A program made the position numbers and the translations under genes. Below, one piece after another: positions 1-64,000 of a stretch of DNA of 64,000 nucleotides (positions within the stretch are counted from its first letter, which is position 1; the number at the start of each line of letters is the position of its first letter). The stretch is taken from NCBI GenBank assembly GCA_046563655.1, contig JAJCTO010000009.1:1054001-1118000 (forward strand), given 5' to 3'. The notes beneath the pieces are model-generated. The model made no database searches, was not told the DNA's origin, and saw only the letters and a program-made list of their open reading frames with translations. Source of the DNA: Yuukianura sp. NJ FZ-2021 (Eukaryota).

Positions 1-147
1 TGAATGAACCGCTCTGCCGCGGATTTTATTTTGGTTTGGAATACGGCACCCAGGGCAATGTCGAGCACCATTTTGACGCAAAACGACTTAAATTTGTGAG
101 AATGAACATGCAAATGTGAGAATGAACAGAAAGTAAATTACATTTTT

Positions 148-302
148 GAAATCCTCATAAAAAGAGCTACAGGAACCCACTTTCACTTGCTGTGTCGTTT
201 CTCATCTTGTTACCTTTATTTATGAAAATTCATGTTTCAAAACAAAGAATTCAAAAGAAATGCATTCCGGAACGATGCTGGGTAAAAGTCAACTATATTT
301 TT
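148..302 (+). repeat. Representative monomer A (155 bp)
   Basis: Runs from GAAATCC at 148 to the next GAAATCC at 303 and contains ...CAAAGAATTCAAAAGAAATGCATTCCGGAACGATGCTGGGTAAAAGTCAAC. Confidence 0.95.
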
Positions 303-1231
303 GAAATCCTCATGAAAAGGGCTACAGGAACCCACTTTCACTTGCTGTTTCGTTTCTCATCTTGTTACCTGTATTTATGAAAATTCATGTTTCAGAAAAA
401 AGAATTCAAAAGAAATGCATTCCAGAACGATGCTGGATAAAAGTCAACTATATTTTTGAAATCCTCATAAAAAGGGCTACAGGAACCCACTTTCACTTGC
501 TGTGTCGTCCATCATCTTGTTACCTTTATTTATGAAAATTCATGTTTCAAAACAAAGAATCCAAAAGAAATGCATTCCGGAACGATGCTGGGTAAAAGTC
601 AACTATATTTTTGAAATCCTCATGAAAAGGGCTACAGGAACCCACTTTCACTTGCTGTTTCGTTTCTCATCTTGTTACCTGTATTTATGAAAATTCATGT
701 TTCAGAAAGAGAATTCAAAAGAAATGCATTCCAGAACGATGCTGGGTAAAAGTCAAAAATATTTTTGAAATCCTCATAAAAAGGGCTACAGGAACCCACT
801 TTCACTTGCTGTTTCGTTTCTCATCTTGTTACCTGTATTTATGAAAATTCATGTTTCAGAACAAAGAATTCAAAAGAAATGCATTCCAGAACGATGCTGG
901 GTAAAAGTCAACAATATTTTTGAAATCCTCATAAAAAGGGCTACAGGAACCCACTTTCACTTGCTGTTTCGTTTCTCATCTTGTTACCTGTATTTATGAA
1001 AATTCATGTTTCAGAAAAAAGAATTCAAAAGAAATGCATTCCAGAACGATGCTGGGTAAAAGTCAACTATATTTTTGAAATCCTCATGAAAAGGGCTACA
1101 GGAACCCACTTTCACTTGCTGTTTCGTTTCTCATCTTGTTACCTGTATTTATGAAAATTCATGTTTCAGAAAAAAGAATTCAAAAGAAATGCATTCCAGA
1201 ACGATGCTGGATAAAAGTCAACTATATTTTT

Positions 1232-1383
1232 GAAATCCTCATAAAAAGGGCTACAGGAACCCACTTTCACTTGCTGTGTTCTCCCTCATCTTGTGACTTT
1301 TTTTAATGAAAATTTGTTTCAAAACAAATCATTCAAAAAACCTCCACGCGGAGCGATGCCGGGTGAAAAGGAGTTACTTTTCT
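1232..1383 (+). repeat. Representative monomer B (152 bp), a diverged paralogue of A that nearly always precedes C
   Basis: The first half aligns to A. The second half reads AATCATTCAAAAAACCTCCACGCGGAGCGATGCCGGGTGAAAAGGAGTTAC, collinear with but diverged from A. The T-run length varies between copies. Confidence 0.93.
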
Positions 1384-1619
1384 GAAATCCTCCTGAAAAG
1401 TACTACAGGAACCCAAATTTAATTGGCGTGGATAGGTCGCAATTAAATCTGGTTAGAGCGTACTTAAAAGTCTGAATGAACCGCTCTGCCGCGGATTTTA
1501 TTTTGGTTTGGAATACGGCACCCAGGGCAATGTCGAGCACCATTTTGACGCAAAACGACTTAAATTTGTGAGAATGAACATGCAAATGTGAGAATGAACA
1601 GAAAGTAAATTACATTTTT
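1384..1619 (+). repeat. Representative monomer C (236 bp)
   Basis: Shares only the ~31-bp head and the ATTTTT end with A/B. Its body contains the TTTAATTG..CAATTAAA dyad and a TGTGAGAATGAACA direct repeat with 20-bp period. Confidence 0.93.
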
Positions 1620-4600
1620 GAAATCCTCATAAAAAGAGCTACAGGAACCCACTTTCACTTGCTGTGTCGTTTCTCATCTTGTTACCTTTACTTATGAAAA
1701 TTCATGTTTCAAAACAAAGAATTCAAAAGAAATGCATTCCGGAACGATGCTGGGTAAAAGTCAACTATATTTTTGAAATCCTCATGAAAAGGGCTACAGG
1801 AACCCACTTTCACTTGCTGTTTCGTTTCTCATCTTGTTACCTGTATTTATGAAAATTCATGTTTCAGAAAAAAGAATTCAAAAGAAATGCATTCCAGAAC
1901 GATGCTGGATAAAAGTCAACTATATTTTTGAAATCCTCATAAAAAGGGCTACAGGAACCCACTTTCACTTGCTGTGTCGTCCCTCATCTCGTGACTTTTT
2001 TTTATGAAAATTTGTTTCAAAACAAATCATTCAAAATACCTCCACGCGGAGCGATGCCGGGTGAAAAGGAGTTATTTTTTTGAAATCCTCCTGAAAAGTA
2101 CTACAGGAACCCAAGTTTAATTGGTGTGGATAAATCGCAATTAAATCTGGTTAGAGCGTACTTAAAAGTCTGAATGAACCGCTCTGTCTCGAATATTATC
2201 TTGGGCTGGAATACGGCACCCAGGGCAATGTCGAGCACCATTTTGACGCAAAACGACTTAAATTTGTGAGAATGAACATGCAAATGTGAGAATTAACAGA
2301 AAGTAAATTACATTTTTGAAATCCTCATAAAAAGAGCTACAGGAACCCACTTTCACTTGCTGTGTCGTTTCTCATCTTGTTACCTTTATTTATGAAAATT
2401 CATGTTTCAAAACAAAGAATTCAAAAGAAATGCATTCCGGAACGATGCTGGGTAAAAGTCAACTATATTTTTGAAATCCTCATGAAAAGGGCTACAGGAA
2501 CCCACTTTCACTTGCTGTTTCGTTTCTCATCTTGTTACCTGTATTTATGAAAATTCATGTTTCAGAAAAAAAATTCAAAAGAAATGCATTCCAGAACGAT
2601 GCTGGGTAAAAGTCAACAATATTTTTGAAATCCTCATAAAAAGGGCTACAGGAACCCACTTTCACTTGCTGTGTTCTCCCTCATCTTGTGACTTTTTTTA
2701 ATGAAAATTTGTTTCAAAACAAATCATTCAAAAAACCTCCACGCGGAGCGATGCCGGGTGAAAAGGAGTTACTTTTCTGAAATCCTCCTGAAAAGTACTA
2801 CAGGAACCCAAATTTAATTGGCGTGGATAGGTCGCAATTAAATCTGGTTAGAGCGTACTTAAAAGTCTGAATGAACCGCTCTGCCGCGGATTTTATTTTG
2901 GTTTGGAATACGGCACCCAGGGCAATGTCGAGCACCATTTTGACGCAAAGCGACTTAAATTTGTGAGAATGAACATGCAAATGTGAGAATGAACAGAAAG
3001 TAAATTACATTTTTGAAATCCTCATAAAAAGAGCTACAGGAACCCACTTTCACTTGCTGTGTCGTTTCTCATCTTGTTACCTTTATTTATGAAAATTCAT
3101 GTTTCAAAACAAAGAATTCAAAAGAAATGCATTCCGGAACGATGCTGGGTAAAAGTCAACTATATTTTTGAAATCCTCATGAAAAGGGCTACAGGAACCC
3201 ACTTTCACTTGCTGTTTCGTTTCTCATCTTGTTACCTGTATTTATGAAAATTCATGTTTCAGAAAAAAGAATTCAAAAGAAATGCATTCCAGAACGATGC
3301 TGGATAAAAGTCAACTATATTTTTGAAATCCTCATAAAAAGGGCTACAGGAACCCACTTTCACTTGCTGTGTCGTCCCTCATCTCGTGACTTTTATTTAT
3401 GAAAATTAATGTTTCAAAACAAATCATTCAAAAAACCTCCACGCGGAACGATGCCGGGTGAAAAGGAGTTATTTTTCTGAAATCCTCCTGAAAAGTACTA
3501 CAGTAACCCAAGTTTAATTGGTGTGGATAAATCGCAATTAAATCTGGTTAGAGCGTACTTAAAAGTCTGAATGAACCGCTCTGTCTCGAATATTATCTTG
3601 GGCTGGAATACGGCACCCAGGGCAATGTCGAGCACCATTTTGACGCAAAACGACTTAAATTTGTGAGAATGAACATGCAAATGTGAGAATTAACAGAAAG
3701 TAAATTACATTTTTGAAATCCTCATAAAAAGGGCTACAGGAACCCACTTTCACTTGCTGTGTCGTCCCTCATCTCGTGACTTTTTTTTATGAAAATTTGT
3801 TTCAAAACAAATCATTCGAAAAACCTCCACGCGGAGCGATGCCGGGTGAAAAGGACTATATTTTTTTGAAATCCTCCTGAAAAGTACTACAGTAACCCAA
3901 GTTTAATTGGTGTGGATAAATCGCAATTAAATCTGGTTAGAGCGTACTTAAAAGTCTGAATGAACCGCTCTGTCTCGAATATTATCTTGGGCTGGAATAC
4001 GGCACCCAGGGCAATGCAATGTCTAGCACCATTTTGACGCAAAACGACTTAAACTTGTGAGAATGAATATGCAAATGTGAGAATGAACAGAAAGTAAATT
4101 ACATTTTTGAAATCCTCATAAAAAGGGCTACAGCAACCCACTTTCACTTCCTGTGTCGTCCATCATCTTGTTACTTTATTTATGAAAATTCATGTTTCAA
4201 AACAAAGAATTCAAAAGAAATACATTCCAGAACGATGCTGGATAAAAGTCAACAATATTTTTGAAATCCTCATAAAAAGGGCTACAGGAACCCACTTTCA
4301 CTTGCTGTGTCGTCCCTCATCTTGTGACTTTTTTTTATGAAAATTTGTTTCAAAACAAATCAAAACCTCCACGCGGAGCGATGCCGGGTGAAAAGGAGTT
4401 ACTTTTCTGAAATCCTCCTGAAAAGTACTACAGGAACCCAAATTTAATTGGCGTGGATAGGTCGCAATTAAATCTGGTTAGAGCGTACTTAAAAGTCTGA
4501 ATGAACCGCTCTGCCGCGGATTTTATTTTGGTTTGGAATACGGCACCCAGGGCAATGTCGAGCACCATTTTGACGCAAAACGACTTAAATTTGTGAGAAT

Positions 4601-7600
4601 GAACATGCAAATGTGAGAATGAACAGAAAGTAAATTACATTTTTGAAATCCTCATAAAAAGAGCTACAGGAACCCACTTTCACTTGCTGTGTCGTCAATC
4701 ATCTCGTGACTTTGTTTTATGAAAATTTGTTTCAAAACAAATCATTCAAAAAACCTCCACGTGGAGCGATGCCGGGTGAAAAGGAGTTACTTTTCTGAAA
4801 TCCTCCTGAAAAGTACTACAGGAACCCAAGTTTAATTGGTGTGGATAAATCGCAATTAAATCTGGTTAGAGCGTACTTAAAAGTCTGAATGAACCGCTCT
4901 GTCTCGAATATTATCTTGGGTTGGTATATGGCACCCAGGGCAATGTCGAGCACCATTTTGACGCAAAACGACTTAAATTTGTGAGAATGAACATGCAAAT
5001 GTGAGAATTAACAGAAAGTAAATTACATTTTTGAAATCCTCATAAAAAGTGCTACAGGAACCCACTTTCACTTGCTGTGTCGTCCCTCATCTCGTGACCT
5101 TTTTTTATGAAAATTTGTTTCAAAACAAATCATTCGAAAAACCTCCACGCGGAGCGATGCCGGGTGAAAAGGAGTTACTTTTCTGAAATCCTCCTGAAAA
5201 GTACTACAGGAACCCAAGTTTAATTGGTGTGGATAAATCGCAATTAAATCTGGTTAGAGCGTACTTAAAAGTCTGAATGAACCGCTCTGTCTCGAATATT
5301 ATCTTGGGCTGGAATACGGCACCCAGGGCAATGTCTAGCACCATTTTGACGCAAAACGACTTAAATTTGTGAGAATGAACATGCAAATGTGAGAATGAAC
5401 AGAAAGTAAATTACATTTTTGAAATCCTCATAAAAAGGGCTACAGGAACCCACTTTCACTTGCTGTGTCGTCCATCATCTTGTTACCTTTATTTATGAAA
5501 ATTCATGTTTCAAAACAAAGAATTCAAAAGAAATGCATTCCAGAACGATGCTGGGTAAAAGTCAACAATATTTTTGAAATCCTCATAAAAAGGGCTACAG
5601 GAACCCACTTTCACTTGCTGTGTTCTCCCTCATCTTGTGACTTTTTTTAATGAAAATTTGTTTCAAAACAAATCATTCAAAAAACCTCCACGCGGAGCGA
5701 TGCCGGGTGAAAAGGAGTTACTTTTCTGAAATCCTCCTGAAAAGTACTACAGGAACCCAAATTTAATTGGCGTGGATAGGTCGCAATTAAATCTGGTTAG
5801 AGCGTACTTAAAAGTCTGAATGAACCGCTCTGCCGCGGATTTTATTTTGGTTTGGAATACGGCACCCAGGGCAATGTCGAGCACCATTTTGACGCAAAAC
5901 GACTTAAATTTGTGAGAATGAACATGCAAATGTGAGAATGAACAGAAAGTAAATTACATTTTTGAAATCCTCATAAAAAGAGCTACAGGAACCCACTTTC
6001 ACTTGCTGTGTCGTCAATCATCTCGTGACTTTGTTTTATGAAAATTTGTTTCAAAACAAATCATTCAAAAAACCTCCACGCGGAGCGATGCCGGGTGAAA
6101 AGGAGTTACTTTTCTGAAATCCTCCTGAAAAGTACTACAGGAACCCAAGTTTAATTGGTGTGGATAAATCGCAATTAAATCTGGTTAGAGCGTACTTAAA
6201 AGTCTGAATGAACCGCTCTGTCTCGAATATTATCTTGGGTTGGTATATGGCACCCAGGGCAATGTCGAGCACCATTTTGACGCAAAACGACTTAAATTTG
6301 TGAGAATGAACATGCAAATGTGAGAATGAACAGAAAGTAAATTACATTTTTGAAATCCTCATAAAAAGTGCTACAGGAACCCACTTTCACTTGCTGTGTC
6401 GTTTCTCATCTTGTTACCTTTATTTATGAAAATTCATGTTTCAGAAAAAAGAATTCAAAAGAAATGCATTCCAGAACGATGCTGGGTAAAAGTCAACTAT
6501 ATTTTTGAAATCCTCACAAAAAGGGCTACATGAACCCACTTTCACTTGCTGTGTCGTCAATCATCTCGTGACTTTTTTTATGAAAATTTGTTTCAAAACA
6601 AATCATTCAAAAAAACTCCACGCGGAGCGATGCCGGGTGAAAAGGAGTTACTTTTCTGACATCCTCCTGAAAAGTACTACAGGAACCCAAGTTTAATTGG
6701 TGTGGATAAATCGCAATTAAATCTGGTTAGAGCGTACTTAAAAGTCTGAATGAACCGCTCTGTCTCGAATATTATCTTGGGTTGGTATATGGCACCCAGG
6801 GCAATGTCGAGCACCATTTTGACGCAAAACGACTTAAATTTGTGAGAATGAACATGCAAATGTGAGAATGAACAGAAAGTAAATTACATTTTTGAAATCC
6901 TCATAAAAAGTGCTACAGGAACCCACTTTCACTTGCTGTGTCGTCCCTCATCTTGTTACCTTTATTTATGAAAATTCATGTTTCAAAACAAAGAATTCAA
7001 AAGAAATGCATTCCTGAACGATGCTGGGTAAAAGTCAAGTATATTTTTGAAATCCTCATAAAAAGGGCTACAGGAACCCACTTTCACTTGCTGTGTCGTT
7101 TCTCATCTTGTTACCTTTATTTATGAAAATTCATGTTTCAAAACAAAGAATTCAAAAGAAATGCATTCCGGAACGATGCTGGGTAAAAGTCAACTATATT
7201 TTTGAAATCCTCATGAAAAGGGCTACAGGAACCCACTTTCACTTGCTGTTTCGTTTCTCATCTTGTTACCTGTATTTATGAAAATTCATGTTTCAGAAAA
7301 AAGAATTCAAAAGAAATGCATTCCAGAACGATGCTGGATAAAAGTCAACTATATTTTTGAAATCCTCATAAAAAGGGCTACAGGAACCCACTTTCACTTG
7401 CTGTTTCGTTTCTCATCTTGTTACCTGTATTTATGAAAATTCATGTTTCAGAAAAAAGAATTCAAAAGAAATGCATTCCAGAACGATGCTGGGTAAAAGT
7501 CAACTATATTTTTGAAATCCTCATAAAAAGGGCTACAGGAACCCACTTTCACTTGCTGTGTCGTCCCTCATCTCGTGACTTTTTTTTGATGAAAATTTGT

Positions 7601-10600
7601 TTCAAAACAAATCATTCAAAAAACCTCCACGCGGAGCGATGCCGGGTGAAAAGGAGTTACTTTTCTGAAATCCTCCTGAAAAGTACTACAGGAACCCAAG
7701 TTTAATTGGTGTGGATAAATCGCAATTAAATCTGGTTAGAGCGTACTTAAAAGTCTGAATGAACCGCTCTGTCTCGAATATTATCTTGGGCTGGAATACG
7801 GCACCCAGGGCAATGTCGAGCACCATTTTGACGCAAAACGACTTAAATTTGTGAGAATGAACATGCAAATGTGAGAATGAACAGAAAGTAAATTACATTT
7901 TTGAAATCCTCATAAAAAGAGCTACAGGAACCCACTTTCACTTGCTGTGTCGTTTCTCATCTTGTTATCTTTACTTATGAAAATTCATGTTTCAAAACAA
8001 AGAATTCAAAAGAAATGCATTCCGGAACGATGCTGGGTAAAAGTCAACTATATTTTTGAAATCCTCATGAAAAGGGCTACAGGAACCCACTTTCACTTGC
8101 TGTTTCGTTTCTCATCTTGTTACCTGTATTTATGAAAATTCATGTTTCAGAAAAAAGAATTCAAAAGAAATGCATTCCAGAACGATGCTGGATAAAAGTC
8201 AACTATATTTTTGAAATCCTCATAAAAAGGGCTACAGGAACCCACTTTCACTTGCTGTGTCGTCCATCATCTTGTTACCTTTATTTATGAAAATTCATGT
8301 TTCAAAACAAAGAATCCAAAAGAAATGCATTCCGGAACGATGCTGGGTAAAAGTCAACTATATTTTTGAAATCCTCATGAAAAGGGCTACAGGAACCCAC
8401 TTTCACTTGCTGTTTCGTTTCTCATCTTGTTACCTGTATTTATGAAAATTCATGTTTCAGAAAAAAGAATTCAAAAGAAATGCATTCCAGAACGATGCTG
8501 GATAAAAGTCAACTATATTTTTGAAATCCTCATAAAAAGGGCTACTGGAACCCACTTTCACTTCCTGTGTCGTCCATCATCTTGTTACCTTTATTTATGA
8601 AAATTCATGTTTCAAAACAAAGAATTCAAAAGAAATGCATTCCGGAACGATGCTGGGTAAAAGTCAACTATATTTTTGAAATCCTCATGAAAAGGGCTAC
8701 AGGAACCCACTTTCACTTGCTGTTTCGTTTCTCATCTTGTTACCTGTATTTATGAAAATTCATGTTTCAGAAAAAAGAATTCAAAAGAAATGCATACCAG
8801 AACGATGCTGGATAAAAGTCAACTATATTTTTGAAATCCTCATAAAAAGGGCTACAGGAACCCACTTTCACTTGCTGTGTCGTCCATCATCTTGTTACCT
8901 TTATTTATGAAAATTCATGTTTCAAAACAAAGAATCCAAAAGAAATGCATTCCGGAACGATGCTGGGTAAAAGTCAACTATATTTTTGAAATCCTCATGA
9001 AAAGGGCTACAGGAACCCACTTTCACTTGCTGTTTCGTTTCTCATCTTGTTACCTGTATTTATGAAAATTCATGTTTCAGAAAAAAAATTCAAAAGAAAT
9101 GCATTCCAGAACGATGCTGGGTAAAAGTCAACAATATTTTTGAAATCCTCATAAAAAGGGCTACAGGAACCCACCTTCACTTGCTGTGTTCTCCCTCATC
9201 TTGTGACTTTTTTTAATGAAAATTTGTTTCAAAACAAATCATTCAAAAAACCTCCACGCGGAGCGATGCCGGGTGAAAAGGAGTTACTTTTCTGAAATCC
9301 TCCTGAAAAGTACTACAGGAACCCAAATTTAATTGGCGTGCATAGATCGCAATTAAATCCAGTTAGCGCGTACTTAAAAGTCTGTATGAACCGATCTGTC
9401 TCGAATATTATCTTGGGTTGGTATATGGCACCCAGGGCAATGTCGAGCACCATTTTGACGCAAAACGACTTAAATTTGTGAGAATGAACATGCAAATGTG
9501 AGAATGAACAGAAAGTAAATTACATTTTTGAAATCCTCATAAAAAGTGCTACAGGAACCCACTTTCACTTGCTGTGTCGTTTCTCATCTTGTTACCTTTA
9601 TTTATGAAAATTCATGTTTCAGAAAAAAGAATTCAAAAGAAATGCATTCCAGAACGATGCTGGGTAAAAGTCAACTATATTTTTGAAATCCTCACAAAAA
9701 GGGCTACATGAACCCACTTTCACTTGCTGTGTCGTCAATCATCTCGTGACTTTTTTTTATGAAAATTTGTTTCAAAACAAATCATTCAAAAGAACTCCAC
9801 GCGGAGCGATGCCGGGTGAAAAGGAGTTACTTTTCTGAAATCCTCCTGAAAAGTACTACAGGAACCCAAGTTTAATTGGTGTGGATAAATCGCAATTAAA
9901 TCTGGTTAGAGCGTACTTAAAAGTCTGAATGAACCGCTCTGTCTCGAATATTATCTTGGGTTGGTATATGGCACCCAGGGCAATGTCGAGCACCATTTTG
10001 ACGCAAAACGACTTAAATTTGTGAGAATGAACATGCAAATGTGAGAATGAACAGAAAGTAAATTACATTTTTGAAATCCTCATAAAAAGTGCTACAGGAA
10101 CCCACTTTCACTTGCTGTGTCGTTTCTCATCTTGTTACCTTTATTTATGAAAATTCATGTTTCAAAACAAAGAATTCAAAAGAAATGCATTCCGGAACGA
10201 TGCTGGGTAAAAGTCAACTATATTTTTGAAATCCTCATGAAAAGGGCTACAGGAACCCACTTTCACTTGCTGTTTCGTTTCTCATCTTGTTACCTGTATT
10301 TATGAAAATTCATGTTTCAGAAAAAAGAATTCAAAAGAAATGCATTCCAGAACGATGCTGGGTAAAAGTCAACTATATTTTTGAAATCCTCATGAAAAGG
10401 GCTACAGGAACCCACTTTCACTTGCTGTTTCGTTTCTCATCTTGTTACCTGTATTTATGAAAATTCATGTTTCAGAAAAAAGAATTCAAAAGAAATGCAT
10501 TCCAGAACGATGCTGGGTAAAAGTCAACTATATTTTTGAAATCCTCATGAAAAGGGCTACAGGAACCCACTTTCACTTGCTGTTTCGTTTCTCATCTTGT

Positions 10601-12263
10601 TACCTTCATTTATGAAAATTCATGTTTCAAAACAAAGAATTCAAAAGAAATGCATTCCAGAACGATGCTGGGTAAAAGTCAACAATATTTTTGAAATCCT
10701 CATAAAAAGGGCTACAGGAACCCACTTTCACTTGCTGTGTCGTCCATCATCTTGTTACCTTTATTTATGAAAATTTGTTTCAAAACAAATCATTCAAAAA
10801 ACCTCCACGCGGAGCGATGCCGGGTGAAAAGGAGTTACTTTTCTGAAATCCTCCTGAAAAGTACTACAGGAACCCAAATTTAATTGGCGTGGATAGGTCG
10901 CAATTAAATCTGGTTAGAGCGTACTTAAAAGTCTGAATGAACCGCTCTGCCGCGGATTTTATTTTGGTTTGGAATACGGCACCCAGGGCAATGTCGAGCA
11001 CCATTTTGACGCAAAACGACTTAAATTTGTGAGAATGAACATGCAAATGTGAGAATGAACAGAAAGTAAATTACATTTTTGAAATCCTCATAAAAAGAGC
11101 TACAGGAACCCACTTTCACTTGCTGTGTCGTTTCTCATCTTGTTACCTTTATTTATGAAAATTCATGTTTCAAAACAAAGAATTCAAAAGAAATGCATTC
11201 CGGAACGATGCTGGGTAAAAGTCAACTATATTTTTGAAATCCTCATGAAAAGGGCTACAGGAACCCACTTTCACTTGCTGTTTCGTTTCTCATCTTGTTA
11301 CCTGTATTTATGAAAATTCATGTTTCAGAAAGAAAATTCAAAAGAAATGCATTCCAGAACGATGCTGGATAAAAGTCAACTATATTTTTGAAATCCTCAT
11401 AAAAAGGGCTACAGGAACCCACTTTCACTTGCTGTGTCGTCCCTCATCTCGTGACTTTTTTTTATGAAAATTTGTTTCAAAACAAATCATTCAAAAAACC
11501 TCCACGCGGAGCGATGCCGGGTGAAAAGGAGTTATTTTTTTGAAATCCTCCTGAAAAGTACTACAGTAACCCAAGTTTAATTGGTGTGGATAAATCGCAA
11601 TTAAATCTGGTTAGAGCGTACTTAAAAGTCTGAATGAACCGCTCTGTCTCGAATATTATCTTGGGCTGGAATACGGCACCCAGGGCAATGTCGAGCACCA
11701 TTTTGACGCAAAACGACTTAAATTTGTGAGAATGAACATGCAAATGTGAGAATTAACAGAAAGTAAATTACATTTTTGAAATCCTCATAAAAAGAGCTAC
11801 AGGAACCCACTTTCACTTGCTGTGTCGTTTCTCATCTTGTTACCTTTACTTATGAAAATTCATGTTTCAAAACAAAGAATTCAAAAGAAATGCATTCCGG
11901 AACGATGCTGGGTAAAAGTCAACTATATTTTTGAAATCCTCATGAAAAGGGCTACAGGAACCCACTTTCACTTGCTGTTTCGTTTCTCATCTTGTTACCT
12001 GTATTTATGAAAATTCATGTTTCAGAAAAAAAATTCAAAAGAAATGCATTCCAGAACGATGCTGGATAAAAGTCAACTATATTTTTGAAATCCTCATAAA
12101 AAGGGCTACAGGAACCCACTTTCACTTGCTGTGTCGTCCCTCATCTCGTGACTTTTTTTTATGAAAATTTGTTTCAAAACAAATCATTCAAAAAACCTCC
12201 ACGCGGAGCGATGCCGGGTGAAAAGGAGTTATTTTTTTGAAATCCTCCTGAAAATTACTACAG

Positions 12264-12276
12264 TAACCCAAGTTTA
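12264..12276 (+). repeat. Target-site duplication, left copy (TAACCCAAGTTTA, 13 bp)
   Basis: Identical to 17942-17954. Removing the insert plus one copy restores an uninterrupted C monomer like the one at 3480-3715. Confidence 0.93.
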
Positions 12277-12306
12277 GAGCGCCAATTTGGATTTCAAAGG
12301 CAACAG

Positions 12307-13869
12307 ATGTGCTTTAATTGCGGTCCGCAATTAAATGATTTAATTGACCCGAAGGAAGGACGTTACCACTCGGAACCAACTACCAAAAGGACCAGTTGGA
12401 CACGTTCCGGAGGTAAGTCAACAAAACAATGTATCAAAGGTCACAAGGGGGTCACAATGACCCGAAAGACGAAAGTCTTAACGGGTGATGGTGTGCACCA
12501 TAGGTGTCCTTTTGCAAGACCCATAAGAAATACATATAAAAACTACCTGAAACTTAATACACATGATGAAACCCTTACTAAATATGCAATCAACGATGAA
12601 CTAATCAACTCTGGTGTGACTGATGAGGCACATGTCCATGGAGCTGGGGGAACGATGAGTCCCATACTGGTTACCATGATGTGGGTAAATCAGTCACAAA
12701 AGCCGAGTGGTTACGTATCTGAGTATGATTGGATATGTATTGGCAAATCAGACACAAGTAAAAAACAATACTATATACCGAACTTTGCTTACAGAAATCT
12801 GACCGTGATGTCAAACATACCGGTAGTCAACGTTGATGAAGACGAACTTCTTAATACTTCGGGAGACGAAGAAGTCTCCAAAGTCGACGAGATTGAAGAT
12901 GACGTGTTTGAGGAAGTACAAACCACGAACACAAATGAAGTACCAAATCAGAAAATGAACATCACTTCTAAATCCAGACCAAATGAGAAGTCAATCAGCG
13001 GTACGTTGAAGGGGCTTCAAATCAGCACTGCAGAACAACCAGAGAAAAAATCGCTCAAAAAAACCTTTTCAAAGGCTGAACGAAAAGCGTTTCATGAGGC
13101 TCGTCTACTCAAGAAAATCCACGACAAGGGTCATGTCGGAGTACCTAAAGCTGAAGTGGACACAGAAAATCCGAATATTCGTACTGAAAAGTTATCAACA
13201 TCAGGAGGAACCAAGCGTGGCTCAACTTCCTCACCAATGCCAACAGAACCTCCGTTGAAGAAACGAATGCCAGAAACTACAAGACAACTGGATTTCACTA
13301 AAACTGTATTTTCAGTAATTCGTGCTGATCACGAGGCAGCTATGCAGTACAGCGACTACGTCGGGCTCAAGGCTGTTCTAGAAATTGAAATTCTTGCGGA
13401 AAGACAAACAGCAGTTAGAATTGAAGAATGTCGGTTCGTCTCTGGGGGTCGAGGCAGATTTATCTGTGCCGACAGCAACTCAGCAGATTGGATCAAGACT
13501 AAACTACAGAAAATACTTGGAGGCACTTACGAGGGTGTCGATCCTTCTCAAATACCAGAATTGAATCTTACAAGACTGTGGTGCTGGATTGCAGGAAATG
13601 CTCCGGTATCTCAAGAATTCTTAGAAGCACTAAAAACGCAGAATCCTGGACTAGAATGTCAAAAATGGAGATGGAGAAAACCAATTCCGTCACAGAAAGG
13701 CCCGCCAGGTCACACTATTTTTGTGGATGCAGATCCAAACTCTATGAAGGTACTGGAAGAAGAACTGAAGTTTCGGCCATACTTTGGGCTGCGGCGTCTT
13801 GATCTTAGACGCACCAAAGCAGCCCCGCAAGAAGGCGAAGTAGAAGCCCCCGATGCTACTACTGAATAA
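12307..13869 (+). CDS. Retrotransposon ORF1 (nucleic-acid-binding, gag-like), C-terminal DUF4780-like domain
   Basis: 520-codon ORF upstream of pol. It has an acidic patch (VDEDELL), a basic low-complexity middle, and a C-terminal region (WIKTKL...LKTQNPGLECQKW...IFVDADPNS...PYFGL) resembling DUF4780 of LOA/R1-type ORF1s. The true start may be the in-frame ATG at 12808 (353 aa). Confidence 0.8.
   Translation: MCFNCGPQLNDLIDPKEGRYHSEPTTKRTSWTRSGGKSTKQCIKGHKGVTMTRKTKVLTGDGVHHRCPFARPIRNTYKNYLKLNTHDETLTKYAINDELINSGVTDEAHVHGAGGTMSPILVTMMWVNQSQKPSGYVSEYDWICIGKSDTSKKQYYIPNFAYRNLTVMSNIPVVNVDEDELLNTSGDEEVSKVDEIEDDVFEEVQTTNTNEVPNQKMNITSKSRPNEKSISGTLKGLQISTAEQPEKKSLKKTFSKAERKAFHEARLLKKIHDKGHVGVPKAEVDTENPNIRTEKLSTSGGTKRGSTSSPMPTEPPLKKRMPETTRQLDFTKTVFSVIRADHEAAMQYSDYVGLKAVLEIEILAERQTAVRIEECRFVSGGRGRFICADSNSADWIKTKLQKILGGTYEGVDPSQIPELNLTRLWCWIAGNAPVSQEFLEALKTQNPGLECQKWRWRKPIPSQKGPPGHTIFVDADPNSMKVLEEELKFRPYFGLRRLDLRRTKAAPQEGEVEAPDATTE
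12313..12716 (+). other. Putative structured RNA region at the element 5' end
   Basis: Multiple inverted repeats read by eye: 12313-12323/12325-12335 (11 bp), 12360-12373/12703-12716 (13 of 14), 12615-12624/12689-12698 (10 bp), and an AAGAC-GAAA-GTCTT tetraloop hairpin at 12466-12479 enclosed by ACCCG/CGGGT. Confidence 0.55.
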
Positions 13870-14055
13870 TAGTATAGGCTACTCAGTTCTATCTTCTTAC
13901 CAACAAAACTACACAATAGTTTCCCTACTTTGTACTACAGTACATCGCAATAAAAAATATATAAAAACTATATGTAGCAACAGTATTTACGACGATAGTC
14001 TAATAATACACATAAATGAAGCAGTGTATAGTTCATTGAATGCTACTGGAGTGGG

Positions 14056-17000
14056 ATGACAAGAGCATCACTAAGTAGTAACGTTGAATCCACTGCTTCT
14101 CTCCACACTAAAAACATTACTCCCGACTACAAAAAAATTTGCATAACTCAAATAAATTTACATAGGGCAGCCGCAGCAGCCTCCTCACTATGCAGAATGC
14201 TCATGCATGAGGGTACTTATGTAGCACTCATACAGGAACCAACAACACGAAAGGATAGCGTTTGCTATTTTGCTAAAAAGGGCTGTTACTACGTTAAATC
14301 TGGCGAAAGGCCCCGCGCATGCGTGGTAGTCTCAGACGGGTTGGACGTTTGGCCTATACTAGACGTTTCAGACAAAGACTGTATGGCTATTAAACTAACT
14401 TGCGGTGGCAACGCATTAGTATTAGCTTCGGTATATTTCCCTTACGACGGTACAGTAGAGTCTGAAACCGTAACAAAATTAATTCAATATTGTAAAAAGG
14501 CTGAATTACCCCTGATTATTGGCTGCGACTCAAACGCACATCACGTGTTATGGGGCAGCACTGGCAGTAATGCAAGGGGTGAACAATTACTAGAATTTCT
14601 AGAACAGAAAGATTTACATGTAGTAAACAAAGGACATAAACCAACTTTCGTTACAAGAAGTAGAAGGGAGGTTATTGATCTCACCATTGCTTCAACGGAA
14701 GTTATTGGTTTAATAACAAAATGGAGAGTAGGGGAAGAAGAGTCCTTCTCTGACCATAAGTACATAAAATGGGAACTTGGTCTTGAAAGTCCCAAAAATG
14801 AATTTTACCGAAATAAAAGAAAAACAGAATTTGACTACTACAACTTCTTAGTTGAGGAGGAACTTCAAAATGTGGAAATGACACAACCACTCAATGTTGA
14901 GCAACTTGATAAGGCAGTTAGCACTGTTAGTGAAATTCTAACAAAATGCTTTGAGAGAAGCTGCCCGTTAAAACGGGTACGCAAAACTGGACCAACGAAA
15001 AGCTATTGGACATCAACCCTCACATTGATGAGGAAAGCATCCATAAAGCTGCATCGTTTAACGCAACAAAATAATTACTCATATGAATCCTGGTTACTGT
15101 ACCAAGATTCACGCAATAAATACAATGCAGAACTGCGAAATGAAAAGCGCAGAGCCTGGAGAGACTATTGCAGTCAAGTGGAAAAAGTTCCACAGGCCTC
15201 CAGGGCTACCAAAATACTAGCTGGAGACAGAGTCATAGCTCTGGGTCCTATACAGCTAGAGAATGGGAGTTATACTGCCTCACCGGAAGCAACTTTAGAT
15301 TGTCTCCTGAATCATCACTTTCCAAACGACCCGCAGGCTCAAAGCGAGTTAGCGGGCTTAAACTATAATACTGATGGAGTATCAAATGATACTGAGACCA
15401 TCAACAAAATTGTTAGTGATGCAAAAATACTAGCATGCATAAACAGCTTTCAAGCATTCAAGAGCCCAGGGCCTGACAACATATTCCCAGCCTTGCTGCA
15501 GAAAGCACCACTAAAAATGATAAAATATCTCAACTTAATAGCCCGAGCATGCCTGCAACTTGGATATACTCCAATGTTGTGGAACAGGGCAAGGGTTGTC
15601 TTCATACCAAAGCCAGGAAAAGACAGCTATACCAAAGTTGGATCTTGGAGGCCAATCACATTAACATCATTCCTTTTAAAGGTTATGGAAAAACTAATAA
15701 GTAACTACATCAAAACTCCTGATGTTGTAGCCAGGCTAGAACAAAATGGACAATATGCCTACCTTAAGGGACGCAGCTGCGACTCTGCCCTGCACAATCT
15801 GGTAGGCAGAATTGAACGCTCACTGAAATCCAGCGAGCATGCTTTAGGCATGTTCTTGGATATAGAGGGAGCGTTCTCAGCAGCAACATTCAAATCAATG
15901 CTAGAGGCACTGAATCGATTCGAAGTTGACAAGACGGTTATCAACTGGATATCGTCCATGTTAACAAACAGAACCGTATACAGTGAACTGAATGGAAAAG
16001 TAATACACAGAACTGTACAGAAAGGATGCCCGCAAGGCGGCGTTCTTTCACCTCTCCTATGGAATATGGTTCTGGATGAACTACTGTATATTCTAAGAAC
16101 TAAATTTCCGCAGATTAACACGCAAGGGTTTGCGGACGATGTTTCCTTACTACAATGTGGCAAGGATATGTCGACAATTGCCAACATAATGCAACAAAGT
16201 CTAAACACTGTTGACAAATGGTGCAAAACGATTCGACTGGGGGTAAACCCCAATAAAATTGAAGCTGTACTATTCACAAACAGTAGAAAAATACCAAACT
16301 CTATATTACAACTAAACGGTATAAGCATATCTTACGGTAAGGTAGTCAAGCACCTTGGTGTATGGCTTGATTCCAAACTAACATGGACTGAACATTGTAA
16401 AACCAAAGCACTTGCAGGAGTAATCACCCTGCATCAGTGTAAACGAGCCATATCCACAACGTGGGGGCTCAATCCTAAAATATGTTGCTGGATTTATACT
16501 GCTATTGTCCGCCCGAGGATCACGCATGCGTGCGTTTGCTGGGCAACTGCAGTAACCAAACAAAATACACTAACCATGTTGCAAAAAGCGCAAAGGGCCG
16601 CATTGCTCAACATCACAGGGGCAATGCGATCTACGCCAACTGCGAGCATGGAGTGTATTATAGACATACGCCCAATCGACCTTCACATCATGACATTGTG
16701 CATTAAAACAATGTTAAGGTTAATTGACCATAAAGACTGGCTACCATGGAAATCCATGGGGCTTCTAAAAAGAAATACCCATATAAAACAATGTGAGGAA
16801 TGGAGAAATAATCTCCCACTCCTCATGCTACCAACTGAAACAAAATTCATAAATCAAATCTCACCTAATTACAATATACTAATAAAGAAACGGAAACATT
16901 GGGAAGAGGAGGGGGAGCCGAGGCGTAGCGCTTCGGTCCTCCAGGTCTTTACTGATGGATCTAAAATAAATTCTTCCGGTGCTGCATATGTAGTACTGAA

Positions 17001-17826
17001 TGGTAACAAAATACTACAAAGTGAACTATATCCCCTTGGACAGTGTACAAGCGTCTTTCAAGCGGAGGCGTACGCTTTACTCTCGGCTGTTGATTGGGTT
17101 GAAAAGACCCTGTCTACAGACCAATCAGAATATAAGAACATAACACTTGTTGAAATTTATATCGACAACCAAGGAGTTGTTAAAAGCCTAATGGGCAAAA
17201 ATGATGAGAGTACAACCCTTATTTATCAGTCCCACAGAACACTTAACAAAATCAACACAATATGTCCGGTAAATGTTAACTGGATACCAGCACATAAGGG
17301 GTACGTAGGCAATGAAATAGTGGACAGTTTAGCGAAGGCGGCTGCTTACACAAAATGTATTGGACCAGAACCAATATTACCAATCCCATACAGCACAATA
17401 GTAACTGCAATCAATGACTATTCCAGAACCTGTCATGAAAAAAGATGGCGTGCACAAAAAGGATGTGAGGACTCCAAAAAAGTCCTCACAAAAATATATA
17501 GTAAAAATGCTAAGCACTGCTTAAAACTAAATAGAGAAGATCTTAAATCTCTAACAGAATTGATCACAGGACATGGACAATATGCCAAACACCTCTATAG
17601 GATAGGGATCGCGGAGTCGCCTTTATGTCCACACTGTGGATATAAGGAAGAGACCCGTGATCACCTACTGATGGAGTGTGAGGCACACATGAACCCAAGG
17701 CTAAAGGCATTTGGGGTATACCTCTTGAGAAAAGAGGATCTTAAAAACACTTCTCTCTCTGAACTAACGGAATTCGTCCGACAATTAAAAAGAGCGAAGG
17801 TTAGCGGCGGGAGAGTTATTCCCTGA
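14056..17826 (+). CDS. Retrotransposon ORF2 polyprotein: APE endonuclease, reverse transcriptase, RNase H, CCHC zinc knuckle
   Basis: 1256 aa, intact. APE motifs QINLH, LIQEP, SVYFP, GCDSNAHH, IDLT and SDH (~14130-14760). RT motifs KSPGPD, WRPITL, FLDIEGAF, GCPQGGVLSPLLWN, FADD (16129-16140) and KHLGV. RNase H motifs FTDGS, FQAEAYA, YIDNQ and WIPAHKG..GNEIVD (~16940-17345). C-x2-C-x8-H-x4-C at 17626-17679. Confidence 0.97.
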   Translation: MTRASLSSNVESTASLHTKNITPDYKKICITQINLHRAAAAASSLCRMLMHEGTYVALIQEPTTRKDSVCYFAKKGCYYVKSGERPRACVVVSDGLDVWPILDVSDKDCMAIKLTCGGNALVLASVYFPYDGTVESETVTKLIQYCKKAELPLIIGCDSNAHHVLWGSTGSNARGEQLLEFLEQKDLHVVNKGHKPTFVTRSRREVIDLTIASTEVIGLITKWRVGEEESFSDHKYIKWELGLESPKNEFYRNKRKTEFDYYNFLVEEELQNVEMTQPLNVEQLDKAVSTVSEILTKCFERSCPLKRVRKTGPTKSYWTSTLTLMRKASIKLHRLTQQNNYSYESWLLYQDSRNKYNAELRNEKRRAWRDYCSQVEKVPQASRATKILAGDRVIALGPIQLENGSYTASPEATLDCLLNHHFPNDPQAQSELAGLNYNTDGVSNDTETINKIVSDAKILACINSFQAFKSPGPDNIFPALLQKAPLKMIKYLNLIARACLQLGYTPMLWNRARVVFIPKPGKDSYTKVGSWRPITLTSFLLKVMEKLISNYIKTPDVVARLEQNGQYAYLKGRSCDSALHNLVGRIERSLKSSEHALGMFLDIEGAFSAATFKSMLEALNRFEVDKTVINWISSMLTNRTVYSELNGKVIHRTVQKGCPQGGVLSPLLWNMVLDELLYILRTKFPQINTQGFADDVSLLQCGKDMSTIANIMQQSLNTVDKWCKTIRLGVNPNKIEAVLFTNSRKIPNSILQLNGISISYGKVVKHLGVWLDSKLTWTEHCKTKALAGVITLHQCKRAISTTWGLNPKICCWIYTAIVRPRITHACVCWATAVTKQNTLTMLQKAQRAALLNITGAMRSTPTASMECIIDIRPIDLHIMTLCIKTMLRLIDHKDWLPWKSMGLLKRNTHIKQCEEWRNNLPLLMLPTETKFINQISPNYNILIKKRKHWEEEGEPRRSASVLQVFTDGSKINSSGAAYVVLNGNKILQSELYPLGQCTSVFQAEAYALLSAVDWVEKTLSTDQSEYKNITLVEIYIDNQGVVKSLMGKNDESTTLIYQSHRTLNKINTICPVNVNWIPAHKGYVGNEIVDSLAKAAAYTKCIGPEPILPIPYSTIVTAINDYSRTCHEKRWRAQKGCEDSKKVLTKIYSKNAKHCLKLNREDLKSLTELITGHGQYAKHLYRIGIAESPLCPHCGYKEETRDHLLMECEAHMNPRLKAFGVYLLRKEDLKNTSLSELTEFVRQLKRAKVSGGRVIP

Positions 17827-17927
17827 AATTAAATTGGTGTTATGGAGAGAGCGAAATAGGCCCGACAGTGCGCCTCATCGCCGTGATCCTCTCTGTGCCT
17901 AATGCACTTAGAGATACCTCTGAAAAA
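17827..17927 (+). other. Retrotransposon 3' UTR with candidate stem-loops
   Basis: Lies between the ORF2 stop and the tail. Nested pairings AGAGA/TCTCT, GCGA/TCGC and AGGC/GCCT (17846-17894), followed by GTGC/GCAC and AGAG/CTCT mini-hairpins. Confidence 0.6.
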
Positions 17928-17943
17928 CATACATACATACATA
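17928..17943 (+). repeat. (CATA)4 microsatellite 3' tail of the LINE
   Basis: AAAAA followed by CATACATACATACATA; the last TA is shared with the right TSD. Confidence 0.9.
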
Positions 17944-17954
17944 ACCCAAGTTTA
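17942..17954 (+). repeat. Target-site duplication, right copy (TAACCCAAGTTTA)
   Basis: Identical to 12264-12276; the satellite C monomer resumes in register afterwards. Confidence 0.93.
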
Positions 17955-20900
17955 ATTGGTGTGGATAAATCGCAATTAAATCTGGTTAGAGCGTACTTAA
18001 AAGTCTGAATGAACCGCTCTGTCTCGAATATTATCTTGGGCTGGAATACGGCACCCAGGGCAATGTCGAGCACCATTTTGACGCAAAACGACTTAAATTT
18101 GTGAGAATGAACATGCAAATGTGAGAATGAACAGAAAGTAAATTACATTTTTGAAATCCTCATAAAAAGAGCTACAGGAACCCACTTTCACTTGCTGTGT
18201 CTTCCCTCATCTCGTGACTTTTTTTTATGAAAATTTGTTTCAAAACAAATCATTCAAAAAACCTCCACGCGGAGCGATGCCGGGTGAAAAGGAGTTGTTT
18301 TTTTGAAATCCTCCTGAAAAGTACTACAGTAACCCAAGTTTAATTGGTGTGGATAAATCGCAATTAAATCTGGTTAGAGCGTACTTAAAAGTCTGAATGA
18401 ACCGCTCTGTCTCGAATATTATCTTGGGCTGGAATACGGCACCCAGGGCAATGCAATGTCTAGCACCATTTTGACGCAAAACGACTTAAATTTGTGAGAA
18501 TGAACATGCAAATGTGAGAATGAACAGAAAGTAAATTACATTTTTGAAATCCTCATAAAAAGTGCTACAGGAACCCACTTTCACTTGCTGTGTCGTCCAT
18601 CATCTTGTTACCTTCATTTATGAAAATTCATGTTTCAAAACAAAGAATTCAAAAGAAATGCATTCCAGAACGATGCTGGATAAAAGTCAACAATATTTTT
18701 GAAATCCTCATAAAAAGGGCTACAGGAACCCACTTTCATTTGCTGTGTTCTCCCTCATCTTGTGACTTTTTTTAATGAAAATTTGTTTCAAAACAAATCA
18801 TTCAAAAAACCTCCACGCGGAGCGATGCCGGGTGAAAAGGAGTTACTTTTCTGAAATCCTCCTGAAAAGTACTACAGGAACCCAAGTTTAATTGGTGTGG
18901 ATAAATCGCAATTAAATCTGGTTAGAGCGTACTTAAAAGTCTGAATGAACCGCTCTGTCTCGAATATTATCTTGGGTTGGTATATGGCACCCAGGGCAAT
19001 GTCGAGCACCATTTTGACGCAAAACGACTTAAATTTGTGAGAATGAACATGCAAATGTGAGAATGAACAGAAAGTAAATTACATTTTTGAAATCCTCATA
19101 AAAAGTGCTACAGGAACCCACTTTCACTTGCTGTGTCGTTTCTCATCTTGTTACCTTTATTTATGAAAATTCATGTTTCAGAAAAAAGAATTCAAAAGAA
19201 ATGCATTCCAGAACGATGCTGGGTAAAAGTCAACTATATTTTTGAAATCCTCAGAAAAAGGGCTACATGAACCCACTTTCACTTGCTGTGTCGTCAATCA
19301 TCTCGTGACTTTTTTTTATGAAAATTTGTTTCAAAACAAATCATTCAAAAAAACTCCACGCGGAGCGATGCCGGGTGAAAAGGAGTTACTTTTCTGACAT
19401 CCTCCTGAAAAGTACTACAGGAACCCAAGTTTAATTGGTGTGGATAAATCGCAATTAAATCTGGTTAGAGCGTACTTAAAAGTCTGAATGAACCGCTCTG
19501 CCGCGGATTTTATTTTGGGTTGGAATACGGCACCCAGGGCAATGTCGAGCACCATTTTGACGCAAAACGACTTAAATTTGTGAGAATGAACATGCAAATG
19601 TGAGAATGAACAGAAAGTAAATTACATTTTTGAAATCCTCATAAAAAGAGCTACAGGAACCCACTTTCACTTGCTGTGTCGTCCCTCATCTTCGTGACTT
19701 TGTTTTATGAAAATTTGTTTCAAAACAAATCATTCAAAAAACCTCCACGCGGAGCGATGCCGGGTGAAAAGGAGTTACTTTTCTGAAATCCTCCTGAAAA
19801 GTACTACAGGAACACAAGTTTAATTGGCGTGGATAGATCGCAATTAAATCTGGTTAGAGCGTACTTACAAGTCTGAATGAACCGCTCTGCCTCAGATTTT
19901 ATCTTGGGTTGGAATACAGCACCCTGGGCAATGTCGAGCACCATTTTGACGCAAAACGACTTAAACTTGTGAGAATGAATATGCAAATGTGAGAATGAAC
20001 AGAAAGTAAATTACATTTTTGAAATCCTCATAAAAAGGGCTACAGGAACCCACTTTCACTTGCTGTGTCGTCCATCATCTTGTTACCTTTATTTATGAAA
20101 ATTCATGTTTCAAAACAAAGAATTCAAAAGAAATACATTCCAGAACGATGCTGGGTAAAAGTCAACAATATTTTTGAAATCCTCATAAAAAGGGCTACAG
20201 GAACCCACTTTCACTTGCTGTGTTCTCCCTCATCTTGTGACTTTTTTTAATGAAAATTTGTTTCAAAACAAATCATTCAAAAAACCTCCACGCGGAGCGA
20301 TGCCGGGTGAAAAGGAGTTACTTTTCTGAAATCCTCCTGAAAAGTACTACAGGAACCCAAATTTAATTGGCGTGGATAGGTCGCAATTAAATCTGGTTAG
20401 AGCGTACTTAAAAGTCTGAATGAACCGCTCTGCCGCGGATTTTATTTTGGTTTGGAATACGGCACCCAGGGCAATGTCGAGCACCATTTTGACGCAAAAC
20501 GACTTAAATTTGTGAGAATGAACATGCAAATGTGAGAATGAACAGAAAGTAAATTACATTTTTGAAATCCTCATAAAAAGAGCTACAGGAACCCACTTTC
20601 ACTTGCTGTGTCGTTTCTCATCTTGTTACCTTTATTTATGAAAATTCATGTTTCAAAACAAAGAATTCAAAAGAAATGCATTCCGGAACGATGCTGGGTA
20701 AAAGTCAACTATATTTTTGAAATCCTCATAAAAAGGGCTACAGGAACCCACTTTCACTTGCTGTGTCGTCCCTCATCTCGTGACTTTTTTTATGAAAATT
20801 TGTTTCAAAACAAATCATTCAAAAAAACTCCACGCGGAGCGATGCCAGGTGAAAATGAGTTACTTTTCTGAAATCCTCCTGAAAAGTACTACAGGAACCC

Positions 20901-23900
20901 AAGTTTAATTGGTGTGGATAAATCGCAATTAAATCTGGTTAGAGCGTACTTAAAAGTCTGAATGAACCGCTCTGCCTCAGATTTTATCTTGGGTTGGAAT
21001 ACGGCACCCAGGGTAATGTCGAGCACCATTTTGACGCAAAACGACTTAAATTTGTGAGAATGAACATGCAAATGTGAGAATGAACAGAAAGTAAATTACA
21101 TTTTTGAAATCCTCATAAAAAGTTTTACAGGAACCCACTTTCACTTGCTGTGTCGTTTCTCATCTTGTTACCTTTATTTATGAAAATTCATGTTTCAAAA
21201 CAAAGAATTCAAAAGAAATACATTCCAGAACGATGCTGGGTAAAAGTCAACTATATTTTTGAAATCCTCATAAAAAGGGCTACAGGAACCCACTTTCACT
21301 TGCTGTGTCGTCCATCATCTTGTTACTTTATTTATAAAAATTCATGTTTCAAAACAAAGAATTCAAAAGAAATGCATTCCAGAACGATGCTGGGTAAAAG
21401 TCAACAATATTTTTGAAATCCTCATAAAAAGGGCTACAGGAACCCACTTTCACTTGCTGTGTTCTCCCTCATCTTGTGACTTTTTTTAATGAAAATTTGT
21501 TTCAAAACAAATCATTCAAAAAACCTCCACGCGGAGCGATGCCGGGTGAAAAGGAGTTACTTTTCTGAAATCCTCCTGAAAAGTACTACAGGAACCCAAA
21601 TTTAATTGGCGTGCATAGATCGCAATTACATCTGGTTAGAGCGTACTTAAAAGTCTGAATGAACCGCTCTGCCGCGGATTTTGTTTTGGTTTGGAATACG
21701 GCACCCAGGGCAATGTCGAGCACCATTTTGACGCAAAACGACTTAAATTTGTGAGAATGAACATGCAAATGTGAGAATGAACAGAAAGTAAATTACATTT
21801 TTGAAATCCTCATAAAAAGTGCTACAGGAACCCACTTTCACTTGCTGTGTCGTTTCTCATCTTGTTACCTTTATTTATGAAAATTCATGTTTCAAAACAA
21901 AGAATTCAAAAGAAATGCATTCCGGAACGATGCTGGGTAAAAGTCAACTATATTTTTGAAATCCTCATAAAAAGGGCTACAGGAACCCACTTTCACTTGC
22001 TGTGTCGTCCCTCATCTCGTGACTTTTTTTATGAAAATTTGTTTCAAAACAAATCATTCAAAAAAACTCCACGCGGAGCGATGCCGGGTGAAAATGAGTT
22101 ACTTTTCTGAAAACCTCCTGAAAAGTACTACAGGAACCCAAGTTTAATTGGTGTGGATAAATCGCAATTAAATCTGGTTAGAGCGTACTTAAAAGTCTGA
22201 ATGAACCGCTCTGCCTCAGATTTTATCTTGGGTTGGAATACGGCACCCAGGGTAATGTCGAGCACCATTTTGACGCAAAACGACTTAAATTTGTGAGAAT
22301 GAACATGCAAATGTGAGAATGAACAGAAAGTAAATTACATTTTTGAAATCCTCATGAAAAGGGCTACAGGAACCCACTTTCACTTGCTGTTTCGTTTCTC
22401 ATCTTGTTACCTGTATTTATGAAAATTCATGTTTCAAAACAAAGAATTCAAAAGAAATACATTCCAGAACGATGCTGGGTAAAAGTCAACTATATTTTTG
22501 AAATACTCATAAAAAGGGCTACAGGAACCCACTTTCACTTGCTGTGTCGTCCATCATCTTGTTACTTTATTTATAAAAATTCATGTTTCAAAACAAAGAA
22601 TTCAAAAGAAATACATTCCAGAACGATGCTGGGTAAAAGTCAACAATATTTTTGAAATCCTCATAAAAAGGGCTACAGGAACCCACTTTCACTTGCTGTG
22701 TCGTCCCTCATCTTGTGACTTTTTTTAATGAAAATTTGTTTCAAAACAAATCATTCAAAAAACCTCCACGCGGAGCGATCCCGGGTGAAAAGGAGTTACT
22801 TTTCTGAAATCCTCCTGAAAAGTACTACAGGAACCCAAATTTAATTGGCGTGGATATGTCGCAATTAAATCTGGTTAGAGCGTACTTAAAAGTCTGAATG
22901 AACCGCTCTGCCGCGGATTTTATCTTGGGTTTGGAATACGGCACCCAGGGCAATGTCGAGCACCATTTTGACGCAAAACGACTTAAATTTGTGAGAATGA
23001 ACATGCAAATGTGAGAATGAACAGAAAGTAAATTACATTTTTGAAATCCTCATAAAAAGAGCTACAGGAACCCACTTTCACTTGCTGTGTCGTTTCTCAT
23101 CTTGTTACCTTTACTTATGAAAATTCATGTTTCAAAACAAAAAATTCAAAAGAAATGCATTCCGGAACGATGCTGGGTAAAAGTCAACTATATTTTTGAA
23201 ATCCTCATGAAAAGGGCTACAGGAACCCACTTTCACTTGCTGTGTCGTCCATCATCTTGTTACCTTTATTTATGAAAATTCATGTTTCAAAACAAAGAAT
23301 TCAAAAGAAATGCATTCCAGAACGATGCTGGGTAAAAGTCAACAATATTTTTGAAATCCTCATAAAAAGGGCTACAGGAACCCACTTTCACTTGCTGTGT
23401 TCTCCCTCATCTTGTGACTTTTTTTTAATGAAAATTTGTTTCAAAACAAATCATTCAAAAAACCTCCACGCGGAGCGATGCCGGGTGAAAAGGAGTTACT
23501 TTTCTGAAATCCTCCTGAAAAGTACTACAGGAACCCAAATTTAATTGGCGTGGATAGATCGCAATTAAATCCGGTTAGCGCGTACTTAAAAGTGTGTATG
23601 AACCGCTCTGTCTCGAATATTATCTTGGGTTGGAATACGGCACCCAGGGCAATGTCGAGCACCATTTTGACGCAAAACGACTTAAATTTGTGAGAATGAA
23701 CATGCAAATGTGAGAATGAACAGAAAGTAAATTACATTTTTGAAATCCTCATAAAAAGTGCTACAGGAACCCACTTTCACTTGCTGTGTCGTCCCTCATC
23801 TCGTGACTTTGTTTTATGAAAATTTGTTTCAAAACAAATCATTCAAAAAACCTCCACGCGAAGCGATGCCGGGTGAAAAGGAGTTACTTTTCTGAAATCC

Positions 23901-26900
23901 TCCTGAAAAGTACTACAGGAACACAAGTTTAATTGGCGTGGATAGATCGCAATTAAATCTGGTTAGAGCGTACTTAAAAGTCTGAATGAACCGCTCTGCC
24001 TCAGATTTTATCTTGGGTTGGAATACGGCACCCAGGGCAATGTCGAGCACCATTTTGACGCAAAACGACTTAAATTTGTGAGAATGAACATGCAAATGTG
24101 AGAATGAACAGAAAGTAAATTACATTTTTGAAATCCTCATAAAAAGGGCTACAGCAACCCACTTTCACTTGCTGTGTCGTCCATCATCTTGTTACTTTAT
24201 TTATGAAAATTCATGTTTCAAAACAAATCATTCGAAAAACCTCCACGCGGAGCGATGCCGGGTGAAAAGGAGTTACTTTTCTGAAATCCTCCTGAAAAGT
24301 ACTACAGGAACACAAGTTTAATTGGCGTGGATAGATCGCAATTAAATCTGGTTAGAGCGTACTTACAAGTCTGAATGAACCGCTCTGCCTCAGATTTTAT
24401 CTTGGGTTGGAATACAGCACCCTGGGCAATGTCGAGCACCATTTTGACGCAAAACGACTTAAATTTGTGAGAATGAACATGCAAATGTGAGAATGAACAG
24501 AAAGTAAATTACATTTTTGAAATCCTCATAAAAAGTGCTACAGGAACCCACTTTCACTTGCTGTGTCGTCCCTCATCTTGTTACCTTTATTTATGAAAAT
24601 TCATGTTTCAAAACAAAGAATTCAAAAGAAATACATTCCAGAACGATGCTGGGTAAAAGTCAACTATATTTTTGAAATACTCATAAAAAGGGCTACAAGA
24701 ACCCACTTTCACTTGCTGTGTCGTCCCTCATCTTGTGACCTTTTTTTATGAAAATTTGTTTCAAAACAAATCATTCGAAAAACCTCCACGCGGAGCGATG
24801 CCGGGTGAAAAGGAGTTACTTTTCTGAAATCCTCCTGAAAAGTACTACAGGAACCCAAGTTTAATTGGCGTGGATAGGTCGCAATTAAATCTGGTTAGAG
24901 CGTACTTAAAAGTCTGAATGAACCGCTCTGCCGCGGATTTTATGTTGGTTTGGAATACGGCACCCAGGGCAATGTCGAGCACCATTTTGACGCAAAACGA
25001 CTTAAATTTGTGAGAATGAACATGCAAATGTGAGAATGAACAGAAAGTAAATTACATTTTTGAAATCCTCATAAAAAGTGCTACAGGAACCCACTTTCAC
25101 TTGCTGTGTCGTTTCTCATCTTGTTACCTTTATTTATGAAAATTCATGTTTCAAAACAAAGAATTCAAAAGAAATGCATTCCGGAACGATGCTGGGTAAA
25201 AGTCAACTATATTTTTGAAATCCTCATAAAAAGGGCTACAGGAACCCACTTTCACTTGCTGTGTCGTCCCTCATCTCGTGACTTTTTTTATGAAAATTTG
25301 TTTCAAAACAAATCATTCAAAAAAACTCCACGCGGAGCGATGCCAGGTGAAAATGAGTTACTTTTCTGAAATCCTCCTGAAAAGTACTACAGGAACCCAA
25401 GTTTAATTGGTGTGGATAAATCGCAATTAAATCTGGTTAGAGCGTACTTAAAAGTCTGAATGAACCGCTCTGCCTCAGATTTTATCTTGGGTTGGAATAC
25501 GGCACCCAGGGTAATGTCGAGCACCATTTTGACGCAAAACGACTTAAATTTGTGAGAATGAACATGCAAATGTGAGAATGAACAGAAAGTAAATTACATT
25601 TTTGAAATCCTCATAAAAAGTGCTACAGGAACCCACTTTCACTTGCTGTTTCGTTTCTCATCTTGTTACCTGTATTTATGAAAATTCATGTTTCAGAAAA
25701 AAGAATTCAAAAGAAATGCATTCCAGAACGATGCTGGGTAAAAGTCAACAATATTTTTGAAATCCTCATAAAAAGGGCTACAGGAACCCACTTTCACTTG
25801 CTGTGTTCTCCCTCATCTTGTGACTTTTTTTAATGAAAATTTGTTTCAAAACAAATCATTCAAAAAACCTCCACGCGGAGCGATGCCGGGTGAAAAGGAG
25901 TTACTTTTCTGAAATCCTCCTGAAAAGTACTACAGGAACCCAAATTTAATTGGCGTGGATAGGTCGCAATTAAATCTGGTTAGAGCGTACTTAAAAGTCT
26001 GAATGAACCGCTCTGCCGCGGATTTTATTTTGGTTTGGAATACGGCACCCAGGGCAATGTCGAGCACCATTTTGACGCAAAACGACTTAAATTTGTGAGA
26101 ATGAACATGCAAATGTGAGAATGAACAGAAAGTAAATTACATTTTTGAAATCCTCATAAAAAGAGCTACAGGAACCCACTTTCACTTGCTGTGTCGTTTC
26201 TCATCTTGTTACCTTTATTTATGAAAATTCATGTTTCAAAACAAAGAATTCAAAAGAAATGCATTCCGGAACGATGCTGGGTAAAAGTCAACTATATTTT
26301 TGAAATCCTCATAAAAAGGGCTACAGGAACCCACTTTCACTTGCTGTGTCGTCCCTCATCTTGTTACCTGTATTTATGAAAATTCATGTTTCAAAACAAA
26401 GAATACAAAAGAAATGCACGCGGAACGATGCCGGGTAAAAGTCAACTATATTTTTGAAATCCTCCTGAAAAGTACTACAGGAACCCAAGTTTAATTGGTG
26501 TGGATTCTCATCGCAATTAAATCATGGTTAGAGCGTACTTAAAAGTCTGAATGAACCGCTCTGCCTCAGATTTTATCTTGGGTTGGAATACGGCACCCAG
26601 GGTAATGTCGAGCACCATTTTGTTACGCAAAACGACTTAAATTTGTGAGAATGAACATGCAAATGTGAGAATGAACAGAAAGTAAATTACATTTTTGAAA
26701 TCCTCATAAAAAGTGCTACAGGAACCCACTTTCACTTGCTGTTTCGTTTCTCATCTTGTTACCTGTATTTATGAAAATTCATGTTTCAGAAAAAAGAATT
26801 CAAAAGAAATGCATTCCAGAACGATGCTGGATAAAAGTCAACTATATTTTTGAAATCCTCATAAAAAGGGCTACAGGAACCCACTTTCACTTGCTGTGTC

Positions 26901-29900
26901 GTCCATCATCTTGTTACTTTATTTATGAAAATTCATGTTTCAAAACAAAGAATTCAAAAGAAATACATTCCAGAACGATGCTGGGTAAAAGTCAACTATA
27001 TTTTTGAAATACTCATAAAAAGGGCTACAGGAACCCACTTTCACTTGCTGTGTCGTCCCTCATCTTGTGACTTTTTTTTATGAAAATTTGTTTCAAAACA
27101 AATCATTCAAAAAACCTCCACGCGGAGCGATCCCGGGTGAAAAGGAGTTACTTTTCTGAAATCCTCCTGAAAAGTACTACAGGAACCCAAATTTAATTGG
27201 CGTGGATATGTCGCAATTAAATCTGGTTAGAGCGTACTTAAAAGTCTGAATGAACCGCTCTGCCGCGGATTTTGTTTTGGTTTGGAATACGGCACCCAGG
27301 GCAATGTCGAGCACCATTTTGACGCAAAACGACTTAAATTTGTGAGAATGAACATGCAAATGTGAGAATGAACAGAAAGTAAATTACATTTTTGAAATCC
27401 TCATAAAAAGAGCTACAGGAACCCACTTTCACTTGCTGTGTCGTTTCTCATCTTGTTACCTTTATTTATGAAAATTCATGTTTCAAAACAAAAAATTCAA
27501 AAGAAATGCATTCCGGAACGATGCTGGGTAAAAGTCAACTATATTTTTAAAATCCTCATGAAAAGGGCTACAGGAACCCACTTTCACTTGCTGTGTCGTC
27601 CATCATCTTGTTACCTTTATTTATGAAAATTCATGTTTCAAAACAAAGAATTCAAAAGAAATGCATTCCAGAACGATGCTGGGTAAAAGTCAACAATATT
27701 TTTGAAATCCTCATAAAAAGGGCTACAGGAACCCACTTTCACTTGCTGTGTTCTCCCTCATCTTGTGACTTTTTTTAATGAAAATTCATGTTTCAAAACA
27801 AATCATTCAAAAAACCTCCACGCGGAGCGATGCCGGGTGAAAAGGAGTTACTTTTCTGAAATCCTCCTGAAAAGTACTACAGGAACCCAAATTTAATTGG
27901 CGTGGATAGATCGCAATTAAATCCGGTTAGCGCGTACTTAAAAGTGTGTATGAACCGCTCTGTCTCGAGTATTATCTTGGGTTGGTATACGGCACCCAGG
28001 GCAATGTCGAGCACCATTTTGACGCAAAACGACTTAAATTTGTGAGAATGAACATGCAAATGTGAGAATGAACAGAAAGTAAATTACATTTTTGAAATCC
28101 TCATAAAAAGAGCTACAGGAACCCACTTTCACTTGCTGTGTCGTCCCTCATCTCGTGACTTTGTTTTATGAAAATTCATGTTTCAAAACAAATCATTCAA
28201 AAAACCTCCACGCGAAGCGATGCCGGGTGAAAAGGAGTTACTTTTCTGAAATCCTCCTGAAAAGTACTACAGGAACCCAAGTTTAATTGGAGTGGATAGA
28301 TCGCAATTAAATCTGGTTAGAGCGTACTTAAAAGTCTGAATGAACCGCTCTGCCTCAGATTTTATCTTGGGTTGGAATACGGCGCCCAGGGCAATGTCGA
28401 GCACCATTTTGACGCAAAACGACTTAAATTTGTGAGAATGAACATGCAAATGTGAGAATGAACAGAAAGTAAATTACATTTTTGAAATCCTCATAAAAAG
28501 TGCTACAGGAACCCACTTTCACTTGCTGTGTCGTCCCTCATCTCGTGACTTTGTTTTATGAAAATTTGTTTCAAAACAAATCATTCAAAAAACCTCCACG
28601 CGGAGCGATGCCGGGTGAAAAGGAGTTACTTTTCTGAAATCCTCCTGAAAAGTACTACAGGAACCCAAATTTAATTGGCGTGGATAGGTCGCAATTAAAT
28701 CTGGTTAGAGCGTACTTAAAAGTCTGAATGAACCGCTCTGCCGCGCATTTTATTTTGGTTTGGAATACGGCACCCAGGGCAATGTCGAGCACCATTTTGA
28801 CGCAAAACGACTTAAATTTGTGAGAATGAACATGCAAATGTGAGAATGAACAGAAAGTAAATTACATTTTTGAAATCCTCATAAAAAGAGCTACAGGAAC
28901 CCACTTTCACTTGCTGTGTCGTTTCTCATCTTGTTACCTTTATTTATGAAAATTCATGTTTCAAAACAAAGAATTCAAAAGAAATGCATTCCGGAACGAT
29001 GCTGGGTAAAAGTCAACTATATTTTTGAAATCCTCATGAAAAGGGCTACAGGAACCCACTTTCACTTGCTGTTTCGTTTCTCATCTTGTTACCTGTATTT
29101 ATGAAAATTCATGTTTCAGAAAAAAGAATTCAAAAGAAATGCATTCCAGAACGATGCTGGATAAAAGTCAACTATATTTTTGAAATCCTCATAAAAAGGG
29201 CTACAGGAACCCACTTTCACTTGCTGTGTCGTCCATCATCTTGTTACCTTTATTTATGAAAATTCATGTTTCAAAACAAAGAATTCAAAAGAAATGCATT
29301 CCAGAACGATGCTGGGTAAAAGTCAACAATATTTTTGAAATCCTCATAAAAAGGGCTACAGGAACCCACTTTCACTTGCTGTGTTCTCCCTCATCTTGTG
29401 ACTTTTTTTTTATGAAAATTTGTTTCAAAACAAATCATTCAAAAAACCTCCACGCGGAGCGATGCCGGGTGAAAAGGAGTTACTTTTCTGAAATCCTCCT
29501 GAAAAGTACTACAGGAACCCAAATTTAATTGGCGTGGATAGATCGCAATTAAATCCGGTTAGCGCGTACTTAAAAGTGTGTATGAACCGCTCTGTCTCGA
29601 GTATTATCTTGGGTTGGTATACGGCACCCAGGGCAATGTCGAGCACCATTTTGACGCAAAACGACTTAAATTTGTGAGAATGAACATGCAAATGTGAGAA
29701 TGAACAGAAAGTAAATTACATTTTTGAAATCCTCATAAAAAGAGCTACAGGAACCCACTTTCACTTGCTGTGTCGTCCCTCATCTCGTGACTTTGTTTTA
29801 TGAAAATTTGTTTCAAAACAAATCATTCAAAAAACCTCCACGCGGAGCGATGCCGGGTGAAAAGGAGTTACTTTTCTGAAATCCTCCTGAAAAGTACTAC

Positions 29901-32900
29901 AGGAACCCAAGTTTAATTGGAGTGGATAGATCGCAATTAAATCTGGTTAGAGCGTACTTAAAAGTCTGAATGAACCGCTCTGCCTCAGATTTTATCTTGG
30001 GTTGGAATACGGCACCCAGGGCAATGTCGAGCACCATTTTGACGCAAAACGACTTAAATTTGTGAGAATGAACATGCAAATGTGAGAATGAACAGAAAGT
30101 AAATTACATTTTTGAAATCCTCATAAAAAGTGCTACAGGAACCCACTTTCACTTGCTGTGTCGTCCCTCATCTCGTGACTTTGTTTTATGAAAATTTGTT
30201 TCAAAACAAATCATTCAAAAAACCTCCACGCGGAGCGATGCCGGGTGAAAAGGAGTTACTTTTCTGAAATCCTCCTGAAAAGTACTACAGGAACCCAAAT
30301 TTAATTGGCGTGGATAGATCGCAATTAAATCCGGTTAGCGCGTACTTAAAAGTGTGTATGAACCGCTCTGTCTCGAGTATTATCTTGGGTTGGTATACGG
30401 CACCCAGGGCAATGTCGAGCACCATTTTGACGCAAAACGACTTAAATTTGTGAGAATGAACATGCAAATGTGAGAATGAACAGAAAGTAAATTACATTTT
30501 TGAAATCCTCATAAAAAGAGCTACAGGAACCCACTTTCACTTGCTGTGTCGTCCCTCATCTCGTGACTTTGTTTTATGAAAATTCATGTTTCAAAACAAA
30601 TCATTCGAAAAACCTCCACGCGGAGCGATGCCGGGTGAAAAGGAGTTACTTTTCTGAAATCCTCCTGAAAAGTACTACAGGAACACAAGTTTAATTGGCG
30701 TGGATAGATCGCAATTAAATCTGGTTAGAGCGTACTTACAAGTCTGAATGAACCGCTCTGCCTCAGATTTTATCTTGGGTTGGAATACGGCACCCAGGGC
30801 AATGTCGAGCACCATTTTGACGCAAAACGACTTAAATTTGTGAGAATGAACATGCAAATGTGAGAATGAACAGAAAGTAAATTACATTTTTGAAATCCTC
30901 ATAAAAAGTGCTACAGGAACCCACTTTCACTTGCTGTGTCGTCCCTCATCTCGTGACTTTGTTTTATGAAAATTTGTTTCAAAACAAATCATTCAAAAAA
31001 CCTCCACGCGGAGCGATGCCGGGTGAAAAGGAGTTACTTTTCTGAAATCCTCCTGAAAAGTACTACAGGAACCCAAATTTAATTGGCGTGCATAGATCGC
31101 AATTAAATCTGGTTAGAGCGTACTTAAAAGTCTGAATGAACCGCTCTGCCGCGGATTTTATTTTGGGTTGGAATACGGCACCCAGGGCAATGTCGAGCAC
31201 CATTTTGACGCAAAACGACTTAAACTTGTGAGAATGAATATGCAAATGTGAGAATGAACAGAAAGTAAATTACATTTTTGAAATCCTCATAAAAAGTGCT
31301 ACAGGAACCCACTTTCACTTGCTGTGTCGTTTCTCATCTTGTTACCTTTACTTATGAAAATTCATGTTTCAAAACAAAGAATTCAAAAGAAATGCATTCC
31401 GGAACGATGCTGGGTAAAAGTCAACTATATTTTTGAAATCCTCATGAAAAGGGCTACAGGAACCCACTTTCACTTGCTGTTTCGTTTCTCATCTTGTTAC
31501 CTGTATTTATGAAAATTCATGTTTCAGAAAAAAGAATTCAAAAGAAATGCATTCCAGAACGATGCTGGATAAAAGTCAACTATATTTTTGAAATCCTCAT
31601 AAAAAGGGCTACAGGAACCCACTTTCACTTGCTGTGTCGTCCATCATCTTGTTACTTTATTTATGAAAATTCATGTTTCAAAACAAAGAATTCAAAAGAA
31701 ATACATTCCAGAACGATGCTGGGTAAAAGTCAACTATATTTTTGAAATACTCATAAAAAGGGCTACAGGAACCCACTTTCACTTGCTGTGTCGTCCCTCA
31801 CCTTGTTACTTTTATTTATGAAAATTCATGTTTCAAAACAAAGAATTCAAAAGAAATGCATTCGCGGAACGATGCTGGGTGAAAAGTCAACTATATTTTT
31901 GAAATCCTCATGAAAAGGGCTACAGGAACCCACTTTCACTTGCTGTGGATAGATCGCAATTAAATCTTGTTAGAGCTGTACTTATGAAAAGTCTGAATGA
32001 TTTTGACGCAAAACGAATTCAAAATGAACATGCAAATTCCAGAACGATGCTGGGTAAAAGTCAACAATATTTTTGAAATCCTCATAAAAAGGGCTACAGG
32101 AACCCACTTTCACTTGCTGTGTCGTCCCTCATCTTGTGACTTTTTTTAATGAAAATTTGTTTCAAAACAAATCATTCAAAAAACCTCCACGCGGAGCGAT
32201 GCCGGGTGAAAAGGAGTTACTTTTCTGAAATCCTCCTGAAAAGTACTACAGGAACCCAAATTTAATTGGCGTGGATAGGTCGCAATTAAATCTGGTTAGA
32301 GCGTACTTAAAAGTCTGAATGAACCGCTCTGCCGCGGATTTTATTTTGGTTTGGAATACGGCACCCAGGGCAATGTCGAGCACCATTTTGACGCAAAACG
32401 ACTTAAATTTGTGAGAATGAACATGCAAATGTGAGAATGAACAGAAAGTAAATTACATTTTTGAAATCCTCATAAAAAGAGCTACAGGAACCCACTTTCA
32501 CTTGCTGTGTCGTTTCTCATCTTGTTACCTTTACTTATGAAAATTCATGTTTCAAAACAAAGAATTCAAAAGAAATGCATTCCGGAACGATGCTGGGTAA
32601 AAGTCAACTATATTTTTGAAATCCTCATGAAAAGGGCTACAGGAACCCACTTTCACTTGCTGTTTCGTTTCTCATCTTGTTACCTGTATTTATGAAAATT
32701 CATGTTTCAGAAAAAAGAATTCAAAAGAAATGCATACCAGAACGATGCTGGATAAAAGTCAACTATATTTTTGAAATCCTCATAAAAAGGGCTACAGGAA
32801 CCCACTTTCACTTGCTGTGTCGTCCATCATCTTGTTACCTTTATTTATGAAAATTCATGTTTCAAAACAAAGAATCCAAAAGAAATGCATTCCGGAACGA

Positions 32901-35900
32901 TGCTGGGTAAAAGTCAACTATATTTTTGAAATCCTCATGAAAAGGGCTACAGGAACCCACTTTCACTTGCTGTGTCGTTTCTCATCTTGTTACTTGTATT
33001 TATGAAAATTCATGTTTCAAAACAAAGAATTCAAAAGAAATGCATTCCAGAACGATGCTGGGTAAAAGTCAACAATATTTTTGAAATCCTCATAAAAAGG
33101 GCTACAGGAACCCACTTTCACTTGCTGTGTCGTCCCTCATCTCGTGACTTTGTTTTATGAAAATTTGTTTCAAAACAAATCATTCAAAAAACCTCCACGC
33201 GGAGCGATGCCGGGTGAAAAGGAGTTACTTTTCTGAAATCCTCCTGAAAAGTACTACAGGAACCCAAGTTTAATTGGAGTGGATAGATCGCAATTAAATC
33301 TGGTTAGAGCGTACTTAAAAGTCTGAATGAACCGCTCTGCCGCGGATTTTATTTTGGTTTGGAATACGGCACCCAGGGCAATGTCGAGCACCATTTTGAC
33401 GCAAAACGACTTAAATTTGTGAGAATGAACATGCAAATGTGAGAATGAACAGAAAGTAAATTACATTTTTGAAATCCTCATAAAAAGAGCTACAGGAACC
33501 CACTTTCACTTGCTGTGTCGTTTCTCATCTTGTTACCTTTACTTATGAAAATTCATGTTTCAAAACAAAGAATTCAAAAGAAATGCATTCCGGAACGATG
33601 CTGGGTAAAAGTCAACTATATTTTTGAAATCCTCATGAAAAGGGCTACAGGAACCCACTTTCACTTGCTGTTTCGTTTCTCATCTTGTTACCTGTATTTA
33701 TGAAAATTCATGTTTCAGAAAAAAGAATTCAAAAGAAATGCATTCCAGAACGATGCTGGATAAAAGTCAACTATATTTTTGAAATCCTCATAAAAAGGGC
33801 TACAGCAACCCACTTTCACTTCCTGTGTCGTCCATCATCTTGTTACCTTTATTTATGAAAATTCATGTTTCAAAACAAAGAATTCAAAAGAAATGCATTC
33901 CGGAACGATGCTGGGTAAAAGTCAACTATATTATTGAAATCCTCATAAACAGGGCTACAGGAACCCACTTTCACTTGCTGTGTTCTCCCTCATCTTGTGA
34001 CTTTTTTTTATGAAAATTTGTTTCAAAACAAATCATTCGAAAAACCTCCACCCGGAGCGATGCCGGGTGAAAATGAGTTACTTTTCTGAAATCCTCCTTA
34101 AAAGTACTACAGGAACCCAAATTTAATTGGCGTGCATAGATCGCAATTAAATCCAGTTAGCGCGTACTTAAAAGTCTGTATGAACCGATCTGTCTCGAAT
34201 ATTATCTTGGGTTGGTATACGGCACCCAGGGCAATGTCGAGCACCATCTTGACGCAAAACGACTTAAATTTGTGAGAATGAACATGCAAATGTGAGAATG
34301 AACAGAAAGTAATATATATTTTTGAAATCCTCATAAAAAGGGCTACAGGAACCCACTTTCACTTGCTGTGTCGTCCCTCATCTCGTGACTTTTTTTTATG
34401 AAAATTTGTTTCAAAACAAATCATTCAAAAAACCTCCACGCGGAGCGATGCCAGGTGAAAATGAGTTACTTTTCAGAAATCCTCTTGAAAAGTACTACAG
34501 GAACCCAAGTTTAATTGGAGTGGATAGATCGCAATTACATCTGGTTAGAGCGTACTTAAAAGTCTGAATGAACCGCTCTGCCGCGGATTTTATTTTGGGT
34601 TGGAATACGGCACCCAGGGCAATGTCGAGCACCATTTTGACGCAAAACGACTTAAACTTGTGAGAATGAATATGCAAATGTGAGAATGAACAGAAAGTAA
34701 ATTACATTTTTGAAATCCTCATAAAAAGGGCTACAGGAACCCACTTTCACTTGCTGTGTCGTCCCTCATCTCGTGACTTTTTTTATGAAAATTCATGTTT
34801 CAAAACAAATCATTCAAAAAACCTGCACGCGGAACGATGCCGGGTGAAAATGAGTTACTTTTCTGAAATCCTCCTTAAAAGTACTACAGGAACCCAAATT
34901 TAATTGGCGTGCATAGATCGCAATTACATCTGGTTAGAGCGTACTTAAAAGTCTGAATGAACCGCTCTGCCGCGGATTTTATTTTGGGTTGGAATACGGC
35001 ACCCAGGGCAATGTCGAGCACCATTTTGACGCAAAACGACTTAAACTTGTGAGAATGAATATGAAAATGTGAGAATGAACAGAAAGTCAACTATATTATT
35101 GAAATCCTCATGAAAAGGGCTACAGGAACCCACTTTCACTTGCTGTGTCGTTTCTCATCTTGTTACCTTTATTTATGAAAATTCATGTTTCAAAACAAAG
35201 AATTCAAAAGAAATGCATTCCGGAACGATGCTGGGTAAAAGTCAACTATATTTTTGAAATCCTCATAAAAAGGGCTACAGGAACCCACTTTCACTTGCTG
35301 TGTCGTCCCTCATCTTGTTACCTTTATTTATGAAAATTCATGTTTCAAAACAAAGAATTCAAAAGAAATGCATTCCTGAACGATGCTGGGTAAAAGTCAA
35401 GTATATTTTTGAAATCCTCATAAAAAGGGCTACAGGAACCCACTTTCACTTGCTGTGTCGTTTCTCATCTTGTTACCTTTATTTATGAAAATTCATGTTT
35501 CAAAACAAAGAATTCAAAAGAAATGCATTCCAGAACGATGCTGGGTAAAAGTCAACAATATTTTTGAAATCCTCATAAAAAGGGCTACAGGAACCCACTT
35601 TCACTTGCTGTGTTCTCCCTCATCTTGTGACTTTTTTTTTATGAAAATTTGTTTCAAAACAAATCATTCAAAAAACCTCCACGCGGAGCGATGCCGGGTG
35701 AAAAGGAGTTACTTTTCTGAAATCCTCCTGAAAAGTACTACAGGAACCCAAATTTAATTGGCGTGGATAGATCGCAATTAAATCTGGTTAGAGCGTACTT
35801 AAAAGTCTGGGTGAACCGCTCTGCCTCGGAGTTTATCTTGGGTTGGAATACGGCACCCAGGGCAATGTCGAGCACCATTTTGACGCAAAACGACTTAAAT

Positions 35901-37530
35901 TTGTGAGAATGAACATGCAAATGTGAGAATGAACAGAAAGTAAATTACATTTTTGAAATCCTCATAAAAAGAGCTACAGGAACCCACTTTCACTTGCTGT
36001 GTCGTCCCTCATCTTGTTACCTTGTATTTATGAAAATTCATGTTTCAAAACAAATCATTCAAAAGAAATGCATTCCACGCGGAACGATGCTGGGTGAAAA
36101 GGAGTTACTTTTCTGAAATCCTCCTGAAAAGTACTACAGGAACCCAAGTTTAATTGGCGTGGATAGATCGCAATTAAATCTGGTTAGAGCGTACTTAAAA
36201 GTCTGAATGAAAATGTCGAGCACCATTTTGACGCAAAACGACTTAAACTTGTGAGAATGAATATGCAAATGTGAGAATGAACAGAAAGTAAATTACATTT
36301 TTGAAATCCTCATAAAAAGGGCTACAGGAACCCACTTTCACTTGCTGTGTCGTCCCTCATCTCGTGACCTTTTTTTATGAAAATTTGTTTCAAAACAAAT
36401 CATTCAAAAAACCTCCACGCGGAGCGATGCCGGGTGAAAAGGAGTTACTTTTCTGAAATCCTCCTGAAAAGTACTACAGGAACCCAAATTTAATTGGCGT
36501 GGATAGGTCGCAATTAAATCTGGTTAGAGCGTACTTAAAAGTCTGAATGAACCGCTCTGCCGCGGATTTTATTTTGGTTTGGAATACGGCACCCAGGGCA
36601 ATGTCGAGCACCATTTTGACGCAAAACGACTTAAATTTGTGAGAATGAACATGCAAATGTGAGAATGAACAGAAAGTAAATTACATTTTTGAAATCCTCA
36701 TAAAAAAGGCTACAGGAACCCACTTTCACTTGCTGTGTCGTCCCTCATCTCGTGACTTTTTTTTTACTGAGTTACTTTTCTGAAATCCTGCTGAAAAGTA
36801 CTACAGGAACCCAAATTTAATTGGCGTGGATAGATCGCAATTAAATCTGGTTAGAGCGTACTTAAAAGTTTGAATGAACCGCTCTGCCTCGGATTTTATT
36901 TTGGATTGGTATACGGCACCCAGGGCAATGTCGAGCACCATTTTGACGCAAAACGACTTAAATTTGTGAGAATGAACATGCAAATGTGAGAATGAACAGA
37001 AAGTAATATATATTTTTGAAATCCTCATAAAAAGTGCTACAGGAACCCACTTTCACTTGCTGTGTCGTCCCTCATCTAGTTACCTTTATTTATAAAAATT
37101 CATGTTTCAAAACAAAGAATTCAAAAGAAATGCATTCCGGAACGATGCTGGGTAAAAGTCAACTATATTTTTGAAATCCTCACATTCCAGAACGATGCTG
37201 GATAAAAGTCAACTATATTTTTGAAATCCTCATAAAAAGGGCTACAGGAACCCACTTTCACTTGCTGTGTCGTCCATCATCTTGTTACCTTTATTTATGA
37301 AAATTCATGTTTCAAAACAAAGAATTCAAAAGAAATGCATTCCAGAACGATGCTGGGTAAAAGTCAACAATATTTTTGAAATCCTCATAAAAAGGGCTAC
37401 AGGAACCCACTTTCACTTGCTGTGTTCTCCCTCATCTTGTGACTTTTTTTAATGAAAATTTGTTTCAAAACAAATCATTCAAAAAACCTCCGCGCGGAGC
37501 GATGCCGGGTGAAAAGGAGTTACTTTTCTG
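17942..37530. repeat. Composite satellite array, left domain part 2, including the transition zone from ~33900
   Basis: Same A/B/C monomers with left-type variants (AAAGTCTGAATG, GTAAATTACAT, TCTTGTTACC, CCTCCACG, AAAAGGAG). C-to-C spacings are mostly ~388, ~543 and ~698. Confidence 0.95.
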
Positions 37531-40500
37531 AAATCCTCCTGAAAAGTACTACAGGAACCCAAATTTAATTGGCGTGGATAGATCGCAATTAAATCCGGTT
37601 AGAGCGTACTTAAAAGTTTGAATGAACCGTTCTGCCTCGGATTTTATCTTGGGTTGGAATACGGCACCCAGGGCAATGTCGAGCACCATTTTGACGCAAA
37701 ACGACTTAAATTTGTGAGAATCAACATGCAAATGTGAGAATGAACAGAAAGTAATATATATTTTTGAAATCCTCATTAAAAGTGCTACAGGAACCCACTT
37801 TCACTTGCTGTGTCGTCCCTCATCTAGTTACCTTTATTTATGAAAATTTGTTTCAAAACAAATCATTCGAAAAACCTGCGCGCGGAGCGATGCCGGGTGA
37901 AAATGAGTTACTTTTCTGAAATCCTCCTGAAAAGTACTACAGGAACCCAAGTTTAATTGGCGTGGATAGATCGCAATTAAATCTGGTTAGAGCGTACTTA
38001 AAAGTTTGAATGAACCGTTCTGCCTCGGATTTTATCTTGGGTTGGAATACGGCACCCAGGGCAATGTCGAGCACCATTTTGACGCAAAACGACTTAAATT
38101 TGTGAGAATCAACATGCAAATGTGAGAATGAACAGAAAGTAATATATATTTTTGAAATCCTCATTAAAAGTGCTACAGGAACCCACTTTCACTTGCTGTG
38201 TCGTCCCTCATCTAGTTACCTTTATTTATGAAAATTCATGTTTCAAAACAAAGAATTCAAAAGAAATGCATTCCGGAACGATGCTGGGTAAAAGTCAGCT
38301 ACATTTTTGAAATCCTCATAAAAAAGGCTAAAGGAGCCCACTTTCGCTTGCTGTGTTGTCCTTCATCTCGTGACTTTTTTTATGAAAATTTGTTTCAAAA
38401 CAAATCATTCGAAAAACCTGCGCGCGGAGCGATGCCGGGTGAAAATGTGTTACTTTTCTGAAATCCTCCTGAAAAGTACTACAGGAACCCAAGTTTAATT
38501 GGCGTGGATAGATCGCAATTAAATCTGGTTAGAGCGTACTTAAAAGTTTGAATGAACCGTTCTGCCTCGGATTTTATCTTGGGTTGGAATACGGCACCCA
38601 GGGCAATGTCGAGCACCATTTTGACGCAAAACGACTTAAATTTGTGAGAATCAACATGCAAATGTGAGAATGAACAGAAAGTAATATATATTTTTGAAAT
38701 CCTCATTAAAAGTGCTACAGGAACCCACTTTCACTTGCTGTGTCGTCCCTCATCTAGTTACCTTTATTTATGAAAATTCATGTTTCAAAACAAAGAATTC
38801 AAAAGAAATGCATTCCGAAACGATGCTGAATAAAAGTCAGCTACATTTTTGAAATCCTCATAAAAAAGGCTACAGGAACCCACTTTCACTTGCTGTGTTG
38901 TCCTTCATCTCGTGACTTTTTTTATGAAAATTTGTTTCAAAACAAATCATTCGAAAAACCTGCGCGCGGAGCGATGCCGGGTGAAAATGAGTTACTTTTC
39001 TGAAATGCCCCTGAAAAGTACTACAGGAACCCAAGTTTAATTGGCATGGATAGATCGCAATTAAATCTGGTTAGAGCGTACTTAAAAGTTTGAATGAACC
39101 GTTCTGCCTCGGATTTTATCTTGGGTTGGAATACGGCACCCAGGGCAATGTCGAGCACCATTTTGACGCAAAACGACTTAAATTTGTGAGAATCAACATG
39201 CAAATGTGAGAATGAACAGAAAGTAATATATATTTTTGAAATCCTCATTAAAAGTGCTACAGGAACCCACTTTCACTTGCTGTGTCGTCCCTCATCTAGT
39301 TACCTTTATTTATGAAAATTCATGTTTCAAAACAAAGAATTCGAAAAACCTGCGCGCGGAGCGATGCCAGGTGAAAATGAGTTACTTTTCTGAAATCCTC
39401 CTGAAAAGTACTACAGGAACCCAAGTTTAATTGGCGTGGATAGATCGCAATTAAATCTGGTTAGAGCGTACTTAAAAGTTTGAATGAACCGCTCTGCCTC
39501 GGATTTTATCTTGGGTTGGAATACGGCACCCAGGGCAATGTCGAGCACCATTTTGACGCAAAAAGACTTAAATTTGTGAGAATGAACAGAAAGTATATTA
39601 CATTTTTGAAATCCTCATAAAAAGTGCTACAGGAACCCACTTTCACTTGCTGTGTCGTCCCTCATCTAGTTACCTTTATTTATAAAAATTCATGTTTCAA
39701 AACAAAGAATTCAAAAGAAATGCATTCCGGAACGATGCTGGGTAAAAGTCAACTATATTTTTGAAATCCTCATAAAAAGGGCTACAGGAACCCACTTTCA
39801 CTTGCTGTGTCGTCCCTCATCTCGTGACCTTTTTTTATGAAAATTTGTTTCAAAACAAATCATTCGAAAAACCTGCGCGCGGAGCGATGCCGGGTGAAAA
39901 TGTGTTACTTTTCTGAAATCCTCCTGAAAAGTACTACAGGAACTCAAGTTTAATTGGCGTGGATAGATCGCAATTAAATCTGGTTAGAGCGTACTTAAAA
40001 GTTTGAATGAACCGTTCTGCCTCGGATTTTATCTTGGGTTGGAATACGGCACCCAGGGCAATGTCGAGCACCATTTTGACGCAAAACGACTTAAATTTGT
40101 GAGAATCAACATGCAAATGTGAGAATGAACAGAAAGTAATATATATTTTTGAAATCCTCATTAAAAGTGCTACAGGAACCCACTTTCACTTGCTGTGTCG
40201 TCCCTCATCTAGTTACCTTTATTTATGAAAATTCATGTTTCAAAACAAAGAATTCGAAAAACCTGCGCGCGGAGCGATGCCGGGTGAAAATGAGTTACTT
40301 TTTTGAAATCCTCCTGAAAAGTACTACAGGAACCCAAGTTTAGTTGGCGTGGATAGATCGCAATTAAATCTGGTTAGAGCGTACTTAAAAGTTTGAATGA
40401 ACCGTTCTGCCTCGGATTTTATCTTGGGTTGGAATACGGCACCCAGGGCAATGTCGAGCACCATTTTGACGCAAAACGACTTAAATTTGTGAGAATCAAC

Positions 40501-43500
40501 ATGCAAATGTGAGAATAAACAGAAAGTAATATATATTTTTGAAATCCTCATTAAAAGTGCTACAGGAACCCACTTTCACTTGCTGTGTCGTCCCTCATCT
40601 AGTTACCTTTATTTATGAAAATTCATGTTTCAAAACAAAGAATTCAAAAGAAATGCATTCCGGAACGATGCTGGGTAAAAGTCAACTATATTTTTGAAAT
40701 CCTCATAAAAAGTGCTACAGGAACCCACTTTCACTTGCTGTGTCGTCCCTCATCTAGTTACCTTTATTTATGAAAATTTGTTTCAAAACAAATCATTCGA
40801 AAAACCTGCACGCGGAGCGATGCCGGGTGAAAATGTGTTACTTTTCTGAAATCCTCCTGAAAAGTACTACAGGAACCCAAGTTTAATTGGCGTGGATAGA
40901 TCGCAATTAAATCTGGTTAGAGCGTACTTAAAAGTTTGAATGAACCGTTCTGCCTCGGATTTTATCTTGGGTTGGAATACGGCACCCAGGGCAATGTCGA
41001 GCACCATTTTGACGCAAAACGACTTAAATTTGTGAGAATCAACATGCAAATGTGAGAATGAACAGAAAGTAATATATATTTTTGAAATCCTCATTAAAAG
41101 TGCTACAGGAACCCACTTTCACTTGCTGTGTCGTCCCTCATCTAGTTACCTTTATTTATGAAAATTCATGTTTCAAAACAAAGAATTCAAAAGAAATGCA
41201 TTCCGAAACGATGTTGAATAAAAGTCAGCTACATTTTTGAAATCCTCATAAAAAAGGCTAAAGGAGCCCACTTTCGCTTGCTGTGTTGTCCTTCATCTCG
41301 TGACTTTTTTTATGAAAATTTGTTTCAAAACAAATCATTCGAAAAACCTGCGCGCGGAGCGATGCCGGGTGAAAATGAGTTACTTTTCTGAAATGCTCCT
41401 GAAAAGTACTACAGGAACCCAAGTTTAATTGGCGTGGATAGATCGCAATTAAATCTGGTTAGAGCGTACTTAAAAGTTTGAATGAACCGTTCTGCCTCGG
41501 ATTTTATCTTGGGTTGGAATACGGCACCCAGGGCAATGTCGAGCACCATTTTGACGCAAAACGACTTAAATTTGTGAGAATGAACATGCAAATGTGAGAA
41601 TGAACAGAAAGTAATATATATTTTTGAAATCCTCATTAAAAGTGCTACAGGAACCCACTTTCACTTGCTGTGTCGTCCCTCATCTAGTTACCTTTATTTA
41701 TGAAAATTCATGTTTCAAAACAAAGAATTCAAAAGAAATGCATTCCGGAACGATGCCGGGTAAAAGTCAACTATATTTTTGAAATCCTCCTGAAAAGTAC
41801 TACAGGAACCCAACTTTAATTGGCGTGGAAAGATCGCAATTAAATCTGGTTAGAGCGTACTTAAAAGTTTGAATGAACCGCTCTGCCTCGGATTTTATCT
41901 TGGATTGGAATACGGCACCCAGGGCAATGTCGAGCACCATTTTGACGCAAAACGACTTAAATTTGTGAGAATGAACATGCAAATGTGAGAATGAACAGAA
42001 AGTAATATATATTTTTGAAATCCTCATTAAAAGTGCTACAGGAACCCACTTTCACTTGCTGTGTCGTCCCTCATCTAGTTGCCTTTATTTATGAAAATTC
42101 ATGTTTCAAAACAAAGAATTCAAAAGAAATGCATTCCGGAACGATGCTGGGTAAAAGTCAACTATATTTTTGAAATCCTCATAAAAAGTGCTACAGGAAC
42201 CCACTTTCACTTGCTGTGTCGTCCCTCATCTAGTTACCTTTATTTATAAAAATTCATGTTTCAAAACAAAGAATTCAAAAGAAATGCATTCCGGAACGAT
42301 GCTGGGTAAAAGTCAACTATATTTTTGAAACCTCATAAAAAGGGCTACAGGAACCCACTTTCACTTGCTGTGTCGTCCCTCATCTCGTGACTTTTTTTAT
42401 GAAAATTTGTTTCAAAACAAATCATTCGAAAAACCTGCACGCGGAGCGATGCCGGGTGAAAATGTGTTACTTTTCTGAAATCCTCCTGAAAAGTACTACA
42501 GGAACCCAAGTTTAATTGGCGTGGATAGATCGCAATTAAATCTGGTTAGAGCGTACTTAAAAGTTTGAATGAACCGTTCTGCCTCGGATTTTATCTTGGG
42601 TTGGAATACGGCACCCAGGGCAATGTCGAGCACCATTTTGACGCAAAACGACTTAAATTTGTGAGAATCAACATGCAAATGTGAGAATAAACAGAAAGTA
42701 ATATATATTTTTGAAATCCTCATTAAAAGTGCTACAGGAACCCACTTTCACTTGCTGTGTCGTCCCTCATCTAGTTACCTTTATTTATGAAAATTCATGT
42801 TTCAAAACAAAGAATTCGAAAAACCTGCGCGCGGAGCGATGCCGGGTGAAAATGAGTTACTTTTCTGAAATGCTCCTGAAAAGTACTACAGGAACCCAAG
42901 TTTAGTTGGCGTGGATAGATCGCAATTAAATCTGGTTAGAGCGTACTTAAAAGTTTGAATGAACCGTTCTGCCTCGGATTTTATCTTGGGTTGGAATACG
43001 GCACCCAGGGCAATGTCGAGCACCATTTTGACGCAAAACGACTTAAATTTGTGACAATGAACATGCAAATGTGAGAATGAACAGAAAGTAATATATATTT
43101 TTGAAATCCTCATTAAAAGTGCTACAGGAACCCACTTTCACTTGCTGTGTCGTCCCTCATCTAGTTACCTTTATTTATGAAAATTCATGTTTCAAAACAA
43201 AGAATTCAAAAGAAATGCATTCCGGAACGATGCTGGGTAAAAGTCAACTATATTTTTGAAATCCTCATAAAAAGGGCTACAGGAACCCACTTTCACTTGC
43301 TGTGTCGTCCCTCATCTCGTGACTTTTTTTATGAAAATTTGTTTCAAAACAAATCATTCGAAAAACCTGCACGCGGAGCGATGCCGGGTGAAAATGTGTT
43401 ACTTTTCTGAAATCCTCCTGAAAAGTACTACAGGAACCCAAGTTTAATTGGCGTGGATAGATCGCAATTAAATCTGGTTAGAGCGTACTTAAAAGTTTGA

Positions 43501-46500
43501 ATGAACCGTTCTGCCTCGGATTTTATCTTGGGTTGGAATACGGCACCCAGGGCAATGTCGAGCACCATTTTGACGCAAAACGACTTAAATTTGTGAGAAT
43601 CAACATGCAAATGTGAGAATGAACAGAAAGTAATATATATTTTTGAAATCCTCATTAAAAGTGCTACAGGAACCCACTTTCACTTGCTGTGTCGTCCCTC
43701 ATCTAGTTACCTTTATTTATGAAAATTCATGTTTCAAAACAAAGAATTCGAAAAACCTGCGCGCGGAGCGATGCCGGGTGAAAATGAGTTACTTTCCTGA
43801 AATCCTCCTGGAAAGTACCACAGGAACACAAGTTTAATTGGAGTGGATAGATCGCAATTAAATCCGGTTAGCGCGTACTTAAAAGTCTGTATGAACCGCT
43901 CTGTCTCGAATATTATCTTGGGTTGGTACATGGCACCCAGGGCAATGTCGAGCACCATTTTGACGCAAAACGACTTAAATTTGTGAGAATGAACAGGAAG
44001 TAAATTATATTTTTGAAATCCTCATAAAAAGTGCTACAGGAACCCACTTTCACTTGCTGTGTCGTTTCTCATCTAGTTACCTTTATTTATGAAAATTCAT
44101 GTTTCAAAACAAAGAATTCAAAAGAAATGCATTCCGGAACGATGCTGGGTAAAAGTCAACTATATTTTTGAAATCCTCATAAAAAGGGCTACAGGAACCC
44201 ACTTTCACTTGCTGTGTCGTCCCTCATCTCGTGACTTTTTTTATGAAAATTTGTTTCAAAACAAATCATTCGAAAAACCTGCACGCGGAGCGATGCCGGG
44301 TGAAAATGTGTTACTTTTCTGAAATCCTCCTGAAAAGTACTACAGGAACCCAAGTTTAATTGGCGTGGATAGATCGCAATTAAATCTGGTTAGAGCGTAC
44401 TTAAAAGTTTGAATGAACCGTTCTGCCTCGGATTTTATCTTGGGTTGGAATACGGCACCCAGGGCAATGTCGAGCACCATTTTGACGCAAAACGACTTAA
44501 ATTTGTGAGAATCAACATGCAAATGTGAGAATGAACAGAAAGTAATATATATTTTTGAAATCCTCATTAAAAGTGCTACAGGAACCCACTTTCACTTGCT
44601 GTGTCGTCCCTCATCTAGTTACCTTTATTTATGAAAATTCATGTTTCAAAACAAAGAATTCGAAAAACCTGCGCGCGGAGCGATGCCGGGTGAAAATGAG
44701 TTACTTTTCTGAAATGCTCCTGAAAAGTACTACAGGAACCCAAGTTTAGTTGGCGTGGATAGATCGCAATTAAATCTGGTTAGAGCGTACTTAAAAGTTT
44801 GAATGAACCGTTCTGCCTCGGATTTTATCTTGGGTTGGAATACGGCACCCAGGGCAATGTCGAGCACCATTTTGACGCAAAACGACTTAAATTTGTGAGA
44901 ATGAACATGCAAATGTGAGAATGAACAGAAAGTAATATATATTTTTGAAATCCTCATAAAAAGTGCTACAGGAACCCACTTTCACTTGCTGTGTCGTCCC
45001 TCATCTAGTTACCTTTATTTATAAAAATTCATGTTTCAAAACAAAGAATTCAAAAGAAATGCATTCCGGAACGATGCTGGGTAAAAGTCAACTATATTTT
45101 TGAAACCTCATAAAAAGGGCTACAGGAACCCACTTTCACTTGCTGTGTCGTCCCTCATCTCGTGACTTTTTTTATGAAAATTTGTTTCAAAACAAATCAT
45201 TCGAAAAACCTGCACGCGGAGCGATGCCGGGTGAAAATGTGTTACTTTTCTGAAATCCTCCTGAAAAGTACTACAGGAACCCAAGTTTAATTGGCGTGGA
45301 TAGATCGCAATTAAATCTGGTTAGAGCGTACTTAAAAGTTTGAATGAACCGTTCTGCCTCGGATTTTATCTTGGGTTGGAATACGGCACCCAGGGCAATG
45401 TCGAGCACCATTTTGACGCAAAACGACTTAAATTTGTGAGAATCAACATGCAAATGTGAGAATGAACAGAAAGTAATATATATTTTTGAAATCCTCATTA
45501 AAAGTGCTACAGGAACCCACTTTCACTTGCTGTGTCGTCCCTCATCTAGTTACCTTTATTTATGAAAATTCATGTTTCAAAACAAAGAATTCAAAAGAAA
45601 TGCATTCCGGAACGATGCTGGGTAAAAGTCAACTATATTTTTGAAACCTCATAAAAAGGGCTACAGGAACCCACTTTCACTTGCTGTGTCGTCCCTCATC
45701 TCGTGACTTTTTTTATGAAAATTTGTTTCAAAACAAATCATTCGAAAAACCTGCACGCGGAGCGATGCCGGGTGAAAATGTGTTACTTTTCTGAAATCCT
45801 CCTGAAAAGTACTACAGGAACCCAAGTTTAATTGGCGTGGATAGATCGCAATTAAATCTGGTTAGAGCGTACTTAAAAGTTTGAATGAACCGTTCTGCCT
45901 CGGATTTTATCTTGGGTTGGAATACGGCACCCAGGGCAATGTCGAGCACCATTTTGACGCAAAACGACTTAAATTTGTGAGAATCAACATGCAAATGTGA
46001 GAATGAACAGAAAGTAATATATATTTTTGAAATCCTCATTAAAAGTGCTACAGGAACCCACTTTCACTTGCTGTGTCGTCCCTCATCTAGTTACCTTTAT
46101 TTATGAAAATTCATGTTTCAAAACAAAGAATTCAAAAGAAATGCATTCCGGAACGATGTTGGGTAAAAGTCAACTATATTTTTGAAATCCTCATAAAAAA
46201 GGCTACAGGAACCCACTTTCACTTGCTGTGTTGTCCTTCATCTCGTGACTTTTTTTATGAAAATTTGTTTCAAAACAAATCATTCGAAAAACCTGCACGC
46301 GGAGCGATGCCGGGTGAAAATGTGTTACTTTTCTGAAATCCTCCTGAAAAGTACTACAGGAACCCAAGTTTAATTGGCGTGGATAGATCGCAATTAAATC
46401 TGGTTAGAGCGTACTTAAAAGTTTGAATGAACCGTTCTGCCTCGGATTTTATCTTGGGTTGGAATACGGCACCCAGGGCAATGTCGAGCACCATTTTGAC

Positions 46501-49500
46501 GCAAAACGACTTAAATTTGTGAGAATCAACATGCAAATGTGAGAATGAACAGAAAGTAATATATATTTTTGAAATCCTCATTAAAAGTGCTACAGGAACC
46601 CACTTTCACTTGCTGTGTCGTCCCTCATCTAGTTACCTTTATTTATGAAAATTCATGTTTCAAAACAAAGAATTCAAAAGAAATGCCATTCCGGAACGAT
46701 GCTGGGTAAAAGTCAACTATATTTTTGAAATCCACATAAACAGGGCTACAGGAACCCAATTTCAGTTGCTGTGTCGTCCTTCATCTCGTGACTTTTTTTT
46801 TATAAAAATTTGTTTCAAAACAAATCATTCGAAAAACCTCCACGCGGAGCGATGCCGGGTGAAAATGAGTTACTTTTCTGAAATGCTCCTGAAAAGTACT
46901 ACAGGAACCCAAGTTTAATTTGGCGTGGATAGATCGCAATTAAATCTGGTTAGAGCGTACTTAAAAGTTTGAATGAACCGTTCTGCCTCGGATTTTATCT
47001 TGGGTTGGAATACGGCACCCAGGGCAATGTCGAGCACCATTTTGACGCAAAACGACTTAAATTTGTGAGAATCAACATGCAAATGTGAGAATGAACAGAA
47101 AGTAATATATATTTTTGAAATCCTCATTAAAAGTGCTACAGGAACCCACTTTCACTTGCTGTGTCGTCCCTCATCTAGTTACCTTTATTTATGAAAATTC
47201 ATGTTTCAAAACAAAGAATTCAAAAGAAATGCATTCCGGAACGATGTTGAATAAAAGTCAGCTACATTTTTGAAATCCTCATAAAAAGGGCTACAGTAAC
47301 CCACTTTCACTTGCTGTGTCGTCCCTCATCTCGTGACTTTTTTTATGAAAATTTGTTTCAAAACAAATCATTCGAAAAACCTGCGCGCGGAGCGATGCCG
47401 GGTGAAAATGAGTTACTTTTCTGAAATGCCCCTGAAAAGTACTACAGGAACCCAAGTTTAATTGGCATGGATAGATCGCAATTAAATCTGGTTAGAGCGT
47501 ACTTAAAAGTTTGAATGAACCGTTCTGCCTCGGATTTTATCTTGGGTTGGAATACGGCACCCAGGGCAATGTCGAGCACCATTTTGACGCAAAACGACTT
47601 AAATTTGTGAGAATCAACATGCAAATGTGAGAATGAACAGAAAGTAATATATATTTTTGAAATCCTCATTAAAAGTGCTACAGGAACCCACTTTCACTTG
47701 CTGTGTCGTCCCTCATCTAGTTACCTTTATTTATGAAAATTCATGTTTCAAAACAAAGAATTCGAAAAACCTGCGCGCGGAGCGATGCCGGGTGAAAATG
47801 AGTTACTTTTCTGAAATGCCCCTGAAAAGTACTACAGGAACCCAAGTTTAATTGGCGTGGATAGTTCGCAATTAAATCTGGTTAGAGCGTACTTAAAAGT
47901 TTGAATGAACCGCTCTGCCTCGGATTTTATCTTGGGTTGGAATACGGCACCCAGGGCAATGTCGAGCACCATTTTGACGCAAAACGACTTAAATTTGTGA
48001 GAATGAACATGCAAATGTGAGAATGAACAGAAAGTAATATATATTTTTGAAATCCTCATTAAAAGTGCTACAGGAACCCACTTTCACTTGCTGTGTCGTC
48101 CCTCATCTAGTTACCTTTATTTATGAAAATTCATGTTTCAAAACAAAGAATTCAAAAGAAATGCATTCCGGAACGATGCTGGGTAAAAGTCAACTATATT
48201 TTTGAAACCTCATAAAAAGGGCTACAGGAACCCACTTTCACTTGCTGTGTCGTCCCTCATCTCGTGACTTTTTTTATGAAAATTTGTTTCAAAACAAATC
48301 ATTCGAAAAACCTGCACGCGGAGCGATGCCGGGTGAAAATGTGTTACTTTTCTGAAATCCTCCTGAAAAGTACTACAGGAACCCAAGTTTAATTGGCGTG
48401 GATAGATCGCAATTAAATCTGGTTAGAGCGTACTTAAAAGTTTGAATGAACCGTTCTGCCTCGGATTTTATCTTGGGTTGGAATACGGCACCCAGGGCAA
48501 TGTCGAGCACCATTTTGACGCAAAACGACTTAAATTTGTGAGAATCAACATGCAAATGTGAGAATGAACAGAAAGTAATATATATTTTTGAAATCCTCAT
48601 TAAAAGTGCTACAGGAACCCACTTTCACTTGCTGTGTCGTCCCTCATCTAGTTACCTTTATTTATGAAAATTCATGTTTCAAAACAAAGAATTCAAAAGA
48701 AATGCATTCCGGAACGATGCTGGGTAAAAGTCAACTATATTTTTGAAATCCTCATAAAAAGGGCTACAGGAACCCACTTTCACTTGCTGTGTCGTCCCTC
48801 ATCTCGTGACTTTTTTTATGAAAATTTGTTTCAAAACAAATCATTCGAAAAACCTGCACGCGGAGCGATGCCGGGTGAAAATGTGTTACTTTTCTGAAAT
48901 CCTCCTGAAAAGTACTACAGGAACCCAAGTTTAATTGGCGTGGATAGATCGCAATTAAATCTGGTTAGAGCGTACTTAAAAGTTTGAATGAACCGTTCTG
49001 CCTCGGATTTTATCTTGGGTTGGAATACGGCACCCAGGGCAATGTCGAGCACCATTTTGACGCAAAACGACTTAAATTTGTGAGAATCAACATGCAAATG
49101 TGAGAATGAACAGAAAGTAATATATATTTTTGAAATCCTCATTAAAAGTGCTACAGGAACCCACTTTCACTTGCTGTGTCGTCCCTCATCTAGTTACCTT
49201 TATTTATGAAAATTCATGTTTCAAAACAAAGAATTCAAAAGAAATGCATTCCGGAACGGTGCTGAATAAAAGTCAGCTACATTTTTGAAATCCTCATAAA
49301 AAAGGCTAAAGGAGCCCACTTTCGCTTGCTGTGTTGTCCTTCATCTCGTGACTTTTTTTATGAAAATTTGTTTCAAAACAAATCATTCGAAAAACCTTCA
49401 CGCGGAGCGATGCCGGGTGAAAATGAGTTACTTTTTTGAAATCCTCCTGAAAAGTACTACAGGAACCCAAGTTTAATTGGCGTGGATAGATCGCAATTAA

Positions 49501-52500
49501 ATCTGGTTAGAGCGTACTTAAAAGTTTGAATGAACCGTTCTGCCTCGGATTTTATCTTGGGTTGGAATACGGCACCCAGGGCAATGTCGAGCACCATTTT
49601 GACGCAAAACGACTTAAATTTGTGAGAATCAACATGCAAATGTGAGAATGAACAGAAAGTAATATATATTTTTGAAATCCTCATTAAAAGTGCTACAGGA
49701 ACCCACTTTCACTTGCTGTGTCGTCCCTCATCTAGTTACCTTTATTTATGAAAATTCATGTTTCAAAACAAAGAATTCAAAAGAAATGCATTCCGGAACG
49801 ATGTTGAATAAAAGTCAGCTACATTTTTGAAATCCTCATAAAAAAGGCTAAAGGAGCCCACTTTCGCTTGCTGTGTTGTCCTTCATCTCGTGACTTTTTT
49901 TATGAAAATTTGTTTCAAAACAAATCATTCGAAAAACCTGCGCGCGGAGCGATGCCGGGTGAAAATGAGTTACTTTTCTGAAATGCTCCTGAAAAGTACT
50001 ACAGGAACCCAAGTTTATTTGGCGTGGATAGATCGCAATTAAATCTGGTTAGAGCGTACTTAAAAGTTTGAATGAACCGTTCTGCCTCGGATTTTATCTT
50101 GGGTTGGAATACGGCACCCAGGGCAATGTCGAGCACCATTTTGACGCAAAACGACTTAAATTTGTGAGAATCAACATGCAAATGTGAGAATGAACAGAAA
50201 GTAATATATATTTTTGAAATCCTCATTAAAAGTGCTACAGGAACCCACTTTCACTTGCTGTGTCGTCCCTCATCTAGTTACCTTTATTTATGAAAATTCA
50301 TGTTTCAAAACAAAGAATTCGAAAAACCTGCGCGCGGAGAGATGCCTGATGAAAACGAGTTACTTTTCTGTAATCCTCCTGAAAAGAACTACAGGAACCC
50401 AAGTTTAGTTGGCGTGGATAGATCGCCATTAAATCTGCTTAGAGCGTACTTAAAAGTCTGAATGAACCGCTCTGCATCGGAGTTTATCTTGGGTTGGAAT
50501 ACGGCACCCAGGGCAATGTCGAGCACCATTTTGACGCAAAACGACTTAAATTTGTGAGAATCAACATGCAAATGTGAGAATGAACAGAAAGTAATATATA
50601 TTTTTGAAATCCTCATTAAAAGTGCTACAGGAACCCACTTTCGCTTGCTGTGTCGTTTCTCATCTAGTTACCTTTATTTATGAAAATTCATGTTTCAAAA
50701 CAAAGAATTCAAAAGAAATGCATTCCGGAACGATGCTGGGTAAAAGTCAACTATATTTTTGAAACCTCATAAAAAGGGCTACAGGAACCCACTTTCACTT
50801 GCTGTGTCGTCCCTCATCTCGTGACTTTTTTTATGAAAATTTGTTTCAAAACAAATCATTCGAAAAACCTTCACGCGGAGCGATGCCGGGTGAAAATGAG
50901 TTACTTTTTTGAAATCCTCCTGAAAAGTACTACAGGAACCCAAGTTTAATTGGCGTGGATAGATCGCAATTAAATCTGGTTAGAGCGTACTTAAAAGTTT
51001 GAATGAACCGTTCTGCCTCGGATTTTATCTTGGGTTGGAATACGGCACCCAGGGCAATGTCGAGCACCATTTTGACGCAAAACGACTTAAATTTGTGAGA
51101 ATCAACATGCAAATGTGAGAATGAACAGAAAGTAATATATATTTTTGAAATCCTCATTAAAAGTGCTACAGGAACCCACTTTCACTTGCTGTGTCGTCCC
51201 TCATCTAGTTACCTTTATTTATGAAAATTCATGTTTCAAAACAAAGAATTCAAAAGAAATGCATTCCGGAACGATGTTGAATAAAAGTCAGCTACATTTT
51301 TGAAATCCTCATAAAAAAGGCTAAAGGAGCATACTTTCGCTTGCTGTGTTGTCCTTCATCTCGTGACTTTTTTTTATGAAAATTTGTTTCAAAACAAATC
51401 ATTCGAAAAACCTGCGCGCGGAGCGATGCCGGGTGAAAATGAGTTACTTTTCTGAAATCCTCCTGAAAAGTACTACAGGAACCCAAGTTTAACTGGCGTG
51501 GATAGATCGCAATTAAATCTGGTTAGAGCGTACTTAAAAGTTTGAATGAACCGTTCTGCCTCGGATTTTATCTTGGGTTGGAATACGGCACCCAGGGCAA
51601 TGTCGAGCACCATTTTGACGCAAAACGACTTAAATTTGTGAGAATGAACATGCAAATGTGAGAATGAACAGAAAGTAATATATATTTTTGAAATCCTCAT
51701 TAAAAGTGCTACAGGAACCCACTTTCACTTGCTGTGTCGTCCCTCATCTAGTTACCTTTATTTATGAAAATTCATGTTTCAAAACAAAGAATTCAAAAGA
51801 AATGCATTCCGGAACGATGCTGGGTAAAAGTCAACTATATTTTTGAAACCTCATAAAAAGGGCTACAGGAACCCACTTTCACTTGCTGTGTCGTCCCTCA
51901 TCTCGTGACTTTTTTTTATGAAAATTTGTTTCAAAACAAATCATTCGAAAAACCTGCACGCGGAGCGATGCCGGGTGAAAATGTGTTACTTTTCTGAAAT
52001 CCTCCTGAAAAGTACTACAGGAACCCAAGTTTAATTGGCGTGGATAGATCGCAATTAAATCTGGTTAGAGCGTACTTAAAAGTTTGAATGAACCGTTCTG
52101 CCTCGGATTTTATCTTGGGTTGGAATACGGCACCCAGGGCAATGTCGAGCACCATTTTGACGCAAAACGACTTAAATTTGTGAGAATCAACATGCAAATG
52201 TGAGAATGAACAGAAAGTAATATATATTTTTGAAATCCTCATTAAAAGTGCTACAGGAACCCACTTTCACTTGCTGTGTCGTCCCTCATCTAGTTACCTT
52301 TATTTATGAAAATTCATGTTTCAAAACAAACGTGACTTTTTTTATGAAAATTTGTTTCAAAACAAATCATTCGAAAAACCTGCGCGCGGAGCGATGCCGG
52401 GTGAAAATGAGTTACTTTTCTGAAATGCTCCTGAAAAGTACTACAGGAACCCAAGTTTATTTGGCGTGGATAGATCGCAATTAAATCTGGTTAGAGCGTA

Positions 52501-55500
52501 CTTAAAAGTTTGAATGAACCGTTCTGCCTCGGATTTTATCTTGGGTTGGAATACGGCACCCAGCGCAATGTCGAGCACCATTTTGACGCAAAACGACTTA
52601 AATTTGTGAGAATCAACATGCAAATGTGAGAATGAACAGAAAGTAATATATATTTTTGAAATCCTCATTAAAAGTGCTACAGGAACCCACTTTCACTTGC
52701 TGTGTCGTCCCTCATCTAGTTACCTTTATTTATGAAAATTCATGTTTCAAAACAAAGAATTCGAAAAACCTGCGCGCGGAGCGATGCCGGGTGAAAATGA
52801 GTTACTTTTCTGAAATGCTCCTGAAAAGTACTACAGGAACCCAAGTTTAGTTGGCGTGGATAGATCGCAATTAAATCTGGTTAGAGCGTACTTAAAAGTC
52901 TGAATGAACCGCTCTGTCTCGAATATTATCTTGGGTTGGTACATGGCACCCAGGGCAATGTCGAGCACCATTTTGACGCAAAACGACTTAAATTTGTGAG
53001 AATGAACATGCAAATGTGAGAATGAACAGAAAGTAATATATATTTTTGAAATCCTCATTAAAAGTGCTACAGGAACCCACTTTCACTTGCTGTGTCGTCC
53101 CTCATCTAGTTACCTTTATTTATGAAAATTCATGTTTCAAAACAAAGAATTCAAAAGAAATGCATTCCGAAACGATGCTGAATAAAAGTCAGCTACATTT
53201 TTGAAATCCTCATAAAAAAGGCTAAAGGAGCCCACTTTCGCTTGCTGTGTTGTCCTTCATCTCGTGACTTTTTTTATGAAAATTTGTTTCAAAACAAATC
53301 ATTCGAAAAACCTGCGCGCGGAGCGATGCCGGGTGAAAATGAGTTACTTTTCTGAAATGCCCCTGAAAAGTACTACAGGAACCCAAGTTTATTTGGCGTG
53401 GATAGATCGCAATTAAATCTGGTTAGAGCGTACTTAAAAGTTTGAATGAACCGTTCTGCCTCGGATTTTATCTTTGGTTGGAATACGGCACCCAGCGCAA
53501 TGTCGAGCACCATTTTGACGCAAAACGACTTAAATTTGTGAGAATCAACATGCAAATGTGAGAATGAACAGAAAGTAATATATATTTTTGAAATCCTCAT
53601 TAAAAGTGCTACAGGAACCCACTTTCGCTTGCTGTGTCGTCCCTCATCTAGTTACCTTTATTTATGAAAATTCATGTTTCAAAACAAAGAATTCGAAAAA
53701 CCTGCGCGCGGAGCGATGCCGGGTGAAAAGCAATGCATTTTGACGCAAAACGATGTGAGAATGAAAAGTCAGCTACATTTTTGAAATCCTCATAAAAAAG
53801 GCTAAAGGAGCCCACTTTCGCTTGCTGTGTTGTCCTTCATCTCGTGACTTTTTTTATGAAAATTTGTTTCAAAACAAATCATTCGAAAAACCTGCGCGCG
53901 GAGCGATGCCGGGTGAAAATGAGTTACTTTTCTGAAATGCTCCTGAAAAGTACTACAGGAACCCAAGTTTATTTGGCGTGGATAGATCGCAATTAAATCT
54001 GGTTAGAGCGTACTTAAAAGTTTGAATGAACCGTTCTGCCTCGGATTTTATCTTGGGTTGGAATACGGCACCCAGGGCAATGTCGAGCACCATTTTGACG
54101 CAAAACGACTTAAATTTGTGAGAATCAACATGCAAATGTGAGAATGAACAGAAAGTAATATATATTTTTGAAATCCTCATTAAAAGTGCTACAGGAACCC
54201 ACTTTCACTTGCTGTGTCGTCCCTCATCTAGTTACCTTTATTTATGAAAATTCATGTTTCAAAACAAAGAATTCAAAAGAAATGCATTCCGGAACGATGC
54301 TGGGTAAAAGTCAACTATATTTTTGAAATCCTCATAAAAAGGGCTACAGGAACCCACTTTCACTTGCTGTGTCGTCCCTCATCTCGTGATTTTTTTTATG
54401 AAAATTTGTTTCAAAACAAATCATTCGAAAAACCTGCACGCGGAGCGATGCCGGGTGAAAATGTATTACTTTTCTGAAATCCTCCTGAAAAGTACTACAG
54501 GAACCCAAGTTTAATTGGCGTGGATAGATCGCAATTAAATCTGGTTAGAGCGTACTTAAAAGTTTGAATGAACCGTTCTGCCTCGGATTTTATCTTGGGT
54601 TGGAATACGGCACCCAGGGCAATGTCGAGCACCATTTTGACGCAAAACGACTTAAATTTGTGAGAATCAACATGCAAATGTGAGAATGAACAGAAAGTAA
54701 TATATATTTTTGAAATCCTCATTAAAAGTGCTACAGGAACCCACTTTCACTTGCTGTGTCGTCCCTCATCTAGTTACCTTTATTTATGAAAATTCATGTT
54801 TCAAAACAAAGAATTCAAAAGAAATGCATTCCGGAACGGTGCTGAATAAAAGTCAACTACATCTTTGAAATCCCCATAAAAAAGGCTACAGGAGCCCACT
54901 TTCACTTGCTGTGTTGTCCCTCATCTCGTGACTTTTTTTTTATGAAAATTTGTTTCAAAACAAATCATTCGAAAAACCTTCACGCGGAGCGATGCCGGGT
55001 GAAAATGAGTTACTTTTTTGAAATCCTCCTGAAAAGTACTACAGGAACCCAAGTTTAATTGGCGTGGATAGATCGCAATTAAATCTGGTTAGAGCGTACT
55101 TAAAAGTTTGAATGAACCGTTCTGCCTCGGATTTTATCTTGGGTTGGAATACGGCACCCAGGGCAATGTCGAGCACCATTTTGACGCAAAACGACTTAAA
55201 TTTGTGAGAATCAACATGCAAATGTGAGAATGAACAGAAAGTAATATATATTTTTGAAATCCTCATTAAAAGTGCTACAGGAACCCACTTTCACTTGCTG
55301 TGTCGTCCCTCATCTAGTTACCTTTATTTATGAAAATTCATGTTTCAAAACAAAGAATTCTCATTCGAAAAACCTGCACGCGGAGCGATGCCAGGTGAAA
55401 ATGAGTTACTTTTCTGAAATCCTCCTGAAAAGTACTACAGGAACCCAAGTTTAATTGGCGTGGATAGATCGCAATTAAATCTGGTTAGAGCGTACTTAAA

Positions 55501-58500
55501 AGTTTGAATGAACCGCTCTGCCTCGGATTTTATCTTGGGTTGGAATACGGCACCCAGGGCAATGTCGAGCACCATTTTGACGCAAAACGACTTAAACTTG
55601 TGAGAATGAATATGCAAATGTGAGAATGAACAGAAAGTAAATTACATTTTTGAAATCCTCATTAAAAGTGCTACAGGAACCCACTTTCACTTGCTGTGTC
55701 GTCCCTCATCTAGTTACCTTTATTTATGAAAATTCATGTTTCAAAACAAAGAATTCAAAAGAAATGCATTCCAGAACGATGCTGGGTAAAAGTCAACTAT
55801 ATTTTTGAAATACTCATAAAAAGGGCTACAGGAACCCACTTTCACTTGCTGTGTCGTCCCTCATCTCGTGACTTTTTTTTATGAAAATTTGTTTCAAAAC
55901 AAATCATTCGAAAAACCTGCACGCGGAGCGATGCCGGGTGAAAATGTGTTACTTTTCTGAAATCCTCCTGAAAAGTACTACAGGAACCCAAGTTTAATTG
56001 GCGTGGATAGATCGCAATTAAATCTGGTTAGAGCGTACTTAAAAGTTTGAATGAACCGTTCTGCCTCGGATTTTATCTTGGGTTGGAATACGGCACCCAG
56101 GGCAATGTCGAGCACCATTTTGACGCAAAACGACTTAAATTTGTGAGAATCAACATGCAAATGTGAGAATGAACAGAAAGTAATATATATTTTTGAAATC
56201 CTCATTAAAAGTGCTACAGGAACCCACTTTCACTTGCTGTGTCGTCCCTCATCTAGTTACCTTTATTTATGAAAATTCATGTTTCAAAACAAAGAATTCA
56301 AAAGAAATGCATTCCGAAACGATGCTGAATAAAAGTCAGCTACATTTTTGAAATCCTCATAAAAAAGGCTAAAGGAGCCCACTTTCGCTTGCTGTGTTGT
56401 CCTTCATCTCGTGACTTTTTTTATGAAAATTTGTTTCAAAACAAATCATTCGAAAAACCTGCGCGCGGAGCGATGCCGGGTGAAAATGAGTTACTTTTCT
56501 GAAATGCTCCTGAAAAGTACTACAGGAACCCAAGTTTATTTGGCGTGGATAGATCGCAATTAAATCTGGTTAGAGCGTACTTAAAAGTTTGAATGAACCG
56601 TTCTGCCTCGGATTTTATCTTGGGTTGGAATACGGCACCCAGGGCAATGTCGAGCACCATTTTGACGCAAAACGACTTAAATTTGTGAGAATCAACATGC
56701 AAATGTGAGAATGAACAGAAAGTAATATATATTTTTGAAATCCTCATTAAAAGTGCTACAGGAACCCACTTTCACTTGCTGTGTCGTCCCTCATCTAGTT
56801 ACCTTTATTTATGAAAATTCATGTTTCAAAACAAAGAATTCAAAAGAAATGCATTCCGGAACGATGCTGGGTAAAAGTCAACTATATTTTTGAAACCTCA
56901 TAAAAAGGGCTACAGGAACCCACTTTCACTTGCTGTGTCGTCCCTCATCTCGTGACTTTTTTTTATGAAAATTTGTTTCAAAACAAATCATTCGAAAAAC
57001 CTGCACGCGGAGCGATGCCGGGTGAAAATGTATTACTTTTCTGAAATCCTCCTGAAAAGTACTACAGGAACCCAAGTTTAATTGGCGTGGATAGATCGCA
57101 ATTAAATCTGGTTAGAGCGTACTTAAAAGTTTGAATGAACCGTTCTGCCTCGGATTTTATCTTGGGTTGGAATACGGCACCCAGGGCAATGTCGAGCACC
57201 ATTTTGACGCAAAACGACTTAAATTTGTGAGAATCAACATGCAAATGTGAGAATGAACAGAAAGTAATATATATTTTTGAAATCCTCATTAAAAGTGCTA
57301 CAGGAACCCACTTTCACTTGCTGTGTCGTCCCTCATCTAGTTACCTTTATTTATGAAAATTCATGTTTCAAAACAAAGAATTCGAAAAACCTGCGCGCGG
57401 AGCGATGCCGGGTGAAAATGAGTTACTTTTCTGAAATCCTCCTGAAAAGTACTACAGGAACCCAAGTTTAATTGGCGTGGATAGATCGCAATTAAATCTG
57501 GTTAGAGCGTACTTAAAAGTCTGAATGAACCGCTCTGTCTCGAATATTATCTTGGGTTGGTACATGGCACCCAGGGCAATGTCGAGCACCATTTTGACGC
57601 AAAACGACTTAAATTTGTGAGAATGAACATGCAAATGTGAGAATGAACAGAAAGTAAATTACATTTTTGAAATCCTCATGAAAAGTGCTACAGGAACCCA
57701 CTTTAACTTGCTGTGTCGTCCATCATCTTGTTACCTTTATTTATGAAAATTCATGTTTCAAAACAAAGAATTCAAAAGAAATGCATTCCGGAACGATGCT
57801 GGGTAAAAGTCAACTATATTTTTGAAATCCTCATAAAAAGGGCTACAGGAACCCACTTTCACTTGCTGTGTCGTCCCTCATCTCGTGACTTTTTTATGAA
57901 AATTTGTTTCAAAACAAATCATTCGAAAAACCTGCACGCGGAGCGATGCCGGGTGAAAATGTGTTACTTTTCTGAAATCCTCCTGAAAAGTACTACAGGA
58001 ACCCAAGTTTAATTGGCGTGGATAGATCGCAATTAAATCTGGTTAGAGCGTACTTAAAAGTTTGAATGAACCGTTCTGCCTCGGATTTTATCTTGGTTGG
58101 AATACGGCACCCAGGGCAATGTCGAGCACCATTTTGACGCAAAACGACTTAAATTTGTGAGAATCAACATGCAAATGTGAGAATGAACAGAAAGTAATAT
58201 ATATTTTTGAAATCCTCATTAAAAGTGCTACAGGAACCCACTTTCACTTGCTGTGTCGTCCCTCATCTAGTTACCTTTATTTATGAAAATTCATGTTTCA
58301 AAACAAAGAATTCAAAAGAAATGCATTCCGGAACGATGCTGGGTAAAAGTCAACTATATTTTTGAAACCTCATAAAAAGGGCTACAGGAACCCACTTTCA
58401 CTTGCTGTGTCGTCCCTCATCTCGTGACTTTTTTTATGAAAATTTGTTTCAAAACAAATCATTCGAAAAACCTGCACGCGGAGCGATGCCGGGTGAAAAT

Positions 58501-61500
58501 GTGTTACTTTTCTGAAATCCTCCTGAAAAGTACTACAGGAACCCAAGTTTAATTGGCGTGGATAGATCGCAATTAAATCTGGTTAGAGCGTACTTAAAAG
58601 TTTGAATGAACCGTTCTGCCTCGGATTTTATCTTGGGTTGGAATACGGCACCCAGGGCAATGTCGAGCACCATTTTGACGCAAAACGACTTAAATTTGTG
58701 AGAATCAACATGCAAATGTGAGAATGAACAGAAAGTAATATATATTTTTGAAATCCTCATTAAAAGTGCTACAGGAACCCACTTTCACTTGCTGTGTCGT
58801 CCCTCATCTAGTTACCTTTATTTATGAAAATTCATGTTTCAAAACAAAGAATTCAAAAGAAATGCATTCCGGAACGATGTTGAATAAAAGTCAGCTACAT
58901 TTTTGAAATCCTCATAAAAAAGGCTAAAGGAGCCCACTTTCGCTTGCTGTGTTGTCCTTCATCTCGTGACTTTTTTATGAAAATTTGTTTCAAAACAAAT
59001 CATTCGAAAAACCTGCGCGCGGAGCGATGCCGGGTGAAAATGAGTTACTTTTCTGAAATGCTCCTGAAAAGTACTACAGGAACCCAAGTTTAATTTGGCG
59101 TGGATAGATCGCAATTAAATCTGGTTAGAGCGTACTTAAAAGTTTGAATGAACCGTTCTGCCTCGGATTTTATCTTGGGTTGGAATACGGCACCCAGGGC
59201 AATGTCGAGCACCATTTTGACGCAAAACGACTTAAATTTGTGAGAATCAACATGCAAATGTGAGAATGAACAGAAAGTAATATATATTTTTGAAATCCTC
59301 ATTAAAAGTGCTACAGGAACCCACTTTCACTTGCTGTGTCGTCCCTCATCTAGTTACCTTTATTTATGAAAATTCATGTTTCAAAACAAAGAATTCAAAA
59401 GAAATGCATTCCGGAACGGTGCTGAATAAAAGTCAACTACATTTTTGAAATCCTCATAAAAAAGGCTAAAGGAGCCCACTTTCGCTTGCTGTGTTGTCCT
59501 TCATCTCGTGACTTTTTTTATGAAAATTTGTTTCAAAACAAATCATTCGAAAAACCTTCACGCGGAGCGATGCCGGGTGAAAATGAGTTACTTTTCTGAA
59601 ATCCTCCTGAAAAGTACTACAGGAACCCAAGTTTAATTGGCGTGGATAGATCGCAATTAAATCTGGTTAGAGCGTACTTAAAAGTTTGAATGAACCGTTC
59701 TGCCTCGGATTTTATCTTGGTTTGGAATACGGCACCCAGGGCAATGTCGAGCACCATTTTGACGCAAAACGACTTAAATTTGTGAGAATGAACATGCAAA
59801 TGTGAGAATGAACAGAAAGTAATATATATTTTTGAAATCCTCATTAAAAGTGCTACAGGAACCCACTTTCACTTGCTGTGTCGTCCCTCATCTAGTTACC
59901 TTTATTTATGAAAATTCATGTTTCAAAACAAAGAATTCAAAAGAAATGCATTCCGGAACGATGCCAGGTAAAAGTCAACTATATTTTTGAAATCCTCCTA
60001 AAAAAGGCTACAGGAACCCAAGTTTAATTGGCGTGGATAGATCGCAATTAAATCTGGTTAGAGCGTACTTAAAAGTTTGAATGAACCGCTCTGCCTCGGA
60101 TTTTATCTTGGGTTGGAATACGGCACCCAGGGCAATGTCGAGCACCATTTTGACGCAAAACGACTTAAATTTGTGAGAATCAACATGCAAATGTGAGAAT
60201 GAACAGAAAGTAATATATATTTTTGAAATCCTCATTAAAAGTGCTACAGGAACCCACTTTCACTTGCTGTGTCGTCCCTCATCTAGTTACCTTTATTTAT
60301 GAAAATTCATGTTTCAAAACAAAGAATTCAAAAGAAATGCATTCCGGAACGATGCTGGGTAAAAGTCAACTATATTTTTGAAACCTCATAAAAAGGGCTA
60401 CAGGAACCCACTTTCACTTGCTGTGTCGTCCCTCATCTCGTGACTTTTTTTATGAAAATTTGTTTCAAAACAAATCATTCGAAAAACCTGCACGCGGAGC
60501 GATGCCGGGTGAAAATGTGTTACTTTTCTGAAATCCTCCTGAAAAGTACTACAGGAACCCAAGTTTAATTGGCGTGGATAGATCGCAATTAAATCTGGTT
60601 AGAGCGTACTTAAAAGTTTGAATGAACCGTTCTGCCTCGGATTTTATCTTGGGTTGGAATACGGCACCCAGGGCAATGTCGAGCACCATTTTGACGCAAA
60701 ACGACTTAAATTTGTGAGAATCAACATGCAAATGTGAGAATAAACAGAAAGTAATATATATTTTTGAAATCCTCATTAAAAGTGCTACAGGAACCCACTT
60801 TCACTTGCTGTGTCGTCCCTCATCTAGTTACCTTTATTTATGAAAATTCATGTTTCAAAACAAAGAATTCAAAAGAAATGCATTCCGGAACGATGTTGAA
60901 TAAAAGTCAGCTACATTTTTGAAATCCTCATAAAAAAGGCTAAAGGAGCCCACTTTCGCTTGCTGTGTTGTCCTTCATCTCGTGACTTTTTTTATGAAAA
61001 TTTGTTTCAAAACAAATCATTCGAAAAACCTGCGCGCGGAGCGATGCCGGGTGAAAATGAGTTACTTTTCTGAAATGCTCCTGAAAAGTACTACAGGAAC
61101 CCAAGTTTAATTTGGCGTGGATAGATCGCAATTAAATCTGGTTAGAGCGTACTTAAAAGTTTGAATGAACCGTTCTGCCTCGGATTTTATCTTGGGTTGG
61201 AATACGGCACCCAGGGCAATGTCGAGCACCATTTTGACGCAAAACGACTTAAATTTGTGAGAATCAACATGCAAATGTGAGAATGAACAGAAAGTAATAT
61301 ATATTTTTGAAATCCTCATTAAAAGTGCTACAGGAACCCACTTTCACTTGCTGTGTCGTCCCTCATCTAGTTACCTTTATTTATGAAAATTCATGTTTCA
61401 AAACAAAGAATTCAAAAGAAATGCATTCCGGAACGATGCTGGGTAAAAGTCAACTATATTTTTGAAATCCTCATAAAAAAGGGCTACAGGAACCCACTTT

Positions 61501-64000
61501 CACTTGCTGTGTCGTCCCTCATCTCGTGACTTTTTTTATGAAAATTTGTTTCAAAACAAATCATTCGAAAAACCTGCACGCGGAGCGATGCCGGGTGAAA
61601 ATGTGTTACTTTTCTGAAATCCTCCTGAAAAGTACTACAGGAACCCAAGTTTAATTGGCGTGGATAGATCGCAATTAAATCTGGTTAGAGCGTACTTAAA
61701 AGTTTGAATGAACCGTTCTGCCTCGGATTTTATCTTGGGTTGGAATACGGCACCCAGGGCAATGTCGAGCACCATTTTGACGCAAAACGACTTAAATTTG
61801 TGAGAATCAACATGCAAATGTGAGAATGAACAGAAAGTAATATATATTTTTGAAATCCTCATTAAAAGTGCTACAGGAACCCACTTTCGCTTGCTGTGTC
61901 GTCCCTCATCTAGTTACCTTTATTTATGAAAATTCATGTTTCAAAACAAAGAATTCAAAAGAAATGCATTCCGGAACGATGCTGGGTAAAAGTCAACTAT
62001 ATTTTTGAAATCCTCATAAAAAGGGCTACAGGAACCCACTTTCACTTGCTGTGTCGTCCCTCATCTCGTGACTTTTTTTATGAAAATTTGTTTCAAAACA
62101 AATCATTCGAAAAACCTGCACGCGGAGCGATGCCGGGTGAAAATGTGTTACTTTTCTGAAATCCTCCTGAAAAGTACTACAGGAACCCAAGTTTAATTGG
62201 CGTGGATAGATCGCAATTAAATCTGGTTAGAGCGTACTTAAAAGTTTGAATGAACCGTTCTGCCTCGGATTTTATCTTGGGTTGGAATACGGCACCCAGG
62301 GCAATGTCGAGCACCATTTTGACGCAAAACGACTTAAATTTGTGAGAATCAACATGCAAATGTGAGAATGAACAGAAAGTAATATATATTTTTGAAATCC
62401 TCATTAAAAGTGCTACAGGAACCCACTTTCACTTGCTGTGTCGTCCCTCATCTAGTTACCTTTATTTATGAAAATTCATGTTTCAAAACAAAGAACTCAA
62501 AAGAAATGCATTCCGGAACGGTGCTGAATAAAAGTCAGCTACATTTTTGAAATCCTCATAAAAAAGGCTAAAGGAGCCCACTTTCGCTTGCTGTGTTGTC
62601 CTTCATCTCGTTACTTTTTTTATGAAAATTTGTTTCAAAACAAATCATTCGAAAAACCTGCACGCGGAGCGATGCCGGGTGAAAATGAGTTACTTTTCTG
62701 AAATCCTCCTGAAAAGTACTACAGGAACCCAAATTTAATTGGCGTGGATAGATCGCAATTAAATCTGGTTAGAGCGTACTTAAAAGTTTGAATGAACCGT
62801 TCTGCCTCGGATTTTATCTTGGGTTGGAATACGGCACCCAGGGCAATGTCGAGCACCATTTTGACGCAAAACGACTTAAATTTGTGAGAATGAACATGCA
62901 AATGTGAGAATGAACAGAAAGTAATATATATTTTTGAAATCCTCATTAAAAGTGCTACAGGAACCCACTTTCACTTGCTGTGTCGTCCCTCATCTAGTTA
63001 CCTTTATTTATAAAAATTCATGTTTCAAAACAAAGAATTCAAAAGAAATGCATTCCGGAACGATGCTGGGTAAAAGTCAACTACATCTTTGAAATCCTCA
63101 TAAAAAAGGCTACAGGAACCCACTTTCACTTGCTGTGTCGTCCCTCATCTCGTGACTTTTTTTATGAAAATTTGTTTCAAAACAAATCATTCGAAAAACC
63201 TGCACGCGGAGCGATGCCGGGTGAAAATGTGTTACTTTTCTGAAATCCTCCTGAAAAGTACTACAGGAACCCAAGTTTAATTGGCGTGGATAGATCGCAA
63301 TTAAATCTGGTTAGAGCGTACTTAAAAGTTTGAATGAACCGTTCTGCCTCGGATTTTATCTTGGGTTGGAATACGGCACCCAGGGCAATGTCGAGCACCA
63401 TTTTGACGCAAAACGACTTAAATTTGTGAGAATCAACATGCAAATGTGAGAATGAACAGAAAGTAATATATATTTTTGAAATCCTCATTAAAAGTGCTAC
63501 AGGAACCCACTTTCACTTGCTGTGTCGTCCCTCATCTAGTTACCTTTATTTATGAAAATTCATGTTTCAAAACAAAGAATTCAAAAGAAATGCATTCCGG
63601 AACGATGCTGGGTAAAAGTCAACTATATTTTTGAAACCTCATAAAAAGGGCTACAGGAACCCACTTTCACTTGCTGTGTCGTCCCTCATCTCGTGACTTT
63701 TTTTATGAAAATTTGTTTCAAAACAAATCATTCGAAAAACCTGCACGCGGAGCGATGCCGGGTGAAAATGTGTTACTTTTCTGAAATCCTCCTGAAAAGT
63801 ACTACAGGAACCCAAGTTTAATTGGCGTGGATAGATCGCAATTAAATCTGGTTAGAGCGTACTTAAAAGTTTGAATGAACCGTTCTGCCTCGGATTTTAT
63901 CTTGGGTTGGAATACGGCACCCAGGGCAATGTCGAGCACCATTTTGACGCAAAACGACTTAAATTTGTGAGAATCAACATGCAAATGTGAGAATGAACAG
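37531..64000. repeat. Composite satellite array, right domain: mostly ~542-bp A-B-C units plus 390-bp AB-fusion/C units
   Basis: C-to-C spacing is mostly 541-543, sometimes 390. Near-fixed variants are AAAGTTTGAATGAACCGTTCT, GAGAATCAAC, GTAATATATAT, CTCATTAAAAGTG, TCTAGTTACC and TTCGAAAAACCTGC. The array continues past the window end. Confidence 0.95.

Follow-up and report, generated by a model that had tools for sequence, protein, structure and literature searches.

LINEs that resemble the element reported here have been described in several clades, and each differs from it in some respect. I-clade elements, such as the I factor, share its APE-RT-RNase H-CCHC architecture and end not in poly(A) but in a short tandem-repeat tail, (TAA)n in the case of the I factor; I-factor ORF1 also carries CCHC knuckles, whereas none was seen on inspection of our ORF1 translation. 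R1, TRAS, SART and Waldo share with it an APE endonuclease, insertion into tandem repeats and a short tandem-repeat tail, but our element encodes an RNase H, a domain that R1-clade and Jockey elements are not known to carry, and it fills only one of 105 equivalent sites. The target of Waldo is ACAY; in our element the ACAT run is confined to the 3' side, which identifies it as a tail rather than a target. The LOA clade (LOA, Lian-Aa1, Bilbo and Trim) has the same two ORFs, with APE, RT and then RNase H in ORF2, but our element is at most 43% identical to any listed protein, sits on a long branch, ends in an (ACAT)4 tail and has an ORF1 that lacks a CCHC knuckle and carries a tandem RRM-like domain, DUF4780. 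A passage of PMC2790886 places an RNase H after RT in every known LOA element and treats the R1 and LOA clades as close relatives. G2/Jockey-3 is likewise a non-LTR element within satellite-rich DNA, according to the available text of PMC6516634, but it belongs to a different clade and its enrichment was established by CENP-A ChIP over many copies, whereas here there is one copy and sequence alone.

We analyzed a 64,000-nucleotide stretch of DNA (the window) in which one such element lies within satellite DNA. We propose, with a probability of roughly 0.72, that it is a full-length, coding-competent young copy of an unsampled LINE family whose insertion was untargeted or weakly biased and has been tolerated.

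The satellite array and its single interruption

Outside the element the window consists of satellite subunits in a single orientation:

1..12276, + strand: left part of the satellite array, with subunits a, p and B in strings (a)n-p-B
12222..12276, + strand: left piece of the interrupted B subunit, positions 1-55 of the B reference (blastn, 96.4%)
17955..18134, + strand: right piece of the interrupted B subunit
17943..64000, + strand: right part of the array, a regular 543-bp a-p-B higher-order repeat from ~40 kb onward

The subunits measure 155 bp (a), 153 bp (p) and 235 bp (B); TRF reported periods of 155, 388, 310 and 464, and subunit tiling gave 0 minus-strand matches. Units of the higher-order-repeat block are 98–98.6% alike and those of the adjoining diverged block about 95%, and the element lies where the array is irregular and more diverged, outside its homogeneous part. 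When the window was cut into 100-bp tiles, the sole stretch of tiles with three or fewer copies in the window was 12251-17950. Tiling with the three subunits left uncovered just 12277-17937 and 50 bp at 37155-37204, the latter lying within a 50-bp internal duplication of satellite sequence. No second copy or fragment of the element was found in the window by blastn (best match 27 bits, E = 3.7). Rfam returned 0 matches at gathering scores for rDNA, 5S, tRNA or snRNA genes in the array, and a literature search with a 29-base string of the satellite found no match.

Boundaries, target-site duplication and age

The ends of the element can be placed to the base, or nearly so:

12265..12276, + strand: left copy of the target-site duplication, AACCCAAGTTTA (13 bp with T12264 included)
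12277..17942, + strand: body of the non-LTR retrotransposon, 5,666 bp, without LTRs or terminal inverted repeats
12277..12306, + strand: 30-nt leader preceding the first ATG
17827..17926, + strand: 3' UTR
17927..17942, + strand: (ACAT)4 tail, replacing poly(A) and the sole such run in the window
17943..17954, + strand: right copy of the target-site duplication, AACCCAAGTTTA

Positions 12264-12276 and 17942-17954 carry the identical 13-mer TAACCCAAGTTTA, and the bases just outside it differ (G/A left, G/A right). Because T17942 can also be read as the final base of (ACAT)4, 12 bp of the duplication are certain and 13 bp are the maximum. A repeat scan of the element ends found this duplication alone. 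Removing the element together with one copy of the repeat restores a 235-bp B subunit, so the repeat is a genuine duplication and not a chance match. The same in-silico excision restores a 697-bp aapB unit identical at 693 of 697 positions to the empty unit immediately upstream (11063-11759), which marks the insertion as young. The initial annotation had described a recent insertion with a perfect 13-bp duplication as the sole interruption in ~58 kb of satellite, and the tiles, the subunit tiling, blastn and the excised unit all agree with it, the duplication now being given as 12 bp certain and 13 bp at most.

The reading frames tell of age as well. Some 4.9% of substitutions across the 5,328 coding bases would introduce a stop codon, and by roughly 0.3–1.1% divergence it is unlikely (P = 0.05) that the ORFs are still intact. 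The contigs that hold relatives are 5.1–6.5 kb long, close to the size of this copy. The element is apparently still functional, as judged from its sequence, and is a candidate active element; its open ORFs, precisely defined ends and identified empty site suit this well-preserved copy as a reference when repeats of the host genome are annotated.

At 30 nt the leader is unusually short, and the frame of ORF1 runs open from the very start of the element; the copy may be slightly 5'-truncated or promoterless. Neither the first 124 nt (z = -1.40) nor the 3' UTR (z = -1.48) was predicted to fold significantly more stably than shuffled sequences. A scan for bacterial promoters and terminators flagged a 10-bp hairpin, which we disregarded since such a scan is inapplicable to a eukaryotic element.

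Coding capacity

ORF1 and ORF2 lie in one frame, separated by a short spacer:

12307..13869, + strand: ORF1, 520 aa, open
13378..13806, + strand: DUF4780 region of ORF1, aa 358-500 (Pfam, 1.9e-10)
13870..14055, + strand: inter-ORF spacer, 186 nt, with 6 in-frame stops
14056..17826, + strand: ORF2, 1,256 aa, open, with APE, RT, RNase H and CCHC
14128..14790, + strand: APE-type endonuclease, aa ~25-245 (Exo_endo_phos_2, PF14529, 2.3e-24)
15604..16296, + strand: reverse transcriptase, aa 517-747 (RVT_1, PF00078, 1.8e-33)
16939..17346, + strand: RNase H, aa 962-1097 (RNase_H, PF00075, 2.1e-09)
17626..17679, + strand: C-terminal CCHC motif, C1191, C1194, H1203 and C1208 (zf-RVT, E = 0.002, below its cut-off)

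The DUF4780 region of ORF1 was modelled by AlphaFold2 from a sequence alignment (A2), in place of a single-sequence model of the ORF1 C-terminus that reached a pLDDT of just 34. The alignment-based model (mean pLDDT 82.4, above 90 over the domain) consists of two beta-alpha-beta-beta-alpha-beta units arranged like tandem RRMs. Foldseek matched it in the PDB to the tandem RRMs of DND1, HuR, HuD and Sxl (E from 2.8e-05 to 1e-03) with probabilities of 0.96–1.00 but TM scores of just 0.2–0.36. The predicted ORF1 protein thus appears to contain a domain like RRM-type RNA-binding domains, a resemblance at the level of the fold of the model. An ORF1 search with a word-indexed method gave no homologue at E ≤ 0.001, and a full HMMER scan with ORF1 gave 65, every one aligned over the C-terminal domain only; for the N-terminal ~260 aa no relatives were detected. 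These homologues are arthropod DUF4780 proteins in which 130–200 residues precede the domain, against 260–300 in our ORF1, whose longer N-terminus shows that it is not truncated. An alignment to a fused Leguminivora protein, which bears DUF4780 at its N-terminus, was weak (E = 0.14) and covered the equivalent domain. The uncharacterised DUF4780 thereby gains a likely meaning, if the model is right, as the tandem RRM-like RNA-binding module of arthropod LINE ORF1 proteins.

ORF2 has the N-terminal APE and the RT of an APE-type LINE, with their catalytic residues intact. We checked residues in an alignment of 24 sequences, the window protein and 23 that we chose from 120 listed relatives. The catalytic and CCHC residues fall in invariant or nearly invariant columns and all are retained: N34, E61, D158, N160, H162, D233 and H234 in APE; D602 and the FADD pair D694/D695 in RT; and D967, E1004, D1037 and D1090 in RNase H. 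Among solved structures the APE domain matched the TRAS1 endonuclease best (1WDU, 9.5e-18) and also the R1Bm endonuclease (2EI9, 9.9e-08); it is collinear with the APE of RNase H-bearing relatives, at 39% identity, which gives no indication of a borrowed endonuclease. The RT matched structures of LINE-1 ORF2p (E about 1e-28), and structures of R2 were among the matches of ORF2.

Classification

A search of 5.8 billion proteins returned, among the matches listed, none closer than 43% identity. PF00075 is present in 120 of 120 listed relatives, and one of these is named 'Lian-aa1 retrotransposon protein' in UniRef (35% identity, E = 4.9e-113). From these three observations we conclude that the sequence is best explained as a new, divergent and previously unsampled LOA-like family within the APE-type, RNase H-bearing R1/LOA/I group, with an arthropod as its probable host. 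Its RNase H lies downstream of RT, as in LOA elements, with the D-E-D-D residues present. In a tree of the window protein and the 120 database matches, in which the Lian-aa1 protein from UniRef is the sole named clade reference, the window protein has a long terminal branch (0.99) inside a clade with support of 97–99 that includes an Orchesella protein; the Lian-aa1-named protein lies at a path distance of 2.83. The label LOA-like therefore refers to architecture and nearest named relative and not to a phylogeny of reference elements. The two open ORFs with intact catalytic motifs and the LOA-like affinity had both been noted before this analysis; frames of 520 and 1,256 aa, Pfam matches and conserved columns now stand behind the former, and architecture and the nearest named relative lend support to the latter.

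Proposed insertion mechanism and the question of targeting

We propose that the element inserted as LINEs ordinarily do. From established LINE biology, a bicistronic RNA would encode ORF1p, an RNA-binding protein with tandem RRM-like folds, and ORF2p. APE would nick the bottom strand of a B subunit, presumably at 5'-...GGGTT^ACTG-3' or one base further, and target-primed reverse transcription by RT would begin at the (ACAU)n end of the RNA. The duplication would result from another nick, 12–13 bp distant on the top strand and probably at 5'-AAGTTTA^ATTGG-3'. The copy could then have survived intact in gene-free satellite DNA, and a dedicated satellite-homing mechanism would be unnecessary. The most likely account is a recent LINE insertion of the ordinary kind that the satellite DNA has tolerated.

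Several observations in the window bear on a preference of the family for this satellite or for a centromere, which the initial annotation had raised while noting that a single copy is insufficient evidence. One of 105 B subunits is occupied, the identical 12-mer being present in 66 of the 100 equivalent sites found; the related a and p subunits, about 220, are all empty, and no 5'-truncated copies or tail remnants occur elsewhere in the window. The UTRs are no more similar to the satellite than shuffled sequences are, and the APE resembles that of RNase H-bearing relatives along its length. These observations lean mildly against strong sequence-specific targeting, and we infer that targeting is absent. 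A single copy in 64 kb is too few to show, or to refute, aim at a repeat; a very young family would be expected to have few copies and few truncated ones, and a preference would also fit with 58 kb in which the one piece of foreign DNA is an intact element.

A regional preference, in which integration or retention is favoured in centromeric or heterochromatic chromatin and the satellite is only the local substrate, is unlikely. The layering of the array, with a homogeneous block (98–98.6%) beside a diverged one (about 95%), is like that of many (peri)centromeric satellites, but the element lies within the diverged block and no centromere marks were seen in the sequence. Centromere-enriched non-LTR elements are known, with G2/Jockey-3 at Drosophila centromeres in the available text of PMC6516634, although the Drosophila centromere islands described there are dense in retroelements and here there is one copy in 64 kb.

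We give little credence to sequence-specific homing, in which APE, alone or with a read-through RNA that pairs with the target, would recognise B around ACAG(G/T)AACCCAAGTTTA^ATTGG and the family would reside in this satellite as R1 does in rDNA and TRAS/SART do in telomeric repeats. The insertion is precise and lies in a sequence repeated 100–105 times in the window, and the element has the orientation of the array. Its APE is nearest to those of TRAS1, which is telomere-repeat-specific, and R1Bm among solved structures, and R1 and LOA are close kin in PMC2790886, which places a capacity for repeat targeting phylogenetically nearby. Against homing stand the empty B, a and p subunits, the missing truncated copies and tail remnants, UTRs unlike the satellite and, from a reading of the sequences, an (ACAU)n end with no useful homology to the primer strand. 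RNase H also sets the element apart from the R1 clade, which is not known to carry it. Our literature search on LOA with satellites or targeting found nothing relevant, and LOA is absent from the target-specific lineages named in a passage of PMC4640811. It is similarly doubtful that this copy is the very young founder of a first RNase H-bearing LOA-type lineage homing to B position 55/56 of a possibly centromeric satellite, in which case the occupancy of 1/105 and the absence of truncated copies might, with no greater likelihood, reflect recent invasion or fast purging by array homogenisation. Were homing true, target-specific integration would extend beyond the R1 and Tx1 clades, a non-Drosophila system for the interplay of retroelements with satellites and centromeres would be at hand, and a founder would be a parallel to R1, TRAS and SART outside the R1 clade; present evidence points elsewhere, to an untargeted or weakly biased insertion.

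Satellite arrays are prone to assembly errors, but it is very improbable that a chimeric read or a mis-join put the LINE into this contig, because a mis-join would yield neither the exact junctions with a perfect 12–13-bp satellite duplication nor, on excision, a 235-bp subunit that is whole and a 697-bp unit that matches the one beside it at 99.4% identity.

An origin of the satellite from the element, or of the element's ends from the satellite, was rejected, as the alignments score no better than shuffled sequences and are attributable to chance. Against the satellite consensus, the observed score was reached by 71 of 500 shuffles for the 5' end, 314 of 500 for the spacer and 194 of 500 for the 3' UTR; against the local unit the counts were 51, 292 and 92 of 500, respectively. 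Local alignment of the whole element to the consensus scored just 24–26, in unrelated places. On visual inspection, a likeness to the B sequence just downstream of the insertion site had been noticed at the 5' end (GAGCGCCAATT...) and where the 3' UTR begins (AATTAAATTGGTGT...).

Sequence context of the insertion

A single tandem-repeat family fills ~58.3 kb of the window, with one interruption, a putatively LOA-like non-LTR retrotransposon (LINE) abutting the satellite sequence AACCCAAGTTTA in a B subunit. Two analyses located this interruption: in 100-bp tiles, 12251–17950 was the sole stretch with three or fewer within-window copies, most remaining tiles having more than 100, and tiling with three reference satellite subunits left uncovered only 12277–17937 and 50 bp at 37155–37204. 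Because the second gap is duplicated satellite, the window contains no other foreign DNA, and the two tilings agree with the initial annotation in making the element the only such sequence. The features discussed below are as follows.

Features of the window
1 to ~38 kb: array domain 1, irregular, with a variable number of a subunits; B–B identity about 95–96%
40–64 kb: array domain 2, homogeneous, with a regular 543-bp a-p-B unit; units 98–98.6% alike
12264–12276 and 17942–17954: 13-mer TAACCCAAGTTTA of the target-site duplication, with differing neighbouring bases at the two copies
12277–17942, + strand: element body, 5,666 bp
12307–13869: ORF1, 520 aa, open
14056–17826: ORF2, 1,256 aa, open
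17927–17942: (ACAT)4 tail

The array is composed of (a)n-p-B strings of three subunit types, a (155 bp), p (153 bp) and B (235 bp), the last a diverged relative of the other two, which form higher-order units of 388 bp (pB), 543 bp (apB) and 697 bp (aapB). Subunit tiling of the window counted 120 a, 100 p and 105 B subunits (the split B counted once), all in the same orientation, with 0 minus-strand matches. The element lies in the more diverged domain 1, at B position 55/56, and is oriented as the array. Base composition across the window gave a GC content of 41% at 12–18 kb versus 36–38% otherwise, with a strong A-over-T skew. The observed/expected CpG ratio was 0.70 in the element (12277–17942) and 0.93 in the satellite (18000–64000), and the array shows no sign of strong CpG depletion. 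Rfam identified no RNA genes in the window. At 37133–37232, 50 bp internal to an a-type subunit are tandemly duplicated, which accounts for the second tiling gap.

A repeat scan found neither LTRs nor terminal inverted repeats in the element. The target-site duplication, initially described as a perfect 13-bp repeat, is indeed perfect, but since T17942 can be assigned either to the duplication or to the end of (ACAT)4, 12 bp are certain and 13 bp is the maximum. The leader upstream of the first ATG is only 30 nt long, and no stop interrupts the ORF1 frame between the 5' end of the element and that ATG, so a small 5' truncation or an absent promoter is conceivable. Directly past the ORF1 start codon, two perfectly matched inverted-repeat arms of 10 bp, separated by a 3-nt loop (12313–12335; TTTAATTGCG GTC CGCAATTAAA), could form a hairpin near the RNA 5' end; the MFE structure for element positions 1–124 lacked that hairpin, and its stability did not significantly exceed that of shuffles (z −1.40).

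Coding capacity and family placement

ORF1 and ORF2 lie in the same frame, and the 186 nt between them contain six stops in that frame, which indicates two cistrons rather than a read-through product. Pfam identified in ORF2 an endonuclease (2.3e-24), a reverse transcriptase (RT; 1.8e-33), an RNase H (2.1e-09) and, weakly, a zf-RVT domain. The RT matched solved structures of LINE-1 ORF2p and R2, and the endonuclease matched those of TRAS1 (9.5e-18) and R1Bm (9.9e-08). In an alignment of the window protein with 23 relatives that we chose from the 120 listed, every invariant catalytic position was retained.

Catalytic residues retained in ORF2
APE: N34, E61, D158, N160, H162, D233, H234
RT: D602, FADD D694/D695
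RNase H: D967, E1004, D1037, D1090
CCHC: C1191, C1194, H1203, C1208

An antisense ORF of 189 aa within the RT-coding part of ORF2 (15759–16328, − strand) is probably a chance ORF.

ORF1 homologues numbered zero in a word-indexed search; HMMER, run in full over 1.84 billion representatives, recovered 65 with E ≤ 0.001 (E ≤ 1e-10 for 4), every one aligning solely over aa ~260–510, the region of DUF4780 (Pfam 1.9e-10; aa 358–500, window 13378–13806). The closest ESM Atlas clusters were likewise arthropod DUF4780 proteins (score 0.91). With 260–300 aa preceding the domain, compared to 130–200 in relatives, ORF1 is not N-terminally truncated. AlphaFold2 modelled the domain region from a 56-sequence alignment with a mean pLDDT of 82 (>90 over the domain), predicting two beta-alpha-beta-beta-alpha-beta units. 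Foldseek matched this model to tandem-RRM proteins including DND1, HuR, HuD and Sxl (probability 0.96–1.00, E 2.8e-05 to 1e-03), a likeness of the predicted model at the level of fold, as TM-scores were low (0.2–0.36). On the DUF4780 homology and the RRM-like model, ORF1p most likely serves the element as its RNA-binding partner. DUF4780, an uncharacterised Pfam family, appears to provide the RNA-binding module of ORF1 in this lineage of LINEs, and in one protein from Leguminivora (P0119) it is fused to APE-RT-RNase H.

Among the matches listed from 5.8 billion proteins, the top identity was 43% (ORF2 aa 480–1100) and RNase H was present in 120 of 120 relatives; the few named ones were from Collembola, Coleoptera, Lepidoptera, Diptera and a rotifer, and one, at 35% identity, carries the UniRef name 'Lian-aa1 retrotransposon protein'. 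Identities to the 23 aligned relatives (APE 39%, RT 46%, RNase H 32%) indicate that the endonuclease is collinear with the remaining ORF2 and not a recent import. According to one study, RNase H follows RT in all known LOA elements, and LOA is a close relative of the R1 clade (PMC2790886). A FastTree phylogeny of 121 proteins placed the window protein, on a long terminal branch (0.99), inside a clade of 14–20 rows that includes an Orchesella protein (support 97–99). The LOA-like label given initially is reasonable in view of the RNase H after RT and the Lian-aa1-named relative, with the clade itself not formally proven, references for R1, I and LOA being absent from the tree. The element represents a new, divergent family within a known kind of LINE.

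Age of the insertion

Excision of the element and one copy of the duplication restores an intact 697-bp a-a-p-B unit, identical at 693 of 697 positions to the empty unit immediately upstream (11063–11759) and 99.3% identical to the unit at 1602–2299. Given this near-identity to its upstream neighbour, the insertion postdates a local duplication that is itself very recent. Stop-creating substitutions make up 4.9% of all those possible in the 5,328 coding bases, and intact ORFs become improbable (P = 0.05) above roughly 0.3–1.1% divergence, a range set by the assumed indel rate. The initial description of an intact, recently inserted element therefore holds: both ORFs are open with all catalytic positions conserved, and restored-unit identity and ORF intactness independently support recency.

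Target site and specificity

We consider the element most likely an ordinary young LINE insertion tolerated within satellite DNA. The candidate satellite or centromere association raised initially would instead have its family home to the satellite, which we regard as unlikely. A possible preference of this kind would be favoured by the proximity, among enzymes of solved structure, of TRAS1 and R1Bm (both repeat-specific) to the endonuclease, by the kinship of R1 and LOA, and by the existence of centromere-enriched LINEs (PMC6516634). The evidence in the window is nevertheless mildly negative. An identical 12-mer occurs at 66 of the 100 equivalent sites found, yet all sites but that of the element are empty, as are the related sites in ~220 a and p subunits; the window holds no 5'-truncated copies and no further ACAT runs, and neither the ends of the element nor its UTRs show similarity to the satellite above that of shuffled sequences. 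The open-access literature yielded no report of satellite-specific LOA elements, and no feature of the sequence marks the array as centromeric.

From the junctions, the nick in the bottom strand would lie at 5'-GGGTT^ACTG-3' or a single base beyond it, and that in the top strand at 5'-AAGTTTA^ATTGG-3'. The (ACAU)n end, as read from the junction sequence, has no useful pairing to the primer strand, and the mechanism would be standard target-primed reverse transcription. Sites matching the restored 60-mer with two or fewer mismatches number 16, all at 1–26 kb and none past 26 kb. The insertion-bearing unit is a local B variant with ACAGTAACCC and ATTGGT, the majority of B units having ACAGGAACCC and ATTGGC. 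Each B also contains an imperfect 21-bp direct repeat (e.g., 18339–18382; TGGATAGAGCGCAATTAAATC / TGGTTAGAGCGTACTTAAAAG), of which TRF reports ~65, located ~10 bp downstream of the insertion site.
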